Source: a virus
Reading direction: 5' to 3' (one strand)
Length of the DNA: 64,000 nucleotides
IMG/VR virus record: IMGVR_UViG_3300032163_000001
Coordinates: 46,249 to 110,248 of that record
The notes under the pieces were generated by a model. That model did not search any database and was not told the origin of the DNA. It saw only the letters and a program-made list of their open reading frames with translations. Positions 1 through 64,000 of this stretch are shown here, piece by piece (within the stretch, counting starts at the first letter, position 1; the number at the start of each line of letters is the position of its first letter). The translations under genes and the position numbers were made by a program.

Positions 1-1115
1 AAGCCCCTCCTGGTTCTGGAAAAACGATACTTAGTATTTACGCAGTAGCTACTAGAAAGAAGAAAACATTTATTTTAGTTCATAAAGATACTTTAGTAGA
101 ACAATGGATAGGTCCAGGAACTCCAGAGAAACCTCAAGGATTTTTAACGTTTACAGATATTAAAAAAGATCAAATATGTAGGTTAACTTCAGCTAATTAT
201 AAAGAAGCTCTTAAGAAATCAATCATAGTTACAACAGATCAAATGTTTATTTCTTTATTAAAAAGAGATAGAATAAATTTCTTAACTGAACTTAATAAGG
301 CGGATATTGGAATCTTTATAGCTGATGAAGTTCATACTTCAGTTGGAGCTCCTACTTTTTCTGAATGTTCTATCCATATTCCTTCTAAAGTTGTTTTTGG
401 TTTATCTGCAACTCCATATCGATACGATGGTAATAATGATATTATACAATATCATCTTGGTGATATTTATATCCCTCATGGTAGTGCTAGTATTATGGAT
501 GCTAGAGTTGTAGTTTTGTTATTTGATTCCGGTCTTGGAAAATCAAGAGCGTATATTTATTGGGGCGGAAGATTTCAGCTTGCAAGATATTTGAACCTTC
601 TAAAAAAGTCTGAAATGTTTATGAATGTATGTAAATCATTACTAACAAAAGTTATTTCAGATGGAAGAAAAACTATTTTCGTTTCTTTTAGATTAAAGAT
701 GATAGACCAATTATTTAATTTCGTAGGGATTGAAGATAAATCAAAATTTACTGAAAGTGCTAAAATTGATGTATTGGAACATCAAATAGTTTTTGCAACT
801 CCGAATAAGATAAGAGATGGTATAGATATCCCTACCAAAGATTGTCTTATTATGTCGTCTCCTGTAAGTAATATTGAACAGATATGTGGTAGAGCAGTTC
901 GAATAAGTAAAGATAAGAAAGAACCTATTGTTATTGATCTTGTAGATCTTTCTTATGAAGATATAAGTAGAACTTTGTTTAAAAGGTTGGACTATTATAA
1001 ATCGATTACTGAAAGTAAAAAAGAATGGAACATAAGATATTTGAGAATTAAACTTAATGGTGAAAAAGAAGAGTTATCAGAAGATCAGGCGCTAGAGTTA
1101 GTGAAAGGGGAGTAA
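1..1115 (+). CDS. SF2 DExH-box helicase, 5'-truncated by window edge
   Basis: Frame 3 reads APPGSGKT (Walker A) from nt 3 and continues into the ORF at 243. DEVH box (IADEVHTS) follows, then a helicase C-domain-like region. Confidence 0.75.
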   Translation, partial: APPGSGKTILSIYAVATRKKKTFILVHKDTLVEQWIGPGTPEKPQGFLTFTDIKKDQICRLTSANYKEALKKSIIVTTDQMFISLLKRDRINFLTELNKADIGIFIADEVHTSVGAPTFSECSIHIPSKVVFGLSATPYRYDGNNDIIQYHLGDIYIPHGSASIMDARVVVLLFDSGLGKSRAYIYWGGRFQLARYLNLLKKSEMFMNVCKSLLTKVISDGRKTIFVSFRLKMIDQLFNFVGIEDKSKFTESAKIDVLEHQIVFATPNKIRDGIDIPTKDCLIMSSPVSNIEQICGRAVRISKDKKEPIVIDLVDLSYEDISRTLFKRLDYYKSITESKKEWNIRYLRIKLNGEKEELSEDQALELVKGE

Positions 1116-1292
1116 GAAAAATGAAATCAAACGAGAAGCGAAAAGAGATGAGTCAAAAAGAATTTCTAGAAAAATTTAAAGAACATTTAAAATATCTGAA
1201 AAGGAATCATATATATATTTTCCACAGACAGAACAAGAAGTTAAAAGGAGAACAGGCTTTAGAATTAGTGAAATCAGAATAGGAGAATTATT

Positions 1293-1601
1293 ATGAATGA
1301 AAAAGAACTTTCAATAGAAGGAAAAGAACTAGAAGGTAAGTATATTATCCTTAAAGAAAAATATTATAGTGGAGATGCAGTAAGTAGGGTATTTAAGTGT
1401 ACCGGAGGATTTGGGTGTAATCCAAATACTCTGGGTAAGGCAGTGTTTGGACAACGCACTGAGGATGGAGCAAGGTTCAGATCTGAAAGGTATGAAATAG
1501 AAAGGTTTGCTGAAGAAGAAGAAGTTGAAAATGCAAAGAAAATATATTTAGATAAAGAAGAAGCTAGAAGAGTAGTAGAAGCTGATAGTTATGTAATATA
1601 A
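1293..1601 (+). CDS. hypothetical protein
   Basis: ORF with GGAGAA-type RBS, 102 aa, no recognisable motif. Confidence 0.4.
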   Translation: MNEKELSIEGKELEGKYIILKEKYYSGDAVSRVFKCTGGFGCNPNTLGKAVFGQRTEDGARFRSERYEIERFAEEEEVENAKKIYLDKEEARRVVEADSYVI

Positions 1602-1621
1602 AAAGAGTATAGGAGAGTAAA

Positions 1622-2197
1622 ATGAAAGATCCTGTAATATGCTATATGGATGAAACTGCTTGGACACATGAATTAGGATTCGATAAACACGGAACTACAT
1701 TATATCTAAACGTTGAAGATCTGGAACGGAAAAATGAGTGTGTAAAAATAAAATCTTGTGGAATAGTTAAAGTAGAAGTCAAATTTCTTGAAGTTGTTAG
1801 AAAAGGAGATGTAGCTAAAGGTATAGAAGAAATGAAGACAGAGGCACTAAAGACTGTAGAGGGTATCGATTTAAATGCATCTAGTGGGTATAGGAGCTTC
1901 GAAACCCATAAGTCTTTGTCTTATCGAGAGGTTATCTTAGGACAGAAGGCACTTGACCGAGCTAATGCGACAGGAGATTTTGAAGGTTGGGTTCATTGCG
2001 ATGGTCCAGGTGATATGTTTCTTGGAACCCTTGGAGAAGATCTAAAAATGCAGAAGCTTCTAGAGGCGAATGGGGTTGATTTCTTCGAAGGAACGATTGT
2101 TGTATCGGACTATGATGTTCGAGATGTTTACAAAAGAGAAACTGGGAGATCATTACCTGACGAACGAGAACTAAAAGCAAGAGAAAGTGGAGATTAA
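1622..2197 (+). CDS. hypothetical protein
   Basis: 191-aa ORF with RBS AGGAGAG, tightly packed with neighbours. Confidence 0.45.
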   Translation: MKDPVICYMDETAWTHELGFDKHGTTLYLNVEDLERKNECVKIKSCGIVKVEVKFLEVVRKGDVAKGIEEMKTEALKTVEGIDLNASSGYRSFETHKSLSYREVILGQKALDRANATGDFEGWVHCDGPGDMFLGTLGEDLKMQKLLEANGVDFFEGTIVVSDYDVRDVYKRETGRSLPDERELKARESGD

Positions 2198-2200
2198 AAA

Positions 2201-3229
2201 ATGAAAATAGGGATAACGGCTGATTTGCATCTTTCGGGTTTTAGCCAAGATATAGTAGACTCTGCTACTAACTTACCGCAGAGGTTAGCAGAAAAAAAGA
2301 AAGTATGTTACAACATTATTGAGGACATGAAATCCAGAGGTTGTAATATTCTGATTATAGCAGGAGATTTGTTACATAATAAATCAATCATTTATTCAAT
2401 TGCACAATCTGTAATGTTAAATTTTATTAGACGTAATATAGATATAACTTTTATAATTATAGATGGAAATCATGACCTTTCTGGTAAAGGAAAAAATGTT
2501 GTATCATCCTTAGAATGTTTGGATAATGAACCGAACGTTGTTAGAATTAAGAAAGAAGGAACAATTTCAGAACTTAAAGATTTCTTCTTCGTTCCATATT
2601 CAATGGAAATTTCTCAAATAGTTAAGAAGAATAGTTCTCAATATTTAGTTTCTCATTTTGGTTTAAATGAAGCTTTATTAAATTCAGGTTCTAGTATAGT
2701 ATCTGACGTTTCATTAAAAGATTTAACTGGTAGATATAGTCTAGCTTTTTTGGGACACTACCACCTTCCACAATCAATAGAAAGAGGTAATATAAAAGTT
2801 TATGTTCCGGGATCTATATCTCAAACTGACTGGACTGAAAAGAATGAAGATAAAAGGTTTCTAATTTTTGATAGAGAAACAGAAGAAATTGAAAGTATAC
2901 CAACAGTTGGATATAGAAAACATTTCGAGTTAGTTATTACAAATCAAAATAAAATAGAAGTAATTAATCAGGCTAGAGAACTAAAATCAAGAGGAGATTA
3001 TGTTATTTTGAAAAAGGAAGAAGCAGTAGAAACATCTGAAATCTCAAAAGAATTTATAATAATTGATAAAACAAGTAAAGATATTTCAAATCGAGGAATT
3101 TCAACATCAATGTCTGACTTAGAAAAGATTAGGAGATATGAAGAAATTATGAAAGTTGATGAGGGAGATAGAGAAGATGTTGAAAAAGAAGCATTGGATG
3201 TTATACAATATTGTAGTGGAGAAGTTTAG
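2201..3229 (+). CDS. sbcD: SbcD/Mre11-like metallophosphoesterase nuclease
   Basis: Calcineurin-like phosphoesterase motifs DLHL, GDLLH and GNHD. Lies directly upstream of an SbcC/Rad50-like ATPase. Confidence 0.7.
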   Translation: MKIGITADLHLSGFSQDIVDSATNLPQRLAEKKKVCYNIIEDMKSRGCNILIIAGDLLHNKSIIYSIAQSVMLNFIRRNIDITFIIIDGNHDLSGKGKNVVSSLECLDNEPNVVRIKKEGTISELKDFFFVPYSMEISQIVKKNSSQYLVSHFGLNEALLNSGSSIVSDVSLKDLTGRYSLAFLGHYHLPQSIERGNIKVYVPGSISQTDWTEKNEDKRFLIFDRETEEIESIPTVGYRKHFELVITNQNKIEVINQARELKSRGDYVILKKEEAVETSEISKEFIIIDKTSKDISNRGISTSMSDLEKIRRYEEIMKVDEGDREDVEKEALDVIQYCSGEV

Positions 3230-3240
3230 GAGGAGCAATC

Positions 3241-3429
3241 ATGGGATCTGTAAAAGATAAAGAAGTAGGCTTTATAGTTCATACAGTTGAACATAGAGAA
3301 TATTTTGTAAAGAATACTAAGACTTTAGAAGAAGCTGTTCAAGTTGTAAAAGATGTAAATCTCAGTCCTAAAAGTAAGAGAGTAGAATTGATACAATTTG
3401 GAGATTTCGAAATTATTGAAGAGGAGTAG
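3241..3429 (+). CDS. hypothetical small protein
   Basis: 62-aa ORF with RBS GGAGGAG. Confidence 0.35.
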   Translation: MGSVKDKEVGFIVHTVEHREYFVKNTKTLEEAVQVVKDVNLSPKSKRVELIQFGDFEIIEEE

Positions 3430-3431
3430 TT

Positions 3432-3716
3432 ATGAGTTATCCAATGTATGAAATCTATAAATTTTTAAAGAAAAAGAAAGGTTATAAAATAGAAGTAGAG
3501 AGAGAAAATGATAAGATAATATCGATTTATTGTAATCCTAAAGGAAAAATTTTACTAGAAAATTTTGGAGATCATATTCCATGTGTTACAATTTCTTTTG
3601 AACTCGAAAAATTTAAAGTTATTTGGGGAGTAGTAACAGTTGAAAGTGATTATTCAGGAGAAGGTGAATTTGAAGATTATACAAAAGTTATTAAAGATTT
3701 GGAGGAAAACTTGTGA
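3432..3716 (+). CDS. hypothetical small protein
   Basis: 94-aa ORF, start overlaps the previous stop. Confidence 0.35.
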   Translation: MSYPMYEIYKFLKKKKGYKIEVERENDKIISIYCNPKGKILLENFGDHIPCVTISFELEKFKVIWGVVTVESDYSGEGEFEDYTKVIKDLEENL

Positions 3717-5920
3717 GAAATATTGAAATTGATTCGTGGGGTTTTGAGAATTTTTCGTTATTTACTGAACCGATGGAAATAAAAGTAGTTAATGGAAAAA
3801 TCACATTAATAACGGGACCAAATGGTATTGGAAAAACAACAATATTTGATGGTTTATCATACGCGATGCATGGAGTAACTAGTAAGGGTCTTAAAGGTGA
3901 GGATGTAGTAAATGATAGAGTTCTATCTGACTGTTATGCTTGGACTAAATTTAAAGTTAATGAAGATGAATATAAAGTAGATAGGTATTGTAAACATAAG
4001 AAAAATGGAAGTAATGTTATTCTTTACAAGAATGGTATGGATAAACCTATAGCAGTTGGAACAAACGAAGTTAGAGAAGCTGTTGATAAACTGTTTATGC
4101 CTCATAAATTGTTGATGAATATATTATTCTTTTCTCAGAAAGTTAAGACCTTCTTCACAGATCTTCCAGATGAACAACGAAAAGAAATTTTTAGAAAAAT
4201 TCTTTTACTAGATGATTATGTTAATTACTATAAAGAAGTATCTAGAAGAATTAATGAGTTAGAGAAAGAGATTTCTAAAATAAAGAACAATCAAATAGTC
4301 ACAACATCTTTAATTGAAGATTGTATTTTAGAAATTAAGAAAGGAGAAGAACGAAAGAAAGAATATTATGTTAAGAAAGAGAAAGAGATATCTGATATTA
4401 TTGGTAACATAATGACTTCACAAGATAAACTGATTCAATTACAACGCAAGTTGTCAGATATAGAATATGAAGAAGTTCTGCAGAAAAAGTTAGAAGATGT
4501 TAACCGGAAGATTTCAGAAGTAGAAATGAAAAGTAAACTTATTGATAGTGAATTTCAGAAAAAGAAAGATGATATTGCTATAAGAAAAGCTTCTAAAAGA
4601 TCTGAAGTTGAGAATGAAAAACACGGAAAAGAAAAAGAAGTGTTAGCTGAAAAATCGAAGTCTTTAGTAGATCTACAATCAACATATAATAATTTGAAGA
4701 TTTCTTATAACAATAACATTTCTAGTTTAGATCAAGAAATTTCTAAAAAGATTTCTAAAATTAACTCAAATAATAGTTTGGTGAATTTACATTCATCTAG
4801 CAGGATTGAAATATTTGAAAAGGTTTTTTCTAAACCTACATCTATTTGTCCAGTATGTGATAGAGAAATCACGAAAGATGTTGTTGAAAGATTAAGAGAA
4901 AAAATGGCGCAAATAGATTTAGAGATTTCACGTTTAGAAGAAGATACTAAAAATTGTAACTATGATATCCCAGACATTGAGTCTAAGAAAACAAAATTAA
5001 AAGAAGAATTTGATAAAGAGACAAAAGATTATGAAAGAAATGTTAGCGAAGTTGAAATGATAAACAATCGTCTCATTAAAGAACTACAGGATAGAGCAGA
5101 AGGAGCTTTTAAGAAATTAGATAAAATAGAAGAGACTCAAGTTAAAGAGTTAGAAGAAGAAAAAATAAAAGAGAAATCTAACCTTCCTTCTTTAATTTCT
5201 TTATCTGAAGAAAAAGGAAAAGTATTATTAATAGTAGAAGATAGAAAGAAACTAGAGAATGAGATTTCGACTGTTAAATCTAAAATTGAGTCTGAAGATA
5301 ACCTTCTTAAATATAAACAAACAGAAATGTTTGATCAAACTTTAGTGCTTATCCCAAAGAAGAAACTTGAAGATCTTCAGAGTTCTCTTAGTAAACTTTC
5401 TGAAGAAATGATTGTTGTGGAAAAGAAATCTAGGATTCTTAGTTTCTTAAAGAAAGCGTTTTCTCCAACAGGTATTCCAAGTATGTTAATAGATGATTCT
5501 ATTCCATTTATTAATGAAACTGTTTCAAAGTATTTAGACAGTATTTCTAACGGCAGATACATTGTTTCTTTTGATACAACGAAGGAAACAAAGGGTGGAG
5601 ATATAAGAGATAAAATATCGATGAATGTTTTGGATACGGTAACTTTAGCAAATAAAAGAGAAAAACTTTCTGGAGGACAAGTTCGATTAATTGATATTGC
5701 AACAATTTTAACACTGTCTAGACTACAAGAAGTTATGCAAGATGTTAGGATAAATTTACTTTTGTTTGACGAGATTTTTGATAGTCTCGACGACAGCAAC
5801 ATTTCTTATGTTTCTAGAGTTCTAAAAGAAGTTTCGAAGGATAAAGCTATCTTTCTTATTAGTCATAGACATATAGATTTATTAGAAGCAGACGAGATTT
5901 TGAGACTGGAAGGTGGTTAA
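3713..5920 (+). CDS. sbcC: SbcC/Rad50-like SMC-type ATPase
   Basis: Walker A GPNGIGKTT, long coiled coils, central CPVC zinc hook. Signature LSGGQ and Walker B LLLFDE with D-loop. GTG start. Confidence 0.8.
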   Translation: MRNIEIDSWGFENFSLFTEPMEIKVVNGKITLITGPNGIGKTTIFDGLSYAMHGVTSKGLKGEDVVNDRVLSDCYAWTKFKVNEDEYKVDRYCKHKKNGSNVILYKNGMDKPIAVGTNEVREAVDKLFMPHKLLMNILFFSQKVKTFFTDLPDEQRKEIFRKILLLDDYVNYYKEVSRRINELEKEISKIKNNQIVTTSLIEDCILEIKKGEERKKEYYVKKEKEISDIIGNIMTSQDKLIQLQRKLSDIEYEEVLQKKLEDVNRKISEVEMKSKLIDSEFQKKKDDIAIRKASKRSEVENEKHGKEKEVLAEKSKSLVDLQSTYNNLKISYNNNISSLDQEISKKISKINSNNSLVNLHSSSRIEIFEKVFSKPTSICPVCDREITKDVVERLREKMAQIDLEISRLEEDTKNCNYDIPDIESKKTKLKEEFDKETKDYERNVSEVEMINNRLIKELQDRAEGAFKKLDKIEETQVKELEEEKIKEKSNLPSLISLSEEKGKVLLIVEDRKKLENEISTVKSKIESEDNLLKYKQTEMFDQTLVLIPKKKLEDLQSSLSKLSEEMIVVEKKSRILSFLKKAFSPTGIPSMLIDDSIPFINETVSKYLDSISNGRYIVSFDTTKETKGGDIRDKISMNVLDTVTLANKREKLSGGQVRLIDIATILTLSRLQEVMQDVRINLLLFDEIFDSLDDSNISYVSRVLKEVSKDKAIFLISHRHIDLLEADEILRLEGG

Positions 5921-6520
5921 ATGCTATGTGAATATAGTTGTGGAAAGGAAGCAACTCACCAATTCAAAAATGGAAAATGGTGCTGTGAGAAAGTTATTAA
6001 TAAATGCCTTGAATGGAAAAGGAAGAATAAAAATAGTCATATAGGTTTAAAGCACTCAGAGAATTCTAAGAATAAAATTAGATCAGCAAATGAGGGAAAA
6101 CCCAAAACTGAAGAACACTGTAGAAATATAAGTAACACTAGAAAAGAAAAGAAACTCTCAGAAGGAAGAAGTAATCCAATGTTTGGTAGACACCATTCAG
6201 AAGAAACAATTGAGAAAATTCGTAAATCTTTGCTGGAAAAAGTTCAGTCAGAAGAACATAGAGAAAAAAATTCGGGAGAGAATAATTATGGATGGAAAGG
6301 TGGGGGAATTGGATATCTTCATGATAAAGCCAGAAAATTATTTGGAAAAGATAAATGCGAAAAGTGTGGTATTTTTATTGAAGACTATATTAAAGATAGA
6401 ACAGTTAAAAGATTTGATATACATTGTGTTACTAAAGACTATACAATTATGGAAAAATTTAATTGGTTATGTTTATGCAGAAGTTGTCACTGGATAGTAG
6501 AGAAAAGTAGAAAGTCTTAA
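5921..6520 (+). CDS. HNH homing endonuclease with N-terminal Zn finger and NUMOD3-like motif
   Basis: N-terminal CEYSCGKEATHQFKNGKWCC. NPMFGRHHSEETIEKIRKS (NUMOD3-like). C-terminal CEKCG...H...CRSCH (HNH). Confidence 0.7.
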   Translation: MLCEYSCGKEATHQFKNGKWCCEKVINKCLEWKRKNKNSHIGLKHSENSKNKIRSANEGKPKTEEHCRNISNTRKEKKLSEGRSNPMFGRHHSEETIEKIRKSLLEKVQSEEHREKNSGENNYGWKGGGIGYLHDKARKLFGKDKCEKCGIFIEDYIKDRTVKRFDIHCVTKDYTIMEKFNWLCLCRSCHWIVEKSRKS

Positions 6521-6640
6521 GGTTATCTTAAGAAGAAAGGAGAAGGAAATGGACAAGAAGAAGAAATTAGAAATTCTGTCTTTACTTCTTAAAGAATACT
6601 TAGATCACTTACAGAGACTTTTAGATATTGGGAGGTAAAA

Positions 6641-7021
6641 ATGGATACTGAAGTTAAAGAAGAATTTAAACAAGTTTGTGTGTGGACAGGATGTGTTGTT
6701 GGTCCAGATAAAATTAGAGAATTCTGTACGTTTATGCAAGAGCAGTTTAGCGTAAGAGTTAAATATCTTGAAGAAATTAAAACTCAGCCAGATACAGATA
6801 GTAATGGATATCGTGTTCCAGGTACAGGAGGTAGAAATGATTTATTGTTTTCTGTTCATAATGAAGATGCTGGTAAGTTTGCAGTTCCCAGATTAGCGGC
6901 AGGTATTCGTTGGATTGAAGATGTACTTGCAGAATGTAACTATAGATCACCTATCTATCCAAAACGCATATTTGAATATTGTAGTTGGAACAAAGAAAGT
7001 TTATCTCATTTTGGTGATTGA
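6641..7021 (+). CDS. hypothetical protein
   Basis: 126-aa ORF with RBS GGGAGG. Confidence 0.4.
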   Translation: MDTEVKEEFKQVCVWTGCVVGPDKIREFCTFMQEQFSVRVKYLEEIKTQPDTDSNGYRVPGTGGRNDLLFSVHNEDAGKFAVPRLAAGIRWIEDVLAECNYRSPIYPKRIFEYCSWNKESLSHFGD

Positions 7022-7091
7022 GGAGGGTAATACTCTATAGTTAGTTCCATCTATAACTAGAACAAATATTAAAATTACTACGGAGAAAACT

Positions 7092-7979
7092 TTGTATTGT
7101 AAAGTAGATGATTTATATTATTATACAGAAGGTAGTCAAATAGATGTAGAAAAAGGATACGTTTCTTTTATATGTAAACGTTGTAATGATCGTTGTAGAA
7201 AAATTGGTTACCTTTTAGAGTTTAAATCTCTCAAACGATCTATGTTATGTTCTTCTTGTAATAATTCCCAAGTCTCAAAATATCGAAAAGAGACTATGAT
7301 AAAGAACGGTATATATGATAAAAGGTGTAAAGATTTTTCAGAAGTAGGAAAGAAAACTCTTACAAAATTTAGAAGTAAATTAAGTAAAGATCAAATTAGT
7401 GAATTATGTAGTAAAGCTGGTAAAAAGAATTATGAAGTAAGCATCAAAAATAATAGTAAGTTTTTTCAGAATATTTATACGAAAGAATTTTGGAATAAAA
7501 TTAGAGAGAATCCAGAAAAATACCAATTTTATATTTTACATCTTACTAATATATCTCGAAATAATTGGAATAATTATACTCCAGAAGAAAAAAACAATCG
7601 CTTAAAAAAATCATTTAAAAATATATCTAGATCTAAAGTATCTGAAGAATTTAAACAATGGTTAAAACAAAATAATTTATATCAAGGATTTAAAAGTGAA
7701 CAGTGGATAAAGGGTTATAAAGTTGATGAATTATCTGAAGAAAAAAAATTAATAATTGAATTCTATGGAGATATTTATCATTGTAATCCTGTATTATTTA
7801 AAGAAGAAAATCAATATTGTTCTTGGCTTGATAGAACTGTTAAAGAACAATGGGATCGAGATCGTAAAAGAATAGAAGATCTATTAAAATATGGTTATAG
7901 TATTATTATTATTTGGGAATCAGATTATTATAATGATAAAGAGAGATTATTAGAAAGGTTAATAAAGGAGATAAGATGA
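7092..7979 (+). CDS. homing endonuclease, Vsr-like/EDxHD-type nuclease domain with N-terminal Zn fingers
   Basis: C-terminal IIEFYGDIYHCNP...DRDRKRIEDLLKYGYSIIIIWESD resembles the Vsr/DUF559 PD-(D/E)xK fold. CxxC pairs at the N-terminus. TTG start. Confidence 0.5.
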   Translation: MYCKVDDLYYYTEGSQIDVEKGYVSFICKRCNDRCRKIGYLLEFKSLKRSMLCSSCNNSQVSKYRKETMIKNGIYDKRCKDFSEVGKKTLTKFRSKLSKDQISELCSKAGKKNYEVSIKNNSKFFQNIYTKEFWNKIRENPEKYQFYILHLTNISRNNWNNYTPEEKNNRLKKSFKNISRSKVSEEFKQWLKQNNLYQGFKSEQWIKGYKVDELSEEKKLIIEFYGDIYHCNPVLFKEENQYCSWLDRTVKEQWDRDRKRIEDLLKYGYSIIIIWESDYYNDKERLLERLIKEIR

Positions 7980-9046
7980 GTAGTTTGGTTGTTGATGTTA
8001 ATATAGTTGAAGAAATTTTACCCCATCCGAATGCAGATAATTTGGAAATAGTTCATGTAAAAGGTTGGCAAGTCTGTATCCAGAAGGGATCATTTAAATC
8101 TGGGGATTTAGGGGTCTATTTTCCTCCAGATTCGTTGTTAACAGAAGAATTATGTAATAGATTAGGTATATGGAAATACACTTCTAAAGGAAAGATTAAA
8201 GGGATCAGATTAAGGGGCGAACCTTCATATGGACTCTTTATCCCACTATCTGAATTTCCAGAACTAAAAGATTCAAAAGTTGGGGATGACGTAACTCAAT
8301 TACTAGGAGTAGAAAAATGGGAACCGCCCCCCGAATTTGCAACTGGTGATATGGAGGTTTCACATCCATTATTTCACAAGTATACTGATATTGAAAACTA
8401 TGGAAATTTTCCAAATGTATTTGATGATGACGAATTTGTAATACTAACAGAGAAGATCCATGGGTGTAATTCGAGAATAGGACTTGTGGAAAATGAATGG
8501 ATGGCAGGAAGTCACAACGTTAGAAAAAAGATGCCAGATATTTGGGCTGAGAATTTATACTGGTATCCTCTAACATATGCAAAAGGTGACTGTGATAAAG
8601 ATGGACATTCAGACGTTCAGCAAATGTTAATAGCGATGACAGGAGAAATGTACAAAGCAAAATCAGTTATCCTATTTGGAGAGGTTTATGGATGGGTTCA
8701 GAAATTAAGATATGGACATAAACCAGGAAAAATTTCTTTTGTTGCGATTGACTTATCTATTGACGAGAAGTATCTTAGTTGGTTTGAATTTTATGGTATT
8801 ATGAAACTTTTTAACATTCCAATTGTTCCTGTTATAGAAATAGCAAAGTTAGAATATATTAAAGATATTGGTTTAGATAAGTTTGCTAGTGGTAAAACTA
8901 AAATACTAGGTCCTGATGGTAACCCCATAGATCAAATAAGAGAAGGTTTTGTTATGAAACCTGTGAAAGAAAGGAGAGCACCTGACATAGGAAGAGTAAT
9001 TTTGAAAGTTAAAAATATTGACTATGTCTCTGGAAATTATGAGTAA
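7976..9046 (+). CDS. ATP-dependent RNA ligase (Rnl2-like nucleotidyltransferase) with N-terminal tRNA-binding-like OB domain
   Basis: Motif I KIHG, motif IV EGFVMK, motif V-like ILKVK. N-terminal HPNADNL...G...GDLGVYF resembles a tRNA-binding OB fold. Confidence 0.6.
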   Translation: MSSLVVDVNIVEEILPHPNADNLEIVHVKGWQVCIQKGSFKSGDLGVYFPPDSLLTEELCNRLGIWKYTSKGKIKGIRLRGEPSYGLFIPLSEFPELKDSKVGDDVTQLLGVEKWEPPPEFATGDMEVSHPLFHKYTDIENYGNFPNVFDDDEFVILTEKIHGCNSRIGLVENEWMAGSHNVRKKMPDIWAENLYWYPLTYAKGDCDKDGHSDVQQMLIAMTGEMYKAKSVILFGEVYGWVQKLRYGHKPGKISFVAIDLSIDEKYLSWFEFYGIMKLFNIPIVPVIEIAKLEYIKDIGLDKFASGKTKILGPDGNPIDQIREGFVMKPVKERRAPDIGRVILKVKNIDYVSGNYE

Positions 9047-9072
9047 GTGATTAACTGGGGTGGGAGGGTTTA

Positions 9073-9318
9073 ATGGTATATCAATGTGTCAAATGTGGGA
9101 AAATTTGGGGGAGGGGTAGGAAAGATGATATAAGTCATGGTTTGTGTAGAAGATGTTTGAAGGAATGTTTAACACCAATATACAGACAGAGACAATTGCG
9201 AGAAAAGAATTTTGATTGTTTTGGAAAGTGTAGTGGATATTGTGATCAACTAACATGTAAATATAGAGAACTCTGTGTTGATTCCACTGGAAATATTTCT
9301 ATACAAATGCAGAAGTAG
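9073..9318 (+). CDS. Cys-rich small protein (11 Cys in 81 aa)
   Basis: Contains CVKCG, CRRC and other Cys pairs (CSGYC, TCKYRELC); RBS GGGAGGG. Confidence 0.4.
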   Translation: MVYQCVKCGKIWGRGRKDDISHGLCRRCLKECLTPIYRQRQLREKNFDCFGKCSGYCDQLTCKYRELCVDSTGNISIQMQK

Positions 9319-9324
9319 GAGAAA

Positions 9325-9801
9325 ATGATGGGAGAACGACGATATGTTTTTACTGAAGGACTCAAACCTGGAATGTTAGTTTTTCATACATCTTGGGATC
9401 TTAGAACATCAGATCCGATGGAAGTAATAAAGAAAGGTAGAGAAATATTAATGAAAGATATAGATAGTGGAGAAAAAACTAGCATTCTTAAAGAGGAAGA
9501 AGAAGGTCAATGGTTAGTATATAAAGAAGCTAATAAGAAAGAAAAGAAAAAGAGAGAAAAGAAAAAAGATATAGTTTTAGGAATGATAACATGGGGATGT
9601 AGTCATAATTTTCCAATAGAAGTACTAAAAGATTTTGTGAATAACTGTAATGTTAAAGATGTTAATGATATTGATATGGGAAGTTCTGATTATGTTTTAC
9701 TTTTAACGTCTAAAAAAGTTTCTGAAAAGGAAGCATATAATCAAAAGATGAGAGAAATGTATGAAGATGATTGGACTGATATTGAGTATGAAGAGAACTA
9801 A
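9325..9801 (+). CDS. hypothetical protein
   Basis: 158-aa ORF with RBS AGGAGAA. Confidence 0.4.
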   Translation: MMGERRYVFTEGLKPGMLVFHTSWDLRTSDPMEVIKKGREILMKDIDSGEKTSILKEEEEGQWLVYKEANKKEKKKREKKKDIVLGMITWGCSHNFPIEVLKDFVNNCNVKDVNDIDMGSSDYVLLLTSKKVSEKEAYNQKMREMYEDDWTDIEYEEN

Positions 9802-9982
9802 GAATTTATCAAATTGATAAACAATTATATAAATAAATGTGCAGATGGATTAGAGATAATCTATCTCCTTTGTTGTCAGAATTGTAAAGGAGGAAGAAAA
9901 TGAATAAATGGTTTGTAGGAGCAGTTTTAGTATTTTATTTAGTACTTATTGTAAAGTACGGGGTACTAAAAGGAGAGTAAAA

Positions 9983-10387
9983 ATGTGCAACTTAGTACAC
10001 GAAGAATATAAACCGATTGAAAAATCAGGCTATGCATGGAAACTTTTCTCAAAAAATCTCCATGGAAATTTAGTCCAATTGTTTTCTAGAGAACTGTATA
10101 AGAAAGAAGATTCAGGATGGATTTTCTGGAACGATAGATATGGTTCTTATGGATCTACTGGAGATGGATTTTGTGCTTTTGCAAGCAAAGAAGAAGCAGA
10201 ACGAGCACTTCAAGATTTACAAAGAGGCATAACTGTTGGTGAATATTCAGATGCTACACTTCGAGAAATTCAGTATGAAGGAGGTCTTGCTTTACAAAAG
10301 GAACCTAGAATGGTATGTGGAAAAGTTTATGAAACAATAATAATTAGGAGGTTTAAGATCATTGAACAAGGAGAAGAAAATGGATAA
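9983..10387 (+). CDS. hypothetical protein
   Basis: Internal ATG with a strong RBS (AAAGGAGAG) is preferred over the ATG at 9908 given in the ORF track. Confidence 0.4.
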   Translation: MCNLVHEEYKPIEKSGYAWKLFSKNLHGNLVQLFSRELYKKEDSGWIFWNDRYGSYGSTGDGFCAFASKEEAERALQDLQRGITVGEYSDATLREIQYEGGLALQKEPRMVCGKVYETIIIRRFKIIEQGEENG

Positions 10388-11414
10388 GGTCCATATAGTT
10401 AGCTGGTTGCTAACTCGCAGGTGCAATCTTCACTGTTCATATTGTAGGATTTCTAGAAATTACAAGAAGTTTCCCCAAGCATACCCAAATTTAAAACACT
10501 ATGAACAAGATGAGATGAAAACTGAAGATATAATAGAAGCTCTTAAGAAATTGAAACAACACAATTCAAATGCTTTTCATATCTTCTACGGAGGTGAACC
10601 ACTTCTGAGGACTGATTTACCCCAAATAATTAATTTCTGTAACAAAGAAGAAATTAATTATACTATCATCACTAATAATAGTGATGAAGTACAAGGAGCT
10701 ATTGATGACTTATTTTTGAAGACAGATTACGTCACAGGATTAACTTCGTCAGTAGATCCAATTATAGTATCTGGAGAAAATATAACTACAGATCAGTACA
10801 AGAAAAGTGTTAAAGCTTTAGAAAGGTTTACTAAACTTAGAAGTGTAATTAAAGACTTGGTTGCAGAAATTACAGTTGATCGGGATTCAATTAATTGTTT
10901 GTATGACCTTGTAAAGATGTTAACAGATCTTGGAGTGAATAGTGATATAACAGTTATTGATATTGCTAAATCAGATTTCTATGATTTTTCAAATGTTACA
11001 GATAAGAATATTTTAGTTCCAAAGTCTCCACAAGTTTACGAAATCTTTCATAAGATAATCGATGATAAATTAGATGTTCATATGAAAGGTATCCTTTTAG
11101 ATAAAATATATGAAATATTACCGTCAGAACTAGATTGTAAGATTGAGAAAGATGTTCATAACTTAACAGTAGATGCTGATGGAAGTATTAGATTATGTTT
11201 AAGGATCAGGGGTATTTTTACTCCAGCTCATTTTAATATCGAAAACTTTGTGTTAGATTCTGGAGAACTCCACCCTGGTTTAAAACTTAGTTTAGCAAGA
11301 GATAAGAGAATGAGTTGTAGAAATTGTAACTGGTCGTGTATTATTATGAGTCAAATTATTTCTCATACTGAAAGTTATAATGATTTATTACTTCATACTG
11401 AGAAGAGAAATTAA
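10362..11414 (+). CDS. radical SAM enzyme (possible SPASM-like C-terminal Cys cluster)
   Basis: CNLHCSYC (Cx3Cx2C) near the N-terminus, FYGGEPLL glycine-rich SAM motif, C-terminal CRNCNWSC. Confidence 0.65.
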   Translation: MNKEKKMDKVHIVSWLLTRRCNLHCSYCRISRNYKKFPQAYPNLKHYEQDEMKTEDIIEALKKLKQHNSNAFHIFYGGEPLLRTDLPQIINFCNKEEINYTIITNNSDEVQGAIDDLFLKTDYVTGLTSSVDPIIVSGENITTDQYKKSVKALERFTKLRSVIKDLVAEITVDRDSINCLYDLVKMLTDLGVNSDITVIDIAKSDFYDFSNVTDKNILVPKSPQVYEIFHKIIDDKLDVHMKGILLDKIYEILPSELDCKIEKDVHNLTVDADGSIRLCLRIRGIFTPAHFNIENFVLDSGELHPGLKLSLARDKRMSCRNCNWSCIIMSQIISHTESYNDLLLHTEKRN

Positions 11415-11415
11415 A

Positions 11416-12021
11416 ATGATAATTTATAAAACTACAAATTTAATTAATGGAAAGATTTACGTAGGTCAAGACTCTAAAAATAATCCAAGATATTTAGGGT
11501 CTGGAGTTTGGTTAAATAGAGCGATTGAAAAGTATGGTAAAGAGAACTTTAAGAAAGAAGTTATAGATTTAGCAGAATCTAAAGAAGAACTCAATGAGAA
11601 AGAAAAATATTGGATTAAATTTTATAATTGTAAAGTACCATTTGGTTATAATCTAACAGATGGAGGAGAATCACCTGCTGGGTATATTTTTACTGAAGTT
11701 CAGAGACAAAATCTGAGTAAAGCAAAGAAAGGAAAACTTTCTGGAAGAGAAGGGAAGAAAAATCCAGGTCAATCATTAAGAATGAAACAAAATAATCCAG
11801 CTAAAAGACCAGAAGTAAGAGAGAAACTTGGTAGGTCTGGGAAAGATAATCGAAGATTTGGAACGCACCGATCTAAGGAAGAAAAAGAATTAATTAGTAA
11901 ACGTACAAAAGAAGGTATGGATAATCCCCAAGTAAAAGAAAAGTTAAAGAAGTCTAAGTCTATAGAACATAAGAGAAAAATAAGCGAAACAATGAAGAAG
12001 AGAAAACCCCATACACTCTAG
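11416..12021 (+). CDS. GIY-YIG homing endonuclease
   Basis: MIIYKTTNLINGKIYVGQ...YLGSG (GIY-YIG). Basic NUMOD-like C-terminal repeats. Start immediately after the radical SAM stop. Confidence 0.75.
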   Translation: MIIYKTTNLINGKIYVGQDSKNNPRYLGSGVWLNRAIEKYGKENFKKEVIDLAESKEELNEKEKYWIKFYNCKVPFGYNLTDGGESPAGYIFTEVQRQNLSKAKKGKLSGREGKKNPGQSLRMKQNNPAKRPEVREKLGRSGKDNRRFGTHRSKEEKELISKRTKEGMDNPQVKEKLKKSKSIEHKRKISETMKKRKPHTL

Positions 12022-12071
12022 TAAGAGACAATATGATTAATAAAGAATCTGTGAAAAAAGGAGGAATAGAA

Positions 12072-12602
12072 ATGAGAAAAATTCTTGAAATACTACTGGT
12101 TGTAATGTTTAGTATTTCTGCTATTGTTAAAAAACATAGACAACTTTTTGTACTTGTATTAGGTATTTTGATCGGAATTTTTATTTACAATTTGTATATT
12201 AATAGTAAGGTTGTAAAAATAGAACCAGTTAAAAAAGAAGTGGTACAACCAAAAGTACAACCAGTAATTAAACAACCAGAAGTTACAAAACCAAAAGAAG
12301 TATCTAAACCGAAGATAAAACCAACTATTTTGAAAGCTACTGAAAAAAATGGAGTGTGGAGTATAAAGTTAAATAAAGCTGCAGTTGATATGGTTAAAAA
12401 TAAAGGTTTAAAAGTTAGACTTCAAATTGGATATTGTTACTATGAATCAGATCAGTTACAAGGTGATACTATTCAAATAGAACCTGAATGGCATCCACCT
12501 TTATCTCAAAATAAAGTGGTTGCTGGTCTTTGGATGCCAAAAACTGGTTCTTCACATGAAATAGGAGATGGTTATTATTTGATGTCTGAGAGACTACCTT
12601 AG
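12072..12602 (+). CDS. membrane protein with Pro/Lys-rich repeats
   Basis: TM helix followed by PKVQPVIKQPEVTKPKEVSKPKIKP repeats. ATG with RBS AAGGAGGAATAG preferred over 12033. Confidence 0.45.
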   Translation: MRKILEILLVVMFSISAIVKKHRQLFVLVLGILIGIFIYNLYINSKVVKIEPVKKEVVQPKVQPVIKQPEVTKPKEVSKPKIKPTILKATEKNGVWSIKLNKAAVDMVKNKGLKVRLQIGYCYYESDQLQGDTIQIEPEWHPPLSQNKVVAGLWMPKTGSSHEIGDGYYLMSERLP

Positions 12603-12616
12603 GAGGTGACAAGAAA

Positions 12617-12724
12617 ATGCATATAGATAAGTGTACAAATCATGCAGGTTGGTTCCTAAGCCATTTAGGTTGGTTTATTGTGATAACTGTTTTGATATTG
12701 ATTGCCTTTGTCACCATTAGATAG
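12617..12724 (+). CDS. putative small membrane peptide (35 aa)
   Basis: AGGAGGTG RBS 8 nt upstream. Single hydrophobic helix. Not in the ORF track (below its length cut-off). Confidence 0.25.
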   Translation: MHIDKCTNHAGWFLSHLGWFIVITVLILIAFVTIR

Positions 12725-12734
12725 GAGGTGAAAA

Positions 12735-13472
12735 ATGAGAGTTGAAGAAAGAGCTTTAACAGCAAAGTATAACCTTTATCAAAAAGTTGGAATTGAGAAT
12801 ACTATTACTAAAGATATGTTGAAAGATACTATTTGCAAAACTGGATTAGTTCCAACATCGCGTGTAATTAAATCTGTTATTGCGTATATGAGAGACCATA
12901 GACATTTAGGAGAACGGAATGAAAAGTACTATATAATCTATAGAAAGAAGGATAAAGCAAATCCAAAAAGTATCTCTAACTTACTTGAAAAGAAAGCAGA
13001 TATAAACTATTTTGTATCTAAACAAGGTTTATTTGATGACGACTATATTTATCCTGTTTTATTCAATAAGCTTGTTGAAAGTGTTCGAAAACTTAAATCT
13101 CATTTAAAAGAAAAAGGGGAATGTCTGATAAAATTTCAGACAATATCAGAGGAGGTTAAAATGGCAGACAATGTAATTCAATCAGCAATTGATTTCTTAA
13201 AGAAAGTAAAGTCTGAGGATTTCGTTACTATTAGGTTTCAGAAGAAAGATGGAACAATGAGAGTAATGAAATGTACTTTGAAATTCGATACAATTCCTGA
13301 TGGTGATAAACCTAAATCTCTGGATCTTCCAGAGATACTAAAATTGATCGATAAGAATATTCTTCATGTTTATGATATTGAGAAGAAAGCTTGGAGAAGT
13401 GTTCTATTCGATAAAGTACAATGGTTAGATACTCCTACTAAAGAAAGATTTTTTGTTAAGAAGAAAGTTTAG
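12735..13472 (+). CDS. hypothetical protein
   Basis: 245-aa ORF with RBS AGGAGGTG. Confidence 0.45.
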   Translation: MRVEERALTAKYNLYQKVGIENTITKDMLKDTICKTGLVPTSRVIKSVIAYMRDHRHLGERNEKYYIIYRKKDKANPKSISNLLEKKADINYFVSKQGLFDDDYIYPVLFNKLVESVRKLKSHLKEKGECLIKFQTISEEVKMADNVIQSAIDFLKKVKSEDFVTIRFQKKDGTMRVMKCTLKFDTIPDGDKPKSLDLPEILKLIDKNILHVYDIEKKAWRSVLFDKVQWLDTPTKERFFVKKKV

Positions 13473-13494
13473 TGAATGGAGGAAAATGTGAGAT

Positions 13495-14202
13495 ATGCGA
13501 ATAGTGAAAAATGTAATTGGGACACTCGAAATAGATTCGAATTCGAAAACGGTTTATGTAAACTCTTTAGATAAATGTCTTCTAAGATTAACGAAACTAA
13601 AATTCTTGAATTTTAATGAGAAATTTTCAACGCTAGATGGCTCTGTTGATGAGGGAGTCTCTTTTATTCAAGATCCGTTAAGTCCACAAACAGAAACGGA
13701 AAAAGTACTTCCTAGAATTATTTCTCTAGTTAGTTTTCTACTATTTGTAATAAATAGTGGAAAAGTCTCTAACGTTGATAAATTTCTTTTAGATTTTCAA
13801 AAGCAGTTGAAGAAAACATTTTGTAAGAATATGGAGGCTGAAAAGGCAATGACAATTTTAAGTGACCTTCTTAATGAAATGAAAAGCAATGATGAAGATG
13901 AGATTTTAAGGAAGATTTGTGATAAGATATCTGAACAAGAACTAAAAGGTTTACATAGTACTTTTTTACCAGTTGGTCCAAATGTTTTCTTAGCTTTAGA
14001 GTGTCCGGGAGATTTTCAAAGATATAATTTTCTGTGTATAGAACGAGAAGAGAAAAATACGTTTATTATTTCCCATTGGACACGTTTAAAGAAAGAGTCT
14101 GCAGTTACAAAGCGGTCTAAAGTATGGGAATGTAAGGGAATGTTAAACCGAGAAATTGTGGAAATGTATCTAGAAAAACTTAAGTTTTTAAGAGGAAACT
14201 AA
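13495..14202 (+). CDS. hypothetical protein
   Basis: 235-aa ORF. Confidence 0.4.
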   Translation: MRIVKNVIGTLEIDSNSKTVYVNSLDKCLLRLTKLKFLNFNEKFSTLDGSVDEGVSFIQDPLSPQTETEKVLPRIISLVSFLLFVINSGKVSNVDKFLLDFQKQLKKTFCKNMEAEKAMTILSDLLNEMKSNDEDEILRKICDKISEQELKGLHSTFLPVGPNVFLALECPGDFQRYNFLCIEREEKNTFIISHWTRLKKESAVTKRSKVWECKGMLNREIVEMYLEKLKFLRGN

Positions 14203-14223
14203 AGTTACAAAGGAGGTAAAGTT

Positions 14224-17001
14224 ATGGATGGTTTGGATCAAGTAATATCTGTAATGCCAGGTCCAGTTAGAGAATATCTAAGAGAGCTTGGAATCTCTGA
14301 AACAGAAGAGGAAGATTTACGTGAGGAAGAAGCACCACGAGCAGTAGATCAAAATGGAGAAGAAATAAAAGAAGTAAAAGAAATAGAAGAAGAACTTTGC
14401 GAGAGGTATTCTCATCAATTAGTTATTGACGAAAGATTTACAAGCTTAGTTCAAGTACACTCACCAACCGGAATAAGATCAGCTTATAAACCAGTTAAGA
14501 AAATCTTCACTGCATTTACAAAAGATATTTCGTCTTATATAGGAGGAAATTTAGAGACTTTTGAGTTGCTACCAAGAAACATAAGATTTTATGTTTCAAG
14601 AAGAGATATTAACTTATTCATAATAGAAGACGAACCATGTATTAGAACAATTAGAACGAATCAAAGATTTGAGAGTACAATAGAAAATTTGAGACTAACA
14701 GGAAAGTCGAAAGAATTTGGATACGAAAATTTCTTACAAGATATGAGTTTTGTAGAAGAGAGAAAAGCAAGTTTACGATCAGATGAAAGTGAAAGAGAAC
14801 GTGATACACTTGTTTCTGGAGAGACTATATATAGATTTAATTTATCTTTTCCTTATATAGTTTATATAGTTTCACAATTTGAAACAACTTATTTTGGCTT
14901 ATCAATCTATTATAGAACAAGTCCACTAACAGATTTAAAAGATTTACTTTTTAAGTGTAATCTTCTTAATATTGATGGTCGTGATGTATGTTGTTTAGGT
15001 ACTTTTAGTGTTCCAGCAAAGTTACCAATTAGTGAGAAAGTATCAATAGTAATTGGTCAGTTTTGGAACAGTATATTTAATACAGAGATTACAGAAAATT
15101 TTAGACTATATAGAGATAATCCACATCTTTGCACATTTTTACATTGGCAACACTATAGTCAAACTGATCCTTCGTTTATTTTAAGTGAGAATTTTATTCC
15201 AGTTTCTGAATCTCATCCGGATTTAAAATCTGTTATAGAATCTAAATTCTCAAGTTCGATGAACGATGAAGAAATAACTCATAATTCTATTGTTAGACTT
15301 TTACATTCTGATTGTTTACCAGCACTAGGAAAAGTTCAACGAAATTTGTTAGTTAGTGCATCACAAATGATAGTAGATGCAGATAATGGAATTACCTTAG
15401 ATTGTGGAGAAGAAATAGTCGTTGACGAAAAGAAATACTATATAGTTAACTTTTTAGCAAGTGGTGTGGGATCAGTAGTACAGCAAATAATAACCGAAGA
15501 TGAAGATCATAATATGAAGAAGTTTAAAGTAACTAGAAAACTAGTAGAAGAATTGATTAAAGGTATTAGAAGTAAAGATCATTTAGAATCTTGTGAAGTT
15601 TCAGGAAAACAAGTAAAGACTGGTGATTTAATTAATTTCCCAGAAGAAAAGCGTTTTAGTACTATTTCTAAACTTCTTAAGGATAGAGATGGAACAGTAC
15701 TTGCTAAATGTGGAAGAGACTTCTATATTCTTGACAACATTAAGTTTAATACAATGACTGAAAATGAAATAACAATTAATGGTGTAAAGCTTCAAAAGAA
15801 AGAAAAATATTTTATTTCTAGAGCGCGGATATATCTGCCAAATCTTCTTGAGGGAGAATTTAATTTAAGAACTTTTGAAGGACTAGGAAATGCTGGAGTT
15901 GATGAAATGGTTTTTAAATTTTCTGGTAACTATAATTTTAGCTTAGATGAAATGTATCGGTACCAATTTTTCAATGAAAGTTCAGTAGAAGAGTTATTAA
16001 TAAGTAGATATGGAATCAAATTATTTGAAAAAGGTTATAGAATTAAAAACAGTTGTTTATATGTTTCTGATCGTGGCGCTACATTAAGACCGGCTACAGT
16101 AAGAGAACAATCTGAAAGGATTGTACAAGAAAAGAGGTTATTCATTCCAAGTTTTGATTTTGATATAGACTTTAAAATTGGAGATAAAGTAATCGTAGCG
16201 AACTGGTCAAAACCTGAATCAATTTGTTGCATCCAAACTATAACAGATTTTGAGAAGTCAGATCAAAATGTAGTTAGTATAGTTACTGTTGATGATTCTG
16301 GAAATGTAACAAAAACAAAGTATATAGATTTTAATCGATCAACTATATTTACTGGGAGTATCAGAAAAATATCATCGGAGTTTGCTGGAATAAAGTCTGG
16401 TTTTAAAATGATTGCGAAAACGAAAGTTAGTAATTTCCTAAAGAAAGATTGTCACCAAGTGATTGGATTTTTAACAGACACTCCAAACGGTATTCCATTA
16501 ATGTTGTGTTCAAACCTATCTACACTTTGGGCTACAGAAGACAATCTTAATAATTTTAACTTTTTAGATCCTTCAAGTAGAACTTTTCTTAAATTTAGAG
16601 TTTCTCCTTTGGACATTAGTAATATCAAAATACAACCGGGTGATTTGGTCTGTTCAATGAAGTCTGCTAATTGTTGCACGACTAATATTTTCTTTGCATT
16701 GAATAGAATTTTCAAGACAGTAGCTGTTTTGAGGTGTCAAGCTAATTATAGTTTCTGTAGGTGTCCAGAAATTGCGAGAGCAAGTCATTCTCTATATGGA
16801 ATACCAAATCCAAGATTTACTATCAAACGTGGATTAGAAGAAGAAGGATTTGAAAGGTTAGATGTAGTTCCAAGTTTTTATAATACATATATAAAGAATA
16901 ATAGTGAACATAGAAATCTAATGCCTATTTGGGTAAGAAAGGAGGAAATATTTAATGTTCCCAATTTACTTAATGGACAAGAAAAAAGTTGTGGTAAATG
17001 A
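14224..17001 (+). CDS. large hypothetical protein (925 aa), immediately upstream of and overlapping the JAB gene
   Basis: RBS AAGGAGGTAAAG. Acidic N-terminus. No motif I can name. Confidence 0.5.
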   Translation: MDGLDQVISVMPGPVREYLRELGISETEEEDLREEEAPRAVDQNGEEIKEVKEIEEELCERYSHQLVIDERFTSLVQVHSPTGIRSAYKPVKKIFTAFTKDISSYIGGNLETFELLPRNIRFYVSRRDINLFIIEDEPCIRTIRTNQRFESTIENLRLTGKSKEFGYENFLQDMSFVEERKASLRSDESERERDTLVSGETIYRFNLSFPYIVYIVSQFETTYFGLSIYYRTSPLTDLKDLLFKCNLLNIDGRDVCCLGTFSVPAKLPISEKVSIVIGQFWNSIFNTEITENFRLYRDNPHLCTFLHWQHYSQTDPSFILSENFIPVSESHPDLKSVIESKFSSSMNDEEITHNSIVRLLHSDCLPALGKVQRNLLVSASQMIVDADNGITLDCGEEIVVDEKKYYIVNFLASGVGSVVQQIITEDEDHNMKKFKVTRKLVEELIKGIRSKDHLESCEVSGKQVKTGDLINFPEEKRFSTISKLLKDRDGTVLAKCGRDFYILDNIKFNTMTENEITINGVKLQKKEKYFISRARIYLPNLLEGEFNLRTFEGLGNAGVDEMVFKFSGNYNFSLDEMYRYQFFNESSVEELLISRYGIKLFEKGYRIKNSCLYVSDRGATLRPATVREQSERIVQEKRLFIPSFDFDIDFKIGDKVIVANWSKPESICCIQTITDFEKSDQNVVSIVTVDDSGNVTKTKYIDFNRSTIFTGSIRKISSEFAGIKSGFKMIAKTKVSNFLKKDCHQVIGFLTDTPNGIPLMLCSNLSTLWATEDNLNNFNFLDPSSRTFLKFRVSPLDISNIKIQPGDLVCSMKSANCCTTNIFFALNRIFKTVAVLRCQANYSFCRCPEIARASHSLYGIPNPRFTIKRGLEEEGFERLDVVPSFYNTYIKNNSEHRNLMPIWVRKEEIFNVPNLLNGQEKSCGK

Positions 17002-17899
17002 TGACATTTACTATTTAGTTGCAAAAAATGGAGTCTTTGTAAAGAAGAAACTAGGTCTTATTGAAAGTTTAACTCCAGTTGATGGAATACCATTTTTAGC
17101 GGGAACTGCTGTTCCTTATGCAAAAATGACAATTCCAAAAATTCCGAAAGAGATATTTTGTAAGATCTTATCTTTCTTTAGAAAAATTTATAGTTTATAT
17201 GAATCAGAATGTGAAGTATTTCTTCTTTATAATAGTTCAAAACAGAAGTTTAAAATAAGAGTTCCATATCAAAAAGTTTCGTATGCTGGTTGTGAAGCTG
17301 TAAGGATGGGGTCTCCAAAAGACTACGCAATAATTTGCTCCATCCATAGTCATTCAAATTTTTCTGCTTTTCATTCTGGGACAGATATTGATGATGAGGA
17401 ACATTTTGAAGGACTACATATTACGATCGGATATGTACCTGATCTAGAATTTAGTGCAGTCGCTTCTATTGTTTCTAACAAAAAAAGATTTAAAGTTAAT
17501 CCATTAGATTATATTGAAGGTTTAGTTCAAACATCTAATCAACGACGAGCTTTATATGCAGTATCTGGTTCGGATCAAATTGAGTTTGATCCAGAATGGC
17601 TGAAATTTGTTGAAAGAAAGTATCCAATGTTTGTACGTAACCAATTAGGATCACCATTTTATAGTTATGGACAATTTACATCAATTATGGATATTAAAGA
17701 TCTAATTAGCGATGTAAAAAATGAAAAAGGTACAAAAGTTAAAACAGCGACTTATAGACAGAATGATCCATGTTTAGTATGTCCATTTAAGAAAGAAACT
17801 CCTGAAGATGAGAAACTACTGAAAGAAAAATTTAGAGTAACTCCGGAAGAAGAACTTACTATAGATGAAGATTTATTTCCGGAGTATTATGGGATGTAA
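16955..17899 (+). CDS. JAB/MPN+ (JAMM) metallopeptidase
   Basis: ECEVFLLY (conserved Glu) followed by HSHSNFSAFHSGTDID, an exact HxHx7Sx2D JAMM motif. RBS AAGGAGGAAATA. Confidence 0.7.
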   Translation: MFPIYLMDKKKVVVNDDIYYLVAKNGVFVKKKLGLIESLTPVDGIPFLAGTAVPYAKMTIPKIPKEIFCKILSFFRKIYSLYESECEVFLLYNSSKQKFKIRVPYQKVSYAGCEAVRMGSPKDYAIICSIHSHSNFSAFHSGTDIDDEEHFEGLHITIGYVPDLEFSAVASIVSNKKRFKVNPLDYIEGLVQTSNQRRALYAVSGSDQIEFDPEWLKFVERKYPMFVRNQLGSPFYSYGQFTSIMDIKDLISDVKNEKGTKVKTATYRQNDPCLVCPFKKETPEDEKLLKEKFRVTPEEELTIDEDLFPEYYGM

Positions 17900-17900
17900 A

Positions 17901-18566
17901 ATGATTATCTATAAGGTCCAAAACAAAGTTAATGGTAAGATTTATATTGGACAAACTAAGTTTACGTTAGAAGAGAGAATTTTATACCATTTAAAAGTCG
18001 GAGATAGTCCAGCTTTTCATAATTCGATTAAAAAATATGGAATAGAAAATTTTGAAATTTCTATTATAGATTCAGCAAAAACTAAAGAAGAACTTAATGA
18101 CAAAGAAAAATACTGGATTAAGTTTTATGATTCTAATAATCGTATAAAAGGTTACAATTTGACAGATGGAGGTGATGGATTTAGCGGTTACGAATTTTCT
18201 GGAGAAAATAATCCAATGTACGGAAAACATCATTCAGAAGAAACTAAAGAAAATATTAGAAAAAGTAGACTTGGAAAACGTTTGCCTGATGAAGTAAAAG
18301 AGAAAATAAGGAGATCTATGACTGGAAAGAAGTTTCCAGAACATTCAAACATGATGAAAGGAGAAAATAACCCAGCGAAAAGATTAGAAGTAAGAGACAA
18401 AATAACTAAAGCTAAAACTGGAAAGTCAAATACGAAGATTGTAGGAGAGAATAATCCAACTAAAAGACCAGAAGTAAGGAAAAAAATTAGTGAATCATTA
18501 AAAGGAAAACCTTCTGGAACTAAAGGGAGACATTGGAAATGGAGACAAAAACTCAAAGGATTGTAA
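17901..18566 (+). CDS. GIY-YIG homing endonuclease with NUMOD3 repeats
   Basis: MIIYKVQNKVNGKIYIGQT. NPMYGKHHSEETKENIRKS plus further basic repeats. Begins 2 nt after the JAB stop and overlaps the E1 start. Confidence 0.75.
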   Translation: MIIYKVQNKVNGKIYIGQTKFTLEERILYHLKVGDSPAFHNSIKKYGIENFEISIIDSAKTKEELNDKEKYWIKFYDSNNRIKGYNLTDGGDGFSGYEFSGENNPMYGKHHSEETKENIRKSRLGKRLPDEVKEKIRRSMTGKKFPEHSNMMKGENNPAKRLEVRDKITKAKTGKSNTKIVGENNPTKRPEVRKKISESLKGKPSGTKGRHWKWRQKLKGL

Positions 18567-19264
18567 TTTGCGGACTGGGAGGAATCGGTTCTATACTTTC
18601 AGAACATGTATCAAGATTTTTAAACTATAATAAATCGTCAATATTTGAGGTATTATTAGTTGATGGGGATAAGTATAAACCAAAAAATCTAGAAAGACAA
18701 GACTTTATTACATTTGGAAATAAAGCAGAAATAAAGAAAAATGAACTGGGTAGTAAGTTCCCAAATATGATATTTGAAAGTTTCCCAAAATTTGTAAATA
18801 AAGAAGTAGTTAAAGATATAATTAAAGAAAAAGATATAGTTCTTCTATGTGTAGATAATCATAAAACAAGAAAAATCGTTTCAGATTATTGTTCTGATAT
18901 AAATGATATAGTTTTAATTTCTGGCGGAAACGATTTATTAAATGGCAATATTCAATTGTTTGTGAAAAAAAATGGAGAGAAACTACTTCCAAATTTGACA
19001 GATTATCATAGAGAAATACAAAATCCAGAAGATAAATCTCCAGAAGAAAAAAGTTGTCAAGAGTTAGCAGAAAGTGAACCACAATTGTATTTTACAAATT
19101 TAATGGTCGCGTCTTTTATGTGTGCATCTCTCTACAACGTTCTAGACGAAAGGTACACTTATTCAGAAGTTTATTTTGATATTACAACTATGAAAGCAGA
19201 CTCTAAAATTAGAAAAGTAAAAGAACAGAAGAAAAACTTTATCGAAGCTAGCGTTAGAATATAG
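18533..19264 (+). CDS. ThiF/MoeB-type E1-like adenylyltransferase
   Basis: RIVICGLGGIGS...LLVDGDKYKPKNLERQ (Rossmann fold plus NLxRQ arginine finger). DIVLLCVDNHKTR matches the E1 D-x-D-N motif. Confidence 0.7.
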   Translation: MEMETKTQRIVICGLGGIGSILSEHVSRFLNYNKSSIFEVLLVDGDKYKPKNLERQDFITFGNKAEIKKNELGSKFPNMIFESFPKFVNKEVVKDIIKEKDIVLLCVDNHKTRKIVSDYCSDINDIVLISGGNDLLNGNIQLFVKKNGEKLLPNLTDYHREIQNPEDKSPEEKSCQELAESEPQLYFTNLMVASFMCASLYNVLDERYTYSEVYFDITTMKADSKIRKVKEQKKNFIEASVRI

Positions 19265-19347
19265 TACTAAAATATCAAGGAAAAGGAGGTGAAAAATAGT
19301 TTCTATTTATCTTTCTCAAAAATTCTTAATAAAAGGAGATTATTGTT

Positions 19348-19773
19348 ATGGCATCTTATGAAGAAAGAACTGTTGCAGAACTTAGGGGAATTTGTCGTGA
19401 AAAAGGAATTCCTGGAATGTCGAAGGCTAGAAAAGATGATATTATAGAAGCTTTGAGAAGTCGCAAAGGATCATCTACACCTCGAGACAAAAAAGAAAAA
19501 ATTATAACTGAATTACATTCTTCTATCTTTAGATCTGATGGTCGTATTAGTAAGGTTGAAACTACAGTTCATGTGTCTGCTGGTGCAGCAAGTTTTAATC
19601 AACCTTTAGTTGGAAAGAATGTTGGACAGGCTGCAGAAATTTACAAACATATACTTAATGTTGATCCGCTAGAGATTAATGCTCTAGTTAATGGTAGAGC
19701 TGTCGAATCAGATTATGTTTTGAGATCTGGAGATAACCTTGAGTTTCTGAAACCTGCTTCAAGAAAAGGATAG
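19348..19773 (+). CDS. candidate ubiquitin-like modifier: Rho-N/SAP-like N-domain plus ThiS/MoaD-like beta-grasp ending in Gly
   Basis: N-terminal TVAELRGICREKGIPGMSKARKDDIIEAL (Rho_N-like). C-terminal INALVNGRAVESDYVLRSGDNLEFLKPASRKG* follows the ThiS pattern (N..V.R...L.DGD.I), with a terminal Gly. Confidence 0.45.
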   Translation: MASYEERTVAELRGICREKGIPGMSKARKDDIIEALRSRKGSSTPRDKKEKIITELHSSIFRSDGRISKVETTVHVSAGAASFNQPLVGKNVGQAAEIYKHILNVDPLEINALVNGRAVESDYVLRSGDNLEFLKPASRKG

Positions 19774-19786
19774 AAAAATAGTAAAA

Positions 19787-19850
19787 AAGGCTTGGAATTT
19801 TTTAGAAAGTATGTTATAATACTTTTTATAAGTTCCAAGCCTTCTTTTTC
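19787..19850 (+). terminator. 11-bp perfect inverted repeat (AAGGCTTGGAA/TTCCAAGCCTT) with 35-nt loop and T-tract
   Basis: Arms at 19787-19797 and 19833-19843, followed by CTTTTTC. Lies between the Ubl and the second E1-like gene. Confidence 0.4.
19792..19820 (+). promoter_or_regulatory. sigma-A-like promoter: TTGGAA, 17-nt spacer, extended -10 TGTTATAAT
   Basis: -35 element at 19792-19797, TG at 19812-19813, TATAAT at 19815-19820. Sits inside the loop of the inverted repeat above. Confidence 0.35.
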
Positions 19851-19866
19851 TAGAAAGGAGGTAGGA

Positions 19867-20763
19867 GTGAGAAAAGTTTCTTCAGTTGCAGTAGTTGGTC
19901 TAGGTAGTTTAGGTAGTTTTCTTTCTGATAGTTTATCAAAGGTTGAAACAATCGAAAAATTAGTTCTTATAGATTATGATACAGTTCAAGAAAAGAACTT
20001 GATCAACTCTGTTTATAGAAAAATAGACGTTGAAAGATTTAAAGTAAATGCTATGAGAGATATTATATTATCTAACAACCCTTGTCTGAAAGTATTGGTT
20101 GTTCAAGATAAGTATGATAATTTGAGAAGAACTTCTTCAAGGTGGTTACTTGTTCGTCCTGATGTAGATTTAGTAGTAGATTGTAGAGATTTTACATATG
20201 ATAGAACTGATGAAGTAGATGTTAGAATGTATATAACTTCTAGATACTTAGTATTAGATTGTAGAAAAGATGTTAGTTACAATAAACACTATGAAGGAAT
20301 GTACACTTCTCAACTAACTAAGACAGATTTAAGAAATGCAGCGCTTACAACTTGCTTATTAATTCAGAATGGATTGATTTTTGATTTAATTGAAAAGCAG
20401 TTAGTGCACAAAGTTGAACTAGATTATATTTGTAGGAAGACATCAGAAGTAATCCAAAATAAAGGAGATATGATTTTAGATTTAAAAGAAGATACTTCTA
20501 GCTTCTTAAACTTACCAGAATGTTCAGATCGTATTTTGGATGTGAACAAGAAACATAAGTTAACAATGTACTTTGGAGATAAAGAAAATTCTTTAATTTG
20601 GAAAGAAGTTCCACGAAATTCTCTACTAAATATTGAGGATGTTATTTCGTGCTTACGATCTATTATTAAACTTCCTTTTGTCTTTAACTATTATATTATT
20701 CTTCTAAAAAATAATTCCGATGGCTTCTATATTGAACTCATCCCAGAAACTGGAGCTGCCTAA
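19867..20763 (+). CDS. second ThiF/E1-like protein, probably degenerate (arginine finger missing)
   Basis: VAVVGLGSLGS...LIDYDTVQEKNLINSVY has NLINS in place of NLxRQ. DLVVDCRDFTYDRT is retained. GTG start with RBS AAAGGAGGTAGGA. Confidence 0.6.
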   Translation: MRKVSSVAVVGLGSLGSFLSDSLSKVETIEKLVLIDYDTVQEKNLINSVYRKIDVERFKVNAMRDIILSNNPCLKVLVVQDKYDNLRRTSSRWLLVRPDVDLVVDCRDFTYDRTDEVDVRMYITSRYLVLDCRKDVSYNKHYEGMYTSQLTKTDLRNAALTTCLLIQNGLIFDLIEKQLVHKVELDYICRKTSEVIQNKGDMILDLKEDTSSFLNLPECSDRILDVNKKHKLTMYFGDKENSLIWKEVPRNSLLNIEDVISCLRSIIKLPFVFNYYIILLKNNSDGFYIELIPETGAA

Positions 20764-20821
20764 AGATGTACTAAAATTTCTAAAAGAAGAAGTTGGGGAT
20801 AGTAATGGAAAGGAGGAGATT

Positions 20822-21175
20822 ATGATACACATCTTGAGAAAAAACATTGAGAAGTCTCCATTAGTTCCTGATACAATAATTCATAAAGATAAAGTCTTTA
20901 ATATTACATCTGTTGATCCAGAGTTTATAATAAATAAATATGAACTAATTTTTAACGATAATATTTTGAAGGGTGTTAGATTAGTTAATAGTAGACATCC
21001 AAACTGTGACCCAGAGAATGGAATGTTTTGTTTACCAGAAGGAATAAAAGATAGTATTTTTACTAAAGAAATGTATGAAAGATTAAAGTATATTATGAGA
21101 ACTTTTAATCTCGACAACTGTTATTTTATGCCATGGGATCGGTGTACATATACAAGGAGGTTTTTAGATGGATGA
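20822..21175 (+). CDS. UBC-like E2 conjugating enzyme (small)
   Basis: SRHPNCDPENGMFCLPEGI has the HPN-x(8-9)-C-L spacing of E2 active sites (compare HPNINSNGSICL). ATG with RBS AAGGAGGAG, preferred over the 20720 start in the track. Confidence 0.55.
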   Translation: MIHILRKNIEKSPLVPDTIIHKDKVFNITSVDPEFIINKYELIFNDNILKGVRLVNSRHPNCDPENGMFCLPEGIKDSIFTKEMYERLKYIMRTFNLDNCYFMPWDRCTYTRRFLDG

Positions 21176-21368
21176 AGAGAAACCCAAACAAAATGAAGTT
21201 AAAGAAATTTTAGATGACGTTGAAAGTTTGTTTAAAAAACTATTACATAAAGTTTCTGATGTTCTAGTTGGAGAAAGTAGAAAGAAACTAGAAAAAGTAT
21301 GTTCAGATAAAAATACAATTATTCATTATCATCGTAAAGTAAAAGAATTGGGGAGGAAAGATGAGTAA
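21168..21368 (+). CDS. hypothetical small protein
   Basis: 66-aa ORF with overlapping start. Confidence 0.35.
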   Translation: MDEEKPKQNEVKEILDDVESLFKKLLHKVSDVLVGESRKKLEKVCSDKNTIIHYHRKVKELGRKDE

Positions 21369-21744
21369 TGGAAATATTATAAATCAAGAATTTCATGATG
21401 CTCTTGTTGATTTAGTAAGAGATATTGTTCAAGAAGATCAACTAAACGAAGATCAAATTAGAGACATTGCATGTGATGCAGCAACTGAGGCAGCAGAAGA
21501 AGTACTAGATAAAAAAGAGATAAACGAAGATATGATAAAAGAAGTTTTGCATCGAGAACTAGATGAAGAAATTGAAGAGAGAGTTGGAGAATCTATAAAG
21601 AACAGAGAAAGACAAATCACTAAGGAAGAGGTTAAAGAAATAATTGAGGAAATTCGAGAAGATATAGACCAAATGATTTCCGAACAAGTTAAACATCATT
21701 TTAATATTTTAGCAACTTTTATGTTAGAACAGTTTAAGAAATAA
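21361..21744 (+). CDS. hypothetical highly acidic protein
   Basis: 127 aa, Glu/Asp-rich helical sequence. Confidence 0.4.
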   Translation: MSNGNIINQEFHDALVDLVRDIVQEDQLNEDQIRDIACDAATEAAEEVLDKKEINEDMIKEVLHRELDEEIEERVGESIKNRERQITKEEVKEIIEEIREDIDQMISEQVKHHFNILATFMLEQFKK

Positions 21745-21756
21745 GGAGATAAAATA

Positions 21757-21981
21757 ATGAGGATTGTATATTTTATGAGGAGAGGTAATAGACTTTTAAT
21801 TTCTGATAAAAAATTATTTGCAAAAGGAGATACTGAATTAACTGTTGGATTTCCGCGTTTTCGACTTGAAGCAAAAGGTCAATTAACAGGAGAAGGGGAT
21901 GATATTGAAAAAATGATGGGAAAAATGGTAGAAGATAAATCTTACAAAATGGTCTTGGATAAATGGCCTACAGAAGAATAA
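21757..21981 (+). CDS. hypothetical small protein
   Basis: 74-aa ORF with RBS AAGGAGA. Confidence 0.35.
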   Translation: MRIVYFMRRGNRLLISDKKLFAKGDTELTVGFPRFRLEAKGQLTGEGDDIEKMMGKMVEDKSYKMVLDKWPTEE

Positions 21982-22003
21982 CTAATTGAAAAGGAGGTAG
22001 CTC

Positions 22004-24715
22004 ATGCCAGAACTGTTGGACATAGCAAAATTTTGTGAACACCTTAAAGAAGTATCGTCGATAAAAATAATGGATAGAAATGGAAAGTTCCATTCAGAGG
22101 GCTTATTTTCTGAACAGATTTTTGGCCCAATTAGAAACTATACATGCCAGTGTGGTATTTATTATGGTATATCAAGGTCAGGTGGTACTTGTTCTATATG
22201 CGACGTAGATATAGTTAATAGTTATGAAAGGAGAAGTAGATTTGCTAAAATAGTTTTACCTTTTAAAGTTGTAAACCCTTTGTTCTATGATCTTCTAGTT
22301 TATGCGGGGGGAAGTAACTTAATGGAATCAATTGACTTACTGATGAAAAACGAAAAAAGTGTTATGTATAAAGATGAAGGTGAATATGCAGTAACTACTG
22401 ACCATATAGATACATCAAAATTTGGTAGAGTTTGGGATCGAACAGAAGCCATTTATGAAATTGTTAATAGTTTAGCTGATGATTGTATAAAGTATAATGA
22501 TTCTCCTACTTGGGCTTTTGTAAAAGCTAATATAAGTAACTTACTAATTAGAGATATAATTGTACTTGCTCCAGATTTAAGACCAGTTACAAGGTCGTCT
22601 AATAAAAATAATCAAGTGGTAGACGAAGTTAATAGGTACTACATTCAAATTTTAACTAAAAAGACAATTATAAAAGATTCTATAGTAGAAGTTAATAGTA
22701 ATAAAGAATTGTTCTATCAATATTGGAGACAAGTCCAAAAAGACGTAAACGAATTATATACACATATTCTTAGTAAATTATCTAAGAAAGAGGGATTAAT
22801 TAGAGGTAATATTTTAGGTAAGAGGATTGACTTTTCTGGAAGGGCTGTTATTGTACCAGATCCAACGTTAACATTGAATGAATGTATATTACCATATACT
22901 ATGGCTTTAGAACTATATAAACTACAAATATCAAAGAGATTGATAGATCTTGGTAAATTTAAGTTTTTAAATAAAGCAATTGATTTTGTAGATGAATGTA
23001 TAGAATACAAAGACCCACAACTGTTCGATACAGTGAATGAAATTACTCAAGATGAAATGTGTTTGTTGAACAGACAACCATCTTTACATCGATTAAGTAT
23101 GGTGGGTTTTAAAATTAAATTGACAATGGATGATGTTATTAAAATTCACCCTCTAGTATGTTCTGGTTTTAATGCTGATTTCGATGGGGATCAAATGGCT
23201 GCTTATATTCCTGTTAGTAAAGAAGCTAAAAAAGAAATAATAGATAAGTTTCTAGTTACCAAGAATTTTGTTAATCCAGCTAATGGAAGTTTGACTACTA
23301 TTCCATCACAAGATATAATATTAGGAATTTACCTCCTAACGTCAAATCAATTTCCAGAGCTAACTAAAGAAGTTGAATATAAAGGAAAACTTATTCCGGA
23401 GTCAGTTAAAATATTTAACGAGTGTTTACCATTTGATTATTCGTTAGTTGAGGGAGTAGTTACTAGTAATAAGTTATTAAAAATATTAAACAATATAAAA
23501 GATACATATCCAGAAGGAGTAACAGCAATTGCTTTAGATAGAATTAAAGACTTAGGTTTTAAATATTCTACGTTATATGGTTGTACTATTTCTTTAGATA
23601 GTTGCGAAATTGAAACTTCGGATGAGTTTAAAAAGTTTCTCTATTGTTCAGATGATGTAACAGATCAGTTAACAAAAGTTTCTAGTGAAGAAACAGAACA
23701 GTTTTTAAAAGATAACTTTAAATATGCTTATATGGTTCAGTCTGGGTCAAGAGGGAACTGGGATCAAATTAGACAGTTAATTTTAACTAGAGGGTTTGTT
23801 TCTAATTTTGATGGAGAGATTGTTCCAACTCCAATAAAGAATAGTTTACTAGATGGACTAACAAGAGAGGAGTTTTTCAATTCAACTTATGGTTGTAGGA
23901 AAGGTTTACTTGATGTTGCTTTAAACACTGGAACATCAGGTTATCTTTCAAGAAAACTAGTCTTTGCTTGTGCAAATCTCCAAGTTGATCCAAGTTTAGA
24001 AGATTGTGGAACCACGGATTATTTAAATGTAGATGTTTCTAGTATAAAGAAAGCTAAGATGTTAGTAGATCGTTATTATTTTGATGGTTCCAAATTAGAG
24101 AAAATTACGAAAGAAAATTGTGAAGAACTAGTTGGGAAAAGAATTAAACTAAGAAGTCCAATATATTGTAAGAATTATGATTTATGTCATACATGTTATG
24201 GAGATCTTTTCAAACACACAAGTAGTAGATTCGCCGGAATTTTAGCAGCTCAGTCTTTAGGTGAATGTAATACTCAGCTTATTCTTAGAGTTTTTCATAC
24301 TAGTGGAGTTGCTGCTACTAGAGGTGAGCACGAAGAAATGAGGCAAAAAGATGTTATTGTTGACTTAAGTACTGCATCTAATTTACTACATAAAATTGAT
24401 AAGAATGAGACTCCAGAGAATTTGGTTTCCGAATTATTTGATGTTTACAATATGAGTAGAGATATTTATCATGTGCATTTTGAATGTGTAGTAAGTCAAT
24501 TACTTTGGGATGGTCCGTATAAATGGAGGATGTTAGATAATAGAGATAAAGTCAAACCTATATTTTGCAGTATTCAAAGTATTCCAAGTAAAGAGAGTTG
24601 GTTACTTGGATTAGGGTTTTCCAATCCAAAAACTCATATTATAAAAGGTTTAGTGTACAGAGGTAATTACAAAGGAATTTTCGACCAAATTTTGTTAGGA
24701 GAAAAGTTTTGTTAG
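22004..24715 (+). CDS. rpoC: multisubunit RNA polymerase beta'-like subunit (compact, 903 aa)
   Basis: Catalytic NADFDGDQMA motif. Zn-finger-like CQCG...CSIC near the N-terminus. RBS AAGGAGGTAG. Confidence 0.85.
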   Translation: MPELLDIAKFCEHLKEVSSIKIMDRNGKFHSEGLFSEQIFGPIRNYTCQCGIYYGISRSGGTCSICDVDIVNSYERRSRFAKIVLPFKVVNPLFYDLLVYAGGSNLMESIDLLMKNEKSVMYKDEGEYAVTTDHIDTSKFGRVWDRTEAIYEIVNSLADDCIKYNDSPTWAFVKANISNLLIRDIIVLAPDLRPVTRSSNKNNQVVDEVNRYYIQILTKKTIIKDSIVEVNSNKELFYQYWRQVQKDVNELYTHILSKLSKKEGLIRGNILGKRIDFSGRAVIVPDPTLTLNECILPYTMALELYKLQISKRLIDLGKFKFLNKAIDFVDECIEYKDPQLFDTVNEITQDEMCLLNRQPSLHRLSMVGFKIKLTMDDVIKIHPLVCSGFNADFDGDQMAAYIPVSKEAKKEIIDKFLVTKNFVNPANGSLTTIPSQDIILGIYLLTSNQFPELTKEVEYKGKLIPESVKIFNECLPFDYSLVEGVVTSNKLLKILNNIKDTYPEGVTAIALDRIKDLGFKYSTLYGCTISLDSCEIETSDEFKKFLYCSDDVTDQLTKVSSEETEQFLKDNFKYAYMVQSGSRGNWDQIRQLILTRGFVSNFDGEIVPTPIKNSLLDGLTREEFFNSTYGCRKGLLDVALNTGTSGYLSRKLVFACANLQVDPSLEDCGTTDYLNVDVSSIKKAKMLVDRYYFDGSKLEKITKENCEELVGKRIKLRSPIYCKNYDLCHTCYGDLFKHTSSRFAGILAAQSLGECNTQLILRVFHTSGVAATRGEHEEMRQKDVIVDLSTASNLLHKIDKNETPENLVSELFDVYNMSRDIYHVHFECVVSQLLWDGPYKWRMLDNRDKVKPIFCSIQSIPSKESWLLGLGFSNPKTHIIKGLVYRGNYKGIFDQILLGEKFC

Positions 24716-24725
24716 GAGAATCGCT

Positions 24726-25043
24726 ATGCCTAAAATACCTAAAGAAAAAGAGCCTATTGATTATCATAATTTATCAACTTTTAAACACAGAGTAAAAGAG
24801 TTTAGTTACATAGCAGAGACATTGCGAGATCTAAGGAAACAAATTCTTAAAGATTTGAGAACTATTGATTTTAACTTAGAAGAAGTTCTTCCATATTTTT
24901 ATCGTAAACAGAGGGAGGGTTATACATCTGATATTACTAACACTCACTTAGTTGCTGATTGTGAATACGTTATTTCTAAATATGAGCGAATCTTAAAACA
25001 ACATGAAATAGAAATAGTTCTTTCAAATGGTGTACCCATTTAA
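24726..25043 (+). CDS. hypothetical protein between the RNAP subunit genes
   Basis: 105-aa ORF. Confidence 0.4.
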   Translation: MPKIPKEKEPIDYHNLSTFKHRVKEFSYIAETLRDLRKQILKDLRTIDFNLEEVLPYFYRKQREGYTSDITNTHLVADCEYVISKYERILKQHEIEIVLSNGVPI

Positions 25044-25060
25044 ATCAATAAGGAGGAAAA

Positions 25061-28000
25061 ATGATAGAAATAATAAACCCTTACTATAAACTGAACGAAG
25101 ACAAAAATGTATTCAAAATAAGAGAAGATGAATATCAAAAATTAGAATCTTCAGTTAGGGAAATTCTTAAAGCCGCTGAAGAGTTAGGTTTTACGATCAC
25201 AGAATTCGGTATTAGAGATCCAAGAGTTTTTCCATCTAATGAACTTGACAGAACTCTAAAGAAAAATCTTGTAATTAAACTACAAAAAGGTAATGCTGAA
25301 GTAGATTTAACTATGGCTTTTCCTAAATTAATTGATTCAAACTACATAATGATAAATGGAAGAAGAAAGATACCTTTATTTCAGTTATTTGATATACCAG
25401 TAGTTACGAGGGGAAAGAATATTAAGATAAGAACGAATGTTGCAACTATAATGATTTCTGTAGAAAAAAATTATCCACATGTTTCTATTAGTTTGTTAGG
25501 AAAAAAAGTCCCACTGTCATTATTAATGTTTTGTTACTACGATCGAGAGTATCTTGAATCAACATTTCATTTATCAGAAATAGAGGAAGAAGTACAAGTT
25601 AAAAGTTTGCTTGATGTTCTTGTGTACGATTTGAAGAGTCTCTCAGATTCTGAACCTGAAACAACTAAAATAGACTTTATCAAAGAACTTGGAAAATCTT
25701 ATTCTAAATATGATGCTTTATCAAAAGGAGAAGATGTAGTTTATTCTTTAGATTTGATTTTAAAGACTGATATAATGTCAGCAAAGTTTTTTAAGACTGG
25801 GTCAATTCTATCTGAAATAGTTGAAGTTATTAGAGGAGAAGGTCTAGATGATAAAGATTATACAAATAAAAGGATTAGATGTCTTGAATATATGATTTTG
25901 TCTAAAGTATCTAAAGTAGTCTTTGATTTGTGTATGGCATCTAGAAAAGCTAGAACAGTTAAATTTAGCACTAGTTCTTCTCAAATTTTATCTGATTGTA
26001 ATGTATCAGATATTATACAATTTGATTTTTCTATTAATCCAATTGATGAACTGACAAAATTAACAAGAACTAGTTTGATAGGACCAGGAGGATTTAATAG
26101 AGAAAATGTTCCAAAACATTTAAGAGATGTTTGTCCAACTATGTTTGGAAGAGTTTGTCCTGTAGATACTCCAGATAGAGAAAATTGTGGTGTTCTACAA
26201 GATTTAGTTCCAAACGTAAATTTAGATGAGAACTTAAGGTTTGGAGATCCTCTAAATGAACCAATATCTATTCCCGTTTCTATGGTTCCATTTCTAGAAC
26301 ATGATGATCAAACCAGGTTACAGATGTCTTCTTCTCAGATGAGACAAGCAATATCTTTAGTTAAATTTGATACACCAATGATTCAATCTGGTTGCGAAGG
26401 ATTATATACTGATCAAACACAATTTTTAAAGAGAGCTAAAAAAGATGGAGAAGTTTTATACTATGATAATAAGTATTTAATAGTAGTTTATGAAGATAAA
26501 ACTTTAGAAATTTTTGAACTCCCATACAGAAGAATATATGTAGAAAACTTAGATTATGTGTCTGGTTTGTATTTTAAACAAGGGGATAAGTTTAAGAAAG
26601 GAGATATTCTATTTGAGAGTATTTTCTGTAACAATGGTAAGATTAATATTGGAAAGAATTTACTAACTGTTATTATGAGTTACGGTGGTTATAATTACGA
26701 AGATGGAATTTTAATTTCTGATAAACTAGTTAAAGATGCAGATCAAAGATTTACTTCTTTACATTTTATAGATCTTTCTTTTACTCTGTCAAAGAATAAA
26801 GTTCTGTTAGACTTACCTTATAGGACTAAAGAGGAAGAAGAAATAGAGAAAGTAAAGAAAGAGAAAATATATAAACCACTTCCAAATCCCAGAGGGGAGC
26901 ACTCAAAATCTTTATTTGAAGTTCTTAGTATGAGAACGCCGTATGCAATTCTTAAAGAAATACCTGTTGGTCCATCAGATTATTACTCTTTATTTGAAGA
27001 GCAAATGCCTTTAACTATAAAGAAACCTTTTGTTTTTGTGACTGATGTTAATGTTTATGCAAATGAATGGAATCAGACATTTAAAGAGTTTAATCATTGG
27101 ATGGAAAAGAAAATCGAAGAGCAAAAGAAATATCAAAATTCTATTGCGGAGATAGTTCGAAATACTTTACCAAAAGATGCTGCGAATAGTATTATTAGAG
27201 AGAAGCTGTTAGATAAGTTTGGTAACGAAGAAAATTACAAAATAAAGGGAGAAAAAATTAATGGAACTTACATAGAGATTTTTGGTATATTCACTAGAGC
27301 AATAGCAGTTGGTGATAAGATTGGAAATAGACATGGAAATAAAGGTGTAATTTCTAGAATCCTTCCACACCACATGATGCCAAAGTTAGCAGATGGGAGA
27401 CATGCTGAAATAGTTATAAACCCACTAGGTATTCCATCTAGAATGAATATTGGTCAAGTGTTTGAAGCTCACTTAGCAATGGCACTAGAAAACTTGAAGA
27501 AGAATATGCTACAGATGTTGAAAGATGGAAAGAGTAGACAAGAAATTGGAGAGTATTTATTAAACTTTATATTTCTAATTGATAATACCAAAGATAATTG
27601 GTATTTTTCTCAATTTAAAAGTCAATTAGATAATGAAGAAATAGATGAAAAATTTATTCAAGATTTGGTTTTGATACAACCTCCATTTGAATCTGCCTCA
27701 AAAGAAATGATCAAAAATGCCATGAACTATACTAATACTCCTTATAAAGAGAAAGTTTACTTACCAGAGTATGGTAGAGAAACAATAGAACCAGTTGCAA
27801 TTGGATATATAAACTTCTTTAGAATGGTTCATATAGCAGAAAATAGATTAGCTGCTAGAGGTATTGCTTCATATGCAAGAAGAACTATGCAACCATTAGG
27901 AGGTAGAAAAAATAAAGGAGGTCAAAGGTGTGGAGAAATGGAAACTTGTTGTATAATCGCTCATGACGCACCACACAACTTAAAAGAAATGTTGACAACT

Positions 28001-28150
28001 AAATCAGATTGTATAGATCTAAAGAATTTGTTAATTAGAAAAGAAATTGAGAGTGAACCATCAAGTAGAGAACAGAAAGTTATGGATGAAAGGCCCGAGT
28101 CTGTTAAGTTACTAAATGATTATCTCTTAGTCATGGGGGTAAAGAAATAG
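25061..28150 (+). CDS. rpoB: multisubunit RNA polymerase beta-like subunit (1029 aa)
   Basis: GDKIGNRHGNKGVISRILP matches the beta-subunit catalytic-site motif. RBS AAGGAGGAAAA. Confidence 0.85.
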   Translation: MIEIINPYYKLNEDKNVFKIREDEYQKLESSVREILKAAEELGFTITEFGIRDPRVFPSNELDRTLKKNLVIKLQKGNAEVDLTMAFPKLIDSNYIMINGRRKIPLFQLFDIPVVTRGKNIKIRTNVATIMISVEKNYPHVSISLLGKKVPLSLLMFCYYDREYLESTFHLSEIEEEVQVKSLLDVLVYDLKSLSDSEPETTKIDFIKELGKSYSKYDALSKGEDVVYSLDLILKTDIMSAKFFKTGSILSEIVEVIRGEGLDDKDYTNKRIRCLEYMILSKVSKVVFDLCMASRKARTVKFSTSSSQILSDCNVSDIIQFDFSINPIDELTKLTRTSLIGPGGFNRENVPKHLRDVCPTMFGRVCPVDTPDRENCGVLQDLVPNVNLDENLRFGDPLNEPISIPVSMVPFLEHDDQTRLQMSSSQMRQAISLVKFDTPMIQSGCEGLYTDQTQFLKRAKKDGEVLYYDNKYLIVVYEDKTLEIFELPYRRIYVENLDYVSGLYFKQGDKFKKGDILFESIFCNNGKINIGKNLLTVIMSYGGYNYEDGILISDKLVKDADQRFTSLHFIDLSFTLSKNKVLLDLPYRTKEEEEIEKVKKEKIYKPLPNPRGEHSKSLFEVLSMRTPYAILKEIPVGPSDYYSLFEEQMPLTIKKPFVFVTDVNVYANEWNQTFKEFNHWMEKKIEEQKKYQNSIAEIVRNTLPKDAANSIIREKLLDKFGNEENYKIKGEKINGTYIEIFGIFTRAIAVGDKIGNRHGNKGVISRILPHHMMPKLADGRHAEIVINPLGIPSRMNIGQVFEAHLAMALENLKKNMLQMLKDGKSRQEIGEYLLNFIFLIDNTKDNWYFSQFKSQLDNEEIDEKFIQDLVLIQPPFESASKEMIKNAMNYTNTPYKEKVYLPEYGRETIEPVAIGYINFFRMVHIAENRLAARGIASYARRTMQPLGGRKNKGGQRCGEMETCCIIAHDAPHNLKEMLTTKSDCIDLKNLLIRKEIESEPSSREQKVMDERPESVKLLNDYLLVMGVKK

Positions 28151-28309
28151 TGAGTGATGGCGTTCTGGTGAAAACGCTAAGTTGTACGTAGCTTATAGGA
28201 TAACCCTTCAAGACCAAGGATCAGCATAGACCAGTCCGAGGTACAGAGAAAAGCAATAAGGTCTATTAAAACTTGGTTATCAAAGTAGGTTCGAATCCTA
28301 CTCACTCAC
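28151..28309 (+). ncRNA. tRNA-like structured RNA (7-bp acceptor closure, D-arm-like, canonical GGTTCGAATCC T-arm) with about 85 nt of extra internal sequence
   Basis: TGAGTGA at 28151-28157 pairs with TCACTCA at 28302-28308. T-arm GTAGG-TTCGAAT-CCTAC at 28285-28301. Too long for a plain tRNA, and no tmRNA tag ORF is visible. Confidence 0.35.
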
Positions 28310-28312
28310 TAG

Positions 28313-28433
28313 GAGAAAATAGATCAGTGACCTATGTAGACCTGAACTGATGGACGCATCAGGTATTTGCTGGACGCACTGCACTTAGTCAATACAGGTG
28401 GAACGTCCTGGCTGGTCTATTTTCTCATTTTTT
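28313..28433 (+). ncRNA. structured RNA closed by a 15-bp stem followed by a U-tract (large intrinsic terminator or stable ncRNA)
   Basis: GAGAAAATAGATCAG at 28313-28327 pairs with CTGGTCTATTTTCTC at 28412-28426 (one GU pair), then ATTTTTT. Internal sub-hairpins CTGATG/CATCAG and GGACG/CGTCC. Confidence 0.35.
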
Positions 28434-28519
28434 AAGAAAGGAGGTTAAAATTGGTTTGGTGTAATCATTACGGTTAAGAATAGCAAAGGGTAAATTAGAT
28501 AAAAGAAAGGAGGAAGTTA

Positions 28520-28798
28520 ATGTTTTTCTTAGAAGTTGTTGAACTTGTTCTAGGTATTTTGATCTTAGCATTTTTCGTTACTCAAGTTCTTATTCCTATA
28601 TGGAAAAGGACTCCTTTGTTTCCATTCTTTAGATCTACACGTAAGAAACTTGAAGAAGAACTTGAAAAGGTAAAAGAAGAAACAGATAATGCGCTGATTG
28701 AACGTGAAATTGAGAAAGAAAAAGAAAAGGTTAGTAAAATTAAACCAAAAACTGAAAAAAAGAAGGAGGATAAAGATGATGGGACAAAAACAATTTAA
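28520..28798 (+). CDS. small membrane protein with charged C-terminal tail
   Basis: N-terminal TM helix LVLGILILAFFVTQVLIPIW followed by a KE-rich tail. Confidence 0.4.
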   Translation: MFFLEVVELVLGILILAFFVTQVLIPIWKRTPLFPFFRSTRKKLEEELEKVKEETDNALIEREIEKEKEKVSKIKPKTEKKKEDKDDGTKTI

Positions 28799-30041
28799 TG
28801 GACTTCCAACAGGTATTTCTTTAGGCAGAAAAGGTTTTGTCATAGTTCTAGGGTTCCTTGCATTTTTCATTGTTCTAGTATTATCATTTAGTATTTTCGA
28901 GAACTTAGATGCAGGTAGTATAATGGTGATACAATCACCACTAAAAGGAAACTTAACTTGGTATACAACTCCTGGAGTAAAATGGCAAGGTTTTGGAAAA
29001 GTTAGTAAATATATGAAGAGAGATCAGTTTTGGTTCTCCCTAAGAAAAGATCAAGGAACTAAAGCAGATGAGTCGATTAAAATTCGTTTTAATGATAATA
29101 GTCACGCATCTATATCTGGTTCAATTGCATGGGAGATGCCAGTAGATTCTAAAAATCTTACTAATTTACATGTAAAATATGGAAGTCAACATGCAGTCCA
29201 ACAACAACTAGTTAGAACAGTAATTGAGAAATCTGTTTATATGACAGGTCCAACGATGAGTTCTACTGAATCTGCTTCTGAAAAAAGAAATGAACTTTTA
29301 AATCTTATTGAAGATCAAATTCAGAAAGGAGTGTATAGAACTGAAACAATTGAAGAGAAGAAACCTGACCCAATTACAGGCGTAGTTAAGACTTTTAAAG
29401 TCGCTAAAGTTGTAGTTGATAAAGCAGGACTTCCTCAAAGAGTTGAACAATCACCTTTAAGCGATTTTGGAATCAAAACTTTTAACTTATCAATTAACGA
29501 AGTTAAATACGATGACTTAGTAGAAAAACAAATTCAACAACAACAGGCAGCTTTAATGCAAGTTCAAATAGCTGTTGCTAGAGCTAAAGAAGCTGAACAG
29601 CAAGCTATCACTGTTGCTAAGAAAGGTGAAGCAGAAGCCGCTGAAGCTAAATGGAAACAGGAAGTTATAAAAGCAACAGAAGTGACTGCTGCTGAACAAA
29701 GAAAGAGAGTTGCAGAATTAGATGCTCAAGCTGCTGAACAGACTAAAAGGAAAGAGATTCTTTTAGGTGAAGGAGAAGGAGAAAGAAAAAGATTGGTTAT
29801 GAATGCAGATGGAGCTTTAACTCAGAAACTTGCAGCATATGTAGAAACTCAAAAGTATTGGTCAGATGCAATTTCAAAGTATCAAGGTAATTGGGTTCCT
29901 GTTTATGCATCGGGAGGAACAGGACAAGCTGGATTTGGAGCTCAAGCAATGATGGAATTTTTATCTCTTAAAGCTGCTAAAGATTTAGGTTTAGATATAG
30001 GTATGAAAACTGGGAAACAACTTAAACAAGAACAGAAATAG
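28776..30041 (+). CDS. SPFH/band-7 (prohibitin/HflK-like) membrane protein
   Basis: N-terminal TM helix, SPFH-like core, C-terminal Ala/Glu/Gln-rich coiled coil. ATG with RBS AAGGAGGA preferred over 28698. Confidence 0.6.
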   Translation: MMGQKQFNGLPTGISLGRKGFVIVLGFLAFFIVLVLSFSIFENLDAGSIMVIQSPLKGNLTWYTTPGVKWQGFGKVSKYMKRDQFWFSLRKDQGTKADESIKIRFNDNSHASISGSIAWEMPVDSKNLTNLHVKYGSQHAVQQQLVRTVIEKSVYMTGPTMSSTESASEKRNELLNLIEDQIQKGVYRTETIEEKKPDPITGVVKTFKVAKVVVDKAGLPQRVEQSPLSDFGIKTFNLSINEVKYDDLVEKQIQQQQAALMQVQIAVARAKEAEQQAITVAKKGEAEAAEAKWKQEVIKATEVTAAEQRKRVAELDAQAAEQTKRKEILLGEGEGERKRLVMNADGALTQKLAAYVETQKYWSDAISKYQGNWVPVYASGGTGQAGFGAQAMMEFLSLKAAKDLGLDIGMKTGKQLKQEQK

Positions 30042-30051
30042 ATTGTTTATT

Positions 30052-30135
30052 ACTGGGTCTTCAGAAGTTTATTACTACCAGCGGCGCTTGAGAGGCGCGT
30101 TGTCCCCATCGTTCTGAAGACCCAGTTTTATTTTA
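30052..30135 (+). terminator. rho-independent terminator (15-bp stem)
   Basis: ACTGGGTCTTCAGAA at 30052-30066 pairs with TTCTGAAGACCCAGT at 30113-30127, then TTTATTTT. Confidence 0.6.
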
Positions 30136-30137
30136 GA

Positions 30138-30320
30138 GAAGGAGAAGTTATGATAAATAGTGTTTATCTTTGGAGTAGTACGATAGTTTTTTTAGTTTTA
30201 TTTGTTACCTGGACATCAAAAAATTTACTTAATATTTTACTTAAAATAATATTTTTCTTTTTAGCATGTATGGGAGCTTTCAACCTTATGTTGTTATATC
30301 GTTTTGTAATAAAAGTTTAA
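30138..30320 (+). CDS. putative small two-helix membrane protein (60 aa)
   Basis: RBS GAAGGAGAAG. Hydrophobic throughout. Missing from the ORF track. Confidence 0.35.
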   Translation, partial: EGEVMINSVYLWSSTIVFLVLFVTWTSKNLLNILLKIIFFFLACMGAFNLMLLYRFVIKV

Positions 30321-30335
30321 TGGAAGGAGGATGGA

Positions 30336-31112
30336 ATGAAAAAGATTTTTTCTATTTTGGTAATACTACTTTTCTTGCTTACCTCTGCAGATTTAGTTTT
30401 CTCTAGAAGTGGTAGTAGCAGTAGCAGCAGTAGCAGTAGCGGTGGATCTAAAAGTTTTTCTGGAGGATCTAGTGGGGCAAGCAAAAGTTCTGGGAGTGGA
30501 TCTAAAAGTTTTTCAGGATCTGGATCTAAAAGTAGCGGAAAGACTTTTTCCGGAAGTGATTCAAAAAGTGCAACACAAACTGCTAGACCAGGTTTTGATT
30601 CGGTATCAGGCAAAGCCAAAGCTCAGGAACAATCATCAAAAAATTATTCTACATGGAAAGTATCTCATGGTATTCAAGATAAAAAATACAGTCGAGAAAT
30701 GGCTTCTACAAGAGATGTTAGAGAGAGAACAGTGTTTGTAAATCGACAACCTACTGGATATTATGTTCAACCTACTACAGTTGTTGTATATCGAGATTAC
30801 TATAGTAGTAACTTTTTAATGTATGCAAGCTGGTTCTGGCTATTCCACCACTGGGATAGTGTAGATCACTCAAGATTTCAAGATGCAAAGATAAAAGAAC
30901 TAGAAACAAAGTTTAAGGAACTAGAAGCTAAAGGAACAAAAAGAGATTTGAATTACAATGAATCTGGAATTGATCCAGACTTACAATATAAGAAAGACGC
31001 AGCTGGATATGATAAAGGATTAAGTACATTAGGTATAATTTTTATAGTGTTAGGAATTATAGCATTGATTTTATTAGTTGTTTGGTTTATATTTAGAAGA
31101 ATAAGATACTAA
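30336..31112 (+). CDS. secreted or membrane-anchored protein with Ser/Gly-rich SKSFSGSG repeats and C-terminal TM anchor
   Basis: Signal-peptide-like N-terminus, poly-Ser then (G)SKSFSG repeats, C-terminal TM IIFIVLGIIALILLVVWFIF. Confidence 0.5.
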   Translation: MKKIFSILVILLFLLTSADLVFSRSGSSSSSSSSSGGSKSFSGGSSGASKSSGSGSKSFSGSGSKSSGKTFSGSDSKSATQTARPGFDSVSGKAKAQEQSSKNYSTWKVSHGIQDKKYSREMASTRDVRERTVFVNRQPTGYYVQPTTVVVYRDYYSSNFLMYASWFWLFHHWDSVDHSRFQDAKIKELETKFKELEAKGTKRDLNYNESGIDPDLQYKKDAAGYDKGLSTLGIIFIVLGIIALILLVVWFIFRRIRY

Positions 31113-31125
31113 AAAAGGAGGGTAA

Positions 31126-31770
31126 ATGACTGAAGAAAAGAAAAGATTTACTCTTTGGGAACATTGGACTCATAAAGATAAAAATCCTTCTACAGAAAAA
31201 AAGTTAGAGGATGAGATTTCGAATCCTTTAAAACTACATTTAGGAGATTTTATAATTCCAAAGATGTTAGAACCAACAGAGGGGAAAGATCATAAAGTGC
31301 TCGAAGTAGTAGAAGTTGTAGAATATGATAGACTTATTTCAAGAGAACACTTCTATCTTACAGACTATCTACTTAGAGATAAAGATGGAACTCATGTACT
31401 TCGATCAAATCTAGCTGATCAAAAAGTTTCTCTTTTATGGTTGGATATCTATTATGAGTCTGAATTTAAAGAAGAAATTTTAGATGCAGTAAAACACAAA
31501 ACTTTTAAAATTGATGAAGAAGATGGAACGCATATTGAATATCAAACTCTTAACTCTGGAGAAGATGGGTTCTTATGTGAACAAAGAATTGTATCAAAAG
31601 ATAAAGATTTTATACAAAAAGAAGAAGCTAAATACTGGGATTTTTATAGAGATGTAAACGAAGGTGTTACAGAACTTTTCTTTGTAGAAGTTAATGAAGA
31701 AACAGGATGGATAATGATGTTGAAAGGATTTGTAATTTCAGAGTATGATATTGAAATCATTCCAAAATAA
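31126..31770 (+). CDS. hypothetical protein
   Basis: 214-aa ORF with RBS AAAGGAGGG. Confidence 0.45.
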   Translation: MTEEKKRFTLWEHWTHKDKNPSTEKKLEDEISNPLKLHLGDFIIPKMLEPTEGKDHKVLEVVEVVEYDRLISREHFYLTDYLLRDKDGTHVLRSNLADQKVSLLWLDIYYESEFKEEILDAVKHKTFKIDEEDGTHIEYQTLNSGEDGFLCEQRIVSKDKDFIQKEEAKYWDFYRDVNEGVTELFFVEVNEETGWIMMLKGFVISEYDIEIIPK

Positions 31771-31781
31771 GGAGAAAAAAA

Positions 31782-32024
31782 ATGGAAGAAGAAAAAGAAG
31801 TAAAAGAAGTAAAAGAAATTTCGTCAGAAGAAGAAGTAATTGAACTACTAAAACAAGGTCCTATAAATTCTCATCAATATACTCCTGCTGAATGGCACAA
31901 AATAGCTCTTGTTCTTCCAAAACTTAAGAGTAAAGGATTAGTAGAATCGGAGAAAACAGCGATTCAAGGTGCGAAAGGTTCTTTAAAAGTGACTATTTGG
32001 AAATTAAAAGAACAAGTATCATAA
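31782..32024 (+). CDS. hypothetical small protein
   Basis: 80-aa ORF with RBS AAGGAGAAAAA. Confidence 0.4.
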   Translation: MEEEKEVKEVKEISSEEEVIELLKQGPINSHQYTPAEWHKIALVLPKLKSKGLVESEKTAIQGAKGSLKVTIWKLKEQVS

Positions 32025-32037
32025 AGAAGGAGAAGAA

Positions 32038-32466
32038 ATGAAAGAAGTAAATGTAGATGTCAAACAGGTATTAGAAATTGTGAAAGAAAACAAAGATAAA
32101 CATAATGTTATTTATCAAGCTGCATTAGAAGGCTATTGGAAAAAGGCTGAGAAATTGTTAAGACAAAAATTAAGAGAGGTAAGCAAACATAAGAAGATTG
32201 AAGTATTTTTAGAACTTCCATTTCCTGAAAATCACGAAAAAGATTATGACAGAGTAATTAGAATGCTAGAGTTATCAACAGATAAAGTAGTAACTTTAGA
32301 TCAACTTTCTTTTTCTCAAATTGTACTTAACGACTGGCAGTGGAAAGAGTCATTTAAATTTGTTAACTCTGGTTATATCGGATTTACGGGTCCAGCTGGT
32401 TCAGAAGGAGCTACTGGTAGATGTGGTGGTTCTCCAGATCTAAAAGATACTTTCGATAAATTTTAA
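32038..32466 (+). CDS. hypothetical protein
   Basis: 142-aa ORF with RBS GAAGGAGAAG. Confidence 0.4.
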   Translation: MKEVNVDVKQVLEIVKENKDKHNVIYQAALEGYWKKAEKLLRQKLREVSKHKKIEVFLELPFPENHEKDYDRVIRMLELSTDKVVTLDQLSFSQIVLNDWQWKESFKFVNSGYIGFTGPAGSEGATGRCGGSPDLKDTFDKF

Positions 32467-32490
32467 ATACTTAAAAAGAAGGAGGTAGTT

Positions 32491-33168
32491 ATGGGACTAT
32501 TCAAAAGAGCAACTGATGTTATTAGAGCTAATTTAAATGAGTTAATAGAAGGAACAGAAGATCCAGAAAAAATGATCAAGTTATATTTAGAAGATGCTAG
32601 AGAGCATTTAGTTGAATGTAAGAAAGCGGTTCATACTTCTCTTACTGCAGAAAGAACTCTGCAAACACAATATGATGAAAATCAAAAAGAAGTAGAGAAG
32701 TGGCAGAAAAGAGCAGAAACATATGTAACTAAAGGTGATGATAATTTAGCAAAAGAAGCTCTTACAGAAAAGAAAAAATTTGAGGCGAGATTAAGTAGTT
32801 TAAAAGAACTTCTAGAGACTTCGAAGAGACAAAGTCAAGATGCTATGGGTATGGTTGAAGCTCTGCAAGAGAAGGTTCGAGATACAGAAGCTAACTCCAC
32901 TGTACTTATTGCTAGAGCACAAACAGCTAAAGCAATGAAGAAGTCATCTGACTCTTTAGCTGGCATAAGTTCAAAAGATCCATTTGGTGGTTTGAAGAGC
33001 ATGGAAAGCAAAATTGAAACTATGGAAGCTGGAGCTCATGCATCTGCTGACTTAGCTGAGATTTCATCTAATACTCCAGAAAAGAAATTTAAGGATTTAG
33101 AAGCTGGAGATGTAGATGTTGATTTAGCTGCTTTGAAGGAGAAGATGAAAACGTCTTCATTGCTTTAA
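32491..33168 (+). CDS. pspA: PspA/IM30 (phage-shock protein A / Vipp1) family protein
   Basis: MGLFKRATDVIRANLNELIEGTEDPEKMIKLYLED aligns closely with the E. coli PspA N-terminus ([27 protein letters not shown]). Coiled coil throughout. Confidence 0.8.
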   Translation: MGLFKRATDVIRANLNELIEGTEDPEKMIKLYLEDAREHLVECKKAVHTSLTAERTLQTQYDENQKEVEKWQKRAETYVTKGDDNLAKEALTEKKKFEARLSSLKELLETSKRQSQDAMGMVEALQEKVRDTEANSTVLIARAQTAKAMKKSSDSLAGISSKDPFGGLKSMESKIETMEAGAHASADLAEISSNTPEKKFKDLEAGDVDVDLAALKEKMKTSSLL

Positions 33169-33178
33169 AGGAGATGGT

Positions 33179-33346
33179 ATGGAATGGAGAAGAAAGAGAA
33201 TAATAATTTTAGATGATGATTTGTCAGATGAAATTAAAGATTCTGCTAAGAACAGAAGAACTATTGAATCAATTAAAGTTCTTATTACAAAAACAGAGAC
33301 TCTTTCAAGAGATCTTGATGATCTTGATGAGAAGTTAGAATATTGA
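33179..33346 (+). CDS. putative small acidic protein (55 aa)
   Basis: RBS AAAGGAGA 5 nt upstream. Below the ORF-track cut-off. Confidence 0.25.
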   Translation: MEWRRKRIIILDDDLSDEIKDSAKNRRTIESIKVLITKTETLSRDLDDLDEKLEY

Positions 33347-33372
33347 ACTAACTGTTTTAAAAAGAGAAGATG

Positions 33373-33444
33373 AAAAGTCAAGTCAGTGAATAACTAATAA
33401 AAGAAAAGTAAACCAAAAATTGTGAGTGTTCACTGACTTGACTT
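33373..33444 (+). repeat. 17-bp perfect inverted repeat with 38-nt loop
   Basis: AAAGTCAAGTCAGTGAA at 33373-33389 pairs with TTCACTGACTTGACTTT at 33428-33444. Confidence 0.55.
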
Positions 33445-33466
33445 TTCCTAATTTGGAGAGAATAGA

Positions 33467-33637
33467 ATGAAGAAAAAAGTTAAAGTAGTAATTGAATATG
33501 ATGATAGAGGTTTAAGTAAAAAGAAATGGTTTAGAGTAAATGCTGAAAGTGTTAAGTATTGTTTAGATACTTTCTATGCAGGAATAGTTGAATTTACTGT
33601 GAAAGAACTTAAAGAAAAAGGAGTAAAAAATGCTTGA
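33467..33637 (+). CDS. putative small protein (56 aa)
   Basis: RBS GGAGAG. Overlaps the start of the next gene. Below the track cut-off. Confidence 0.3.
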   Translation: MKKKVKVVIEYDDRGLSKKKWFRVNAESVKYCLDTFYAGIVEFTVKELKEKGVKNA

Positions 33638-33896
33638 ACAAAGATTTTGTCCAGAGTGTGGTAATGAAATTGTATTTGACTATACATATCCTACAAAGTC
33701 ATTTAGAATTGATGAATATGGAAATATTCTTAGAGATGACAATAATGATGCTTTTTGTCCAGAAGGTGACAATCCATATATAGAATTCTATTGTTCTAAT
33801 GATAGAGAACATGATTTAACAGATAGTAAAGAACAACAAGATTGGGAAGCACTAGTCGAACAGGAATTTAAAGATAGAGGTTGTTATGATCACTAA
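33630..33896 (+). CDS. Zn-ribbon small protein
   Basis: CPECGNE ... CPEGDN Cys pairs. Confidence 0.45.
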   Translation: MLEQRFCPECGNEIVFDYTYPTKSFRIDEYGNILRDDNNDAFCPEGDNPYIEFYCSNDREHDLTDSKEQQDWEALVEQEFKDRGCYDH

Positions 33897-33942
33897 GAAA
33901 CAAACTGGAATAAATACATAAACATTCAAGGAGGAAACAAAC

Positions 33943-34785
33943 TTGGAAAAGAAATTACCGGATTTGCAACATGAAGGAAAACCAGAGTTTGAAATAGGAA
34001 TTAATCAAGTAGGTGTACAAAATGTTAAAGCTCCATTTTTACTAGAATCTAGATATGGTGGAGTAAAAGAAATGGTAGCAAACATTATTATGACAACTGA
34101 TCTTGGACCAAAAATAAAAGGGATTAGTATGTCAATGTTAATAAGAACTTTGAAGAACCACTTAGATAAACCATTAAAACACCCTTTGATTAAGAACATA
34201 TTAGAAGAATTTAAGATAGCAGTAGAAACGAATTCTTATGAGAGTAATTTAAAATTTGAATTTGAACTTCCAATTTATAAAAGGTCACCAAAAACTACTC
34301 ATGTATTTCCACAGTATTATCAATGTTCGTTTCAGGGAAAGTTAAGAGGAGATAGTTTTAGATTTTTTGAAAAAGTAAAAGTTCAATACGCATCATATTG
34401 TCCGTGTTCAGCTTCTCTTTGTGAATCAGCTGGTAAAGGATTTCCTCATGCTCAAAGGTCTTTTGGTGAAGTACTAGTTGAAGTTTTACCTCCTCAAATT
34501 GTTTGGTTAGAGGATATTATAGATATAGTTGAGAAGGTTATTAAAACTCTTCCATACCCAATTTTACAAAGAATTGATGAACAAGAAGTAGCAAGAATTG
34601 CATCAGAAAATCCACAATTTGTAGAAGATGCTATTAGAAGAATTTCAGATGCACTTAATAAAGAGGAAAATATTTTTGATTGGATTGTTAAATGTACTCA
34701 TCAAGAGTCAATACATACAAGTGATGCAATTGCTATAAATTGGAAAGGTGTAGAGAATGGTTTTGATGGAACTTATTTTCTGTAG
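33943..34785 (+). CDS. folE2: GTP cyclohydrolase I type 2 (FolE2/MptA family)
   Basis: LPDLQ...INQVGV N-terminus. YCPCSASLCESAGKGFPHAQRS matches the FolE2 CPCS...HxQRS region. C-terminal ESIHTSDAIA is like FolE2 ESIHNHSAYA. TTG start with RBS AGGAGG. Confidence 0.75.
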   Translation: MEKKLPDLQHEGKPEFEIGINQVGVQNVKAPFLLESRYGGVKEMVANIIMTTDLGPKIKGISMSMLIRTLKNHLDKPLKHPLIKNILEEFKIAVETNSYESNLKFEFELPIYKRSPKTTHVFPQYYQCSFQGKLRGDSFRFFEKVKVQYASYCPCSASLCESAGKGFPHAQRSFGEVLVEVLPPQIVWLEDIIDIVEKVIKTLPYPILQRIDEQEVARIASENPQFVEDAIRRISDALNKEENIFDWIVKCTHQESIHTSDAIAINWKGVENGFDGTYFL

Positions 34786-34806
34786 TTAAAAAGGAGGTAA
34801 AAGAAT

Positions 34807-35082
34807 ATGGGAATGTCGACACATGTTATAGGATTTAGACCACCCGACGAAAGGTGGAAAAGAATGAAAGCCGTATATGATACTTGTACAAAAGCAAAAG
34901 TTGAAATCCCTAAAGAAGTGGATGATTTTTTTGGTGGCGGTGAACCAGATGAGAGTGGAGTAGAAGTAGAAATTGAAAGAACAGAAGCAGTTGAAGAATG
35001 GAATGGTAGGCAAGGTTTTCAAGTTGATATTACAAAACTACCTAAAGATTTGAAATATATTCGTTTTTACAATTCTTATTAA
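34807..35082 (+). CDS. hypothetical small protein
   Basis: RBS AAAGGAGGTAAAAG. Confidence 0.4.
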   Translation: MGMSTHVIGFRPPDERWKRMKAVYDTCTKAKVEIPKEVDDFFGGGEPDESGVEVEIERTEAVEEWNGRQGFQVDITKLPKDLKYIRFYNSY

Positions 35083-35092
35083 GGAGAAGAAT

Positions 35093-35443
35093 ATGAAACA
35101 AGAAGATGTAATTCAATTGTATCTTAAAGAAAGAGAATATCAAAAAGCTATTTTTGGGGATTTTAAAAATAACCCAAGTTTAAATCTTGCAAGTTTCATA
35201 TCATTTTTAGAGACTTATTTACAAAAAGTTAGGAATAGTTATTCTGATAAATGGACGTCACTTAACTCTGACTGGTTACTTTCATGTAAAGAGTCTAAAG
35301 AACAAGGTTCAGCTCCAGTCTTATCTTACGAAAACTTAATTAAAGTTTTTGCTTTAGCTGGAGCAGCTTTAGAAGAATTTGCAGAAGTTGATTTTGAAAA
35401 ATGGAGGGAAGAAGGAATAAAGAAAAAATGGATTGAATCTTAA
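35093..35443 (+). CDS. hypothetical protein
   Basis: 116-aa ORF with RBS AAGGAGAAG. Confidence 0.4.
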   Translation: MKQEDVIQLYLKEREYQKAIFGDFKNNPSLNLASFISFLETYLQKVRNSYSDKWTSLNSDWLLSCKESKEQGSAPVLSYENLIKVFALAGAALEEFAEVDFEKWREEGIKKKWIES

Positions 35444-35464
35444 AATTGAAAGGAGATATTTGAT

Positions 35465-36241
35465 ATGAATGAAAGTTTGTTAGATATGATTAAACAAGGC
35501 ACGAAAGATAATATAGTCCCAAGTAAACACATTGAAGAACTTGTTCCTCTGGAAAAGAAAGATGAAACTCTAAAAGAAAATGTAGAAAAATCTGAAGTAG
35601 TGACACAACCTATTGAACTTCCTTTGATTTCGTTATCTGATTGGTTTATAGAATATGCTGCAAAGATACAATCAGTTCGAATTGTGAAAGTAGTTGCAGC
35701 TGGAGTAAATTCGAAGAAAAGTATAGTCGTAACTGTTCCTGAAACTAGAGGAGAAAAAGATAGTACATCAGAAGCAGATAGTAGAGAACTAATGGTAATT
35801 AAAAAATGTTTGGCAAAACAAGTTGTTAACCTTCCTCCGTGGGTAGTTGATGTTTTTGACCATGACATTCTTAGAATAATTTATCGGTGTGATGATCATG
35901 GAATTTTCATTAAATCATATTGTTTAAAGAATGGGTTAATTAATGTATTTTGTCTCCAAGTGGGTAATCAGTTAGTACCTTATGGAAGAGATAGGTTAAG
36001 AAAAGGAAGCAAAACCATTAAAGTTCCTATCCCAGATTTTACTAGTATAACGAATAAATTAAAGGAATCAGCAGATGTTCAGAGAATTCATTTATTATAC
36101 AAGCAAGTAGAAAAACAAATGGAATCTATCAAAACTAACTTTGAAGCTGTGAGTTGGTTAAATAGTAGACAAGAAGGTGTAATTGATGTTAATCATCTGA
36201 TGCAGTTAGATGATACTATCATTTATATTATGAGTAACTAA
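35465..36241 (+). CDS. hypothetical protein
   Basis: 258-aa ORF with RBS AAAGGAGA. Confidence 0.45.
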   Translation: MNESLLDMIKQGTKDNIVPSKHIEELVPLEKKDETLKENVEKSEVVTQPIELPLISLSDWFIEYAAKIQSVRIVKVVAAGVNSKKSIVVTVPETRGEKDSTSEADSRELMVIKKCLAKQVVNLPPWVVDVFDHDILRIIYRCDDHGIFIKSYCLKNGLINVFCLQVGNQLVPYGRDRLRKGSKTIKVPIPDFTSITNKLKESADVQRIHLLYKQVEKQMESIKTNFEAVSWLNSRQEGVIDVNHLMQLDDTIIYIMSN

Positions 36242-36242
36242 A

Positions 36243-36971
36243 ATGGATATCAATCGAACATGTAATTTATTTCTAAGAGGAGTTTATCTTTACGATATCA
36301 CATCTTGTCACTATATGATTCTCCAAAGGTTAGGTTTTGATGTTTCAAAAATAGATAAAGATAATAAAGAGAAAAGGAATATTCAAATTGGGTTGGAGAT
36401 TAAAGGTAATCCAAGATTGGGTAGTATGCTAAGAGATATAACTATTTCAACTATTAGTGAATACTTAATAGAAAACAATGTTTTAGATAAAGACATAATA
36501 ATTCGTCAGTATGATGGAATTTTAATTACGAAATTGTTAAAGACTACTACTACTCATATACCATTAGATTTACAAAAGTTTTTCGATCTCTTTATTATCT
36601 CTATCGATCGATCTTCTTATATAGCATTTGATTCTACATCTGTAACTATCAAAGGAGTTCCGAATAGATATCCTAAAATAGATGAACTATTTTATAAACT
36701 ATCTAAAATAAACTACAATGATAAAGAAGCAGTTTTCAAAGGACTTAAAGGGATAAAAGATAGTTTATTTACAACTGAAGATATAAGTCTCTTTTGTGTT
36801 CCGTGCGGCGATAATGATGAGAAGTTTTCAGTATTTTTAAAACAATTTGGAGAAATAGAAGTTTCGAAGTCTACAGCAAAAATATTAGATCCACAAGAAA
36901 TAGATAGACAGAAATATTTTGATTTCTATCTTAAACCGTTTACTATGAGTATATGTAAAGAATTTCTATAG
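36243..36971 (+). CDS. hypothetical protein
   Basis: 242-aa ORF, start adjacent to the previous stop. Confidence 0.4.
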   Translation: MDINRTCNLFLRGVYLYDITSCHYMILQRLGFDVSKIDKDNKEKRNIQIGLEIKGNPRLGSMLRDITISTISEYLIENNVLDKDIIIRQYDGILITKLLKTTTTHIPLDLQKFFDLFIISIDRSSYIAFDSTSVTIKGVPNRYPKIDELFYKLSKINYNDKEAVFKGLKGIKDSLFTTEDISLFCVPCGDNDEKFSVFLKQFGEIEVSKSTAKILDPQEIDRQKYFDFYLKPFTMSICKEFL

Positions 36972-36981
36972 GAGAACAACA

Positions 36982-37194
36982 ATGAAAGTAGTAGAAGGAG
37001 TTATGGGATACTATTTTTATCATTTATCTGAAACGGGTAAGAATGGACAAATTACATTATGTGGAACGAAACAAGTTATGCAAACTGGAATTCCTGTATC
37101 AGCGTGGGGCGCAAAATCTCACCTTAATGAAAAATGGTGCGAAAAGTGTTGGAAAATTTACCAGAGAAAAGGAGAAAAGAATGAAAGGTATTGA
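36982..37194 (+). CDS. small Cys-containing protein
   Basis: 70-aa ORF with RBS AGGAGAA. C...C...CEKC. Confidence 0.4.
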   Translation: MKVVEGVMGYYFYHLSETGKNGQITLCGTKQVMQTGIPVSAWGAKSHLNEKWCEKCWKIYQRKGEKNERY

Positions 37195-37408
37195 TCTAAT
37201 TAATGATGCAGTGAGTATGTTTGATAAAGTTGTCGAAAAATTGAATAAAGGAGTTGATTGGTGTCAAAAAGAAACTACTCGTCAAGATGAAGTAATTAAA
37301 GAAGCACAATCAGTTATTGCTAATGCTGAATACGTTAAACAAGATCTAAAATTAAACACTGAAAGAGCTTTTCGGGTTAGAGATAAAGTTAAAGCTATTG
37401 TTGAATAA
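37179..37408 (+). CDS. hypothetical small helical protein
   Basis: ATG with RBS AAAAGGAGAAAAG preferred over the long overlapping 37043 start. Confidence 0.35.
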
Positions 37409-37421
37409 AAGAGGTGATAAA

Positions 37422-38027
37422 GTGGAAAATCGAGAAGGACTAACAATTTTAAATCTAGGTTCAGGGAAGGCACAACCATTAGATATCACTCCGCCATATT
37501 TTCTAGTAAACTTGGATAGTGGTTATTATCGAGAAGATTCAACCACAATTTATGATATTTTACCACAGCATAAATTGTGGTTGAATGATCCATCATTAAC
37601 AGTTATAAAACATCTTAAAGAGGACGCTTATGCATTTTTAGCGAAGTATCCGGTAAAATTTGATAAAATTGTTATATACAGATTTCTAGAACACATTCCA
37701 AAAAGAGATGTTCTTTATTTTATTTATTTGATGGCTACTTGTTTAGAGTCTGGAGGAATTATTGATTGTATTGTTCCGAACTATAAACTTCTAGCTCAGA
37801 GAATTCTAGAAGAAGATCCTTTTTCTAAAGATTTTGAATCAGAAGATATTATTACAACCTATGAAGTTGTTAATGAACCATCTTGTCCACATGCCAGTAT
37901 ATGGACTACAGATCGAATCAAAAAGTTTTTTGAACTAGAACAAAGGTTCACATTAAAAGAAATAATAGCGCCATATGATTTCGACGGAAGGTCAATTTAT
38001 TTAAGAGCTATCATTGAAAGGAGATAG
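37422..38027 (+). CDS. possible class I SAM-dependent methyltransferase
   Basis: LNLGSGKAQ (motif I-like GxGxG) and FDKIVIYRFLEHIP (motif II/III-like). GTG start with RBS AGAGGTGATAAA. Confidence 0.4.
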   Translation: MENREGLTILNLGSGKAQPLDITPPYFLVNLDSGYYREDSTTIYDILPQHKLWLNDPSLTVIKHLKEDAYAFLAKYPVKFDKIVIYRFLEHIPKRDVLYFIYLMATCLESGGIIDCIVPNYKLLAQRILEEDPFSKDFESEDIITTYEVVNEPSCPHASIWTTDRIKKFFELEQRFTLKEIIAPYDFDGRSIYLRAIIERR

Positions 38028-38030
38028 TTA

Positions 38031-38999
38031 ATGGATACCCAAATGAATTCTAATATTGTAGAAGATCTTTCAAGAGTTAATCTTGATTCAATTATAATTC
38101 CTGTAATGAGTGAGATTAAAGAAGAAACGCTAACGAAAAAATTTCCAGATAAATTTTCAGAGATGAATTTAATTGAAGGTCCAAGCGGAGTTTATTCTTA
38201 TGAAGATAGATTTGGAAAAGTTCAATATAAGAAACTTCAAAGTATAGAACAAGAACAAATACCATTTCTTGGAATTTTTGCACAATCTGCAACTACTTTG
38301 GGTCCTGAATTTATTGGGATCGTTTCTGAATCTTACCAATTTGTTGGTCACGATATTATAAACTTAAAGATTAAAGAAATGGTAGAACAAGCTGGAACAC
38401 CTCTTTTGGGAGAACATATTCATTTATCAAATAATATTGCAGAAATGGTGAATGAAATTGTTATTAGAAATATAAAAACAGTTGAAAGAGTAGGAGATGT
38501 TTGTCCACAACTAATAGTTACTAATAGTTATAATGGGCACAAAGCTGTTACAGTTGCATTTGGATTTTCAGTTACAAGTGGAAGTGAAAGAGTTGGTTCA
38601 TCTTTAAGAAATAAATTGGGAGTACTAAGACAGATTCATATAGTTTCATCTAAAAGTAAGTTAGTATCTGCTGTTAGTGAATTCGTTCAAGTTTTCAACG
38701 ATAATATTATTAATACTATTGAATCTAATTTTAATACTCCAGTTACAGAACCAGATTTCTTACATGTTTTAGACATGATAGAACAGATTGGTAAGAAAAA
38801 GAGAAATGATATTTCTGCTTATATTTCAGAAAACTATCCAAGTCAACTAAATGCTTGGAACCTTTTTAATACGATTTGTAAGTTTTCTACTATTGAAAAG
38901 CATATCAATACTAGAATTTTGCTTGATAACATAGCCGAGAAGGTTCTTATTCTTCCTGTAGAGTTTTCTCGAATGATGCAAACGCTTACTGAGGGATAA
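38031..38999 (+). CDS. hypothetical protein
   Basis: 322-aa ORF. Confidence 0.45.
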   Translation: MDTQMNSNIVEDLSRVNLDSIIIPVMSEIKEETLTKKFPDKFSEMNLIEGPSGVYSYEDRFGKVQYKKLQSIEQEQIPFLGIFAQSATTLGPEFIGIVSESYQFVGHDIINLKIKEMVEQAGTPLLGEHIHLSNNIAEMVNEIVIRNIKTVERVGDVCPQLIVTNSYNGHKAVTVAFGFSVTSGSERVGSSLRNKLGVLRQIHIVSSKSKLVSAVSEFVQVFNDNIINTIESNFNTPVTEPDFLHVLDMIEQIGKKKRNDISAYISENYPSQLNAWNLFNTICKFSTIEKHINTRILLDNIAEKVLILPVEFSRMMQTLTEG

Positions 39000-39079
39000 T
39001 TTAGGATCCCGGTTTTAACCCTTTTATCTGGATCCATTTTAAGAGAACAAATAGAAAATGAGAATAAGGAGAATGTTAT

Positions 39080-39541
39080 ATGCCAAAGGGAGTTTATGTA
39101 AGAACAGAAGAACACAATAGAAAAAATAGAGAAGCTCAAAAAATTTCTCAAAACAAATCAGGAGTTAGAGAGAAAAAGAGAGATTCTCATAAAAGAAATA
39201 GGAGAAATGAAGGGCCTAAACCTGAAGGTTTTAGTGAGAAATATAAGGGAAATAAAAATCCAATGAGAAGACTAGAAGTTAGAGAGAAATTTAAAGGAGA
39301 AGGTAATCCTAGTTGGAAAGGTGGTCTTTATGGATATTACCATGAAAAAGCTAGAGAACTATTTGGATCACCAGTTTGTCAAAAATGTGGAATTTCTCTT
39401 GAAGAATATCGCTTAACTCATAAAGTGAAAAAACAGTTTGAGATGCATTGCTTAAGTAATGATTACACGATACTTGAACAATGGAACTGGCAATGTATCT
39501 GTGTGAAATGTCATCACAAAATTCATATTCATTATGATTAA
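39080..39541 (+). CDS. HNH homing endonuclease
   Basis: NPMRRLEVREKFKGEGNPSWKGG (NUMOD-like). CQKCG...H...CVKCHHKIH (HNH). A paralogue of the gene at 5921. Confidence 0.7.
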   Translation: MPKGVYVRTEEHNRKNREAQKISQNKSGVREKKRDSHKRNRRNEGPKPEGFSEKYKGNKNPMRRLEVREKFKGEGNPSWKGGLYGYYHEKARELFGSPVCQKCGISLEEYRLTHKVKKQFEMHCLSNDYTILEQWNWQCICVKCHHKIHIHYD

Positions 39542-39556
39542 TAAGAGGGGAAAATA

Positions 39557-39907
39557 ATGGGAACTAGCTCACAAGTTTGCATAAAAACTGAAGATGGACC
39601 ATTATATTTTTATAGACACTATGATGGTCCAAATGTAGTTTGGAGTGTACAAAAAGCTTTAGCAATGCAGAAGAGATGGGATGATCCACACTTCCTTTCT
39701 AGAATAATATTTGAAGAAATGATTTCTGGTTATGCTGATAAAGAATGTGGATTTGGAATTGGATTAAAACAATTTTCAGGTATTTCTTTGCTTGTTACTG
39801 TAGATTGTGAAGAACGACAAGTAGAACTAAAACGTGACCCACTAAATGTTAAGATAGCATTTTCTGAATTTATAAAAACAGACTTGAAAGGTATTATAAG
39901 TAGTTAA
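39557..39907 (+). CDS. hypothetical protein
   Basis: 116-aa ORF with RBS AGAGGGGAAAATA. Confidence 0.4.
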   Translation: MGTSSQVCIKTEDGPLYFYRHYDGPNVVWSVQKALAMQKRWDDPHFLSRIIFEEMISGYADKECGFGIGLKQFSGISLLVTVDCEERQVELKRDPLNVKIAFSEFIKTDLKGIISS

Positions 39908-39950
39908 TTTGTGTAAGGGTCTGGTTTAGACCTCCTTTTCCAGATCCATT

Positions 39951-39990
39951 TGAGAGGGGATTCAGAGTTTCGGTCCCCTCTCTTTTTTTG
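39951..39990 (+). terminator. rho-independent terminator
   Basis: GAGAGGGGA ... TCCCCTCTC 9-bp stem followed by TTTTTTT. Confidence 0.6.
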
Positions 39991-40017
39991 TTTAAAAATC
40001 GGTAATTTTTATTCTTA

Positions 40018-41283
40018 GTGAACAAATTTAAAAGAGTAATAGAAAGGGTTTTAAAGATGCCACAAAAAGAAAGAACACTTATTCCAAGTAGAAGATACGA
40101 TTTACAACTAAAGATTAAAGGTTTAGATTACAGTAATGATTTATATCGTCTTAGACTAACTTCATCTGTGAACTCTCCTTACCAAATAGTTAGTTTAGAT
40201 ATGTTTATTGATCCAAACGATATCATCTTAGAAAGAATATTTGGAAGAGACCCTTTAAAACTTAATATCAGATTATTAGGAGATGTCGAATATATATCAG
40301 AACAAATTGACCTCGAACTTATGTATATTAAAGGTGGATTCCAACTTGGTATGAAAAATGAATATTCTGAAATCAGACAAAGTGATAGAAGTTCATTTAA
40401 TATTATAGCTGTTTGCAGAAACCCCTTTAAAACAATTACTTATCCAGTTAATGAAGTTTATTTGGATACAACGATTGAAGGTATTTTGGAAGATTTGGTA
40501 AGTAAGTCGGGGTCTACTCTACAAATTGATAAAGAAGGACTTAACGATGAAAAAATAGATCAAATTATAGTTCCAAGCACTACTTTATATAAATCTATTC
40601 AATACTTAGATCGTAGGTTTGGGATCTTTAGAGGAGCTTGTGTTGTTTTTTGCCGATATGATAATAAATTGTTTATCAAAAATATAACTTCTAAAACAAA
40701 GATGAACCAAACTTTTACAGTCTATCAGTTAGCTAGTGATAGTCCAGACAATACAAAAATTATTTCTTCGAGTTTAGATGGACATACTTTTTATACTTAT
40801 GATAAGATAGATACACGTTACTCAAACAATGTTAAGTTTTCAGTAGCTGCTAATATAGAAAAGTATATAATGACTCCTAAAGATCAATTATACTATGTGT
40901 TGGAAAAGAACCTTAAAGATATCTGTTCAGAAAATGGAGTTATTTATCAAAATAAAAATGTAGAATTCGATAGTATTCTTGAACAAAGAGAAACGTCTAT
41001 CAAAGATCCTTGTGCATATGAGACATCAGATACATTCGTAGTTGCTAAGATGTCTAAGTATATTGCAAATATGTCGACTGTTAGTGTTAATTTAGAAAGA
41101 AATCTTCCAATACTAAACCTTATAAACATTGGAGAAGCAGTTAAGTTGGTTTGTAAAACTGTTGAATATATAGATGTATCTGGAAAATATATTTTAAAGT
41201 CAACTGATATTGATTTCAGGAAAGAGAAAGATTGGCAGTGCGTAGCAAAATTAGATCTCATTCGAACTAACCAAACAATTTAA
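40018..41283 (+). CDS. hypothetical protein (421 aa)
   Basis: Long ORF following the terminator; start uncertain (GTG at 40018 or ATG at 40057). Confidence 0.45.
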   Translation: MNKFKRVIERVLKMPQKERTLIPSRRYDLQLKIKGLDYSNDLYRLRLTSSVNSPYQIVSLDMFIDPNDIILERIFGRDPLKLNIRLLGDVEYISEQIDLELMYIKGGFQLGMKNEYSEIRQSDRSSFNIIAVCRNPFKTITYPVNEVYLDTTIEGILEDLVSKSGSTLQIDKEGLNDEKIDQIIVPSTTLYKSIQYLDRRFGIFRGACVVFCRYDNKLFIKNITSKTKMNQTFTVYQLASDSPDNTKIISSSLDGHTFYTYDKIDTRYSNNVKFSVAANIEKYIMTPKDQLYYVLEKNLKDICSENGVIYQNKNVEFDSILEQRETSIKDPCAYETSDTFVVAKMSKYIANMSTVSVNLERNLPILNLINIGEAVKLVCKTVEYIDVSGKYILKSTDIDFRKEKDWQCVAKLDLIRTNQTI

Positions 41284-41319
41284 TCTAGACTTGTTGAACA
41301 AATAGAAAAGGAAGAAACT

Positions 41320-42192
41320 ATGGTTTGTGAAATTTGTGGGAAAGAAACTAAAGGTTGTAGAGGTTTAGGAACTCACGTTAAACTTACGCATAAAATAGAG
41401 ACTAAAAAATATTACGACACTTTTCTCAAGAAAGATGGAGACGAAACATGTAAAAGGTTTGGTTGCGATAACAGAACTACTTTTACAGATTTAAGTCTTG
41501 GTTATAATAAATACTGTTCTCGAATATGTTCTAACATAGATAATAGAGAAAGAAATAGTAAGTCATTATTAGGTCATAGAGTTACAGAGACAACAAAAGA
41601 GAAGATTAGAGAAAGAAACAAACAGAAGACTCTATCTAAAGAAACTAAGATGAAGATATCTGAAAAACTGAAGAGTGAAGAAGTTAGGAAAAAGATAAAA
41701 GAAACATGTTTAAAGAATTTCGGAGTTGAAAATCCAATGAAACGAGAAGAGATTAAAGAAAAGACAAGAGATACAATGATGAAGAGATATGGAGTTGAAA
41801 ATCCGTCTAAACTACCAGAAGTGAGAAGGAAAATTAGTGAATATATGAAAAATGGAGGAGCTACTCATAGCAATTCATTTGTTAAGAATCCATCTGGTCC
41901 GCAAGTTAAGATATATAATAACGTTAAAGAATTATATTCAGAAGCACTGATAGAATACTGGGTATTAGATAAGTATCGTTTAGATATAGCAATTCTAAGT
42001 TTAAAAATAGATATAGAATATGATGGAAAACACTGGCATCAAGACCAAGAAAAAGATAGAAAAAGAGATGAAGAATTAGAATCTTTAGGCTGGAAAGTTT
42101 TAAGATATAAGGGATTAGAAAATAAAGACATTGTTCCATCTAAAGAACAAGTAAAGAAAGATATAGAGGGACTAAATGGAAGATCAATCTAA
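41320..42192 (+). CDS. homing endonuclease: Zn finger, NUMOD-like repeats, Vsr-like nuclease domain
   Basis: N-terminal CEICG...H...H. Repeated ENPMKREEIKEKTR and ENPSKLPEVRRKISE. C-terminal IDIEYDGKHWHQ...DRKRDEELESLGWKVLRY. Confidence 0.55.
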   Translation: MVCEICGKETKGCRGLGTHVKLTHKIETKKYYDTFLKKDGDETCKRFGCDNRTTFTDLSLGYNKYCSRICSNIDNRERNSKSLLGHRVTETTKEKIRERNKQKTLSKETKMKISEKLKSEEVRKKIKETCLKNFGVENPMKREEIKEKTRDTMMKRYGVENPSKLPEVRRKISEYMKNGGATHSNSFVKNPSGPQVKIYNNVKELYSEALIEYWVLDKYRLDIAILSLKIDIEYDGKHWHQDQEKDRKRDEELESLGWKVLRYKGLENKDIVPSKEQVKKDIEGLNGRSI

Positions 42193-43804
42193 ACTAACAA
42201 AAGAATTTTGTATTTCGGAGTTCCTCCGTTGTAAAGAGAGTTTTAACTACTTTTGTAGTAACTATATTGAGATCGAGATGCCAGGTGGGAATATCCCATT
42301 AAATCTATATGGTAAGCAAGATGAGCTAGTCCAGGTATTACATACTAAACATTATATACTAGTACTGAAAACCAGACAAACTGGTGTATCTACAATTATC
42401 CAAGCATATATTGTCTGGTTACATACTTTCTATGATAATGTTGTAGTTGGTGTACTTTCTAAAGATGGTCCTGAAGCTACTAGTTTTGCAAGACATATCA
42501 TGAGTATGATAGATAGTTTACCTTCGTGGTTAGCACCAAAATATGTAAAGAGAACTGAGCAAACTTATATCTTAGCAAATGGTAGTCAATGTCATGCTAC
42601 TACTATTAATCCAAATGCGCCAGAGAAAACTTTGCGCGGTAAAGCTCTAACATTTCTAGTGGTAGATGAGGGTGCATTTATTAATCACGTAGATGATGCG
42701 TGGAGTGGTATGATGCCCGCACTGGCAACTAATCAGTTACATGCTTCTAGAAATAAAGTTCCTTATGGTACGATTATTATTAGTACTCCAAATAAAACTG
42801 TAGGGATAGGTAAATGGTTTTATGCTAGATATGTTTCTTCAGTATCAGGTAATGATATTTTTAAGCCTTTTATTATTCATTGGAAAATGATACCTGAGTT
42901 AGCAGATGATCCTGCTTGGTATAATACACAATGTCAGTTAGCTGGAAATGATCCTAAGAAAATACAACAAGAACTGGACTTAAAATTTTTATCTACATCT
43001 GGATCTTTCTTTGACGAAAAAACTACACAAACTCTTCAAGATATAGATATTGAACCAATTGAAAGAATGAGGTTGTTTGGAGGAGAATGTTGGACATTTG
43101 TAAAAGCTCAAGAAGGAAGATATTACATAACAGGTGTTGATACTGCACCACAACATGGCCAAGATAAATCAGCTATTACTGTTTGGGATTATCAAACTCT
43201 AGATCAAGTTTGGGAATATCAAGTAAAATGTTCAGTTATGGATTTTACTAAAGTAGTCAAACTAGCTTGTTCAATGTATCCAGGTTTGGTTGTAATCGAA
43301 AATACTGGTGGTTATGGAAACCAAGTTGTAGAAGCAATGATGAATAGTGAGTTTTTATCAATGGTATATAAAGGAAAAACAAGTGATACTAGAGTAGTTC
43401 CAGGTTTGAGTACGAATATTCATACCAGACCATTAATGATTGATTCACTATATTCTTATGTTGTAGCTAACCCACAAATGGTTAAGTCTAAAAGATTAGC
43501 TTTAGAACTAATTGGTTTAATCAATAAAGGAGGAAAAGTAGAAGCTGATGTTGGATGCACAGATGACTTATCACTCTCTGCAGCTTGTGCATTTTATGTT
43601 AGAAAATGGGATCCACCATTACTACTAACTACATCATCAGGTGACTTTGACAATTCATTTCTAGACATTGTAAATATGAACATTTCAAATAGTGAACATA
43701 CTTATGAAGATTTAGATTCAAAAATGCAAAAAATGATCGATGAAATAGTAGATGAAAAGAAAGGTACTTTTGTAGATGTACTATCCCTTTACAATAAGGT
43801 GTAA
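42176..43804 (+). CDS. terL: terminase large subunit (ATPase plus nuclease)
   Basis: RQTGVSTI (Walker A-like), FLVVDEGAFI (Walker B), C-terminal RNase H-like region GVDTA...D. Confidence 0.65.
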   Translation: MEDQSKLTKEFCISEFLRCKESFNYFCSNYIEIEMPGGNIPLNLYGKQDELVQVLHTKHYILVLKTRQTGVSTIIQAYIVWLHTFYDNVVVGVLSKDGPEATSFARHIMSMIDSLPSWLAPKYVKRTEQTYILANGSQCHATTINPNAPEKTLRGKALTFLVVDEGAFINHVDDAWSGMMPALATNQLHASRNKVPYGTIIISTPNKTVGIGKWFYARYVSSVSGNDIFKPFIIHWKMIPELADDPAWYNTQCQLAGNDPKKIQQELDLKFLSTSGSFFDEKTTQTLQDIDIEPIERMRLFGGECWTFVKAQEGRYYITGVDTAPQHGQDKSAITVWDYQTLDQVWEYQVKCSVMDFTKVVKLACSMYPGLVVIENTGGYGNQVVEAMMNSEFLSMVYKGKTSDTRVVPGLSTNIHTRPLMIDSLYSYVVANPQMVKSKRLALELIGLINKGGKVEADVGCTDDLSLSAACAFYVRKWDPPLLLTTSSGDFDNSFLDIVNMNISNSEHTYEDLDSKMQKMIDEIVDEKKGTFVDVLSLYNKV

Positions 43805-43814
43805 GGAAAAAAAT

Positions 43815-44702
43815 ATGGAAAATCTCAACGAATTGTTTTCTATACCGATTGGTTTAAAACCAGTTACCAAAGTTAGTGGTGTTCAATTATACAGTTCCGA
43901 ATCTTTACTTAATGGTTATATTAAAGCTATAAGAGAAACAGACGCTACTAAGAATTTATCAGATATTATAGTTAAATTAGTTAATGATAATAGAATTATT
44001 CCATGTTATATAAATAAAGGTATCTTGAGAGTGTTAGTGTGGAAATTATTTGTATTTGGTCCTCTTAGACAAATTATAGCACTTTTTAATTTAGAAGAAA
44101 ATAAAGTTTTTATTCTTATTGATAATAATATTAGTTTTATTGGTTATGTTTCAAATGAACATTTATCTAAATTAACTTTACATGAATGTTCTCATATGGC
44201 TGCCTATAACAAATCCTCAGAATTTTACAAGTTATTTTCAAAAGAATTACTAGATTTTTATACATTTTATTTTAAGAGTCTGTTTAAATCACAATCGATA
44301 TCTGAAAAAAGTGTTTCTAAATTTGTGAGATTCATCTCTAGCTCAGAAACAGAATTGAATAGAGATACAAAAGTAATTGTCGAAAGTATTCGAAAACTAC
44401 TACTTAATTTTAGAAGCAGTTTTGAAGGATCTGATGAAAACTTTAATACTATAGTAGAAAACTATTTACGAGTAGTTACTTTATTACTAACTATATGGAC
44501 GAAGAATACATTTATAGAAATACTAAAACTTAAAACAATTATTACCCCATTTTATCGAAGTTACCAAACAGTCTTTGGAATAAATACAGTGGGAAGAGTT
44601 TTACACTGTCAAGAAGTTATTTTTCCATCAGAAGTTATATCAGTTTATAGTGAAAAGACACCACAAGAGAAACTAACGTCTATGCTTTCTATGTTGTTGT
44701 AA
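43815..44702 (+). CDS. hypothetical protein
   Basis: ORF after terL. ATG with RBS preferred over the overlapping 43776 start. Confidence 0.4.
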   Translation: MENLNELFSIPIGLKPVTKVSGVQLYSSESLLNGYIKAIRETDATKNLSDIIVKLVNDNRIIPCYINKGILRVLVWKLFVFGPLRQIIALFNLEENKVFILIDNNISFIGYVSNEHLSKLTLHECSHMAAYNKSSEFYKLFSKELLDFYTFYFKSLFKSQSISEKSVSKFVRFISSSETELNRDTKVIVESIRKLLLNFRSSFEGSDENFNTIVENYLRVVTLLLTIWTKNTFIEILKLKTIITPFYRSYQTVFGINTVGRVLHCQEVIFPSEVISVYSEKTPQEKLTSMLSMLL

Positions 44703-44719
44703 AAGGAGATAAAAACGTA

Positions 44720-47700
44720 ATGTCACCTAGAAAACTTCCACCAAAACCACCTAGACTAAGTGCTAAAGAAAAGAAACAACTCCAAGATGCGATTTTAGAG
44801 AAAGATGAAAGACAAAAAATAAAGAATATTAGTTCTGTAGCTTTTCAAGTAGAAAATATACAAAGACAATCTGCTAGAAATATTAAGAATATAGAGAATA
44901 AGATTGGAGGTGTTGCTTCTAGACTCACAGCTGGTACGAACAAGCAAATTATTGAAGTAAGAAAGTACGGAGATACTGCTGGAGTTAGAGAAGTAACTAA
45001 ATCAGTTACTAAAATTTTAGATAAACTTGGGTTGACTATAGAGGCACTTAGTAGGGGTATTGGTGCTATTACACTTGCAACAGCTAGAGCCACAAAAGAT
45101 GCAGTTCAACAATACGGAAGAGCTATTAGTGAAGATATTAGTGTTAACAAACAAAATGTTATAGCTATGTCTTTAGCTAGAACTAGTCCTATTTTTGGAT
45201 ATTTTGTTGCAAAGATCTTTGAGACAGATATTTTCAGAAATTTTCTTAACAGACTAAAAGAAAAATTTTCAGGTATTTTTTCTAAAATTAAAGGAGCTAG
45301 AAGAGCTAGAGAAGAAGGAACTGAATCTCCATTCTTTGAAGAAGAAGGAAGTCCTATTGCTACTTCTGCTATAGCTGCAGGTAGAGCAAGGAGGAGAAGA
45401 AGAACAAAAGTAGTTGCTGAAGGTGTAGGTGTAAGGAGAACAGCTGTTCCTGGAGATATCCAATCTATTGTAATTAATGTTTCTAAAAGTATCTCTAAAG
45501 GATTTTCTGACTTATCTCAAACTATTACTGAAGCCAAAGATAATATTGAAGAATTATTTACAAAATCTGTCACTCAATCGAAAAAACAACTTGATGCTAT
45601 TATCAGTATTCTTAGCGGAAGATTCAAACTTAGAGCATCGTCAGTATTATACAGAATAGATCAAAATTTATTAAAACTTAGACTTGCAGTAATTGGAGAT
45701 GAATCACCATATAATTCAATTTTTGATGAATTTCTTAGTCAACACAAAACCCTGCAAAAAATGTATTTGGCTTTTAGTAAAATACATAAAGCTGTGTTAT
45801 TTCCATTTAAGTTATTCTTCAAAGTTAGAGGTGGTTACAGATCAGATATTCCAAGAGGTCCCAATGTTTTTCAAAACATAGCAGATATTCTTGCTGTAAC
45901 TTATACAACTGAGATGCATAAGTTAGATGTCATTATTGAATATTTGGGAGATATTGGTTATGGTATCACTGGACTGTCTTTTAGAAAACCGGAAGAAATA
46001 AAAGAAAAAGGTACGTATACAATTTTTGGAAAACTCAAAGAGTTCTTTGAGTCAATGAAAGGTGGGAAAGAAGGAGTAAAAGGATATATTAAAAAGAAGA
46101 TGAAAAAGACGCCTGAAGAATTGATAGATGCATTTGCAAAATTTTATGATTTAGATGCTGATGCTATGAAAGAAGCTTATAAAATGCTTCCTGAGAGAGT
46201 TAAAGAGAGAGGAAGAAAAGTCCATGAAAAAGTTACGGGAGGTGTAGAGAAAGTAGCGGAAGGAGTAAGGAAAACTTACGAAAGAATAAGACCAGTAGGA
46301 GAGAAAGGAGCAAGGAGAACTTATGAAGCAGTAAAGTCAGCAAAAGATACAACTTTAAATTTCCTTAGAAGAATATATAATACTCTTGTCATACGTCGCA
46401 GTCCAATTCGTACAATATCAGAAGTTATGTACGACTTACATCATACTTTTATATCTATAAAGAAGGACACTAAGACAATAGCTACTACATCAAAGTTAGA
46501 TAGATTAAAAGAAAAAAAGGAAGATACTAAAAAAGGACTTTATGAGAAGTTACAAAACGCGAAGGAAAAAGCCCAAGCTGCAGTGAAACGAGGAAAACAG
46601 ATATGGCAATGGATAGTAATGGCTGGCATGATGTTACTTAATGTTCTAAAAGGTATTTTCGGCCCCGTTATCAATATAATACAGAAACTTTTTAGTGGTG
46701 GTGGAGCTTTAAAGGGTCTTCTTGGAGGAGCAAGGGGACTAGGAGCAGCTGCTGGAGCAGCTTATGGTGTTTATTCTACGGCTACTGGAGCGATAGAAGG
46801 AGTGAAACATGCACGAGAATGGCATGGTAAAAAAGAGGGAGAGAAAGTTTCTACTTCAGAAAAAGTTACAGCTGGTATAGGAGGAGCTCTTGGAGGAACT
46901 AAAAGTGGTGTATCAGGAGCGTTAGCTGGAGCAGCGAAGGGCGCAGGTATTGGAATGGCAGTTGGAATGGTATTTCCTCCAGCAGCACCTTTTGCAGCAA
47001 TTATTGGTGCAGTAGCTGGAGCTATTCTCGGAGCTGTAGGAGGAAAAAATATTGCGAAAGCGCTACAGTGGAGTTGGAATAAAATAAAGTCAATTGGAGT
47101 TGCTATATGGGAAGGTATTAAATATCCATTTGTACTAGTGCGAGATTTATTTCTGAAAGTAAAAGATTGGATTGGAGAAAAAGTTTCTTCTATTCCTGAT
47201 TTATTCAAGTCTGGACTTTTAGCTATATGGAATTCGTTCAAGTCTTTTGGATCTTCTTTAGTTGAAGTAGGAACTAATATCAAGGAATGGCTTATAGAAA
47301 AAATAGGGAGCATTCCAGTTGTTGGACCTATACTACTGAAAGCAATGAGGGCTGCAGCCAAAGGACTAAAAACAGTATACGAAGCAGCCAAAGAAGCTCC
47401 TGAAACTATCGCTGCTGGCGCAGCTAAAGTTAAAGAAACAGCAGTTCGTGGAGGTGAAGCTATTGCTGGAGGTGTTGCTGCTGCTGCAAAAGAAGTTAAA
47501 GAAAAGGGAGTTGTTGGAGCTGTCGGAGGAGTTGTTGGAAAAGCTATCTCTAAAGTTGCTGGTATTCAAATAAAACCAGATGTAGATACTACTGGAGTTA
47601 AGGAACCAGTTTGGAAAAACTTCACTGCAATGGCTGAAGAAAATAAAACAAAAACAGGACAAGACTTAGTATTAAATTCAGCATTCAGGTCAAGAGAAAA

Positions 47701-48175
47701 ACAAGCTGAGTTACATAAAGCTAATCCTGCTGTAGCTGCACCACCAGGACATTCTCTTCATGAGACTGGAAAAGCTCTAGATATTAACAGTGTTGGCGCT
47801 AATCAATTAGCTAAATCTGGACTTATGGAAAAATATGGTTTCTATCGTCCAATGTCATATGAACCCTGGCATTTACAAATGAAAAGTGAAGTAGGTGATC
47901 GAGTTCCATCTAGTCCTCTTAGTAGGACGCAACTAACTGCTATGATGGCTGAAAGTGAGTCTAGACCAATTTCTGCTATGTTAGAAGCAAACAAGAATCT
48001 TCAAGAGAGTGTATCTAGTGGTTTAAATAAAGTCTCGAACAATGTAAATGCTAGTACTAATACTATAAGTAATGTAGTAAATACAACTATGTCTTCTATG
48101 AATCAAGGTGGACAAAATAGAAGACAAGAACTAGATCCAGCACTAGAAGCAATTCTATCTGCAGATCTAAGTTAA
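44720..48175 (+). CDS. tape-measure-like or internal virion protein with C-terminal peptidase M15 (VanY/L-Ala-D-Glu peptidase-like) domain
   Basis: 1151 aa with coiled coils and a glycine-zipper hydrophobic segment. C-terminal FRSREKQAELH...PPGHSLHETGKALDIN resembles the M15 Zn-peptidase motifs. Confidence 0.55.
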   Translation: MSPRKLPPKPPRLSAKEKKQLQDAILEKDERQKIKNISSVAFQVENIQRQSARNIKNIENKIGGVASRLTAGTNKQIIEVRKYGDTAGVREVTKSVTKILDKLGLTIEALSRGIGAITLATARATKDAVQQYGRAISEDISVNKQNVIAMSLARTSPIFGYFVAKIFETDIFRNFLNRLKEKFSGIFSKIKGARRAREEGTESPFFEEEGSPIATSAIAAGRARRRRRTKVVAEGVGVRRTAVPGDIQSIVINVSKSISKGFSDLSQTITEAKDNIEELFTKSVTQSKKQLDAIISILSGRFKLRASSVLYRIDQNLLKLRLAVIGDESPYNSIFDEFLSQHKTLQKMYLAFSKIHKAVLFPFKLFFKVRGGYRSDIPRGPNVFQNIADILAVTYTTEMHKLDVIIEYLGDIGYGITGLSFRKPEEIKEKGTYTIFGKLKEFFESMKGGKEGVKGYIKKKMKKTPEELIDAFAKFYDLDADAMKEAYKMLPERVKERGRKVHEKVTGGVEKVAEGVRKTYERIRPVGEKGARRTYEAVKSAKDTTLNFLRRIYNTLVIRRSPIRTISEVMYDLHHTFISIKKDTKTIATTSKLDRLKEKKEDTKKGLYEKLQNAKEKAQAAVKRGKQIWQWIVMAGMMLLNVLKGIFGPVINIIQKLFSGGGALKGLLGGARGLGAAAGAAYGVYSTATGAIEGVKHAREWHGKKEGEKVSTSEKVTAGIGGALGGTKSGVSGALAGAAKGAGIGMAVGMVFPPAAPFAAIIGAVAGAILGAVGGKNIAKALQWSWNKIKSIGVAIWEGIKYPFVLVRDLFLKVKDWIGEKVSSIPDLFKSGLLAIWNSFKSFGSSLVEVGTNIKEWLIEKIGSIPVVGPILLKAMRAAAKGLKTVYEAAKEAPETIAAGAAKVKETAVRGGEAIAGGVAAAAKEVKEKGVVGAVGGVVGKAISKVAGIQIKPDVDTTGVKEPVWKNFTAMAEENKTKTGQDLVLNSAFRSREKQAELHKANPAVAAPPGHSLHETGKALDINSVGANQLAKSGLMEKYGFYRPMSYEPWHLQMKSEVGDRVPSSPLSRTQLTAMMAESESRPISAMLEANKNLQESVSSGLNKVSNNVNASTNTISNVVNTTMSSMNQGGQNRRQELDPALEAILSADLS

Positions 48176-48186
48176 GGAGTTAGAAA

Positions 48187-49410
48187 ATGGCTAAAGCTAG
48201 TGATGCAAGAACAATAAATCCAGATGAACCAAAGGGACCTGGTATTCAAGCAACTACAGAAAGAAAAACTACTATTCAACTGAGTGAAATTATAGGATTT
48301 CCTCCAAACGATACGTTTGACTCTGTTATGAGTAATTTACAACTGAACATTATTCCTTGGGTTACGATTTCTCCTTGTATTCCTAAGTTTAGTCTTGGAA
48401 TGACTTTATTCACAGCTGAAGATGCTTCAGTAGACTACGCAAAAAGGTTAGCTAATTTAGGGTTTTCATTAGGAAGATTTCCATTAGTAGTTGCATTTAT
48501 ACCTGACAATCCTCCAAGTGATACTATAAGTAATGAATATGGTGAAAGTTTCTTAAATAAAATAACAGATGTTGTATCTAGTGGAGCACAAGAATTAAAT
48601 TTTATGCTTGGTGGAAGGGATGTAAAAGAGAGTCTTAAAAGACTTGGAGCAGCTGGAGAAAAAGCAGGTGGAGTAATAGGAGGTATAACTGCAGGTGTAG
48701 CTGGTATAGGGGAAAAAGCTGCAAATCTTGGAGGAGATGTGTTAAATGCTATAAGTCCAGGAGCAGGTGATCTTATGTCTAAACTTATGGCTGGAAATAG
48801 AATAGATTTTCCTTTTGTTTGGAAGAATAGCGGGTATACTACAACCGCATCTATTACAGTTAGATTATATAATCCATTCCCTAGAAATGATTTTATGAAT
48901 AAAAAATATATTGTTGGTCCTCTTATGGCTTTACTTTGTTTAGCAACACCTATTTCAGATACTCCAAATGTTTACAGTTTTCCATACATACATAAAATAA
49001 AATGCAGAGGTCTTTTTCATTTTGACCCTGGAACTATTACTAATATATCAATTGTCAAAGGAGCTGAAAATCAGATCGCATTTAATCAAAGACCAAGTTT
49101 AGTGGATGTTAGAATAGATTTTGGTTCTCTCTTTTCTGTTTTACTAAATAGTACAGACAGTAATAGACCTACACTATGGCAATACAAAGAGACTTTAGAA
49201 GATAGTAGAGTGGTTTATCCTATATACCGAAAAAGAGAACCTGCTAGAAAGATAGATAGTGTGGTTATGAATTCTATAGAAGAAATGGCAGGATTACCCC
49301 AGAAAAAAGTTTTATCTACATCTCGTCCGGCAGCAGAAGAGACTTTAGAACCAGAAGCAAGGGTTAGTCAAGAAACTAAAGATTTAGCAGATAGTTTATC
49401 ATATGTCTAG
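48187..49410 (+). CDS. hypothetical (likely structural) protein
   Basis: 407-aa ORF, the last plus-strand gene before the strand switch. Confidence 0.4.
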   Translation: MAKASDARTINPDEPKGPGIQATTERKTTIQLSEIIGFPPNDTFDSVMSNLQLNIIPWVTISPCIPKFSLGMTLFTAEDASVDYAKRLANLGFSLGRFPLVVAFIPDNPPSDTISNEYGESFLNKITDVVSSGAQELNFMLGGRDVKESLKRLGAAGEKAGGVIGGITAGVAGIGEKAANLGGDVLNAISPGAGDLMSKLMAGNRIDFPFVWKNSGYTTTASITVRLYNPFPRNDFMNKKYIVGPLMALLCLATPISDTPNVYSFPYIHKIKCRGLFHFDPGTITNISIVKGAENQIAFNQRPSLVDVRIDFGSLFSVLLNSTDSNRPTLWQYKETLEDSRVVYPIYRKREPARKIDSVVMNSIEEMAGLPQKKVLSTSRPAAEETLEPEARVSQETKDLADSLSYV

Positions 49411-50528
49411 CATATTTTATTTCTAACAAACATTGTTATATAAAATGCTAGAAATGAAGTTACTAAAGATTGACTTTGTGGTGTGAGTTTAGAATAGTTA
49501 GAAAAAGTTTTTGTTGCTTTTAAAATCTTTATTAATAGTTCATTTACTTGTTGTTTAAAATAAACTGGTCTAGTAGTCCTTTTTATAGCCATTAAAATTC
49601 TAACATACTTAAAAAATTCTTTTCCACATATAATAGAAACAGAATTAACATCTCTTACAAATAAATCAACAATTGATTTGACATTTTCTTGGTAAGTTAC
49701 ATTAGATAATTCTTGTACAATAAGCGTTGCAAGGGTCTCTCTAACTTTAGTTAAAGATTTTGCTTCTGCTAGAGCTTTCTCATCAATTTCTTTATAAACA
49801 ACTATACTTTTCGTAATACTATCAACTAATTGAGTCCTTTTTTCTAAAGTCTGATATTCGTATTCTTCTCCTTCTTCGCTGGTATAAGGGGCTCTATATT
49901 TTACACCTTCTTTTTGATACTTAAAGTATGCTATTTGAAAACTCCTTATACTCTGCGCAATTCTAGTTCTACATGCTGTTATAAAACCAGCTATTTCATC
50001 TGCATCTTTAGCTAAAATTACGTTAGTATATTTATTCTGCATTTGTTGTGTAATAAAGAATAAAGCTCCAGGTATACTTTTTTCTCTAACGAATAAATGA
50101 GTTTTACTCAAATGTTCTAATGTGTACGTAAATACTCCGTTATTGCAATATTTTATTCGGTGTCGCATTAGACGAGAATATTCTTTTAAACTGTGCCAAA
50201 GAAGAGAAGATAAGTAAGATTGCATATCTCTTTTCTTCAAAAAATAGTAAGCAATAAAAATTACTAAGTTAGTATGAAGATCTCTATGAAGAGATAAAGC
50301 TGCTTGTTTAGATCCCTTGTAAAACTCTGCAATATGTTCTCTGATATCTTTATCAGTCAACCCAGTAAGATTTAATAGCTGATAGTAATGCTTTTGAATC
50401 TTGGGGTAGTAGCATGGTTCCGACAATTTGCTCATTTCGTCAGCTGATACTCTAACGATGTAAGATTTGAGTTCAGGCTCGTTTATATTTGCTCTTGCGA
50501 GTAAAATATCCATTATTTTCCTTTTCAA
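49407..50528 (-). CDS. hypothetical protein
   Basis: 373-aa ORF, convergent with the plus-strand block. Confidence 0.45.
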   Translation of the reverse strand: MKRKIMDILLARANINEPELKSYIVRVSADEMSKLSEPCYYPKIQKHYYQLLNLTGLTDKDIREHIAEFYKGSKQAALSLHRDLHTNLVIFIAYYFLKKRDMQSYLSSLLWHSLKEYSRLMRHRIKYCNNGVFTYTLEHLSKTHLFVREKSIPGALFFITQQMQNKYTNVILAKDADEIAGFITACRTRIAQSIRSFQIAYFKYQKEGVKYRAPYTSEEGEEYEYQTLEKRTQLVDSITKSIVVYKEIDEKALAEAKSLTKVRETLATLIVQELSNVTYQENVKSIVDLFVRDVNSVSIICGKEFFKYVRILMAIKRTTRPVYFKQQVNELLIKILKATKTFSNYSKLTPQSQSLVTSFLAFYITMFVRNKIC

Positions 50529-50623
50529 CGATTATACATTGAACTGGTATTTTCTAATATTTTGGAACTATAACCAATTGATAGTATTCAAAAATTTTTT
50601 GGTAAATTTCTTAATTAGAGTAG

Positions 50624-53122
50624 TTACAGAACCCAAATACTAATATTTTCTGTAGCAAAGTATATATACTCTGGTCCGTATTCTAAAAGCTCTCTCTGAG
50701 TTAATTCGTCTAAATCAAAATTATAGTAAATACTTGTTTCTGGCTTGACTAGTCTACAATGACCTACGCCAGTAACTTCTTGAACTACATCTATAATTTC
50801 AGACCTATATATAGATATGTTAGTTCCAAATCGACTTCCAAAAGCAGTTATTAAAGAATCTTTAATAGCATTAGATAGTTCGATATCAGAACCTGTATAA
50901 GAACTAGATTTAAAAACTTCTAGTTCAATTTCTAAAGGAAGCTGATATTCTGGAACTCTCCATTCTCCTTCTGAAAAAATATATTTTTTCTCTTTGTTTT
51001 CAACGTAGATTGTATTATCTATTACTGGAGTAGAGAATGCCCAAGTTTGGAGAACTTCATTAATACATTCAGCTATACTTCCTCTTGGCTGACCTTCCCA
51101 ACTTCCGCCTTCCACACCTGATATGATAAATCTATCTCCTAAACTAGCAAATAGAGGTACTGCTTCTACATTTATATCTATAACAGGAAATTTGTTAGTC
51201 TCATTTAATTGCATATTTTTTAGTAAACCTGTTGTATTTGTTAATTTTATATTGGTAAAATCAGTCAACATTCTTTTAGCTGCAAAGTCTGTTCCAGATA
51301 AAATCGATTGTAGTATTTGAGACTCAAAAGTTCTTTTATCTATACTATCATAATAAGATTTTTTAATAACAGGAATATCAAATACCATAGCACTAGTAGA
51401 ATCTATTTCTACAAAAGTTGTTGAATCTCCAACTACCATATTTGACATCATAAAATCATCAAGAGATCTTCTAAAAGTTAAACTTACAGAGTATTGAGCA
51501 ATCAGTGTACCGCTTCTAGAAATCGTAAAATATACATTCAAAGCCCCTTCCGGAATCTCTGTATATGGATCGAAAGTGTAGGTAAATCTTGAGTTACTAT
51601 AATCATTAGTCATTTCATATTTTTTTCCAGATTCAGCAAACATTATTTCACATTCACAAGATGTTGAATCAGATTCATCTGTATAGTAATATAGATTTAA
51701 AACTGCTGTATTTTCTTCTTTTGTAGTTAAAAGTCTAGTAGCAGATATATTATAAGTTTGACCATAACTTCTAACTAGCAAAGGGACTTGTTCAGTTTCA
51801 TACATAATATATTGGTAATTCGCTACTTTATTAATATAATCAATAGTCATATCAAAAAGAGTATAATAATCTACACTATCAACTTCAACTATAGTATTTC
51901 TAGGAATATAAGAAGTTAATTGACTAATAAGATACTTAGCGTTTCTTGTTGGGACTGGACTATCACCAAAGAATAAAGTACTATAAAGTTGAATTTCATT
52001 AACTTTTAAATCTGATCGTTTTAAAACGGGTAAAGAATTTTCAGCTACTGGTGAGTTAGGTAGTACTACATTAGCATTTTTGTAGTCCGATTCAGAAACT
52101 AACCTTCCTAAAGCTGTTAAACTTGCTATAGCATTTGATCTTATTTCATCTAGAGATTCTTCGTCTGCACCTCCAGTTGTAGGTGATGCATTGATAACAG
52201 AATAATTAAGAACTTTAGTAACTCCAGCTTGAGTAGTTGTATATATTCTATCACCTTTGTTAATAGAACCAGCTATTACATTTCCTGATTCTCCAAGAGT
52301 TTCATTTATGGTTGCTCTAATAGTTGATCCTGGAGTTGGTTGGACACCTATAACTCCATTTCCAAAATATAATCTTCTTCCTTCACTAGTTTTCCTAGAG
52401 ACGAAACCTTTATCAAGGGTAGACATTAAATAGAGACTACTGAATTCAGTATATACAACCCAAGATGAACTACCTGGTTCTTGAACTTCTATAATTAGTG
52501 ATGATATTTTACCTGTTAGTGGAATATCTATAGTAATAAATTGATAAAAGTCTAAATCCTGGTCAATTTGAAATTCTTGTTGATAAGACTTATATTGTTT
52601 TACTGAAAGTACAAAACTAAAACTATTTGTTACAGTTGTATCTATACTAACTGGTAGATTATATATTTTTTGACCATCTTGAACTAGAACTGTAGCATTT
52701 TGGTTATTAGTTACTGTAATAGTAGTTACATAATCAGTTATGAATTCAACTTGGCCTGCATAGAATTTAAATCCAGAAGGTATTGTAATAGTTATAGAGT
52801 CTTCAAAACCAAAAGGAATAGTCATTAAAGCATTAGCTATAGAATAAGATGCTTCTTCAGTATTATATCCTAGAAAAGTAGCAAGGTTTAAAATTGATTC
52901 AGGGAGTTGAGCTGTAGTAAGAAAAAATTCTCTATAAGCAGAAATTTGGTAAAACAATATATTGGACGTTAAAGTTGCTAAGATATTAATCATGAAAGAC
53001 ATGTATGAAGACTTAAGTAAATCTACGTTCCTTAAGTCTAAATATGTCTGAAAGTATTCAATGATTTGACTTCTTATTTGATCCCTAGATAGAAAAATTT
53101 GACTAGAAATTGCAGTTTCCAA
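50624..53122 (-). CDS. large tail/baseplate structural protein (possibly gp6/J-like)
   Basis: 832 aa, in the same operon as a gp25-like baseplate gene; no specific motif seen. Confidence 0.3.
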   Translation of the reverse strand: METAISSQIFLSRDQIRSQIIEYFQTYLDLRNVDLLKSSYMSFMINILATLTSNILFYQISAYREFFLTTAQLPESILNLATFLGYNTEEASYSIANALMTIPFGFEDSITITIPSGFKFYAGQVEFITDYVTTITVTNNQNATVLVQDGQKIYNLPVSIDTTVTNSFSFVLSVKQYKSYQQEFQIDQDLDFYQFITIDIPLTGKISSLIIEVQEPGSSSWVVYTEFSSLYLMSTLDKGFVSRKTSEGRRLYFGNGVIGVQPTPGSTIRATINETLGESGNVIAGSINKGDRIYTTTQAGVTKVLNYSVINASPTTGGADEESLDEIRSNAIASLTALGRLVSESDYKNANVVLPNSPVAENSLPVLKRSDLKVNEIQLYSTLFFGDSPVPTRNAKYLISQLTSYIPRNTIVEVDSVDYYTLFDMTIDYINKVANYQYIMYETEQVPLLVRSYGQTYNISATRLLTTKEENTAVLNLYYYTDESDSTSCECEIMFAESGKKYEMTNDYSNSRFTYTFDPYTEIPEGALNVYFTISRSGTLIAQYSVSLTFRRSLDDFMMSNMVVGDSTTFVEIDSTSAMVFDIPVIKKSYYDSIDKRTFESQILQSILSGTDFAAKRMLTDFTNIKLTNTTGLLKNMQLNETNKFPVIDINVEAVPLFASLGDRFIISGVEGGSWEGQPRGSIAECINEVLQTWAFSTPVIDNTIYVENKEKKYIFSEGEWRVPEYQLPLEIELEVFKSSSYTGSDIELSNAIKDSLITAFGSRFGTNISIYRSEIIDVVQEVTGVGHCRLVKPETSIYYNFDLDELTQRELLEYGPEYIYFATENISIWVL

Positions 53123-53124
53123 AG

Positions 53125-54003
53125 TTATAACTCCTCAAAATTAGATAATTTTTCTAAAAGACGTTCTTTATTGCTTAAATCTTGATCCCATAAAACTAAA
53201 CACTTATATCCTTCTTTTTCGAAATGGTTGATTCTATTTTCTTCGTGTTCACCATTTGTTAGAGTATCATTTAAATATTTTTTTCTATGTTTTTGCGTAT
53301 GTCTGTATCCAAAGAATTCTATAATTTTTTTAGACTTTTCATTTAAAAAGTCAGGGTTCTTACCATTGATCCAAATTCTTAAATCACCAGTATATTCGTA
53401 TTCGTAATTATGGTTATCTAATATAGATTTAATTTCTAGTTCTGGTTTTGTAGGTTTTATATGTTCCGATTTTCTTGTTAATGAAAGGTATTCTAAACTT
53501 TTTCTTAACTCTTCTGGTTTTTCTAACCTCTTTTTGTGAGATAAACTTTGTTTTTCTTTAGTTTTTTCAGATACTATTCTCCCTCTAAAAACTTTACTAA
53601 GTTTCTTTTTTGTTTCCTCAGAACAAGGATGGCTCTTTCCTTTCATTACTTTACTTTGATGACTTTTTTCTTCGTCAGTTTTTGGCCTTAACTTTTTACC
53701 CTTGTTTTTTCCGGATTTTCCTTTTAGAGCTATGCTTACATTTTTATTCCACTCTTCGTCATGAATTATATTTTTATGAGAATTAGACATTTGTTTTCTT
53801 GTTTCTTTACTTACTTTATCTTTACCATTCTTTCGTCTAGTCTCCCATCTTTTTTGACTAGTTTCTTTAGATTGGTGTTTCCCAAACATCGAGTGTTTTT
53901 CTCCATACCTTTTGTTTCCTTCACAGGACTCCCAATCTTTACTACAACACCATTTCCCATTCTTAAATTGATATTTAGCTTCTTGACCACATCCACACAA
54001 CAT
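53125..54003 (-). CDS. homing endonuclease: Zn finger, NUMOD-like repeats, Vsr-like nuclease domain
   Basis: N-terminal MLCGCGQEAKYQFKNGKWCC. HSMFGKHQSKETSQK repeats. C-terminal IIEFFGYRHTQKH...GYKCLVLWDQD. Confidence 0.55.
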   Translation of the reverse strand: MLCGCGQEAKYQFKNGKWCCSKDWESCEGNKRYGEKHSMFGKHQSKETSQKRWETRRKNGKDKVSKETRKQMSNSHKNIIHDEEWNKNVSIALKGKSGKNKGKKLRPKTDEEKSHQSKVMKGKSHPCSEETKKKLSKVFRGRIVSEKTKEKQSLSHKKRLEKPEELRKSLEYLSLTRKSEHIKPTKPELEIKSILDNHNYEYEYTGDLRIWINGKNPDFLNEKSKKIIEFFGYRHTQKHRKKYLNDTLTNGEHEENRINHFEKEGYKCLVLWDQDLSNKERLLEKLSNFEEL

Positions 54004-54020
54004 AAATTGTTTGATATCCT

Positions 54021-54440
54021 TTATCTTATTCCTCTCTTAGCTCCCTCAATATCTAGTTTTAACTTTCTGATCTTTTGGTCGATTCTTTCTTTACATTTAC
54101 TCGAATTACTTTTTTGGTGACATCTACTTCTATCAACTAACAGTTTTGTTATTTGTTTATTTTTAATAGAAATTGTACATCCGCTTGTACACTTTTGGTA
54201 TTCATTCCTGCTCACATTTCCACGTTTAAGTTTTTGCCTACAGTAATCTAAACATCTAGATATTTCTGATGGCACTTTTTCTTGCAAAACGTTAATAACT
54301 GACGAATTTACTCCTTTAATCCATTTCTGGAATTTTTCATATTCTGAGTTAGAGATTTTATTTTTAAGTTTACTTTCAGAGATTTTATCTAGCAAATAGC
54401 TGATATAACATTCTCTTATAATGTTATTTATAATTTTCAT
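54021..54440 (-). CDS. Cys-rich basic protein sharing a C-terminal 6-Cys module with the genes at 55108, 58370, 59205 and 60088
   Basis: CLDYCRQKLKRG...CTSGCTISI...CHQKS..SKCKERIDQKIRKL. Confidence 0.4.
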   Translation of the reverse strand: MKIINNIIRECYISYLLDKISESKLKNKISNSEYEKFQKWIKGVNSSVINVLQEKVPSEISRCLDYCRQKLKRGNVSRNEYQKCTSGCTISIKNKQITKLLVDRSRCHQKSNSSKCKERIDQKIRKLKLDIEGAKRGIR

Positions 54441-54456
54441 CTTTTTTTTCCTGTCC

Positions 54457-55101
54457 TTAAATAAAATAAAATCCAGAATTTTCGTCGAATAAGTCTTTTA
54501 ATCTCTTTTTAAGCAGTTCATTTTTCAGTGTCATTCTAGTTAAAAATAGTGTATCTGGTATAGTATAAATTTGTTTCGTATATTCAAAGAAGCTATATGT
54601 ACTTAATACTTGGGGTTCTAATTCGGTTGTGGTTCTACTTTGTTCAGTAACTAATTTCAACTTATAAAATCCTCTAATTAAATGGGGACTTTTTTCAACA
54701 TTAGTAACTGCATAAAGAGAATAGGTATCATTTGTTGGTTGGAGATAAGTCTGTTCTAATTTAACAATATCATTTGGATAAGGATTCAATTCGTATGAAC
54801 TTGGTATAACTATGTTTGTTTCTCTCTCTCTTGTTATACCAAGTTCACTTGCGTCAGATGTTAGAGTTAGTTCATCTATGAAAAAAACAGGAAGTAGTAA
54901 AATTTTATCCCATCTAATTCCTGATAACTCTCCTATCTTCTCATAGTAACCTCCAATTAGTTTAGTTGAATCCCAACTAGTGTCTGTTAAGTTTATATGG
55001 TAGTACGTTACAAGGAAAGCTGTAGCAGTTTTACTGTAGTAATCGTATATTAGTTTTTGATATTCATGAATATAATCGTATAATCTAGTATAGAACTGCA
55101 T
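54457..55101 (-). CDS. hypothetical protein
   Basis: 214-aa ORF. Confidence 0.4.
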   Translation of the reverse strand: MQFYTRLYDYIHEYQKLIYDYYSKTATAFLVTYYHINLTDTSWDSTKLIGGYYEKIGELSGIRWDKILLLPVFFIDELTLTSDASELGITRERETNIVIPSSYELNPYPNDIVKLEQTYLQPTNDTYSLYAVTNVEKSPHLIRGFYKLKLVTEQSRTTTELEPQVLSTYSFFEYTKQIYTIPDTLFLTRMTLKNELLKKRLKDLFDENSGFYFI

Positions 55102-55107
55102 AGCTTT

Positions 55108-55671
55108 TTAACGTCCAAGAGTTTTTGCATATCGTTTTTGAGTTTTCGCCAGTCTTCCTTGCCACTTTCTTATTTGTTTATCAAATCCTTTTACGCAGTT
55201 TTCAGGATTTTTGACTTCTTTACTATTGCACTGTCCCCTTGCTTTATTTATCTCTCCTATAACACGTTTTATTCCATCAATTTTACAGTCAAGCATGCAT
55301 TTTTTGTCAGGCATAACTCTACCGCATTTTGCTCTACATGGATCAGTAAATCTTCTATACATGTAGGTCAAGAACAATGCCATAGGCATGGTAACTGGAA
55401 ACAAGTGAGAAGCAAAATATGCAATCAAACCATATTTCGCCATTCTCTTCCACCTTGATTCGTAGTCTCTCATTTTTCTAGCATCTACTGGTTTTCCATC
55501 TTGTTCAAAAATTGCAGAAATCATTTGCTCATAAGTAAGTTTCTTTGCCCATTGGTACATCTTAGCATGTTGAAGAAGAGAAAGTTGTTCTCTTAAGTGT
55601 TTACTTGAATTTACAGTCTCAAGAATATAATCTCTACATGCTAATTTAAATATCCTTTTATCGAAGTCCAT
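55108..55671 (-). CDS. protein with hydrophobic segment and the shared C-terminal Cys-rich module
   Basis: PDKKCMLDCKIDGIKRVIGEINKARGQC...NPENC aligns with PEKNNCMLKFKIE...LSAC..DPEKC of the paralogue trio. Confidence 0.4.
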   Translation of the reverse strand: MDFDKRIFKLACRDYILETVNSSKHLREQLSLLQHAKMYQWAKKLTYEQMISAIFEQDGKPVDARKMRDYESRWKRMAKYGLIAYFASHLFPVTMPMALFLTYMYRRFTDPCRAKCGRVMPDKKCMLDCKIDGIKRVIGEINKARGQCNSKEVKNPENCVKGFDKQIRKWQGRLAKTQKRYAKTLGR

Positions 55672-55673
55672 TT

Positions 55674-56186
55674 TTAAATCCTCCTATTTTCAAATCTTAC
55701 TGGTTTTATAAAAGCTAAGTTTTTAGAAGCTAATATATCTAGAGACAAACTATCTACTTCTTTTGTTTCTAAATTTAATTTTGAAACTAAGTTGTAAATT
55801 CTGCTTTTCAATGTACTTTCTTTTTGTTGGTAAATTAAAAGTATTTCTTTATTTAAAAAAATCTTACTTTGGCCTTTAAGAGTTATGAGATAAGTTCCTT
55901 TTTCTATTGTCTTAACTTTTGCTAAAGTTTCTTCAACTACTTCAAACCTATCCTCAAAGTATTCTTTTTCTCCTTCGATGATTTCATCTAAGAGTTCGTC
56001 TGGAATTCTAGTAATATAAGCACAACCATAAGTACCAGATACTTCAGATCTTTCTCCTAGTAGTGTTAAGTATACACTATCTGTATCAGTTCTTGGAAGA
56101 ATAAAAAGGTGAGTGTTTCTTATAAATTTCTTTTTAAATATACCTTTGTAATTCTTTAAGATACAGTAGTAAACGTATTTGAGCAT
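55674..56186 (-). CDS. hypothetical protein
   Basis: 170-aa ORF. Confidence 0.4.
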   Translation of the reverse strand: MLKYVYYCILKNYKGIFKKKFIRNTHLFILPRTDTDSVYLTLLGERSEVSGTYGCAYITRIPDELLDEIIEGEKEYFEDRFEVVEETLAKVKTIEKGTYLITLKGQSKIFLNKEILLIYQQKESTLKSRIYNLVSKLNLETKEVDSLSLDILASKNLAFIKPVRFENRRI

Positions 56187-56196
56187 TTTTACCTTC

Positions 56197-56625
56197 TTAG
56201 AGATTTGCGAAAAGAGATTGATTTATTGTAGTAGAAAGTTGTCCATGTTGATTCATGTAACTTACAAAAATAGTTACGTTAAATCCTTTCATATTAGTAA
56301 GAAATTGGATATCAAGTCCAGTAATTCTAGCTCTATCATCAAACATAGTTAATCGATATCTAATTTCTTCTTCGATTTTCTCTTTCGTTACATCATCAGC
56401 TGGATCAAAAATGCACTTATACAAATTAGAACCAAATTCTGGATCAAATGAAGACGTTCTTAAAGGAGTTGTTAGTATATTATTCCATGATAGTAAAATA
56501 GCATTGAGGTCGAATATTTTTTCTAAATCTCCATTAGAACCTATTTTGCTGGTATAATCAACTATTCTTCCTCTAGATCCAACTGCACTTCTTTGGAACC
56601 TGTCTATACTATTAACATTACTCAT
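56197..56625 (-). CDS. baseplate wedge protein, gp25/GPW family
   Basis: SSFDPEFGSNLYKCIFDPADD resembles the gp25 motif (RPEFGS.L..LLFEP.D). Confidence 0.65.
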   Translation of the reverse strand: MSNVNSIDRFQRSAVGSRGRIVDYTSKIGSNGDLEKIFDLNAILLSWNNILTTPLRTSSFDPEFGSNLYKCIFDPADDVTKEKIEEEIRYRLTMFDDRARITGLDIQFLTNMKGFNVTIFVSYMNQHGQLSTTINQSLFANL

Positions 56626-56635
56626 CTTGGCATCC

Positions 56636-57316
56636 TTAGAAAACCGAGATTTTTTGTTTTAAAGTTTGTATATCTTTTAGTTCATCCTCCCAAATAAGTA
56701 GACAATCAAAACCATATTTGGAGTAATGAGACTTTAAATATTCTTCTTCCTGTTGTTTAGTTCTTCTCTTTACTTTTTCTCCATGCCAGTAAGTTCCTAG
56801 AAACTCTATCAATTGTTTCTTTCCATTAATATTGATCCAATCTGGATTTTTTCCTCCAATCCAAACTTGAAAATCTCCGACATATCTAAATTCTTTTGGT
56901 TTAGTAGTTTGAACTAAATCATCTACTAGAAGTTCAGTATCGTTTGGTTTTCTTTCACATGCTTTAAAGATTTTAGAAAGATGCTCTGCTTTTTCTCCAT
57001 CTGTTTTATTTTTCCAAACTTCTTTAGTTACTTCCGACATTTTAGTAGAGAACTTTCTTTTTTCTTCATCAGTTCTATTTCTCCAAACTTCTTTCGCAGT
57101 TTCTGATATCTCTATTCTCTTTTCTGGATCTTTTCGAACTTCTTTTTGTATTTCTGAATTTCTCTTTCTTATCTCAAATCTATTCTTAACTTCTTTCGCA
57201 GTTTCTGAATTCTTCTTTCTACTAACTAGACAAGAATTCCAGCTCTTGCTACAACACCATTTTCCATTCTTAAATTGGTATAGTGCTTCTTGATTACACC
57301 CATATTCACAAATCAC
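56636..57316 (-). CDS. homing endonuclease: Zn finger plus Vsr-like nuclease domain
   Basis: N-terminal MICEYGCNQEALYQFKNGKWCC. C-terminal LIEFLGTYWHGEK...GFDCLLIWEDE. Confidence 0.55.
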   Translation of the reverse strand: MICEYGCNQEALYQFKNGKWCCSKSWNSCLVSRKKNSETAKEVKNRFEIRKRNSEIQKEVRKDPEKRIEISETAKEVWRNRTDEEKRKFSTKMSEVTKEVWKNKTDGEKAEHLSKIFKACERKPNDTELLVDDLVQTTKPKEFRYVGDFQVWIGGKNPDWININGKKQLIEFLGTYWHGEKVKRRTKQQEEEYLKSHYSKYGFDCLLIWEDELKDIQTLKQKISVF

Positions 57317-57341
57317 AGTTTACCATCTCTCTTGCATTTTC

Positions 57342-57605
57342 TTATCTTTTATTTTTTGATCCTCTAATATTTTCATTAATCAGTTTCTGTTTTTCTTTCT
57401 CTAAATCCGCTTTCCATTTTAGAAGAGAATAAAATCTAGTCACTGGCATATACATTACATCTAAATATCCTATCTTCATCAACTCCATGCAGTTAAAAAC
57501 ATTCTCCTGCAGTGTTTTTCTGTACGTCTCGATCTGATCATACAGAATATACCATCCGAAAAAAATTCTCAACCAGGTCAACCGAGATAACTTCTTCAAA
57601 ACCAC
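57342..57605 (-). CDS. hypothetical small protein
   Basis: 87-aa ORF. Confidence 0.3.
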   Translation of the reverse strand: MVLKKLSRLTWLRIFFGWYILYDQIETYRKTLQENVFNCMELMKIGYLDVMYMPVTRFYSLLKWKADLEKEKQKLINENIRGSKNKR

Positions 57606-58332
57606 AAGATGAACAGAAACTCTTCATTTTTAGTTCAACACCATATTTTCCAAAGTTGTCAATATATTCTTTGTTAATCTTTCTTTTATCTCTAGCAGGT
57701 AAAGTTTTGAAGCCTTCTAATATATCATACCTATCAGTGTAAATATTTGGTTTTGTTAGTTCTACAATATCCTCTTCAAATCTATCGACAATTAAAGTTT
57801 GTGTTACAGAATCTATATTAGTACCTTTTAAAGTAACTAAAGTCCTAAGTGCTTGTATCTCGTCTTCTAAAGTAGGTTGTTTAATGTATGCTATAATACT
57901 TTTTGATACAGGTAAAGTTACTTTAATTTTTTTAGTTAGAATGTCCTCTGATGGATAGGATTCAAAGTTAAACATATCAGATGCTTTAACTGTTATTGGA
58001 TACTCTTTTTTACAAGATCCACATCTAACATCATAATCTCGAATATCTTCATAAGTTATATGATATAATCCAAACAGAAGAGCATCTCGATCCTTTAAAG
58101 TAACTTGTTTCAAAAAAGTCTTAAAGTCAGTAATTGAATCTGGTTTTTTTACTATAGCATCAAAGATACACTTATCTAAATGTTCTGTAACTTTTACAGG
58201 AGTCATTAAACTCCCTTTCATATTTTCTTCTTCTTGTACGTTTAAACTCCTCACTGTAAATGAAAGGTGAGTTTGAGGTGTTACTACTTCATACTCTGGA
58301 TACTTAATATTGTTAAATCCGGTGAATGTCAT
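57538..58332 (-). CDS. hypothetical Zn-ribbon protein (structural cluster)
   Basis: CGSCKKE ... CSSCGFEE. Confidence 0.4.
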   Translation of the reverse strand: MTFTGFNNIKYPEYEVVTPQTHLSFTVRSLNVQEEENMKGSLMTPVKVTEHLDKCIFDAIVKKPDSITDFKTFLKQVTLKDRDALLFGLYHITYEDIRDYDVRCGSCKKEYPITVKASDMFNFESYPSEDILTKKIKVTLPVSKSIIAYIKQPTLEDEIQALRTLVTLKGTNIDSVTQTLIVDRFEEDIVELTKPNIYTDRYDILEGFKTLPARDKRKINKEYIDNFGKYGVELKMKSFCSSCGFEEVISVDLVENFFRMVYSV

Positions 58333-58369
58333 AAAATTATTGATCTCCTTTCTATTAGAATCTATTTCT

Positions 58370-59182
58370 TTACTTCAGACTTTTCATCTTCATTTCTAAT
58401 TTTCTAATTTTATTTTGTAAAGTTTTACTGCACTGTTCAGGGTTAGAAGAATTTGGACATGCACTAAGTCCTTGTTTAAGAGCTATTAATTGATCATTCA
58501 TAGCACCTAGTTTAAACTTTTTCATGCAAACGGTCTTTTCTTCACCCTGGAGTTTTGCACATGCTTTAGCCGCTGCACTAAATTTTGCTTGGTATAGTTT
58601 ATAGCCTGCAAATGCTGCTAAAGCAGCTAGTGTTGCAGCTGCAACAACTTGACCTTTTTTACTAGTTTTGAAGAAGTTAATAACTCTTTGAAAATTAGCT
58701 TTAGTTGGTAACATTGTCACTGATTTTATTTGTTTCTTTATAAGTTCTTTACCTTTACCAACATCTCTAAATTTCCATCTATCAACTTTAGCTTCAAGAA
58801 GAGCACTTGTATTCGGATTAGTTATTAAGAATTCAAGTATAGGATGAGCTGAAGATAAACCCTTGTCACTAACTGGACCAACTTTTAAAATCACAGTTTC
58901 AATAATTTTCTTATCTACATATTTAGATAAAATTGGTAAATCTTTTTTCAAAGTAGATCTAAATTCATCGAATAAGTTTGTTTCTTTTACTATATCATAT
59001 TTGTTTTCAGGAATACTTCCATTCAAGAAGAAATGCATAACTTCGTAATCTGTAGCTTGGTTAGTAAAATAGTTTTGTAAAGAAACTTTTTCTTCTTTAC
59101 TTAACTCACTAAGACTTGTAGCTTCCGACATCAAATTTCTGATAACTAGTAAAAATTGTATCGACTCATTTATAGAAAACAT
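58370..59182 (-). CDS. membrane protein, tandem paralogue 1 of 3
   Basis: N-terminus is conserved with the genes at 59205 and 60088. TM helix AAATLAALAAFAGY. C-terminal KACAKLQGEEKTVCMKKFK...SACPNSSNPEQC. Confidence 0.5.
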   Translation of the reverse strand: MFSINESIQFLLVIRNLMSEATSLSELSKEEKVSLQNYFTNQATDYEVMHFFLNGSIPENKYDIVKETNLFDEFRSTLKKDLPILSKYVDKKIIETVILKVGPVSDKGLSSAHPILEFLITNPNTSALLEAKVDRWKFRDVGKGKELIKKQIKSVTMLPTKANFQRVINFFKTSKKGQVVAAATLAALAAFAGYKLYQAKFSAAAKACAKLQGEEKTVCMKKFKLGAMNDQLIALKQGLSACPNSSNPEQCSKTLQNKIRKLEMKMKSLK

Positions 59183-59204
59183 AGTCTTTCTCCTCTAATT
59201 AAAC

Positions 59205-60014
59205 TTATACTTTTTTAGATAGGTTTGAAATCTTATCTCCTAATTTTTTAATCTTTAACTCAATAGTCTTTTTACATTTTTCTGGATCTTGAGAAGAGTC
59301 ACATGCAGAAAGAGCCATTTTAAGAGAATCTAGCTGTTGTTTCGTAGCTTCTATTTTGAATTTTAACATGCAATTATTCTTTTCAGGCCCAGTAAAATTA
59401 TTGCATGCTTTAGCTGCTTTACTTAAGTAGTTTCTGTAAATTCGATAACTTGCAAAAGTAACTAAAGCAATAACTACAGCTGCTCCAGCATAGTGTACTC
59501 CTTTATTTGTCCTAAAGAAATTAATTGCTTGATTAATTGCACTCTTGTTAGCTCCATATTCCCTTTCAATTTTTTCCCAAGTATCTTTTAAATTTTTCAT
59601 AAATATTTGTTTAACTGAAGTATCTTGTTCATATAAGTTTATGCGATCATTATTTACTAGAAATTCTAGAACTGGAATGGTAGAAGACAAGCCTTTTCCA
59701 GAAAGTGGTTTAAATTCGTTTATAACAATCTCAATACTTTTTTTGTCAATATATTTAGATGCTAAAGAGAACTCTTCTTTTAGTTCAGAACAGAAATTAC
59801 TAAAAACTTTCCTTTCTTTTTGTATATTATATTTCTCTTGTGATAGATTTCCATGCACGATAAAATAGACTATTTCATAATCTGTAGCTTCGTTAAGAAA
59901 ATAATTTTTTAAGATAACTTTTTCATTATCATCAATATTACCAAAATCTAACACATCTGAAAGAGCTTCTCTTAAACTTAGTAAGAAAACTAGTGAATTG
60001 ATTGTAGAGGGCAT
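59205..60014 (-). CDS. membrane protein, tandem paralogue 2 of 3
   Basis: MPSTINSLVFLLSLREALSD... is the same architecture as paralogue 1. Confidence 0.5.
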   Translation of the reverse strand: MPSTINSLVFLLSLREALSDVLDFGNIDDNEKVILKNYFLNEATDYEIVYFIVHGNLSQEKYNIQKERKVFSNFCSELKEEFSLASKYIDKKSIEIVINEFKPLSGKGLSSTIPVLEFLVNNDRINLYEQDTSVKQIFMKNLKDTWEKIEREYGANKSAINQAINFFRTNKGVHYAGAAVVIALVTFASYRIYRNYLSKAAKACNNFTGPEKNNCMLKFKIEATKQQLDSLKMALSACDSSQDPEKCKKTIELKIKKLGDKISNLSKKV

Positions 60015-60087
60015 ATTATGTCTCCCTTAAAGTAATTCATCAAACTATATGAGGAACTACTAACTTAAATTATTCTTATTTGCAGAA

Positions 60088-61005
60088 TTACTTAGAAGCT
60101 TTTGCAATTTTAGTTGCTAAGCTTTTAATTTTACCTTCAAGAGCTTTTCTGCACTGATCTGGATCTTTAGAAGTTGGACATGCAGATAGACCTTGTCTAA
60201 GAGTTGCTAGTTGAGCATTCAGAGCATCAACTTTAAACTTTTTCACGCAAGCAGATTTTTCAGGACCCTGGAGTTTTACACATGCTTTAGCTGCTGGACT
60301 AAATTTCCTTTTATAAACTTGATAACCTGCAAAAGCCACCAGAGCAGCAATCATAGCAGCCCCAGCATATCTTCCTTTTTTAGATCTGAAGAAACCAACT
60401 AGAGGTCCAACTCCCCTAGTTGCAAGAATTCTAGCTTGTTTAGCAATTGAAACAGTTACTCCTGCAACTTTCTTGGCACCTGCAGCAGCCACCCCTGCAC
60501 CTTTTTTAGCTACAGTTGCAGCTTTTCCAGCAACTTTTCCAGCTGCTTTAGCAGCAGTCGCAACTTTTCCAGCTATTTTTTCTCTTTTTCTAACAACATC
60601 ACCATCATCATAGTCTTCTCTAAGAAGTTCAGCATATCCAGAATTCATTAAGAACTCGAGAACTGGAGTAGCAGAAGATAGTCCTTTTTCACTAATTGGA
60701 CCAACTTCATCTATGATATATTTGATACATGCAGGGTCAATATGTTTACATAAAGAAGCTGATTCTCTCCTTAAAACTCCTCGAAGAACATCAAATTCTT
60801 CTGCTTCTTTAATAGTATCGTATTTCTCTTTTGGGAAAGAACCTCTCAGGAAGAAATGGATTACTTCATAGTCAGTTGCTTCATCTATAAAGTAATTCTT
60901 TACAATAATTTTTTCCTCAGGTTTTAGATCAGTGATATCTGTAACTTCACTAAGTACCTTTCTTACATTTAACAAAAAAGCTAATGAGTCGAGTGTAGAA
61001 AACAT
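60088..61005 (-). CDS. membrane protein, tandem paralogue 3 of 3 (with inserted Ala/Lys/Gly-rich repeat)
   Basis: MFSTLDSLAFLLNVRKVLSE... plus an AGKVATAAKAAGKVAGKAATVAKKGAGVAAAGAKKVAG insert. Confidence 0.5.
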   Translation of the reverse strand: MFSTLDSLAFLLNVRKVLSEVTDITDLKPEEKIIVKNYFIDEATDYEVIHFFLRGSFPKEKYDTIKEAEEFDVLRGVLRRESASLCKHIDPACIKYIIDEVGPISEKGLSSATPVLEFLMNSGYAELLREDYDDGDVVRKREKIAGKVATAAKAAGKVAGKAATVAKKGAGVAAAGAKKVAGVTVSIAKQARILATRGVGPLVGFFRSKKGRYAGAAMIAALVAFAGYQVYKRKFSPAAKACVKLQGPEKSACVKKFKVDALNAQLATLRQGLSACPTSKDPDQCRKALEGKIKSLATKIAKASK

Positions 61006-61037
61006 GATTTACTTCCTCCCTTAAGTTTAAAATAATT

Positions 61038-61754
61038 TTAGCCTGTTGGCCTGTAACTTCGAACTGTTTCTTTAGCTGCCATAAATGAACTCACAAGAGA
61101 CTCACATCTTTCTTTAACCCATGGTTCATGCCATGCATAATCTACGTTAAATTCAACTTCTATGTCTAATCTTGCTACAGTTTCAACATCTCCGGTAAAT
61201 AAATCTTGTGGATCTTTTGCTGGGAAGATACCGTCGTAACATGCATAATATTCTACAGTTTTTGCATCAGGCGCTGTAGTCCAATAGTACATCATTCCAG
61301 CGTATTTGCCTTTGTTATATCCTTCTCCCTCTGAACCAGACTCTAAATCAGTAATACCTACTCTATAATCTCTGATCATTTTAACCCAACCATGAAGGAT
61401 ATCTAAAATAGGGGTATGACTAAATTCAATAAATTTTACTGTTACAGCATTGCCATAATCAATGTTTCCTGGCACAGCCCACTTTACTCCACCAAGACCA
61501 GTGAACTCTATTTTATTTAACATTCCTCCTGGAGGTGTAACTCCAGTGCAAGAAGCTGCTAAAATATTCTGCATTTCTCCAATGTTAGAGAGACCACTAG
61601 ATCCTTGAGATGCATAATAAGGTAATGCGGCAGGTAATCTGTCGAACCAAACAAAGAAAAATCCAGTGCTATAAGGCTCGGCTACTCCTGTGATCGTACC
61701 GCCAAATTTCCTAGTAAGAATATTTTCTGATAAAGATGCGAACGAATACTTCAT
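61038..61754 (-). CDS. hypothetical (likely structural) protein
   Basis: 238-aa ORF with RBS AAGGAGG. Confidence 0.4.
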   Translation of the reverse strand: MKYSFASLSENILTRKFGGTITGVAEPYSTGFFFVWFDRLPAALPYYASQGSSGLSNIGEMQNILAASCTGVTPPGGMLNKIEFTGLGGVKWAVPGNIDYGNAVTVKFIEFSHTPILDILHGWVKMIRDYRVGITDLESGSEGEGYNKGKYAGMMYYWTTAPDAKTVEYYACYDGIFPAKDPQDLFTGDVETVARLDIEVEFNVDYAWHEPWVKERCESLVSSFMAAKETVRSYRPTG

Positions 61755-61840
61755 CTCAGTTAACCTCCTTAGAACTGTACGTTAAATACAGTTTGTTTCT
61801 TTTTTATTTGTTCTAAAACCATAGATGAATAAGTTTAACT

Positions 61841-62062
61841 TTATGAATTTTCAAATAATTTATCAAGATACTTGTCTAAATTAAAACTTTCGCCTTTGTG
61901 ATGGATTTTCCCTATTACAGTTTTGCCACCTTTTTTTCCTTTTTTCCTAACCACAGCCACATGAAAGTATGTGTCAGGATGACCTTTAGGATGGATAGTC
62001 CTATATCTTATCGCGCCACCACGTTTTCTAATTTCTTTCTTTGTCTTATCATTTTCGGGCAT
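61841..62062 (-). CDS. small basic protein
   Basis: 73 aa, Lys/Arg/Gly-rich. Confidence 0.35.
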   Translation of the reverse strand: MPENDKTKKEIRKRGGAIRYRTIHPKGHPDTYFHVAVVRKKGKKGGKTVIGKIHHKGESFNLDKYLDKLFENS

Positions 62063-62079
62063 TCTTTTCTCCTACTAAT

Positions 62080-62595
62080 TTAAAAGATTTTTAGTTGTTC
62101 AAGTATATGCAATGTATCTGGCCAAGTAGAAAATCTAATACCTCTATCATCGATATAACACAAAGCAAACATTTTTTCGGCGCTGATTCTATCAAACGGA
62201 ACTCCATATTTATCTAACCACTTTCGAACCATTTCTTCATTTATTTTATATGTATCAGGATTTGTTTCCTTAGAGACTCGACTTGTAAAGATAACTAGTT
62301 CAAATCCTAGATTTTTTAAGAAAGACATCCCTTCTTTACAGCCTTCTGTAGGTCCATCATATAGAGAACCGTCATGAAATCCTTTTGAATAAGTATGAAT
62401 CGTGCCATCGAAGTCGATCATGATACGCCGAGGGACCTCCAACTCCTCAGTTACTACACTCCGACCTTTTGAACTCTTAACCAAAGGTTTCCCAACATGA
62501 GGTGATTCGTACGGAGTAATTCCTGTAGCAACCGAAGTAGTAACTTGCTCTAGTTCTTCTTGAATCTTCAAAAGATACTGATCAATTATAGACAT
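62080..62595 (-). CDS. HAD-superfamily phosphatase (nucleotidase or polynucleotide 3'-phosphatase-like)
   Basis: IMIDFDGTIH (motif I DxDGT), VIFTSR (motif II), CYIDDR (motif IV). Confidence 0.55.
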   Translation of the reverse strand: MSIIDQYLLKIQEELEQVTTSVATGITPYESPHVGKPLVKSSKGRSVVTEELEVPRRIMIDFDGTIHTYSKGFHDGSLYDGPTEGCKEGMSFLKNLGFELVIFTSRVSKETNPDTYKINEEMVRKWLDKYGVPFDRISAEKMFALCYIDDRGIRFSTWPDTLHILEQLKIF

Positions 62596-62613
62596 AAGAC
62601 CTACCTACATTTT

Positions 62614-63345
62614 TTATTTGTTCTTCTCTCTAGATAGTTTTTGTTTCCTTTGTGCCCACGCAAGTTTGTTAGAATCTCTGTTTTTCTTTTTACTTTCTTC
62701 TGAATGCTTCTTTCCAAACATTCCATTCTTTACTCCTAAAACTGCTTCACCTATCTTCTTTCTTACTTCCAGTCTTTTCGATGAGTTATTTTCTCCCGAA
62801 ACATTTGGTCTTTTCTTCCCTTTCCTTATTTCACTTAATTTCTTTCTATGTTCTTCAGACAAAGGCCCTGTATTCTTTCCTTTCATTGACTGACTTCTTT
62901 TTCTCTTATGTTCCTCAGATTGTGGTAAAAAATGTTTCCCTTTGTTAGATTCACCTATCTTCTTCTTATGTTCTTGAGATTTAGGTTTCTTTAGTTTCTC
63001 TTTTACTCCTGGTTTATTCATAGCCTCTTTCGTCCTTCGACTTATTTCGCTTTTAACTAGTTTAGATGGATTTACACCTTCTCCTCCATATGTTAAATTA
63101 TATCCATTTGGATAAACAGAGTTAAAATATGAAATCCAATAAATTTCTTTTTCATTCAAAATTTCTTTATCTACACCTATATCTATAAATGAAATATCAA
63201 AAGATTGAATACCATACTTTCTAAGTACATTTGAAATATAAGATTTCTCTGTTAAATGTTGTTTAACTCTATATTCTAACGTAAATTTAGTTTGTCCAAT
63301 ATAAGACTTCCCGTTAACTTTATTAGTAATCTTATAAATTATCAT
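62614..63345 (-). CDS. GIY-YIG homing endonuclease
   Basis: MIIYKITNKVNGKSYIGQTKFTLEYRVKQHL. C-terminal basic NUMOD-like repeats. Confidence 0.75.
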   Translation of the reverse strand: MIIYKITNKVNGKSYIGQTKFTLEYRVKQHLTEKSYISNVLRKYGIQSFDISFIDIGVDKEILNEKEIYWISYFNSVYPNGYNLTYGGEGVNPSKLVKSEISRRTKEAMNKPGVKEKLKKPKSQEHKKKIGESNKGKHFLPQSEEHKRKRSQSMKGKNTGPLSEEHRKKLSEIRKGKKRPNVSGENNSSKRLEVRKKIGEAVLGVKNGMFGKKHSEESKKKNRDSNKLAWAQRKQKLSREKNK

Positions 63346-63361
63346 TTTTCTCTCTATTCTA

Positions 63362-63649
63362 CTAGTTCTTTATTTTACTAAAATCCTTATTCTTAATAAG
63401 AGTATCTGGACTAGATTCACTATCTCCAACGAATTCCATCTGATCTTTTGGTTGTATATTTCTACACATTTCATCCGAGACAACATCTTCAGAAGTTCCT
63501 TCTGCAGTCACAATATATAACAATGGAAACTGACAGTCAGACTCTTTAAAGTTTTTTCTCATTTTAGTTAAATCTTCTATTGTTTTATTTAACTCATACT
63601 CTTCTTCAAACATGACAGCAAAACCTACCGTTGTACTAAGAATTTTCAT
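63362..63649 (-). CDS. hypothetical protein
   Basis: 95-aa ORF. Confidence 0.35.
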   Translation of the reverse strand: MKILSTTVGFAVMFEEEYELNKTIEDLTKMRKNFKESDCQFPLLYIVTAEGTSEDVVSDEMCRNIQPKDQMEFVGDSESSPDTLIKNKDFSKIKN

Positions 63650-63675
63650 TTTAGACCTCCCAAATAGAGCGGTCT

Positions 63676-63882
63676 TTACTTTTTATAGATCTTCCAGTTT
63701 TTAAACCTTTTCTTACATTTAGTACAATATATTCTAGTTCCATCTGGTTGAGGACTCCAAATTAGTTTATCATCCCCAATGTTGTAACTTCCACTTCCAC
63801 ATTCTAAACACACAATTTTCCATGCAGTTTCGTATTCATTAAGTAAAGCCGTGTTTTTACGAAAAGAGTTAAAGAGACTCAC
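63676..63882 (-). CDS. Zn-ribbon small protein
   Basis: CLECG ... CTKCKKRF. Confidence 0.35.
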   Translation of the reverse strand: MSLFNSFRKNTALLNEYETAWKIVCLECGSGSYNIGDDKLIWSPQPDGTRIYCTKCKKRFKNWKIYKK

Positions 63883-64000
63883 TTTTGTTCCTTTAGTATT
63901 TGTTCTAAAACTTGGAAAAACACTGGTATTCGAACTAGTTACTATATATATTAATTACTGAATAGAGAGGACATTTATTTTGTATGAACAGAAAAAGGAG

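Follow-up and report, generated by a model that had tools for sequence, protein, structure and literature searches.

The 64,000-nt stretch of DNA analysed here (the window), part of a ~185.6 kb contig from an uncultured and very divergent T4-like giant phage, carries nine intact freestanding homing endonuclease genes (HEGs), which, judging from their anatomy and from their presence or absence in related phages, are probably mobile by homing, while the zinc module that some of them share appears to be old and not a product of recent exchange. We put the probability of this reading at roughly 85%. The nine genes, together with a conserved ORF lying between the first two, are listed below; genes are named throughout by their first coordinate.

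5921–6520, plus strand: HEG of 199 aa; zinc ribbon, NUMOD3 and divergent HNH
6641–7021, plus strand: conserved ORF of 126 aa between the two neighbouring HEGs; no family match
7092–7979, plus strand: HEG of 295 aa with a TTG start; zinc module and Vsr-like nuclease
11416–12021, plus strand: GIY-YIG HEG after a radical-SAM gene (PHROG 314, E = 1e-37)
17901–18566, plus strand: GIY-YIG and NUMOD3 HEG between a JAB gene and a ThiF/E1-like gene (GIY-YIG 40.7 bits, NUMOD3 51.1 bits)
39080–39541, plus strand: HEG of 153 aa with a 5921-type HNH domain, without the zinc module; paralogue of 5921
41320–42192, plus strand: Vsr-like (DUF559/EDxHD-type) HEG with DUF7487 repeats, directly upstream of the large terminase gene (Pfam, PDB, PHROG)
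53125–54003, minus strand: HEG of 292 aa; zinc module, helical NUMOD3-like repeats and Vsr-like nuclease (NPDF...IIEFFGYRH; profile searches and AF2 model)
56636–57316, minus strand: HEG of 226 aa; zinc module and Vsr-like nuclease, between ORF 57342 and a gp25-like baseplate gene; paralogue of 53125
62614–63345, minus strand: GIY-YIG HEG with four NUMOD3 repeats (GIY-YIG 33.8 bits, NUMOD3 55.8 bits)

Homing endonuclease load of the window

The set comprises three GIY-YIG, two divergent HNH and four Vsr-like enzymes, and all nine ORFs are intact. An initial annotation, made from the sequence of the window, had described a high load of freestanding HEGs from three catalytic families with interchangeable modules, sitting between core genes or overlapping their ends. 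This general picture holds, including the placement relative to core genes, and the ORFs lie at the coordinates it gave; its counts of at least 11 HEGs and six Vsr-like enzymes were too high, since phmmer, family HMM and Pfam searches found nine and four, respectively. Neither phmmer over the six frames nor five family HMMs searched over six frames returned any HEG beyond these nine, and a Pfam scan of the remaining ORFs of at least 50 aa likewise revealed none. Three ORFs beside HEGs (39557, 54021 and 12033) had been considered as HEG fragments, a reading unsupported by the six-frame, HMM and Pfam searches.

Summed HEG DNA amounts to 6387 nt, or 10.0% of the window, similar to the 11% of coding potential occupied by the 15 HEGs of T4 (PMC2988022). 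Their density is 1.41 per 10 kb in the window versus 0.10 in relatives (7 HEG ORFs in about 700 kb of related loci), a contrast that is overstated because the HMMs used were built from the window's own families and missed two GIY-YIG genes in one relative (L013). HEGs are a well-known kind of phage parasite, and their density in the window is unusually high for this phage group. Leaving the T-even coliphages aside, this is the second clear example of a T4-like phage whose HEG load stands out within its own clade.

The terminase shares only about 24–29% identity with those of cultured T4-like phages, and a 9-kb megablast query found no match among 50,697 phage records, hence no close cultured relative. 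Exact-sequence look-ups with the gp25-like and JAB proteins also returned no match. A ubiquitin-like reading of 19348–19773 found no support in a PDB sequence search.

Empty sites in related phages

For eight of the nine genes, contigs of related phages lack the HEG at the corresponding place. The segment 5921–7979 is the best resolved. Two contigs, L046 and L047, match the window at 96–97% nucleotide identity over the gp47-like and ORF6641 segments and at about 86–89% over the gp46-like gene; both retain gp47, gp46, ORF6641 and the RNA ligase, and both are without 5921 and 7092, with clean junctions (7092 is also missing from L044). Against L046-type relatives the two insertions could be resolved to the base. 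Gene 5921 is inserted within the final ~25 nt of the gp46-like (Rad50/SbcC) gene, whose former 3' end survives in part as the last codons and the stop of 5921. Gene 7092 is inserted in the 13 nt that separate ORF6641 from the start codon of the RNA ligase, and its cassette supplies its own ribosome-binding site for the RNA ligase. Identity of the RNA ligase to that of L046 falls to 75% aa directly beside 7092, compared with 95–97% upstream. The segment contains two independent insertions. With filled and empty versions of each site available in near-isogenic form, the targets of two uncharacterised enzymes would be open to direct testing.

ORF6641, which separates the two insertions, matched no family in Pfam, PHROG or NCBIfam and has at least 357 metagenomic homologues at 50–66% identity. 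In the HEG-free L046 it lies directly between gp46 and the RNA ligase with 95% aa identity; it is neither a nuclease nor part of either mobile cassette. The relatives of this segment came from a metagenome scan (L044) and from contigs carrying ORF6641 homologues (L046 and L047); IMG/VR scans with the gp46-like, RNA-ligase and gp47-like proteins yielded no relatives. A promoter and terminator scan of 5600–8300 found such sites to be no more numerous than in shuffled sequence.

Elsewhere in the window the pattern recurs. The site of 11416 is empty in L051 and L056, where the radical-SAM homologue abuts the homologue of 12735, and the JAB–ThiF gap that houses 17901 is too short for a HEG in L017, L019, L022, L023, L038–40, L051 and L052. 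In most of L001–L027, homologues of 38031 and 40018 are adjacent, leaving the 39080 site empty. Gene 56636 is absent from all 16 relatives L028–L043, in which no more than about 60 bp separate the two flanking genes. At the position of 62614, gene order in the relatives breaks.

Some of these intergenic sites hold unrelated HEGs in other relatives. The 41320 site, empty in most relatives, is occupied by a zinc-module HNH gene in L020 and by a GIY-YIG gene in L013; the 53125 site is empty in most of L028–L043, and in L043 carries another HEG, of the zinc-module DUF559 type. An in-situ swap of the nuclease at the latter site was considered and rejected: the L043 gene belongs to a separate lineage (its best relative, P0008, is 44% identical) and its similarity to 53125 does not rise above the family background. 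We read it as a hot spot occupied independently.

The same comparisons bear on whether some or all of these nucleases have been domesticated, for competitor exclusion, host DNA breakdown, packaging or amplification of anti-defence loci. All nine ORFs being intact, with the checked catalytic-motif residues kept in 5921, 7092 and 53125, would fit such a role, as would the proximity of HEGs to terminase, baseplate and recombination genes; marker exclusion results from Seg and Mob enzymes of the T4 type (PMC2988022), and SegB helps anti-defence loci to become amplified (PMC13096335). Against this, relatives that share the gene order do without eight of the nine genes, and the Vsr-like gene beside the terminase is missing in most relatives and is therefore not a packaging factor. 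We regard domestication as quite unlikely.

In the preferred reading of mobile HEGs, each protein pairs one nuclease domain of the GIY-YIG, HNH or Vsr-like type with an extended, loosely built part that is predicted to bind DNA and consists of a zinc ribbon, of NUMOD3 helices or of both. On the model of the T4 Seg and Mob enzymes, of Hef and of I-Bth0305I, each enzyme would cleave the allele without the HEG in a co-infecting relative, close to the site of insertion, and recombinational repair would then copy the HEG and its flanking markers into the cleaved genome.

Divergent HNH enzymes

Gene 5921 encodes an N-terminal zinc ribbon with four to five Cys (aa 1–33, nt 5921–6019), NUMOD3 repeats at about aa 40–110 (Pfam NUMOD3, 30.8 bits) and, at about aa 120–199, a divergent HNH nuclease (CEKCG...DIHC...NWLCLCRSCH). 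Its PHROG matches, 314 and 655, are both labelled 'homing endonuclease'. The initial annotation had called both 5921 and 39080 HNH enzymes. This stands insofar as their C-terminal domains are paralogous (BLASTP E = 4e-22; 39080 versus the hnhD HMM, E = 1e-45) and homologous to the HNH domains of PF01844-bearing proteins, three of which were matched by the 5921 domain alone (P0004, E = 8e-7; P0016, E = 4e-7; P0125, E = 1e-3); it does not extend to Pfam, where neither protein matched PF01844 or PF13392 even at E ≤ 1, or any other HNH model.

Comparisons with solved structures gave weak matches, most of them to HNH enzymes. In a PDB profile search the best matches of the 5921 domain were McrA, IscB-HNH and GVE2 HNH (weak, E = 0.008–0.06). 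The AF2 model of 5921 has a pLDDT of 82 (89–96 for the predicted domain), and most of its top Foldseek matches were HNH proteins (Cap5, GVE2 HNH and McrA; weak, E = 0.2–0.5, probability up to 0.95), with PacI lower in the list (E about 4). H168, N181 and C189-H190 align with the HNH motif and the CxxC...H...N...CxxCH pattern is kept; 5921 and 39080 both have His-Cys where canonical HNH has His-His, because of which the catalytic competence of the two proteins, as judged from sequence, is uncertain.

This type is the main candidate for a further possibility, that some copies are decaying, inactive remnants: the HNH motif deviates, with Cys replacing the second His of 'HH', Pfam HNH models give no match, 39080 is without the zinc module, and in a related protein, P0011, the motif His is absent altogether. 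However, the ORFs are full length, the domain is predicted to fold confidently at the pLDDT given above, and 5921, 39080, P0002 and P0122 all keep the His, the Asn and the closing Cys-His, a conservation that at 43–48% identity to 5921 (38–59% in pairwise BLASTP) indicates selection. Decay thus appears rather unlikely.

Vsr-like and GIY-YIG enzymes

The initial annotation had assigned the EF.G..H domains to a Vsr-like fold, and DUF559 matches, profile matches to I-Bth0305I and Vsr, and an AF2 model of 53125 bear this out. Gene 7092 encodes an N-terminal CxxC...CxxC zinc module (C28, C31, C53, C56) and a Vsr-like nuclease at about aa 170–295 (D212...IIEFYGDIYHCNP...RDRKR...IIWE), with Pfam matches to DUF559 (23.8 bits, cut-off 20.6) and MTES_1575 (31.5 bits). 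Its family is large, with 2869 relatives at E ≤ 1e-3 among 50% cluster representatives, and within it D212, E223, G226, D227, H230 and D257 are invariant or nearly so. Over 119 residues, the family profile A3 matched Vsr of E. coli (1cw0; E = 1.1e-6).

For 41320, Pfam returned DUF559 (41.6 bits) and DUF7487 (51.4 bits), PHROG 3339 is labelled 'homing endonuclease', and I-Bth0305I (PDB 3r3p) was matched at E = 0.004; its repeat region is like that of the GIY-YIG gene 17901 (BLASTP E = 2e-8). The profile of the 53125/56636 family (A1) matched 3r3p at E = 2.7e-6 and Vsr at E about 0.06. The C-terminal domain of 53125, the one modelled protein of the four and thus the basis of the fold match, was predicted with pLDDT >90 and gave as top Foldseek matches 3r3p_B (TM 0.72 on target), 1cw0 and 1vsr (probability 1.00). 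D218, E229, G232 and H235 are invariant or nearly so in its family, and the active-site residues of the 53125 and 7092 families align with D51 and the FWH motif of Vsr. NUMOD3 in 53125 is sub-threshold in Pfam. Gene 56636 has no Pfam nuclease match of its own and was assigned via its paralogue 53125 (BLASTP E = 2e-19) and the family profile (vsrA HMM, E = 1e-46). By these sequence and profile comparisons, 7092 is closer to Vsr proper, and 53125/56636 and 41320 closer to I-Bth0305I.

Among GenBank phage records, tblastn found relatives of 41320 and 7092 in F-LimIII of Dickeya phage LIMEstone1, which 41320 resembles, and in proteins annotated 'VSR endonuclease' in Tenacibaculum phage PTm1 and Lak megaphages, at identities of only 28–42% and with partial protein coverage; 53125 had no match in these records.

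The GIY-YIG assignment of 11416, 17901 and 62614, with NUMOD3, is upheld by Pfam and PHROG 314. Gene 11416 scores 20.7 bits against Pfam GIY-YIG (PF01541), just below the cut-off of 22.6, and is a paralogue of 17901 and 62614. As had been proposed, NUMOD3 is not confined to the GIY-YIG proteins, since Pfam also recognises it in 5921, an HNH protein.

A portable zinc module and the age of domain shuffling

The initial annotation had also noted an N-terminal zinc module that 5921, an HNH enzyme, has in common with the Vsr-like 53125 and 56636. The modules align significantly (BLASTP E = 1.8e-10 and 1.5e-5; local HMM E = 1e-14 to 1e-20) and follow the pattern C-x3-C-G-x-E-A-x2-Q-F-K-N-G-K-W-C-C-x6-C. 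No Pfam or NCBIfam model covers the module, and a literature search with its peptide motif found no paper. It is predicted with pLDDT >90 and is almost confined to uncultured huge phages. Retrieved homologues carry one to five copies per protein, joined to canonical HNH (56), 53125-type Vsr-like (32), DUF559-type (26) or 5921-type HNH (4) nucleases, so that at least four nuclease types, drawn from two unrelated folds, bear the module.

From this sharing the initial annotation had concluded that domains are actively swapped among the phage's own HEGs; on this view the 5921 zinc module would have been copied from or into 53125 or 56636 in a recent, ongoing exchange within the genome. The occurrence of one module in three proteins with two unrelated nuclease folds invites that conclusion, as do short DNA matches between the modules (the longest 57 nt at 84%, another 60 nt at 77%), and HEG–HEG recombination is documented in Vibrio phages (PMC10055350). 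Yet between 5921 and 56636 the module shows 63% identity over 30 aa, a value that does not exceed the median obtained against 113 unrelated metagenomic homologues (60–67%; best 70–80%); ranked among these homologues, the within-window identity comes 17th for 5921 and 75th for 56636. Long near-identical DNA tracts are absent, and each HEG of the window has closer full-length relatives elsewhere than inside it. Recent exchange within this genome is accordingly very improbable, and the claim of active swapping is not sustained.

Instead, the comparisons favour an old, portable and promiscuous module of this endonuclease pool, with a probable role in DNA binding, and a shuffling of domains that belongs to a wider and older gene pool and not to a recent event in this genome. 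More tentatively, and at slightly less than even odds, the module may be an undescribed nuclease-associated DNA-binding zinc ribbon, roughly a fifth NUMOD, which together with the His-Cys HNH marks a distinct, uncharacterised HEG pool; if so, the target specificity of that pool might depend on the combination of modules. A profile of the module would improve the annotation of huge-phage genomes, given the hundreds of metagenomic proteins in which the module accompanies HNH and Vsr-like nucleases.

Comparison with known homing systems

The mechanism is an ordinary one, that of selfish nuclease genes in intergenic hot spots; what is new is the family members. The Seg (GIY-YIG) and Mob (HNH) genes of T4 likewise lie between conserved genes, are absent from relatives and encode NUMOD-type DNA-binding parts. 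Compared with them, the HNH and Vsr-like enzymes of the window have a C-terminal nuclease and N-terminal DNA-binding modules, and four of the nine HEGs are of the Vsr-like type, which T4 itself lacks.

I-Bth0305I and the EDxHD family, including phage Hef (PMC3239194), share with the Vsr-like enzymes the same C-terminal domain after N-terminal NUMOD-type regions. I-Bth0305I is, however, encoded in a group I intron and has NUMOD2/HTH, whereas the genes of the window are freestanding and carry zinc ribbons and NUMOD3; in addition, three Vsr-like sub-types coexist in the window. The 'beads on a string' build around a small nuclease domain is also that of I-TevI (GIY-YIG, zinc-finger linker, NUMOD3 helix and HTH), although in 5921, 53125 and 56636 the domain order is reversed, and the zinc module is terminal, in up to five copies.

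The T5orf172 HEGs of ICP1 and other Vibrio phages, for which HEG islands are described (PMC10055350), likewise have repeated zinc-finger domains and have exchanged domains over evolutionary time, and they too sit at points where the identity of one phage sequence to that of its relatives shifts. Their nuclease is T5orf172 and their zinc domains are CapR, DUF723 and DUF4397; both the nuclease families and the module of the window differ from these.

Nine homing endonuclease genes in the window

The ten ORFs that the initial annotation named or implied were translated and scanned against Pfam and PHROGs, and window ORFs were compared all-against-all by BLASTP. Freestanding homing endonuclease genes (HEGs) are designated here by their window start coordinates.

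HEGs of the window and their Pfam/PHROG matches
5921–6520, + strand: NUMOD3 only
7092–7979, + strand: DUF559 above cut-off
11416–12021, + strand: GIY-YIG slightly below cut-off; PHROG 314 ('homing endonuclease'), E 1e-37
17901–18566, + strand: GIY-YIG and NUMOD3, both above Pfam cut-offs
39080–39541, + strand: no match
41320–42192, + strand: DUF559 above cut-off
53125–54003, − strand: sub-threshold DUF559, 13.5 bits
56636–57316, − strand: no nuclease match
62614–63345, − strand: GIY-YIG and NUMOD3, both above Pfam cut-offs

Pairwise BLASTP links
5921 and 39080, C-terminal domain: E 4e-22
53125 and 56636, full length: E 2e-19
53125 and 7092, C-terminal: E 5e-5
5921 and 56636, N-terminal: E 1.8e-10
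5921 and 53125, N-terminal: E 1.5e-5
17901 and 5921, NUMOD3 region: E 1e-6
17901 and 41320, repeat region: E 2e-8

Because six-frame searches of the window with each protein and five family HMMs yielded no tenth HEG, and Pfam scans of the remaining ORFs of ≥50 aa added none, we count nine HEGs, four of them Vsr-like (7092, 41320, 53125 and 56636), rather than the at least 11 and six originally proposed. All are intact and together occupy 6387 nt (10.0% of the window), a load comparable to that of T4, in which 15 such genes take up 11% of the coding potential (PMC2988022). The three proposed GIY-YIG enzymes (11416, 17901 and 62614) agree with the Pfam and PHROG 314 matches, and NUMOD3 does occur in both GIY-YIG (17901, 62614) and HNH-type (5921) proteins, 17901 and 5921 also being linked through this region.

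Catalytic domains

The Vsr-like fold proposed for the EF.G..H domains was upheld by profile and model comparisons. The 41320 protein matched the catalytic domain of I-Bth0305I (PDB 3r3p) at E 0.004. A profile of 53125, 56636 and 26 full-length metagenomic homologues, with a near-invariant NPDF...IIEFFGxYWH, matched 3r3p (E 2.7e-6) and E. coli Vsr (E ~0.06), and the AlphaFold model from this alignment (pLDDT >90 in the nuclease domain) had 3r3p_B, 1cw0 and 1vsr as top structural matches (probability 1.00 each). Relatives of 7092 numbered 2869 among 50% cluster representatives; a 40-member family profile matched Vsr at E 1.1e-6 across 119 residues, with MTES_1575 matched in 28 and DUF559 in 11 of the 40. 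The nuclease of all four proteins belongs to an established family of homing endonucleases, EDxHD, described by Taylor et al. 2011 and including the freestanding T4-type enzyme Hef (PMC3239194).

For the two proposed HNH enzymes, 5921 and 39080, the evidence was mixed. Neither matches a Pfam HNH model, and both carry His-Cys at the position of the canonical HNH His-His; on the other side, the 5921 C-terminal domain alone matched PF01844-bearing metagenomic proteins (P0016, E 4e-7; P0004, E 8e-7; P0125, E 1e-3), and CxxC, one His, one Asn and CxxCH are kept in the domain alignment. Best PDB matches of the corresponding profile were McrA, the IscB HNH domain and phage GVE2 HNH (E 0.008–0.06), while the predicted structure of 5921 (pLDDT 82) resembled mostly HNH enzymes, all weakly. 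Sequence and model together suggest, with moderate confidence, that both are divergent HNH nucleases of putative activity.

A portable N-terminal zinc module

BLASTP recovered the N-terminal module described as common to HNH-type 5921 and Vsr-like 53125 and 56636. Its pattern is (L/I)C-E-Y-x-C-G-x-E-A-x2-Q-F-K-N-G-K-W-C-C-x6-C, predicted to form a small beta-rich zinc ribbon (pLDDT 91–95 in the 53125 and 5921 models). Querying databases with 5921 and 53125 yielded ~140 proteins, 115–120 of them with the module at the N-terminus; by a local census with family HMMs it occurs in one to five tandem copies. Its nuclease partners, in a sample biased by retrieval through these two queries, were canonical HNH (56 proteins), 53125-type Vsr-like (32), DUF559-type (26) and 5921-type HNH (4). 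No Pfam or NCBIfam model matches the module, and a literature search found no paper with its peptide; we conclude that it is real, portable and un-modelled. A search of 50,697 phage records with its consensus gave hits in two huge phages, both uncultured, and a weak match in an Aeromonas phage; the whole 53125 protein matched no GenBank phage record.

That phage HEGs are modular and exchange domains, repeated zinc-finger DNA-binding domains among them, is documented (PMC10055350), and the NUMOD concept is cited in PMC3239194. Active swapping among this phage's own HEGs, as initially claimed, fared less well: the three window copies are not especially close to one another, those of 5921 and 56636 sharing 63% identity over 30 aa when identity to unrelated homologues has a median of 60–67% (best 70–80%), and the longest inter-module DNA match in the window is 57 nt at 84%, which argues against recent exchange inside this genome.

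Filled and empty insertion sites

The domain architectures, family membership, insertion points and presence/absence polymorphism of the HEGs were established directly, with empty sites in related loci for 5921, 7092, 11416, 17901, 39080, 41320, 53125 and 56636. Between 5921 and 7092 lies ORF 6641–7021 (126 aa), which has no family in Pfam, PHROGs or NCBIfam and at least 357 metagenomic homologues at 50–66% identity, some on 200–300 kb contigs; it is conserved among huge phages. Two contigs from a close relative, L046 (4.4 kb) and L047, carry a 95%-identical homologue. L046 has the order gp47, gp46, ORF6641, RNA ligase, matching the window at 96.9% nt (gp47-like gene), 86% nt (gp46-like gene), 96.4% nt (ORF6641 region) and 75% aa (first 49 ligase residues), with no counterpart for window nt 5905–6511 and 7033–7975.

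At the left junction, the window gp46 has a diverged tail (…EADEILRLEGG*) followed directly by the 5921 start codon, and the relative's original gp46 end, AAGTCTTGAGGTTATCTTAA, persists 3' of HEG 5921 as AAGTCTTAAGGTTATCTTAA, a remnant that supplies the final codons and stop of 5921. At the second site, 13 nt separate the ORF6641 stop from the RNA-ligase ATG in the relative; in the window this position is taken by the 7092 cassette, which ends with its own AAGGAG ribosome-binding site and overlaps the ligase start by ATGA. The ligase beside 7092 is 75% identical (aa) versus 95–97% upstream, a drop that co-conversion, or divergence of the target site, could have left at the edge of a HEG. A more distant locus, L044 (gp46 70% aa), lacks both 5921 and 7092.

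Two small-ORF features lie nearby. A 29-aa ORF (MDKKKKLEILSLLLKEYLDHLQRLLDIGR; window 6549–6638) with a good ribosome-binding site sits between the 5921 cassette and ORF6641 in a 96%-identical stretch, its first ~50 nt aligning with HEG-free L046. Between the gp47-like and gp46-like genes the window has two small ORFs (3241–3429, 3432–3716) and L046 one; DNA identity to L046 across 3179–3478 is ~30% versus 95–99% on the gp47 side and ~71–81% just downstream.

Among 27 IMG/VR loci with terminases 49–57% identical and the same gene order, homologues of 38031, 40018 and the terminase abut in most; 39080 (with ORF 39557) and 41320 are therefore insertions. Hot spots are occupied by different HEG families: the site 5' of the terminase is filled by a Zn-Zn-HNH gene in locus L020 and by one of GIY-YIG/NUMOD3 type in L013, and where the window has 53125, L043 carries a different gene, of Zn-Zn-DUF559 type. 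L020 and L021 have 41320-like genes on the downstream side of the terminase. All 16 baseplate-region loci lack 56636, one of them with a T4-type baseplate protein (57538–58332 homologue) 80% identical, and most lack 53125 (with ORF 54021). At least nine loci have no 17901 between JAB and ThiF, and 11416 with ORF 12033 is absent from L051 and L056; at 62614 the relatives' gene order breaks. HEG density by the same HMMs was 1.41 per 10 kb in the window versus 0.10 in ~700 kb of related loci (7 ORFs), a contrast that is overstated because the HMMs were derived from the window's own families and failed to detect the GIY-YIG genes of L013.

ORFs 12033–12602, 39557–39907 and 54021–54440, which adjoin HEG insertions, are also absent from relatives and matched no family; they may travel with the HEGs as cargo, or represent accessory genes that occupy these hot spots independently. 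The gap between the 62080–62595 and 61038–61754 homologues is a further hot spot in relatives, holding Zn-module or DUF559-type HEGs (L031 1159–2055; L036 2744–3679; L043 7742–8956); the window has only small ORF 61841–62062 there.

By analogy with T4 Seg/Mob, Hef and I-Bth0305I (PMC2988022, PMC3239194), each enzyme would cut the HEG-free allele near its own insertion site, and repair off the HEG-bearing genome would copy the HEG with flanking markers; zinc ribbon and NUMOD3 would make long, loose DNA contacts, and the nuclease domain would provide local specificity. The three catalytic families are all known, as are freestanding HEGs, NUMOD modules and domain shuffling. New are the particular family members, the zinc module, un-modelled so far, with the combinations it enters, the HNH variant with His-Cys, and the well-resolved filled/empty allele pair.

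Genome setting

The window is AT-rich (~30% GC) and densely coding, with no GenBank phage close at the DNA level; a 185,628 bp metagenomic contig encodes a protein identical to 5921, and its gene calls agree. The large terminase (42176–43804) is 24–29% identical to those of T4-like phages (best matches Flavobacterium phage immuto and Microcystis phage Mel-JY01), and Pfam calls include gp47/gp46-like recombination nucleases, RNA ligase, gp25-like and T4 baseplate proteins, and a VanY-containing tail protein. The source is an uncultured, divergent T4-like giant phage.

Other genes of the window
22004–24715 and 25061–28150: multisubunit-type RNA polymerase beta' (903 aa) and beta (1029 aa), both unsplit
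28698–30041 and 32491–33168: SPFH/Band-7 and PspA/IM30 (E 3e-41) proteins, near each other
33943–34785 and 10362–11414: FolE2-type GTP cyclohydrolase I (E 2e-58) and radical-SAM enzyme
16955–21175 (also 14224–17001): clustered JAB-domain gene, two ThiF/E1-like genes and small gene 19348–19773
58370–61005, − strand: three tandem paralogues, 37–42% identical, with Cys-rich helical C-termini

The unsplit polymerase genes coexist with T4-like packaging and baseplate genes; the more familiar multisubunit polymerases of phages are divided among several genes. SPFH/Band-7 and PspA/IM30 are membrane-remodelling or stress proteins, and the FolE2-type and radical-SAM genes might, at a guess, serve a modified-base (deazaguanine-type) pathway. 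Homologues of JAB, ThiF and 19348–19773 keep their order across many related phage loci, and the cluster may encode a ubiquitin-like conjugation module conserved in phages; the 19348–19773 C-terminus (…VNGRAVESDYVLRSGDNLEFLKPASRKG) appears ThiS/ubiquitin-like by eye, a reading that a PDB sequence search did not support. The C-terminal type of the 58370–61005 paralogues recurs in 55108–55671, and their number in relatives varies from none (L029) or one (L028) to four or five (L037).

Follow-up and report, generated by a model that had tools for sequence, protein, structure and literature searches.

A candidate ubiquitin-like conjugation module with two E1-like and two E2-like proteins beside the RNA polymerase genes of an uncultured jumbo phage

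The window analysed here, a stretch of 64,000 nucleotides from an uncultured jumbo phage, contains a block of ubiquitin-like conjugation genes encoding a ubiquitin-like (Ubl) tag, two E1-like proteins, two E2-like proteins and a JAB peptidase, which extends from nt 14224, not 16955, to 21175. Early replication and transcription genes surround the block, which adjoins the RNA polymerase encoded by the phage, and the phage origin claimed by the initial annotation is shown by the presence of terminase and baseplate genes. As judged from the sequences, it probably constitutes a phage-encoded system for Ubl conjugation and deconjugation, built on a PRTRC-type core plus a degenerate E1 paralogue (E1') and a small E2-like protein (mini-E2). 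Ubl systems of such kind are otherwise known from bacterial antiphage defence, conjugative elements and plasmids, and the phage version had not been studied before. The features of the block are as follows.

14224..17001, plus strand: 925-aa protein with a predicted N-terminal Prok-E2_D/PRTRC_B-like E2 domain (HMM)
16955..17899, plus strand: JAB/JAMM metallopeptidase, 314 aa (Pfam Prok-JAB, NCBIfam PRTRC_A, motif)
17865-18566 (ORF), plus strand: GIY-YIG + NUMOD3 homing endonuclease (Pfam, phrog_314)
18533..19264, plus strand: E1, ThiF-type adenylating enzyme, 241-243 aa (Pfam ThiF, NCBIfam, PADLOC and PDB profiles)
19348..19773, plus strand: Ubl modifier, 141 aa (beta-grasp fold; weak ThiS/MoaD/TGS matches)
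19792..20763, plus strand: E1' (Pfam ThiF, N-terminal half)
20822..21175 (listed ORF 20720-21175), plus strand: mini-E2, 117 aa (UBC-like fold, HPN..C)

Domain identities and conserved motifs

Hallmark motifs had been described in five adjacent, co-oriented genes at 16955-21175. Every motif quoted was found present and the genes are indeed co-oriented, although the interval holds six ORFs, the GIY-YIG homing endonuclease having been overlooked. Since the motifs of JAB, E1, Ubl, E1' and mini-E2 vary little or not at all among divergent homologues, and profile searches and structure models agree with the motif-based identities, these are no chance matches and the domain identities are established.

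The JAB gene, the first 47 nt of which overlap the 3' end of the 925-aa gene, encodes the JAMM signature H131-S-H133-x7-S141-x2-D144 (nt 17345-17386), the upstream Glu85 and a conserved C-terminal PCxxC, the catalytic motif being invariant in seven orthologues. It matched NCBIfam PRTRC_A (7.1e-8, profile positions 28-173 of 192), far below the equivalog cutoff, and Pfam Prok-JAB with 3e-4 and 21 bits, below the cutoff of 25. The homing endonuclease (Pfam GIY-YIG 3e-10, NUMOD3 1.2e-13; phrog_314 3.8e-41) separates JAB from E1 and likely starts at Met13, nt 17901, right behind the JAB stop. In the gene tables of seven relatives it is absent from this position, and JAB and E1 abut or overlap; it is an insertion and no part of the conjugation system.

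E1, probably starting at ATG 18539, contains GLGGIGS (residues 12-18 from that ATG), NLERQ (50-54) and VDNHKTRK (105-112), as had been reported, as well as an invariant Cys173 in KSCQEL, a candidate for the thioester cysteine of the crossover loop; its catalytic residues are invariant among homologues. It matched Pfam ThiF with 5.7e-22, PADLOC Cap2-type E1-E2 models with 3.7e-7, and PDB profiles of MoeB, Uba4, UBA5 and 9egb/9egc. The best-scoring NCBIfam models were ThiF and MoeB, and PRTRC_ThiF aligned over almost its whole profile (9.6e-11), with a score far below the equivalog cutoff.

The 141-aa Ubl consists of a Rho_N/SAP-like two-helix domain (~residues 5-40), a linker and a beta-grasp domain (~residues 53-141), the fold proposed for its C-terminal half, with weak profile matches to ThiS (20.6 bits vs a cutoff of 22.5), MoaD and TGS. 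It ends in Gly as described (...ASRKG), and the invariant Lys140-Gly141 closes the beta-grasp in all 63 homologues, 21 of which carry extra residues past KG that would need trimming. Natural precursor forms of a Gly-terminated Ubl, extended by a Cys or by a NUMOD3-like tail, exist.

Such a ThiS/MoaD-like protein could instead be adenylated and thiocarboxylated by E1 to act as a sulfur donor rather than a tag; along with the products of nearby radical-SAM and GTP-cyclohydrolase genes, it would then serve to make a phage-specific modification of nucleotides, tRNA or DNA. Consistent with this are the weak matches just mentioned, one source that names a Ubl homologue 'molybdopterin converting factor small subunit', the top ThiF/MoeB models of E1 (yet PRTRC_ThiF spans nearly its whole profile), a radical-SAM gene at 10362-11414 and GCHY-1 genes downstream in relatives. 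We regard a sulfur carrier as very unlikely, however, in view of a terminus that is KG and not GG, the fused SAP/Rho_N domain, and the presence of two invariant-Cys E2-like proteins and a JAB peptidase that would have no role in sulfur transfer. Besides, the scan of genes surrounding the module revealed no rhodanese, cysteine desulfurase or sulfurtransferase, and no biosynthetic neighbours accompany the same E2-JAB-E1-Ubl cassette in a Chloroflexi conjugative element.

E1' most likely starts at GTG 19867, behind AAGGAGG, giving a 298-aa protein of the same length as in public data. It keeps the Rossmann/Gly-loop half (GLGSLGS, DCRDF), and has NLINS, with Asn-Ser where NLxRQ has Arg-Gln, all as initially noted. 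Pfam ThiF matched only residues 30-148 (2.1e-13), PDB profiles aligned only with MoeB residues 32-136, and hhalign paired E1' with E1 over ~100 columns at 96% probability. The ThiF matches support the E1-like fold proposed for both proteins, and the PADLOC Cap2-type E1-E2 models scored E1' (4.1e-12) better than E1. The C-terminal ~190 aa belong to no known family, and no similarity between them and the Ubl family or any PDB sequence could be detected; they end in a nearly invariant PETGAA, the pattern [LIV][LI]P[ED][TD]G[AS]A closing 116 of 120 homologues. None of the 119 homologues (of 120) in which the NLxRQ motif was found has Arg at that position, and no invariant crossover Cys occurs among them; on these grounds E1' appears unlikely to adenylate anything by itself.

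For mini-E2, ATG 20822, with AAGGAGG 7 nt upstream, is the most likely start, yielding 117 aa in line with a ~110-aa family. The fold search identified a minimal UBC-like fold, as had been proposed, and the HPN..CL signature stands, except that its spacing is x8 and not x9: H59-P60-N61-x8-C70-L-P (nt 20996-21037, HPNCDPENGMFCLP). HPN-x8-C is invariant, including Cys70 and His59 in 73 sequences. Neither mini-E2 nor JAB matched any PADLOC model.

The 925-aa upstream protein had been suggested as a mere possible target, whereas it appears to be part of the machinery, its E2-like domain covering ~residues 75-330 (nt ~14446-15213) with the motif N249-x7-C257-L-G (nt 14959-15000). In the 12 to 14 sequences compared, N249, C257 and G259 do not vary. 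The assignment to the Prok-E2_D/PRTRC_B type is transitive: an HMM of seven phage orthologues matched ~290-aa standalone proteins located in Ubl-X-JAB-E1 clusters of Chloroflexi MAGs (1e-24 to 2e-31), and these proteins in turn match NCBIfam PRTRC_B (6e-6) as well as Pfam Prok-E2_D (2.7e-7, 30.9 bits, the cutoff being 25). The direct match of residues 207-291 to Prok-E2_D was weak (0.064), no PDB sequence matched the protein, and its ~600-aa C-terminal region contained no recognisable family. On this assignment, the system comprises two E2-like as well as two E1-like proteins.

Alternatively, the E2-like and E1'-like proteins might be dead relics or scaffolds, in the manner of UEV and RWD domains, leaving JAB, E1 and Ubl as the only active components, for instance as a reversible regulator of a single target. 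The degeneracy of E1' and the cultured Bacillus jumbo phages with only a JAB-E1 pair detectable would fit, but the invariance of Cys70 and His59 in mini-E2, and of Cys257 in the E2_D domain, makes this reading very doubtful. Catalytically dead UEV and RWD domains typically lack the Cys.

Co-conservation and distribution

Synteny was assessed in related phage loci seeded only on RNA polymerase beta', counting those with enough upstream DNA (n=49). Of these, 47 have all six genes (E2_D, JAB, E1, Ubl, E1', mini-E2) with unchanged gene order, and the genes are thus co-conserved in related phages; in shorter loci lacking upstream DNA, the genes nearest beta' are kept in nearly all. One exception (L102) has none of the six genes at the locus, and the other (L086) has E1'-mini-E2 directly upstream of beta', with the core cassette missing from the stretch that separates the radical-SAM block from E1'. 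The phage clade matches the "mReC" jumbo phages, whose describing paper includes ThiF and JAB matches in its supplement and nowhere discusses them.

Since the whole ~10-kb region is syntenic within the clade, unrelated flanking genes included, phage co-conservation alone is no proof that E1' and mini-E2 are linked to the core. The four-gene core E2_D-JAB-E1-Ubl, however, also occurs in the Chloroflexi conjugative element and in a CPR (Candidate Phyla Radiation) chromosome, and these four genes are therefore linked independently of phage synteny. By sequence likeness, the core appears to be a PRTRC-type cassette, and E1' and mini-E2 the addition of the phage clade.

These distributions also bear on the possibility of two separate units, in which the core would act alone and E1' and mini-E2 would work autonomously on the PETG(A/S)A tail of E1' itself, its C-terminal domain being a fused Ubl-like or Cap2-substrate-like moiety that is trimmed to Gly and conjugated. 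The L086 arrangement argues for some autonomy of the pair, and the conserved tail, the preference of Cap2-type models for E1' and the cellular genomes holding the core without E1'/mini-E2 point the same way, as do the one or two extra genes that separate Ubl from E1' in relatives and a promoter-like site in the corresponding gap of the window (19792-19820). Nevertheless, promoter-like sites are no commoner in the window than expected by chance (46 found vs 44 expected), the L086 core may be encoded at another place on the 92-kb contig, and E1' lacks both the NLxRQ arginine and an invariant crossover cysteine as well as any detectable similarity of its C-terminal domain to the Ubl family or to PDB sequences; we consider two separate units rather unlikely.

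Putative conjugation route

For the single system that we favour, we infer a cascade in which JAB would expose the C-terminal Gly of those Ubl forms that are encoded with additional residues, and would later reverse conjugation. E1 (241 aa) would adenylate Gly141 and then take Ubl onto its invariant crossover-loop Cys, from which Ubl may move to an E2 Cys (Cys257 in the 925-aa protein, Cys70 in mini-E2, or both). Substrates might be selected by the ~600-aa C-terminal region of the large upstream protein, Ubl being finally attached to lysines of target proteins. As its ATP-contacting Arg is lost, E1' is most likely a non-adenylating partner or scaffold, which could form a pseudo-dimer with E1 and/or dock mini-E2; an E1/E1' heterodimer, as initially proposed, would be plausible.

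Our best guess for the biological role would be that, during takeover, the module tags host or phage proteins associated with DNA or RNA, or that it counters host Ubl-based immunity. A nucleic-acid-binding domain of the SAP/Rho_N type is part of the Ubl, and the module lies in a replication/transcription setting.

Relationship to known systems

The closest counterpart is the PRTRC cassette (ParB-related, ThiF-related; NCBIfam TIGR03735-03742), operon type 6d of Iyer, Burroughs and Aravind (PMC1779556). The initial annotation had taken the module for an uncharacterised system, which holds for the unstudied variant with E1' and mini-E2 but not for the core kind, predicted computationally in 2006; in the titles and abstracts surveyed, PRTRC was found in genome-annotation contexts only, with no mechanistic study. 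Both have a PRTRC_A-like JAB extended at its N-terminus, a PRTRC_ThiF-like E1 of the ThiF type that stands alone and lacks a rhodanese domain, a small Ubl ending in Gly, and a Prok-E2_D/PRTRC_B-like E2 protein in which the Cys is conserved and the canonical His is missing; both are carried on mobile elements. In contrast to PRTRC, the phage E2_D continues into ~600 extra residues, a SAP/Rho_N domain is present in the Ubl, E1' and an HPN-Cys mini-E2 are added, and the module forms a conserved jumbo-phage block adjoining RNA polymerase genes; all scores lie far under the equivalog cutoffs, and the scan of proteins revealed neither ParB nor any of PRTRC C, D, E and F.

Cultured Bacillus jumbo phages (vB_BceM_WH1 gp215-216, vB_BauM_KLEB27-3 gp195-194, Edson) carry adjacent homologues of JAB (1e-16) and E1 (1e-25 to 2e-27), KLEB27-3 gp195 being annotated with a PRTRC_A domain; HMMs revealed no Ubl, E2_D, E1' or mini-E2 within 6 kb of these pairs.

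The ISG15-like antiphage system BilABCD likewise combines Ubl, E1, UBC-like E2 and JAB, its E1 (BilD) being a single polypeptide with fused inactive and active adenylation modules (IAD-AAD) and a mobile ~80-aa CYS domain (PMC10557695). The phage has instead two small separate ThiF-like proteins with a crossover-loop Cys only, and Bil is a host defence whereas a phage carries the present module; the libraries used gave no match to Bil components at the sequence level. Type II CBASS Cap2/Cap3 resembles the module in the adenylation domains of E1 and E1', which match Cap2-type 'E1-E2' models of PADLOC, and in its JAB partner, and differs by its E2-E1 fusion, CD-NTase and effector, all missing here. 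With its conserved C-terminal tail, E1' brings to mind the CD-NTases, whose C-terminus is conjugated.

The pairing of a competent adenylation subunit with a degenerate paralogue from a separate gene is reminiscent, as an analogy only, of NAE1-UBA3 and SAE1-SAE2. Unlike these, E1 and E1' have no N-terminal arginine-finger helix, since the Gly loop begins within ~10 residues of the N-terminus, nor a large Cys domain, and the extra C-terminal domain lies on the degenerate subunit and not on the active one. Finally, the tail assembly proteins of Lambda/T1, a Ubl with C-terminal Gly (TAPI) and a JAB + NlpC/P60 protein (TAPK) (PMC1779556), parallel the adjoining phage Ubl and JAB peptidase; those are encoded in tail-assembly operons without E1/E2, whereas the module described here combines a full machinery with a location in a replication/transcription block.

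Gene organization and conservation of the module

The region under study comprises seven co-oriented ORFs on the plus strand, 14224-21175.

ORFs of the module (coordinates, strand, product)
14224-17001, +, 925-aa protein
16955-17899, +, JAB peptidase, 314 aa, overlapping the gene of the 925-aa protein by 47 nt
17865-18566, +, GIY-YIG/NUMOD3 homing endonuclease, 233 aa (Pfam GIY-YIG 3e-10, NUMOD3 1.2e-13; phrog_314 3.8e-41)
18533-19264, +, ThiF-type E1
19348-19773, +, 141-aa protein with Gly at its C-terminus (Ubl)
19792-20763, +, second, degenerate ThiF-like protein (E1')
20720-21175, +, small ORF encoding a UBC-like protein (mini-E2)

According to the positions of ribosome-binding sites, translation likely starts at GTG 19867 for E1' (298 aa, the same length as in the public-data call), at ATG 20822 for mini-E2 (117 aa) and at ATG 18539 for E1. 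A scan for promoters and terminators yielded counts equal to chance. All the motifs quoted in the initial annotation were found in the window sequence, though the spacing of the mini-E2 signature reads HPN-x8-C instead of HPN-x9-C. The five genes it named, from JAB to mini-E2, are indeed present and co-oriented, but they are not all adjacent, since a free-standing homing endonuclease located exactly between JAB and E1, whose ORF overlaps both the 3' end of JAB and the start of E1, had been overlooked. Gene tables of seven relatives show no gene at this position, with JAB and E1 abutting or overlapping, and the endonuclease is therefore treated as a mobile insertion. In the related locus L012, a NUMOD3 gene sits after mini-E2 instead.

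The surroundings of the module contain a number of recognizable phage genes, including a virion protein.

Other features of the window (coordinates, strand where recorded, product)
3713-5920, SbcC-like ATPase
7976-9046, RNA ligase
10362-11414, radical-SAM enzyme
12735-14202, 235-aa protein and WYL_2-related 245-aa protein, upstream of the module and conserved in relatives
21361-21744, acidic 127-aa protein just upstream of beta', its C-terminal part conserved in most relatives
22004-24715, RNA polymerase (RNAP) subunit beta', full-length, with NADFDGDQM
25061-28150, RNAP subunit beta, full-length, adjacent to beta'
28698-30041, SPFH protein
42176-43804, T4-type large terminase (phrog_2, 2e-32)
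44720-48175, VanY-domain protein, 1151 aa
50624-53122, -, baseplate wedge protein (3e-30)

The coding strand switches near 49.4 kb, GC content is ~30% but higher at 46-48 kb and 60-62 kb, and the window contains no tRNAs. No close relative was found among cultured phages, against which megablast of positions 14000-24800 gave no match, and scanning viral contigs with E1 as the sole query confirmed no relatives. The "mReC" lineage of Weinheimer and Aylward 2020 is recognized by Caudovirales contigs with an adjacent full-length beta' carrying NADFDGD and beta, an arrangement found in the window, and related IMG/VR loci share metagenomes (3300017989, 3300001782) with published mReC contigs; the window matches this lineage. 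ThiF, JAB and ubiquitin are absent from the main text of that paper. In its supplementary table, ThiF occurs 35 times and Prok-JAB 9 times among the annotations of mReC contigs, beside the RNAP genes, so that pieces of the module were automatically annotated there and left uninterpreted.

Co-conservation was assessed using beta' alone as seed, which retrieved 80 IMG/VR loci, 49 of which extend 9 kb or more upstream. In 47 of these 49 loci the six families are complete and ordered E2_D (the 925-aa protein, named after its E2-type domain)–JAB–E1–Ubl–E1'–mini-E2, so that the genes pass the test of co-conservation in related phages set by the initial annotation. In the 47 complete loci mini-E2 ends a median of 386 nt upstream of the beta' ORF, and nearly all of the loci with shorter upstream sequence keep exactly the genes nearest to beta'. 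One exception, L086 (IMGVR_UViG_3300005573_000857, 1-10000), carries only E1' and mini-E2, with no core gene between the radical-SAM block and E1', while the other, L102 (IMGVR_UViG_3300029268_000036, 1-10000), has none of the six families upstream of beta'. In L093 and L081, the ORF following E1' was unrecognized by the mini-E2 HMM. Conservation across hundreds of homologues excludes a chance cluster of motifs. However, flanking genes unrelated to the module are syntenic as well, the whole ~10-kb region behaving as a syntenic block, and synteny alone therefore does not tie E1' and mini-E2 functionally to the other four genes. These four are tied together independently, because the cassette recurs in cellular mobile elements.

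A probable PRTRC-type core encoding E2_D, JAB, E1 and Ubl

Scanning species-representative genomes with the Ubl alignment returned nine loci. Two of them (L014, L015) are MAG-binned contigs of 28% GC with all six genes arranged as in the window. Six Chloroflexi MAG loci (L016-L019, L021 and L022; GC 65-71%, contigs up to 533 kb) show the order Ubl–X–JAB–E1, and a Moraniibacteriota (CPR) MAG (L020) the order X–JAB–E1–Ubl, X being a ~290-aa protein. The L019 cassette lies inside an integrative conjugative element with a TraG-like ATPase, coupling protein, relaxase, M23/SLT hydrolase and serine recombinase, and that of L020 is located on the chromosome, in an islet flanked by a Bro-N gene and ychF. 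X matches positions ~50-270 of the HMM of the phage 925-aa family (1e-24 to 2e-31). It also matches two E2-type profiles, Pfam Prok-E2_D (PF14460) with 2.7e-7 and 30.9 bits, where the cutoff is 25, and NCBIfam PRTRC_B with 6e-6. The direct match of the 925-aa protein to Prok-E2_D is weak (0.064, residues 207-291), and PDB profile searches were empty both for the entire protein and for its N-terminal domain. The joint alignment reveals an invariant N249-x7-C257-x-G259, which reads NIDGRDVCCLG in the window with Leu at the position of His, and which in sequence terms appears to be an E2-type active-site loop lacking the canonical His. Transitive profile evidence and the invariant Cys thus support the assignment as E2. 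The initial annotation had considered this protein a possible target of modification; its N-terminal Prok-E2_D/PRTRC_B-type domain places it among the machinery.

This arrangement resembles a set predicted in other genomes. Operon type 6d of Iyer et al. (PMC1779556) joins an N-terminally extended JAB to an E1, a small Ubl ending in Gly and, lacking the canonical His, an E2-like protein, with which the E2_D domain of the 925-aa protein agrees; TIGRFAM/NCBIfam names the set the PRTRC cassette. Like that of the set, the Ubl of the window is a small beta-grasp protein with a conserved C-terminal Gly. No NCBIfam match to a ParB-family protein or to PRTRC D, E or F appeared in the eight proteins scanned between 12735 and 21175. 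JAB matches PRTRC_A (TIGR03735) with 7.1e-8; the alignment spans profile positions 28-173 of 192, and its 32.2 bits compare with a curated cutoff of 101.8. From its sequence, JAB is best described as a homologue of PRTRC_A, not an equivalog. It also matches Prok-JAB (3e-4), and all of seven orthologues share its Glu85 and HxH-x7-S-x2-D. Likewise, E1 matches PRTRC_ThiF (TIGR03736) with 9.6e-11 over positions 7-236 of 245, but with 41.5 bits against a cutoff of 144.75. E1 contains no rhodanese domain, and its invariant features are the Gly loop, NxERQ, VDNH and one Cys in the crossover region. Its best matches among solved structures (3.6e-10) are PDB 9egb, 9egc and 9egd, entries of 7 to 14 chains each for a protein of 264 aa named 'THIF-type NAD/FAD binding fold domain-containing protein'; a literature search found no paper describing 9EGB/9EGC/9EGD. 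The cellular four-gene cassettes include the E2_D-type X, and the profile relationships indicate that the module consists of a PRTRC-type core (E2_D fusion, JAB, E1 and Ubl) plus a clade-specific pair, E1' and mini-E2.

The Ubl family comprises 408 members at 90% clustering. Its N-terminus is a Rho_N/SAP-type helical domain (3.6e-7). As for the C-terminal half, weak matches to four beta-grasp families and an AF2 model from a 63-sequence alignment, showing a beta-beta-alpha-beta-beta domain (mean pLDDT 75.6), agree with the beta-grasp initially proposed. The domain ends in ...LEFLKPAGxKG in all 63 aligned homologues. The stop follows directly after the Gly of KG in 42 of the 63, after a single additional Cys in 12 and after two additional residues in 2, while 7 carry a basic NUMOD3-like tail of 65-76 aa beyond KG. 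Such precursor forms are the mark of a modifier that needs a peptidase to free its Gly. Tailed homologues include P0003-P0006, P0207 and P0229 (e.g. L003 10001-10633, L011 10001-10630). NUMOD3 repeats are a DNA-binding motif of homing endonucleases, and the tail could either belong naturally to the precursor as an extension or be what is left of an endonuclease that was captured.

These features also bear on whether the Ubl might act as a sulfur carrier instead of a protein modifier. We regard this role as highly improbable, because two Cys-bearing E2-like proteins and a JAB accompany the Ubl, its C-terminus is Lys-Gly and not Gly-Gly in 63/63 homologues (ThiS scoring 20.6 bits against a cutoff of 22.5), and the neighbours scanned include no sulfurtransferase partner.

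The clade-specific pair E1' and mini-E2

Both E1-like proteins had initially been credited with the ThiF fold, which Pfam confirms with 5.7e-22 for E1, above cutoff, and 2.1e-13 for E1'. ThiF matches only residues 30-148 of E1', whose alignment with MoeB is confined to MoeB residues 32-136, and hhalign of E1' against E1 gave 96%, indicating at the sequence level that both proteins are related. The Arg of NLxRQ is found in none of the 119 E1' homologues in which the motif was located (120 in the set), most of them reading LKNSI. The C-terminus of E1' is PETGAA (20743-20760), and [LIV][LI]P[ED][TD]G[AS]A occurs at the extreme C-terminus of 116 of the 120 homologues, far more strictly conserved than the remainder of the C-terminal domain. 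The tail could be Ubl-like or serve as a pseudo-substrate. A sortase LPXTG signal was considered and rejected, because sortase signals need a hydrophobic segment and the motif, two residues from the C-terminus, leaves no room for it.

Mini-E2 was unrecognized by Pfam, NCBIfam, PHROGs and PADLOC, Foldseek against the BFVD viral structure library returned nothing significant, and tblastn found no match in cultured phages. Exhaustive searches nonetheless yielded 151 cluster representatives of ~110 aa. Across 73 sequences, H59-P60-N61-x8-C70 never varies in its His and Cys and keeps Pro and Asn in at least 90%, which corresponds to the canonical UBC signature of HPN with the catalytic Cys 7-8 residues downstream. 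The AF2 model (pLDDT 93.4) displays a beta-meander, an active-site loop and one long helix, and as modelled the protein appears to be a minimal UBC core. The full UBC fold comprises an N-terminal helix, a meander of four strands and three helices at the C-terminus. A PDB profile search aligned its HPN...C with the active site of the Pex4 E2, non-significantly (E 0.55). Comparison of the E2_D domain with the mini-E2 family by hhalign was also non-significant (E 0.09), with N..C, FN.D and W in register, which would be compatible with a paralogy in which mini-E2 is a reduced form of the E2_D domain and gives at most a hint in that direction. The shared register, N-x7/8-C-L, FN.D and W, falls at 14959-15000 in E2_D and at 20996-21037 in mini-E2. 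In each of two very large proteins, P0127 (1876 aa) and P0155 (1294 aa), the mini-E2 family matches weakly six times over; P0127 comes from a contig of 48% GC, and the gene at L013 6001-11631 does not translate to it.

The main alternative to participation in a common cascade is that E1' and mini-E2 form an autonomous unit acting on the own tail of E1', an explanation we hold to be unlikely. Such a unit would fit the occurrence of the pair without the core in L086, the changing distance from Ubl to E1' and the conservation of the tail of E1' (116/120 homologues), yet profile comparisons give no evidence of a beta-grasp in the C-terminal domain of E1', since hhalign against the Ubl family detected no similarity and the PDB profile search was empty.

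Proposed cascade and comparison with known systems

Taken together, the data make it probable that the module encodes a real cascade of Ubl conjugation and deconjugation. JAB would trim Ubl precursors and reverse conjugates, and E1 would adenylate Gly141 of the Ubl and form a thioester on its invariant Cys. One or both of the E2-type cysteines, Cys257 in the E2_D fusion and Cys70 in mini-E2, would then take over the Ubl and pass it to target lysines. E1', without the ATP-contacting Arg, would be a non-adenylating partner or scaffold. The SAP/Rho_N domain of the Ubl and the setting of the block, with replication and transcription genes around it, tentatively suggest nucleic-acid-associated targets or a counter-defence role.

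A more elaborate form of this cascade can be envisaged, in which active E1 and degenerate E1' together make up a split, heterodimeric E1 as in eukaryotes, the C-terminal domain of E1' with its invariant PETGAA is a ubiquitin-fold or E2-docking module handing the Ubl to mini-E2, the giant E2_D fusion is a substrate-selecting E2/E3 hybrid, and this cascade of two branches serves, while the phage takes over the cell, to attach the DNA/RNA-binding (SAP/Rho_N) Ubl to proteins associated with nucleic acids, be they of the host or of the phage. We doubt that all these elements hold jointly. If they did, this would be a ubiquitin-like system encoded and used offensively by a virus in bacteria. A split E1/E1' would parallel NAE1–UBA3 and SAE1–SAE2, and BilD is a bacterial E1 that combines an inactive and an active adenylation module in fused form (PMC10557695).

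To our knowledge, bacterial Ubl conjugation has been experimentally shown so far only in host antiphage defences, namely type II CBASS and Bil, both characterized since 2023. The system had initially been considered uncharacterized, which holds insofar as the literature searched contained no description of a phage-encoded E1-E2-Ubl system; its kind is already known, since E1/E2/JAB/Ubl cassettes of mobile elements (PRTRC; conjugative elements, plasmids) were predicted computationally in 2006 (PMC1779556). In the titles and abstracts covered, PRTRC occurs in genome-annotation contexts only. JAB, ThiF and Ubl are unmentioned in a comparative genomics review of jumbo phages, and a 2026 review counts ubiquitin signalling among the accessory functions of giant eukaryotic viruses, jumbo phages not being listed.

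What is new is a complete system in a virus of bacteria, conserved across a large clade, with both E1-like and E2-like components doubled, an E2 of ~110 aa in which the eukaryotic HPN-Cys signature is preserved and which has no counterpart in Pfam, NCBIfam, PHROGs, PADLOC or BFVD, an E2_D domain fused to a ~600-aa region of no recognized family, and a Ubl bearing a SAP/Rho_N domain. The tag, its activating enzyme, the conjugating enzymes and the peptidase are all on the virus side, near-universal in a widespread uncultured clade of jumbo phages with their own multisubunit RNA polymerase. Protein tagging may accordingly serve phages for attack or counter-defence. The split pair of active and degenerate E1-like proteins, the minimal E2 and the E2 fusion bear on the diversification of E1-E2 cascades. 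The module is compact and amenable to experiments, with small soluble proteins, clear catalytic residues and natural precursor forms. Adjacent homologous JAB (PRTRC_A-like)–ThiF pairs occur in the cultured Bacillus jumbo phages vB_BceM_WH1 (gp215-216) and vB_BauM_KLEB27-3 (gp195-194), without detectable Ubl or E2 nearby, and these phages offer a possible culturable entry point.

In type II CBASS (Cap2/Cap3), an E2-E1 fusion is encoded beside a CD-NTase and an effector. PADLOC E1-E2 models match only the adenylation domains of the window proteins, which include no E2-E1 fusion, and no CD-NTase was found among those scanned. The likeness to BilABCD lies in the joint presence of Ubl, UBC-like E2 and JAB, a shared parts list and not membership in the same sequence families. 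The E1 of BilABCD is one polypeptide in which an inactive adenylation domain is fused to an active one and a CYS domain is inserted (PMC10557695), whereas the window encodes two separate E1-like proteins of 241 and 298 aa, with the E1 Cys in a short crossover segment.

Follow-up and report, generated by a model that had tools for sequence, protein, structure and literature searches.

Two adjacent genes, for a 903-aa beta'-like protein and a 1029-aa beta-like protein, very likely encode the catalytic core of a multisubunit RNA polymerase (RNAP) of bacterial type that the phage makes itself and that represents the small paralogue found in mReC phages, a T4-like tailed clade. The genes lie in a 64-kb stretch of DNA (the window) from the genome of a T4-like tailed phage (~186 kb). 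Sequence comparison confirms the two proteins as full-length homologues of beta' and beta, with ~30% identity to bacterial RNAP.

Two unsplit subunits, beta' before beta

The ORF list places three plus-strand ORFs at the RNAP locus (22004-24715, 24726-25043, and 25061-28150), each preceded by a Shine-Dalgarno-like GGAG/AAGGAGG sequence. The first (22004..24715, +) encodes the beta'-like subunit and the third (25061..28150, +) the beta-like subunit, both of the small (b-type) mReC class and both identified by ORF, Pfam, PDB, and hhalign analysis, with AF2/Foldseek in addition for beta'. The two subunits total 1932 aa in two ORFs. The order given in the original prediction, a beta'-like protein with NADFDGD ahead of a beta-like protein with GNRHGNKG, is borne out by ORF coordinates, motifs, and Pfam and PDB matches alike.

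The 903-aa protein matches Pfam Rpb1 domains 2, 3, 4, and 5 (E values of 1e-32, 7e-11, 8e-6, and 1e-23, respectively), while its match to Rpb1 domain 1 is weak and under the Pfam cutoff. Its best PDB match is bacterial beta' (E 9e-97), and its AF2 model (pLDDT 75.5) finds bacterial beta' chains as the best Foldseek matches (E ~1e-39). In hhalign comparison it matches E. coli beta' 35-1004, and sequence similarity stops at residue 1004, before the C-terminal region. The N-terminal Zn finger, clamp coiled-coil, NADFDGD motif, bridge helix, and start of the trigger loop are all kept. By sequence position, the catalytic Mg2+-binding motif NADFDGD occupies beta' residues 390-396 (23171..23191, +), of which N390, D392, D394, G395, and D396 are invariant among 25 and 40 family members.

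The 1029-aa protein matches Rpb2 domains 3, 6, and 7 (E values of 1.5e-12, 3e-46, and 1.6e-11), and its best PDB match is bacterial beta (E 3e-81); the matches of both proteins far exceed what chance would give. Residues 260-1007 match E. coli beta 440-1338, and the N-terminal 260 aa have no similarity to E. coli beta detectable by hhalign. The fork-loop, EHDDQTR, GYNYEDG, and GNRHGNKG elements are kept, the last being the active-site motif at residues 755-762 (27323..27346, +; sequence position), with N756 to G762 invariant in 22 family members. Identity to the beta subunits of relatives is 47-62%.

Both subunits were predicted to be unsplit and compact, and profile alignment agrees, as single ORFs span E. 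coli beta' 35-1004 and beta 440-1338, with lengths of 903 and 1029 aa compared to 1407 and 1342 aa in E. coli. The 64-kb window holds no second RNAP-like ORF, and a search for the split fragments that would contradict a two-gene enzyme found none from -6.3 kb to 64 kb (window coordinates); this part of the prediction stands because the second set found in relatives consists of unsplit beta' and beta rather than split pieces. That the pair is a piece of a phiKZ/AR9-type split enzyme, or cellular rpoBC contaminating a phage bin, is exceedingly improbable, even though both proteins have partial matches (E 1e-38 to 1e-22) to PHROG families for the split subunits of jumbo phages. One ORF each spans everything that is conserved in beta' and in beta, with no other fragment in 70 kb; the gene order is opposite to that of rpoBC; phage genes occur on both sides, in a synteny common to 82 viral contigs; and the window sequence recurs with 100% identity in two independent assemblies, over 17.3 kb in one and 14.9 kb in the other. 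Within the readable sequence, these observations refute both the split-enzyme and the contamination readings.

The predicted 105-aa ORF between the two genes is present (24726..25043, +; ORF, with AGGAGA 7 nt upstream) but is no omega-like or conserved subunit. It has no Pfam, PHROG, or PDB match, GenBank phages give no tblastn match, and no homologue exists among the ORFs of 82 related, syntenic loci. In relatives, this intergenic slot either has no ORF or is taken up by homing endonucleases or unrelated small ORFs; the ORF is thus a singleton in a variable slot and not a conserved subunit. The gene order itself had been described as inverted. It is indeed the reverse of rpoBC, but it is not peculiar to this phage: beta' lies upstream of beta in all 82 related loci, and the order is therefore typical of the clade.

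Phage genes flank the RNAP pair on both sides, and the window encodes a large terminase, gp25, T4 baseplate proteins, and a VanY-bearing 1151-aa tape-measure-like protein. The terminase matches PF03237 at E 0.0021 (18.2 bits, under the 22-bit cutoff) and PHROG large-terminase families at E 2e-32. The T4-type major capsid family (PF07068) has no match among the window proteins scanned, and the capsid gene could be located beyond the window. At the window start there is a gene for a SNF2/Rad25-type helicase. Upstream of beta' are a ThiF/E1-like gene (19792-20763, +; Pfam ThiF), with homologues in 75 of 82 loci, and a 151-aa ORF (20720-21175, +), with homologues in 67 of 82. Two candidates downstream of beta were rejected: the conserved 280-aa gene located after beta in relatives is FolE2 GTP cyclohydrolase rather than an accessory factor, and a supposed tRNA-like element is called by neither ARAGORN nor Rfam and has a fold z-score of -0.64.

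The mReC clade and other multisubunit polymerases

The mReC (multimeric RNAP-encoding Caudovirales) were described from metagenomes by Weinheimer and Aylward (2020, Nat Commun 11:4506; PMC7481178). The window beta' is 59-60% identical to the beta' proteins of three relatives (L013, L015, and L019) that match mReC entries WOR52_10000459, Ga0180432_10000070, and Ga0180432_10000164 in the table of that study, compared to ~27-31% identity to bacterial beta'. Many table entries have a beta of ~1000-1030 aa and a beta' of ~900-930 aa (PMC7481178), and the window subunits fall in this small size class. Other shared traits are neighboring beta and beta' genes, detectability by cellular models, and a T4-like tailed-phage contig. 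On the basis of identity to listed contigs and shared synteny, the window enzyme is assigned to the published mReC clade and is therefore not new as a kind.

The window phage differs from published mReC in being a new, fairly divergent member. Its beta' is 53-62% identical to those of 82 IMG/VR phage loci, and a protein search returned thousands of matches, of which the best 120 are all ~900-aa beta' relatives with 57-75% identity. Among the matches listed, relatives are ≤64% identical save three at 74-75% on contigs of <4 kb. The main text of PMC7481178 is silent on gene order, the variable intergenic slot, two sets per genome, and promoters; in its supplementary table, two sets on single contigs appear only as "a" and "b" rows.

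The enzyme resembles those of phiKZ and AR9 in being phage encoded, in having two double-psi beta-barrel subunits without alpha, omega, or sigma genes, in the presence of two paralogous enzymes per genome (in relatives of the window phage), and in having a SNF2/Rad25-type helicase encoded nearby (PMC7824862). There are also differences. Subunits are split in phiKZ and AR9 and unsplit in the window; the split PHROG families match at E 1e-38, whereas bacterial-type families match at E 1e-97; no fifth subunit like gp68/gp226 is recognized by PHROG/Pfam annotation among the window ORFs scanned; and the window structural module is T4-like, not phiKZ-like. Yersinia phage YerA41 (MW570730), a cultured phage of ~145 kb, also has a compact RNAP cluster with beta' before beta, with topoisomerase and helicase genes and an ORF of weak ubiquitin-like similarity directly upstream. 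Its beta', however, is split (beta'N and beta'C, 556 and 518 aa), its beta is 924 aa, and its proteins are only 25-29% identical to those of the window.

The closest solved structure is that of bacterial RNAP, and all catalytic motifs checked are conserved. Unlike bacterial rpoB-rpoC, the window genes are in reversed order, and their products, with ~30% identity, are 25-35% shorter, lack E. coli lineage-specific insertions, and have a diverged beta N terminus and a condensed beta' C terminus. Bacteria also differ in accessory factors: as predicted, no alpha, omega, or sigma gene occurs nearby in Pfam results from -6.3 kb to 64 kb, and PHROG/Pfam scans of part of the window's neighboring ORFs gave no RNAP-annotated families besides beta' and beta.

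The clamp coiled-coil of beta' is the main docking site for sigma in bacteria, and its conservation in the window protein leaves room for a sigma-like partner, possibly that of the host. It is nevertheless quite unlikely that the core borrows host sigma, and perhaps alpha or omega, as a divergent replacement for rpoBC rather than an autonomous polymerase. Such dependence would fit bacterial RNAP being by far the nearest relative, a coiled-coil that aligns through E. coli residues 265-307, and the lack of a phage sigma-like gene in the Pfam results for window genes. Against it, identity to bacterial subunits is only ~30%, the N-terminal 260 aa of beta are unrecognizable, and similarity of beta' ends at residue 1004. 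Further, sigma-70-type promoter matches around the RNAP genes are at chance level (70 versus 67.6 expected), and the precedents, phiKZ and AR9, use a fifth subunit of their own and no alpha (PMC7598289). Intrinsic terminators around the RNAP genes are likewise at chance level. By analogy with the non-virion RNAPs of phiKZ and AR9, the window enzyme would assemble without alpha or omega, and we infer that it would need a separate specificity factor.

A second, larger polymerase set in relatives

At least 15 related contigs carry a second unsplit set, with a beta' of ~1005 aa and a beta of ~1360 aa, on the same strand as the small set and also with beta' first. In the 15 contigs that the small-set scan and the large-set scan have in common, the large set lies 23.5-50.0 kb upstream of the small set (median, 37.3 kb). 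The spacing exceeds 28.3 kb, the length of the upstream stretch examined in the window phage, in 13 of the 15 and is smaller in two. The large beta' is sporadically split at residue ~780, beside inserted mobile ORFs. The genes next to the large set (encoding 483, 150, 200, and 86 aa) have no Pfam or PHROG match, and hhalign comparison with the conserved neighbors of the small set ruled out accessory subunits common to both operons, all probabilities being <3%.

The closest long relative is collinear with the window phage across gyrA, PTPS, helicase, SbcD, and SbcC, with gyrA lying 20.9 kb downstream of the end of its large set. From this collinearity, a large set would be expected at about -31 to -24 kb in the window phage. 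By analogy with its relatives, the phage likely has a second, larger unsplit beta'/beta operon ~25-50 kb upstream, and the window enzyme is probably not its only polymerase. The opposite reading, in which the large set was lost or never present and the two genes plus a further factor perform all phage-specific transcription, is improbable. It draws on the lack of a large set, or of any second set, from -6.3 kb to 64 kb, on the position of the window phage as a clade outlier (relatives mostly ≤64% identical among the matches listed) whose gene content may differ, and on the replacement of the closest relative's gyrB by small ORFs and a LAGLIDADG gene upstream of gyrA. Yet both sets are present in all 15 contigs recovered in both scans, 13 of them with a spacing beyond the stretch examined, and the expected site falls within Logan contig SRR9617649_8986604, which extends to -45 kb.

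A candidate promoter motif and a proposed division of labor

A candidate promoter motif, AGAACAAA-WWAWAAA, is found ahead of structural operons in the window and, in relatives, ahead of the operon for the large polymerase. A PWM scan found 7 sites in the window compared to 0.9 in shuffles, all sense oriented and 23-59 nt ahead of gene starts. Four are on the plus strand: at 7054..7075 (15.2 bits), 32 nt before gene 7092-7979; at 39039..39060 (18.4 bits), 35 nt before gene 39080-39541; at 40014..40035 (14.7 bits), 37 nt before 40057, the called start of a conserved 408-aa gene, whose homologue the motif also precedes in 10 relatives; and at 41290..41311 (16.2 bits), 24 nt before gene 41320-42192, after which comes the large terminase gene. 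Three are on the minus strand. The strongest (61798..61819; 20.9 bits) is 59 nt before gene 61038-61754, the head of a minus-strand baseplate operon; this gene encodes a phrog_21400 virion structural protein (E 2e-12), with gp25 and T4_baseplate genes downstream. The others are at 62608..62629 (18.1 bits), 28 nt before gene 62080-62595, and at 63890..63911 (20.2 bits), 23 nt before gene 63676-63882.

Of 29 large-set loci in relatives, 22 have the motif ahead of the large-set operon, and of the 69 sites in small-set loci, 67 share the strand of the genes. Over the 10 kb of replication-type genes that lead up to the small set, the motif is lacking in all but 10 of 71 relatives, where it sits at -2 to -1 kb. 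In these 10 it precedes the block of ThiF-like gene, 151-aa ORF, beta', and beta, which blurs a clean early/late split. The motif could also be read by the host polymerase or the other phage polymerase or could be an RNA element. A second word, TAGTTCC, was ruled out as a promoter: it is enriched (20 versus 8.3), but only 3 sites are upstream of genes, and most of the other 17 are within coding sequence.

These patterns are consistent with a division of labor, which we propose tentatively. By analogy with phiKZ, a phage with both sets would run a two-polymerase program. The window enzyme may be produced intracellularly, along with the replication genes, and may read the clade-wide motif found ahead of structural operons and of the large-polymerase operon; the candidate for packaging in the virion would then be the large enzyme. 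As a whole, a phiKZ-style program in this widespread, uncultured lineage, with two complete, unsplit, alpha-less enzymes, a small intracellular one reading AGAACAAA-WWAWAAA for virion genes and the large operon and a large one that is packaged, is possible though doubtful. On the same tentative footing, splitting of the large beta' would show how the phiKZ/AR9 architecture could arise.

The roles could be reversed, with the small enzyme packaged in the virion and acting early and the large enzyme made early from AGAACAAA promoters to transcribe late genes, but this seems unlikely. In phiKZ-type phages, the motif that bioinformatics picks out is an early one, used by the virion enzyme to transcribe the genes of the non-virion polymerase (PMC7598289), and the easily found motif here, present ahead of 22 of 29 large-set operons, follows that pattern. 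In the window, however, the operons that begin with the motif carry a gene for a virion structural protein, baseplate genes, and the terminase block, all expected to be late, and outside those 10 relatives the motif is missing from the replication-type genes upstream of the small set.

The finding itself reveals no new kind of system. Its interest lies in the form of the enzyme. To our knowledge, every biochemically studied phage multisubunit RNAP (phiKZ, AR9, and PBS2) is made up of four or five split pieces. How phage multisubunit RNAPs assemble without alpha and find promoters is only partly understood, and the mReC enzymes, which are very abundant in metagenomes, represent the simplest form, with two ORFs. 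The compact 1932-aa pair lends itself well to expression and cryo-EM, and the paired small and large sets, with a common promoter-like motif, provide concrete, directly testable hypotheses of temporal control in these phages.

The β′ and β genes and their products

ORF calling placed a β′ gene at 22004-24715 (903 aa), a 105-aa ORF at 24726-25043, and a β gene at 25061-28150 (1029 aa), all on the plus strand, exactly where they were originally predicted and each preceded by a Shine-Dalgarno-like sequence. Pfam recognizes Rpb1 domains 2 to 5 in β′ and Rpb2 domains 3, 6, and 7 in β and finds no match for the ORF between them. The NADFDGD signature occupies residues 390-396 of β′, and GNRHGNKG occupies residues 755-762 of β. 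The top matches of both proteins among solved structures are bacterial (E values of 9e-97 for β′ and 3e-81 for β), whereas archaeal and eukaryotic subunits match much more weakly (∼1e-25 for β).

In a profile of the β′ family, residues 14-846 align with residues 35-1004 of Escherichia coli β′, a part that covers the N-terminal Zn finger, clamp coiled-coil, catalytic loop, bridge helix, and first trigger-loop helix. An AlphaFold2 model of β′, generated from 40 family members (mean pLDDT, 75.5), matches bacterial β′ chains with an E value of ∼1e-39 in alignments that cover the entire targets, which argues that the short C terminus of the modeled protein is condensed rather than lost. For β, residues 260-1007 align with residues 440-1338 of the E. 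coli subunit, and profile alignment with the latter detects no similarity in residues 1-260. Both large proteins are full-length homologues rather than fragments, and the pair is fairly described as unsplit and compact (903 and 1029 aa, compared to 1407 and 1342 aa in E. coli). Judged by its conserved sequence, the pair is a catalytically intact, unsplit, bacterial-type β′/β core that is conserved and phage encoded.

Split polymerase fragments elsewhere in the genome would indicate one piece of a conventional phiKZ-like enzyme, and none were found in the ∼70 kb examined. Searches (phmmer) with the window β′ and β and with E. coli RpoB and RpoC retrieved no other RNA polymerase (RNAP) ORF either from the window or from the flanking 10 kb of related loci. 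Upstream sequence of the same phage (L167), which extends to window position −6,287 and adds a topoisomerase gene just 5′ of the window, genes for QueD/PTPS and a LAGLIDADG endonuclease, and the helicase gene in full, likewise contains no RNAP gene. Alpha, omega, and sigma families were absent from every Pfam result for the window genes and this extension, which bears out the original prediction that none is encoded nearby.

Gene order, neighborhood, and mobile elements

The order of β′ before β, first seen as an inversion, is real but is no oddity of the window. β′ lies immediately 5′ of β on the same strand in all 82 related loci retrieved by IMG/VR scans, the larger polymerase set of the clade is arranged likewise, and the cultured phage YerA41 has the order β′N, β′C, β; β′ then β is the rule among these phages. 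The slot between the two genes is empty, or their stop and start codons overlap, in ∼30 loci. One family of ∼60-aa ORFs fills it in 27 loci, unrelated small ORFs in others, and ORFs of 260-340 aa in five, and both scanned ORFs of the latter size have NUMOD3 or HNH homing-endonuclease features. The 105-aa ORF of the window does separate the polymerase genes, as predicted, but no relative of it was found in the 82 loci, in family and structure libraries (Pfam, PHROG, and PDB), or among GenBank phages. Lacking homologues and occupying a slot of varying content, it is most simply explained as an orphan ORF at an insertion hot spot rather than as a polymerase subunit.

Homing-endonuclease-like genes are located at 5921-6520, 7092-7979, 17865-18566, 41320-42192, 53125-54003, and 62614-63345 and at L167 1-689. 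They include GIY-YIG/NUMOD3, NUMOD3-only, and MTES_1575/DUF559 types and, just upstream of the window, a LAGLIDADG type. One database β′ homologue (P0052; 1322 aa) contains an intein, and the polymerase gene region appears to be a repeated target of mobile elements.

Just 5′ of the polymerase genes, at 16955-21175, is a conserved gene cassette similar to ubiquitin-like conjugation systems. Its members are a JAB-like gene (16955-17899; weak match), ThiF/E1-like genes at 18533-19264 and 19792-20763, a gene for a 141-aa product that combines Rho_N/SAP with a ThiS-like C terminus (19348-19773), and a conserved 151-aa ORF. The GIY-YIG/NUMOD3 endonuclease gene at 17865-18566 lies inside the cassette, which is kept in 60 to 75 of the 82 relatives. 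Directly 3′ of β, at 28151-28310, lies a tRNA-like element with an acceptor-like stem (GAGTGA/TCACTC), a canonical GGTTCGAATCC T-arm, and ∼100 additional nt at its center; neither ARAGORN nor Rfam calls it, and its fold z-score is −0.64.

In most relatives, β is directly 5′ of the FolE2 gene, but the window has ∼5.8 kb between them (28151-33942) that is not present in relatives. The membrane-stress-type genes of this stretch specify an SPFH/Band-7 protein at 28698-30041, a membrane protein rich in Ser and Gly at 30336-31112, and, at 32491-33168, a PspA/IM30 homologue (E value of 3e-41). Farther 3′, ORFs at 35093, 35465, and 36243 are among the conserved neighbors. The FolE2 GTP cyclohydrolase I (33943-34785; E value of 2e-59), together with a radical-SAM enzyme (10362-11414) and the PTPS/QueD homologue (L167 4819-5229; approximately window −1470 to −1060), suggests a pathway for 7-deazaguanine (preQ0 type) that may serve to modify DNA.

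Relatives and placement of the phage

The window, with a G+C content of ∼30%, is a portion of a tailed-phage genome. Its products include the large terminase, gp25, T4-type baseplate proteins, and virion structural proteins as well as SbcCD, an RNA ligase, and a helicase. Three assemblies contain the phage, namely, contigs from JGI (185,628 bp), Logan (74,338 bp), and ENA (111,530 bp), the last two identical to the window (100%) over 17.3 and 14.9 kb, respectively. From their joint span of ∼190 kb, the genome would be circularly permuted and ∼186 kb long. A 1151-aa tape-measure-like protein (44720-48175) carries a VanY D-Ala-D-Ala carboxypeptidase domain (E value of 3e-8), which points to a host with peptidoglycan, i.e., a bacterium; at odds with this, one relative (P0116) is binned in a “Thorarchaeota” metagenome-assembled genome.

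Related β′ proteins of ∼900 aa number thousands in the protein database, the best 120 of which have 57-75% identity and lie on contigs of up to 304 kb. GenBank phages provided no match to the window subunits above ∼33% identity. Three of the 82 loci, L013 (WOR52_10000459), L015 (Ga0180432_10000070), and L019 (Ga0180432_10000164), correspond to entries that Weinheimer and Aylward (2020; PMC7481178) list for the multimeric RNAP-encoding Caudovirales (mReC) clade in their Supplementary Data 2, and in size the window subunits fall into the smaller of the two main classes there. On these grounds, we file the enzyme as a putative divergent new member of the mReC clade. None of the window proteins scanned matched the mReC capsid marker, and the terminase marker gave a weak match only. 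The kind has been known since 2020, and what is new is a divergent member. The main text of PMC7481178 does not discuss a fixed gene order, a variable slot, paired sets, or a motif; its supplementary table does show paired sets, and a 2023 study noted that a distantly related virus has a second fragment of an RNAP gene (β subunit) in its genome (PMC10159854).

A larger polymerase of related phages and a candidate promoter

In the mReC table (PMC7481178), several contigs each have two RNAP sets. In the IMG/VR loci (L087-L119), the large set is complete and generally unsplit and consists of a β′ of ∼1000-1010 aa followed by a β of ∼1354-1376 aa; it has ∼29% identity to the small set, retains the catalytic DFDGD signature, and is flanked by conserved proteins without assigned function (∼483, 150, 200, and 86 aa). 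At least 15 contigs carry both sets, with the large set 23.5-50.0 kb 5′ of the small one (median, 37.3 kb) on the same strand. In three relatives the large β′ is split at residue ∼780 into ORFs of 779-780 and 227-238 aa (L104 2123-5154, L108 5989-10011, and L110 6001-9320), and in two of these an inserted ORF (333 or 86 aa) separates the halves; they are natural variants of a subunit that is unsplit elsewhere. Along gyrA, PTPS, helicase, SbcD, and SbcC, the window phage is collinear with its closest long relative (143 kb), in which the large set ends 20.9 kb 5′ of gyrA. The expected position of the large set is therefore approximately −31 to −24 kb in window coordinates, within the range of the Logan contig (as far as −45 kb), and the presence of this set in the window phage is very probable. 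Two paralogous polymerases per genome are the rule in phiKZ-type phages (PMC7824862), which the relatives of the window phage resemble in this respect.

Analysis of k-mers in 575 upstream regions from all loci revealed, besides Shine-Dalgarno words, an enrichment of GAACAAA (54 occurrences versus 7 expected), and aligned sites gave the consensus tttt-AGAACAAA-WWAWAAA. At ≥14 bits, a weight matrix finds seven window sites, compared to 0.9 in shuffles, all sense oriented and 23-59 nt 5′ of gene starts: 7054-7075 (at 7060), 39039-39060 (at 39045), 40014-40035 (at 40020), and 41290-41311 (at 41296) on the plus strand and 61798-61819 (at 61813), 62608-62629 (at 62623), and 63890-63911 (at 63905) on the minus strand. 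These precede the terminase-containing block and a minus-strand operon that encodes baseplate proteins and a virion structural protein; from 7060 to 39045, polymerase genes included, no site reaches 14 bits. In 22 of the 29 large-set loci listed, the motif occurs before a co-oriented ∼150-aa ORF, 410-660 nt 5′ of the large β′. Of 69 sites in small-set loci, 67 share the strand of the genes, the majority are 9-12.7 kb downstream, and none falls between −10 and −2 kb; in 10 of 71 loci, a site stands before the ThiF-like gene located 5′ of β′. Sigma-70-type promoter matches were at chance level only. The sequence is promoter-like, and we regard it as a clade-wide candidate promoter.

By analogy with phiKZ and AR9 (PMC7598289), the window core enzyme would assemble without alpha and would need a phage-specific initiation factor, and the relatives imply two polymerases per phage. 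The small set is located among replication-type genes without the motif, whereas the large-set operon and the structural operons both have it. Tentatively, then, the intracellular enzyme, reading the candidate AGAACAAA promoters, would be the small one, and the enzyme carried in virions would be the large one. The roles may be the reverse, as the readily found motif of phiKZ-type phages is the early one (PMC7598289). The window enzyme is unsurprising to specialists and is a good minimal model.
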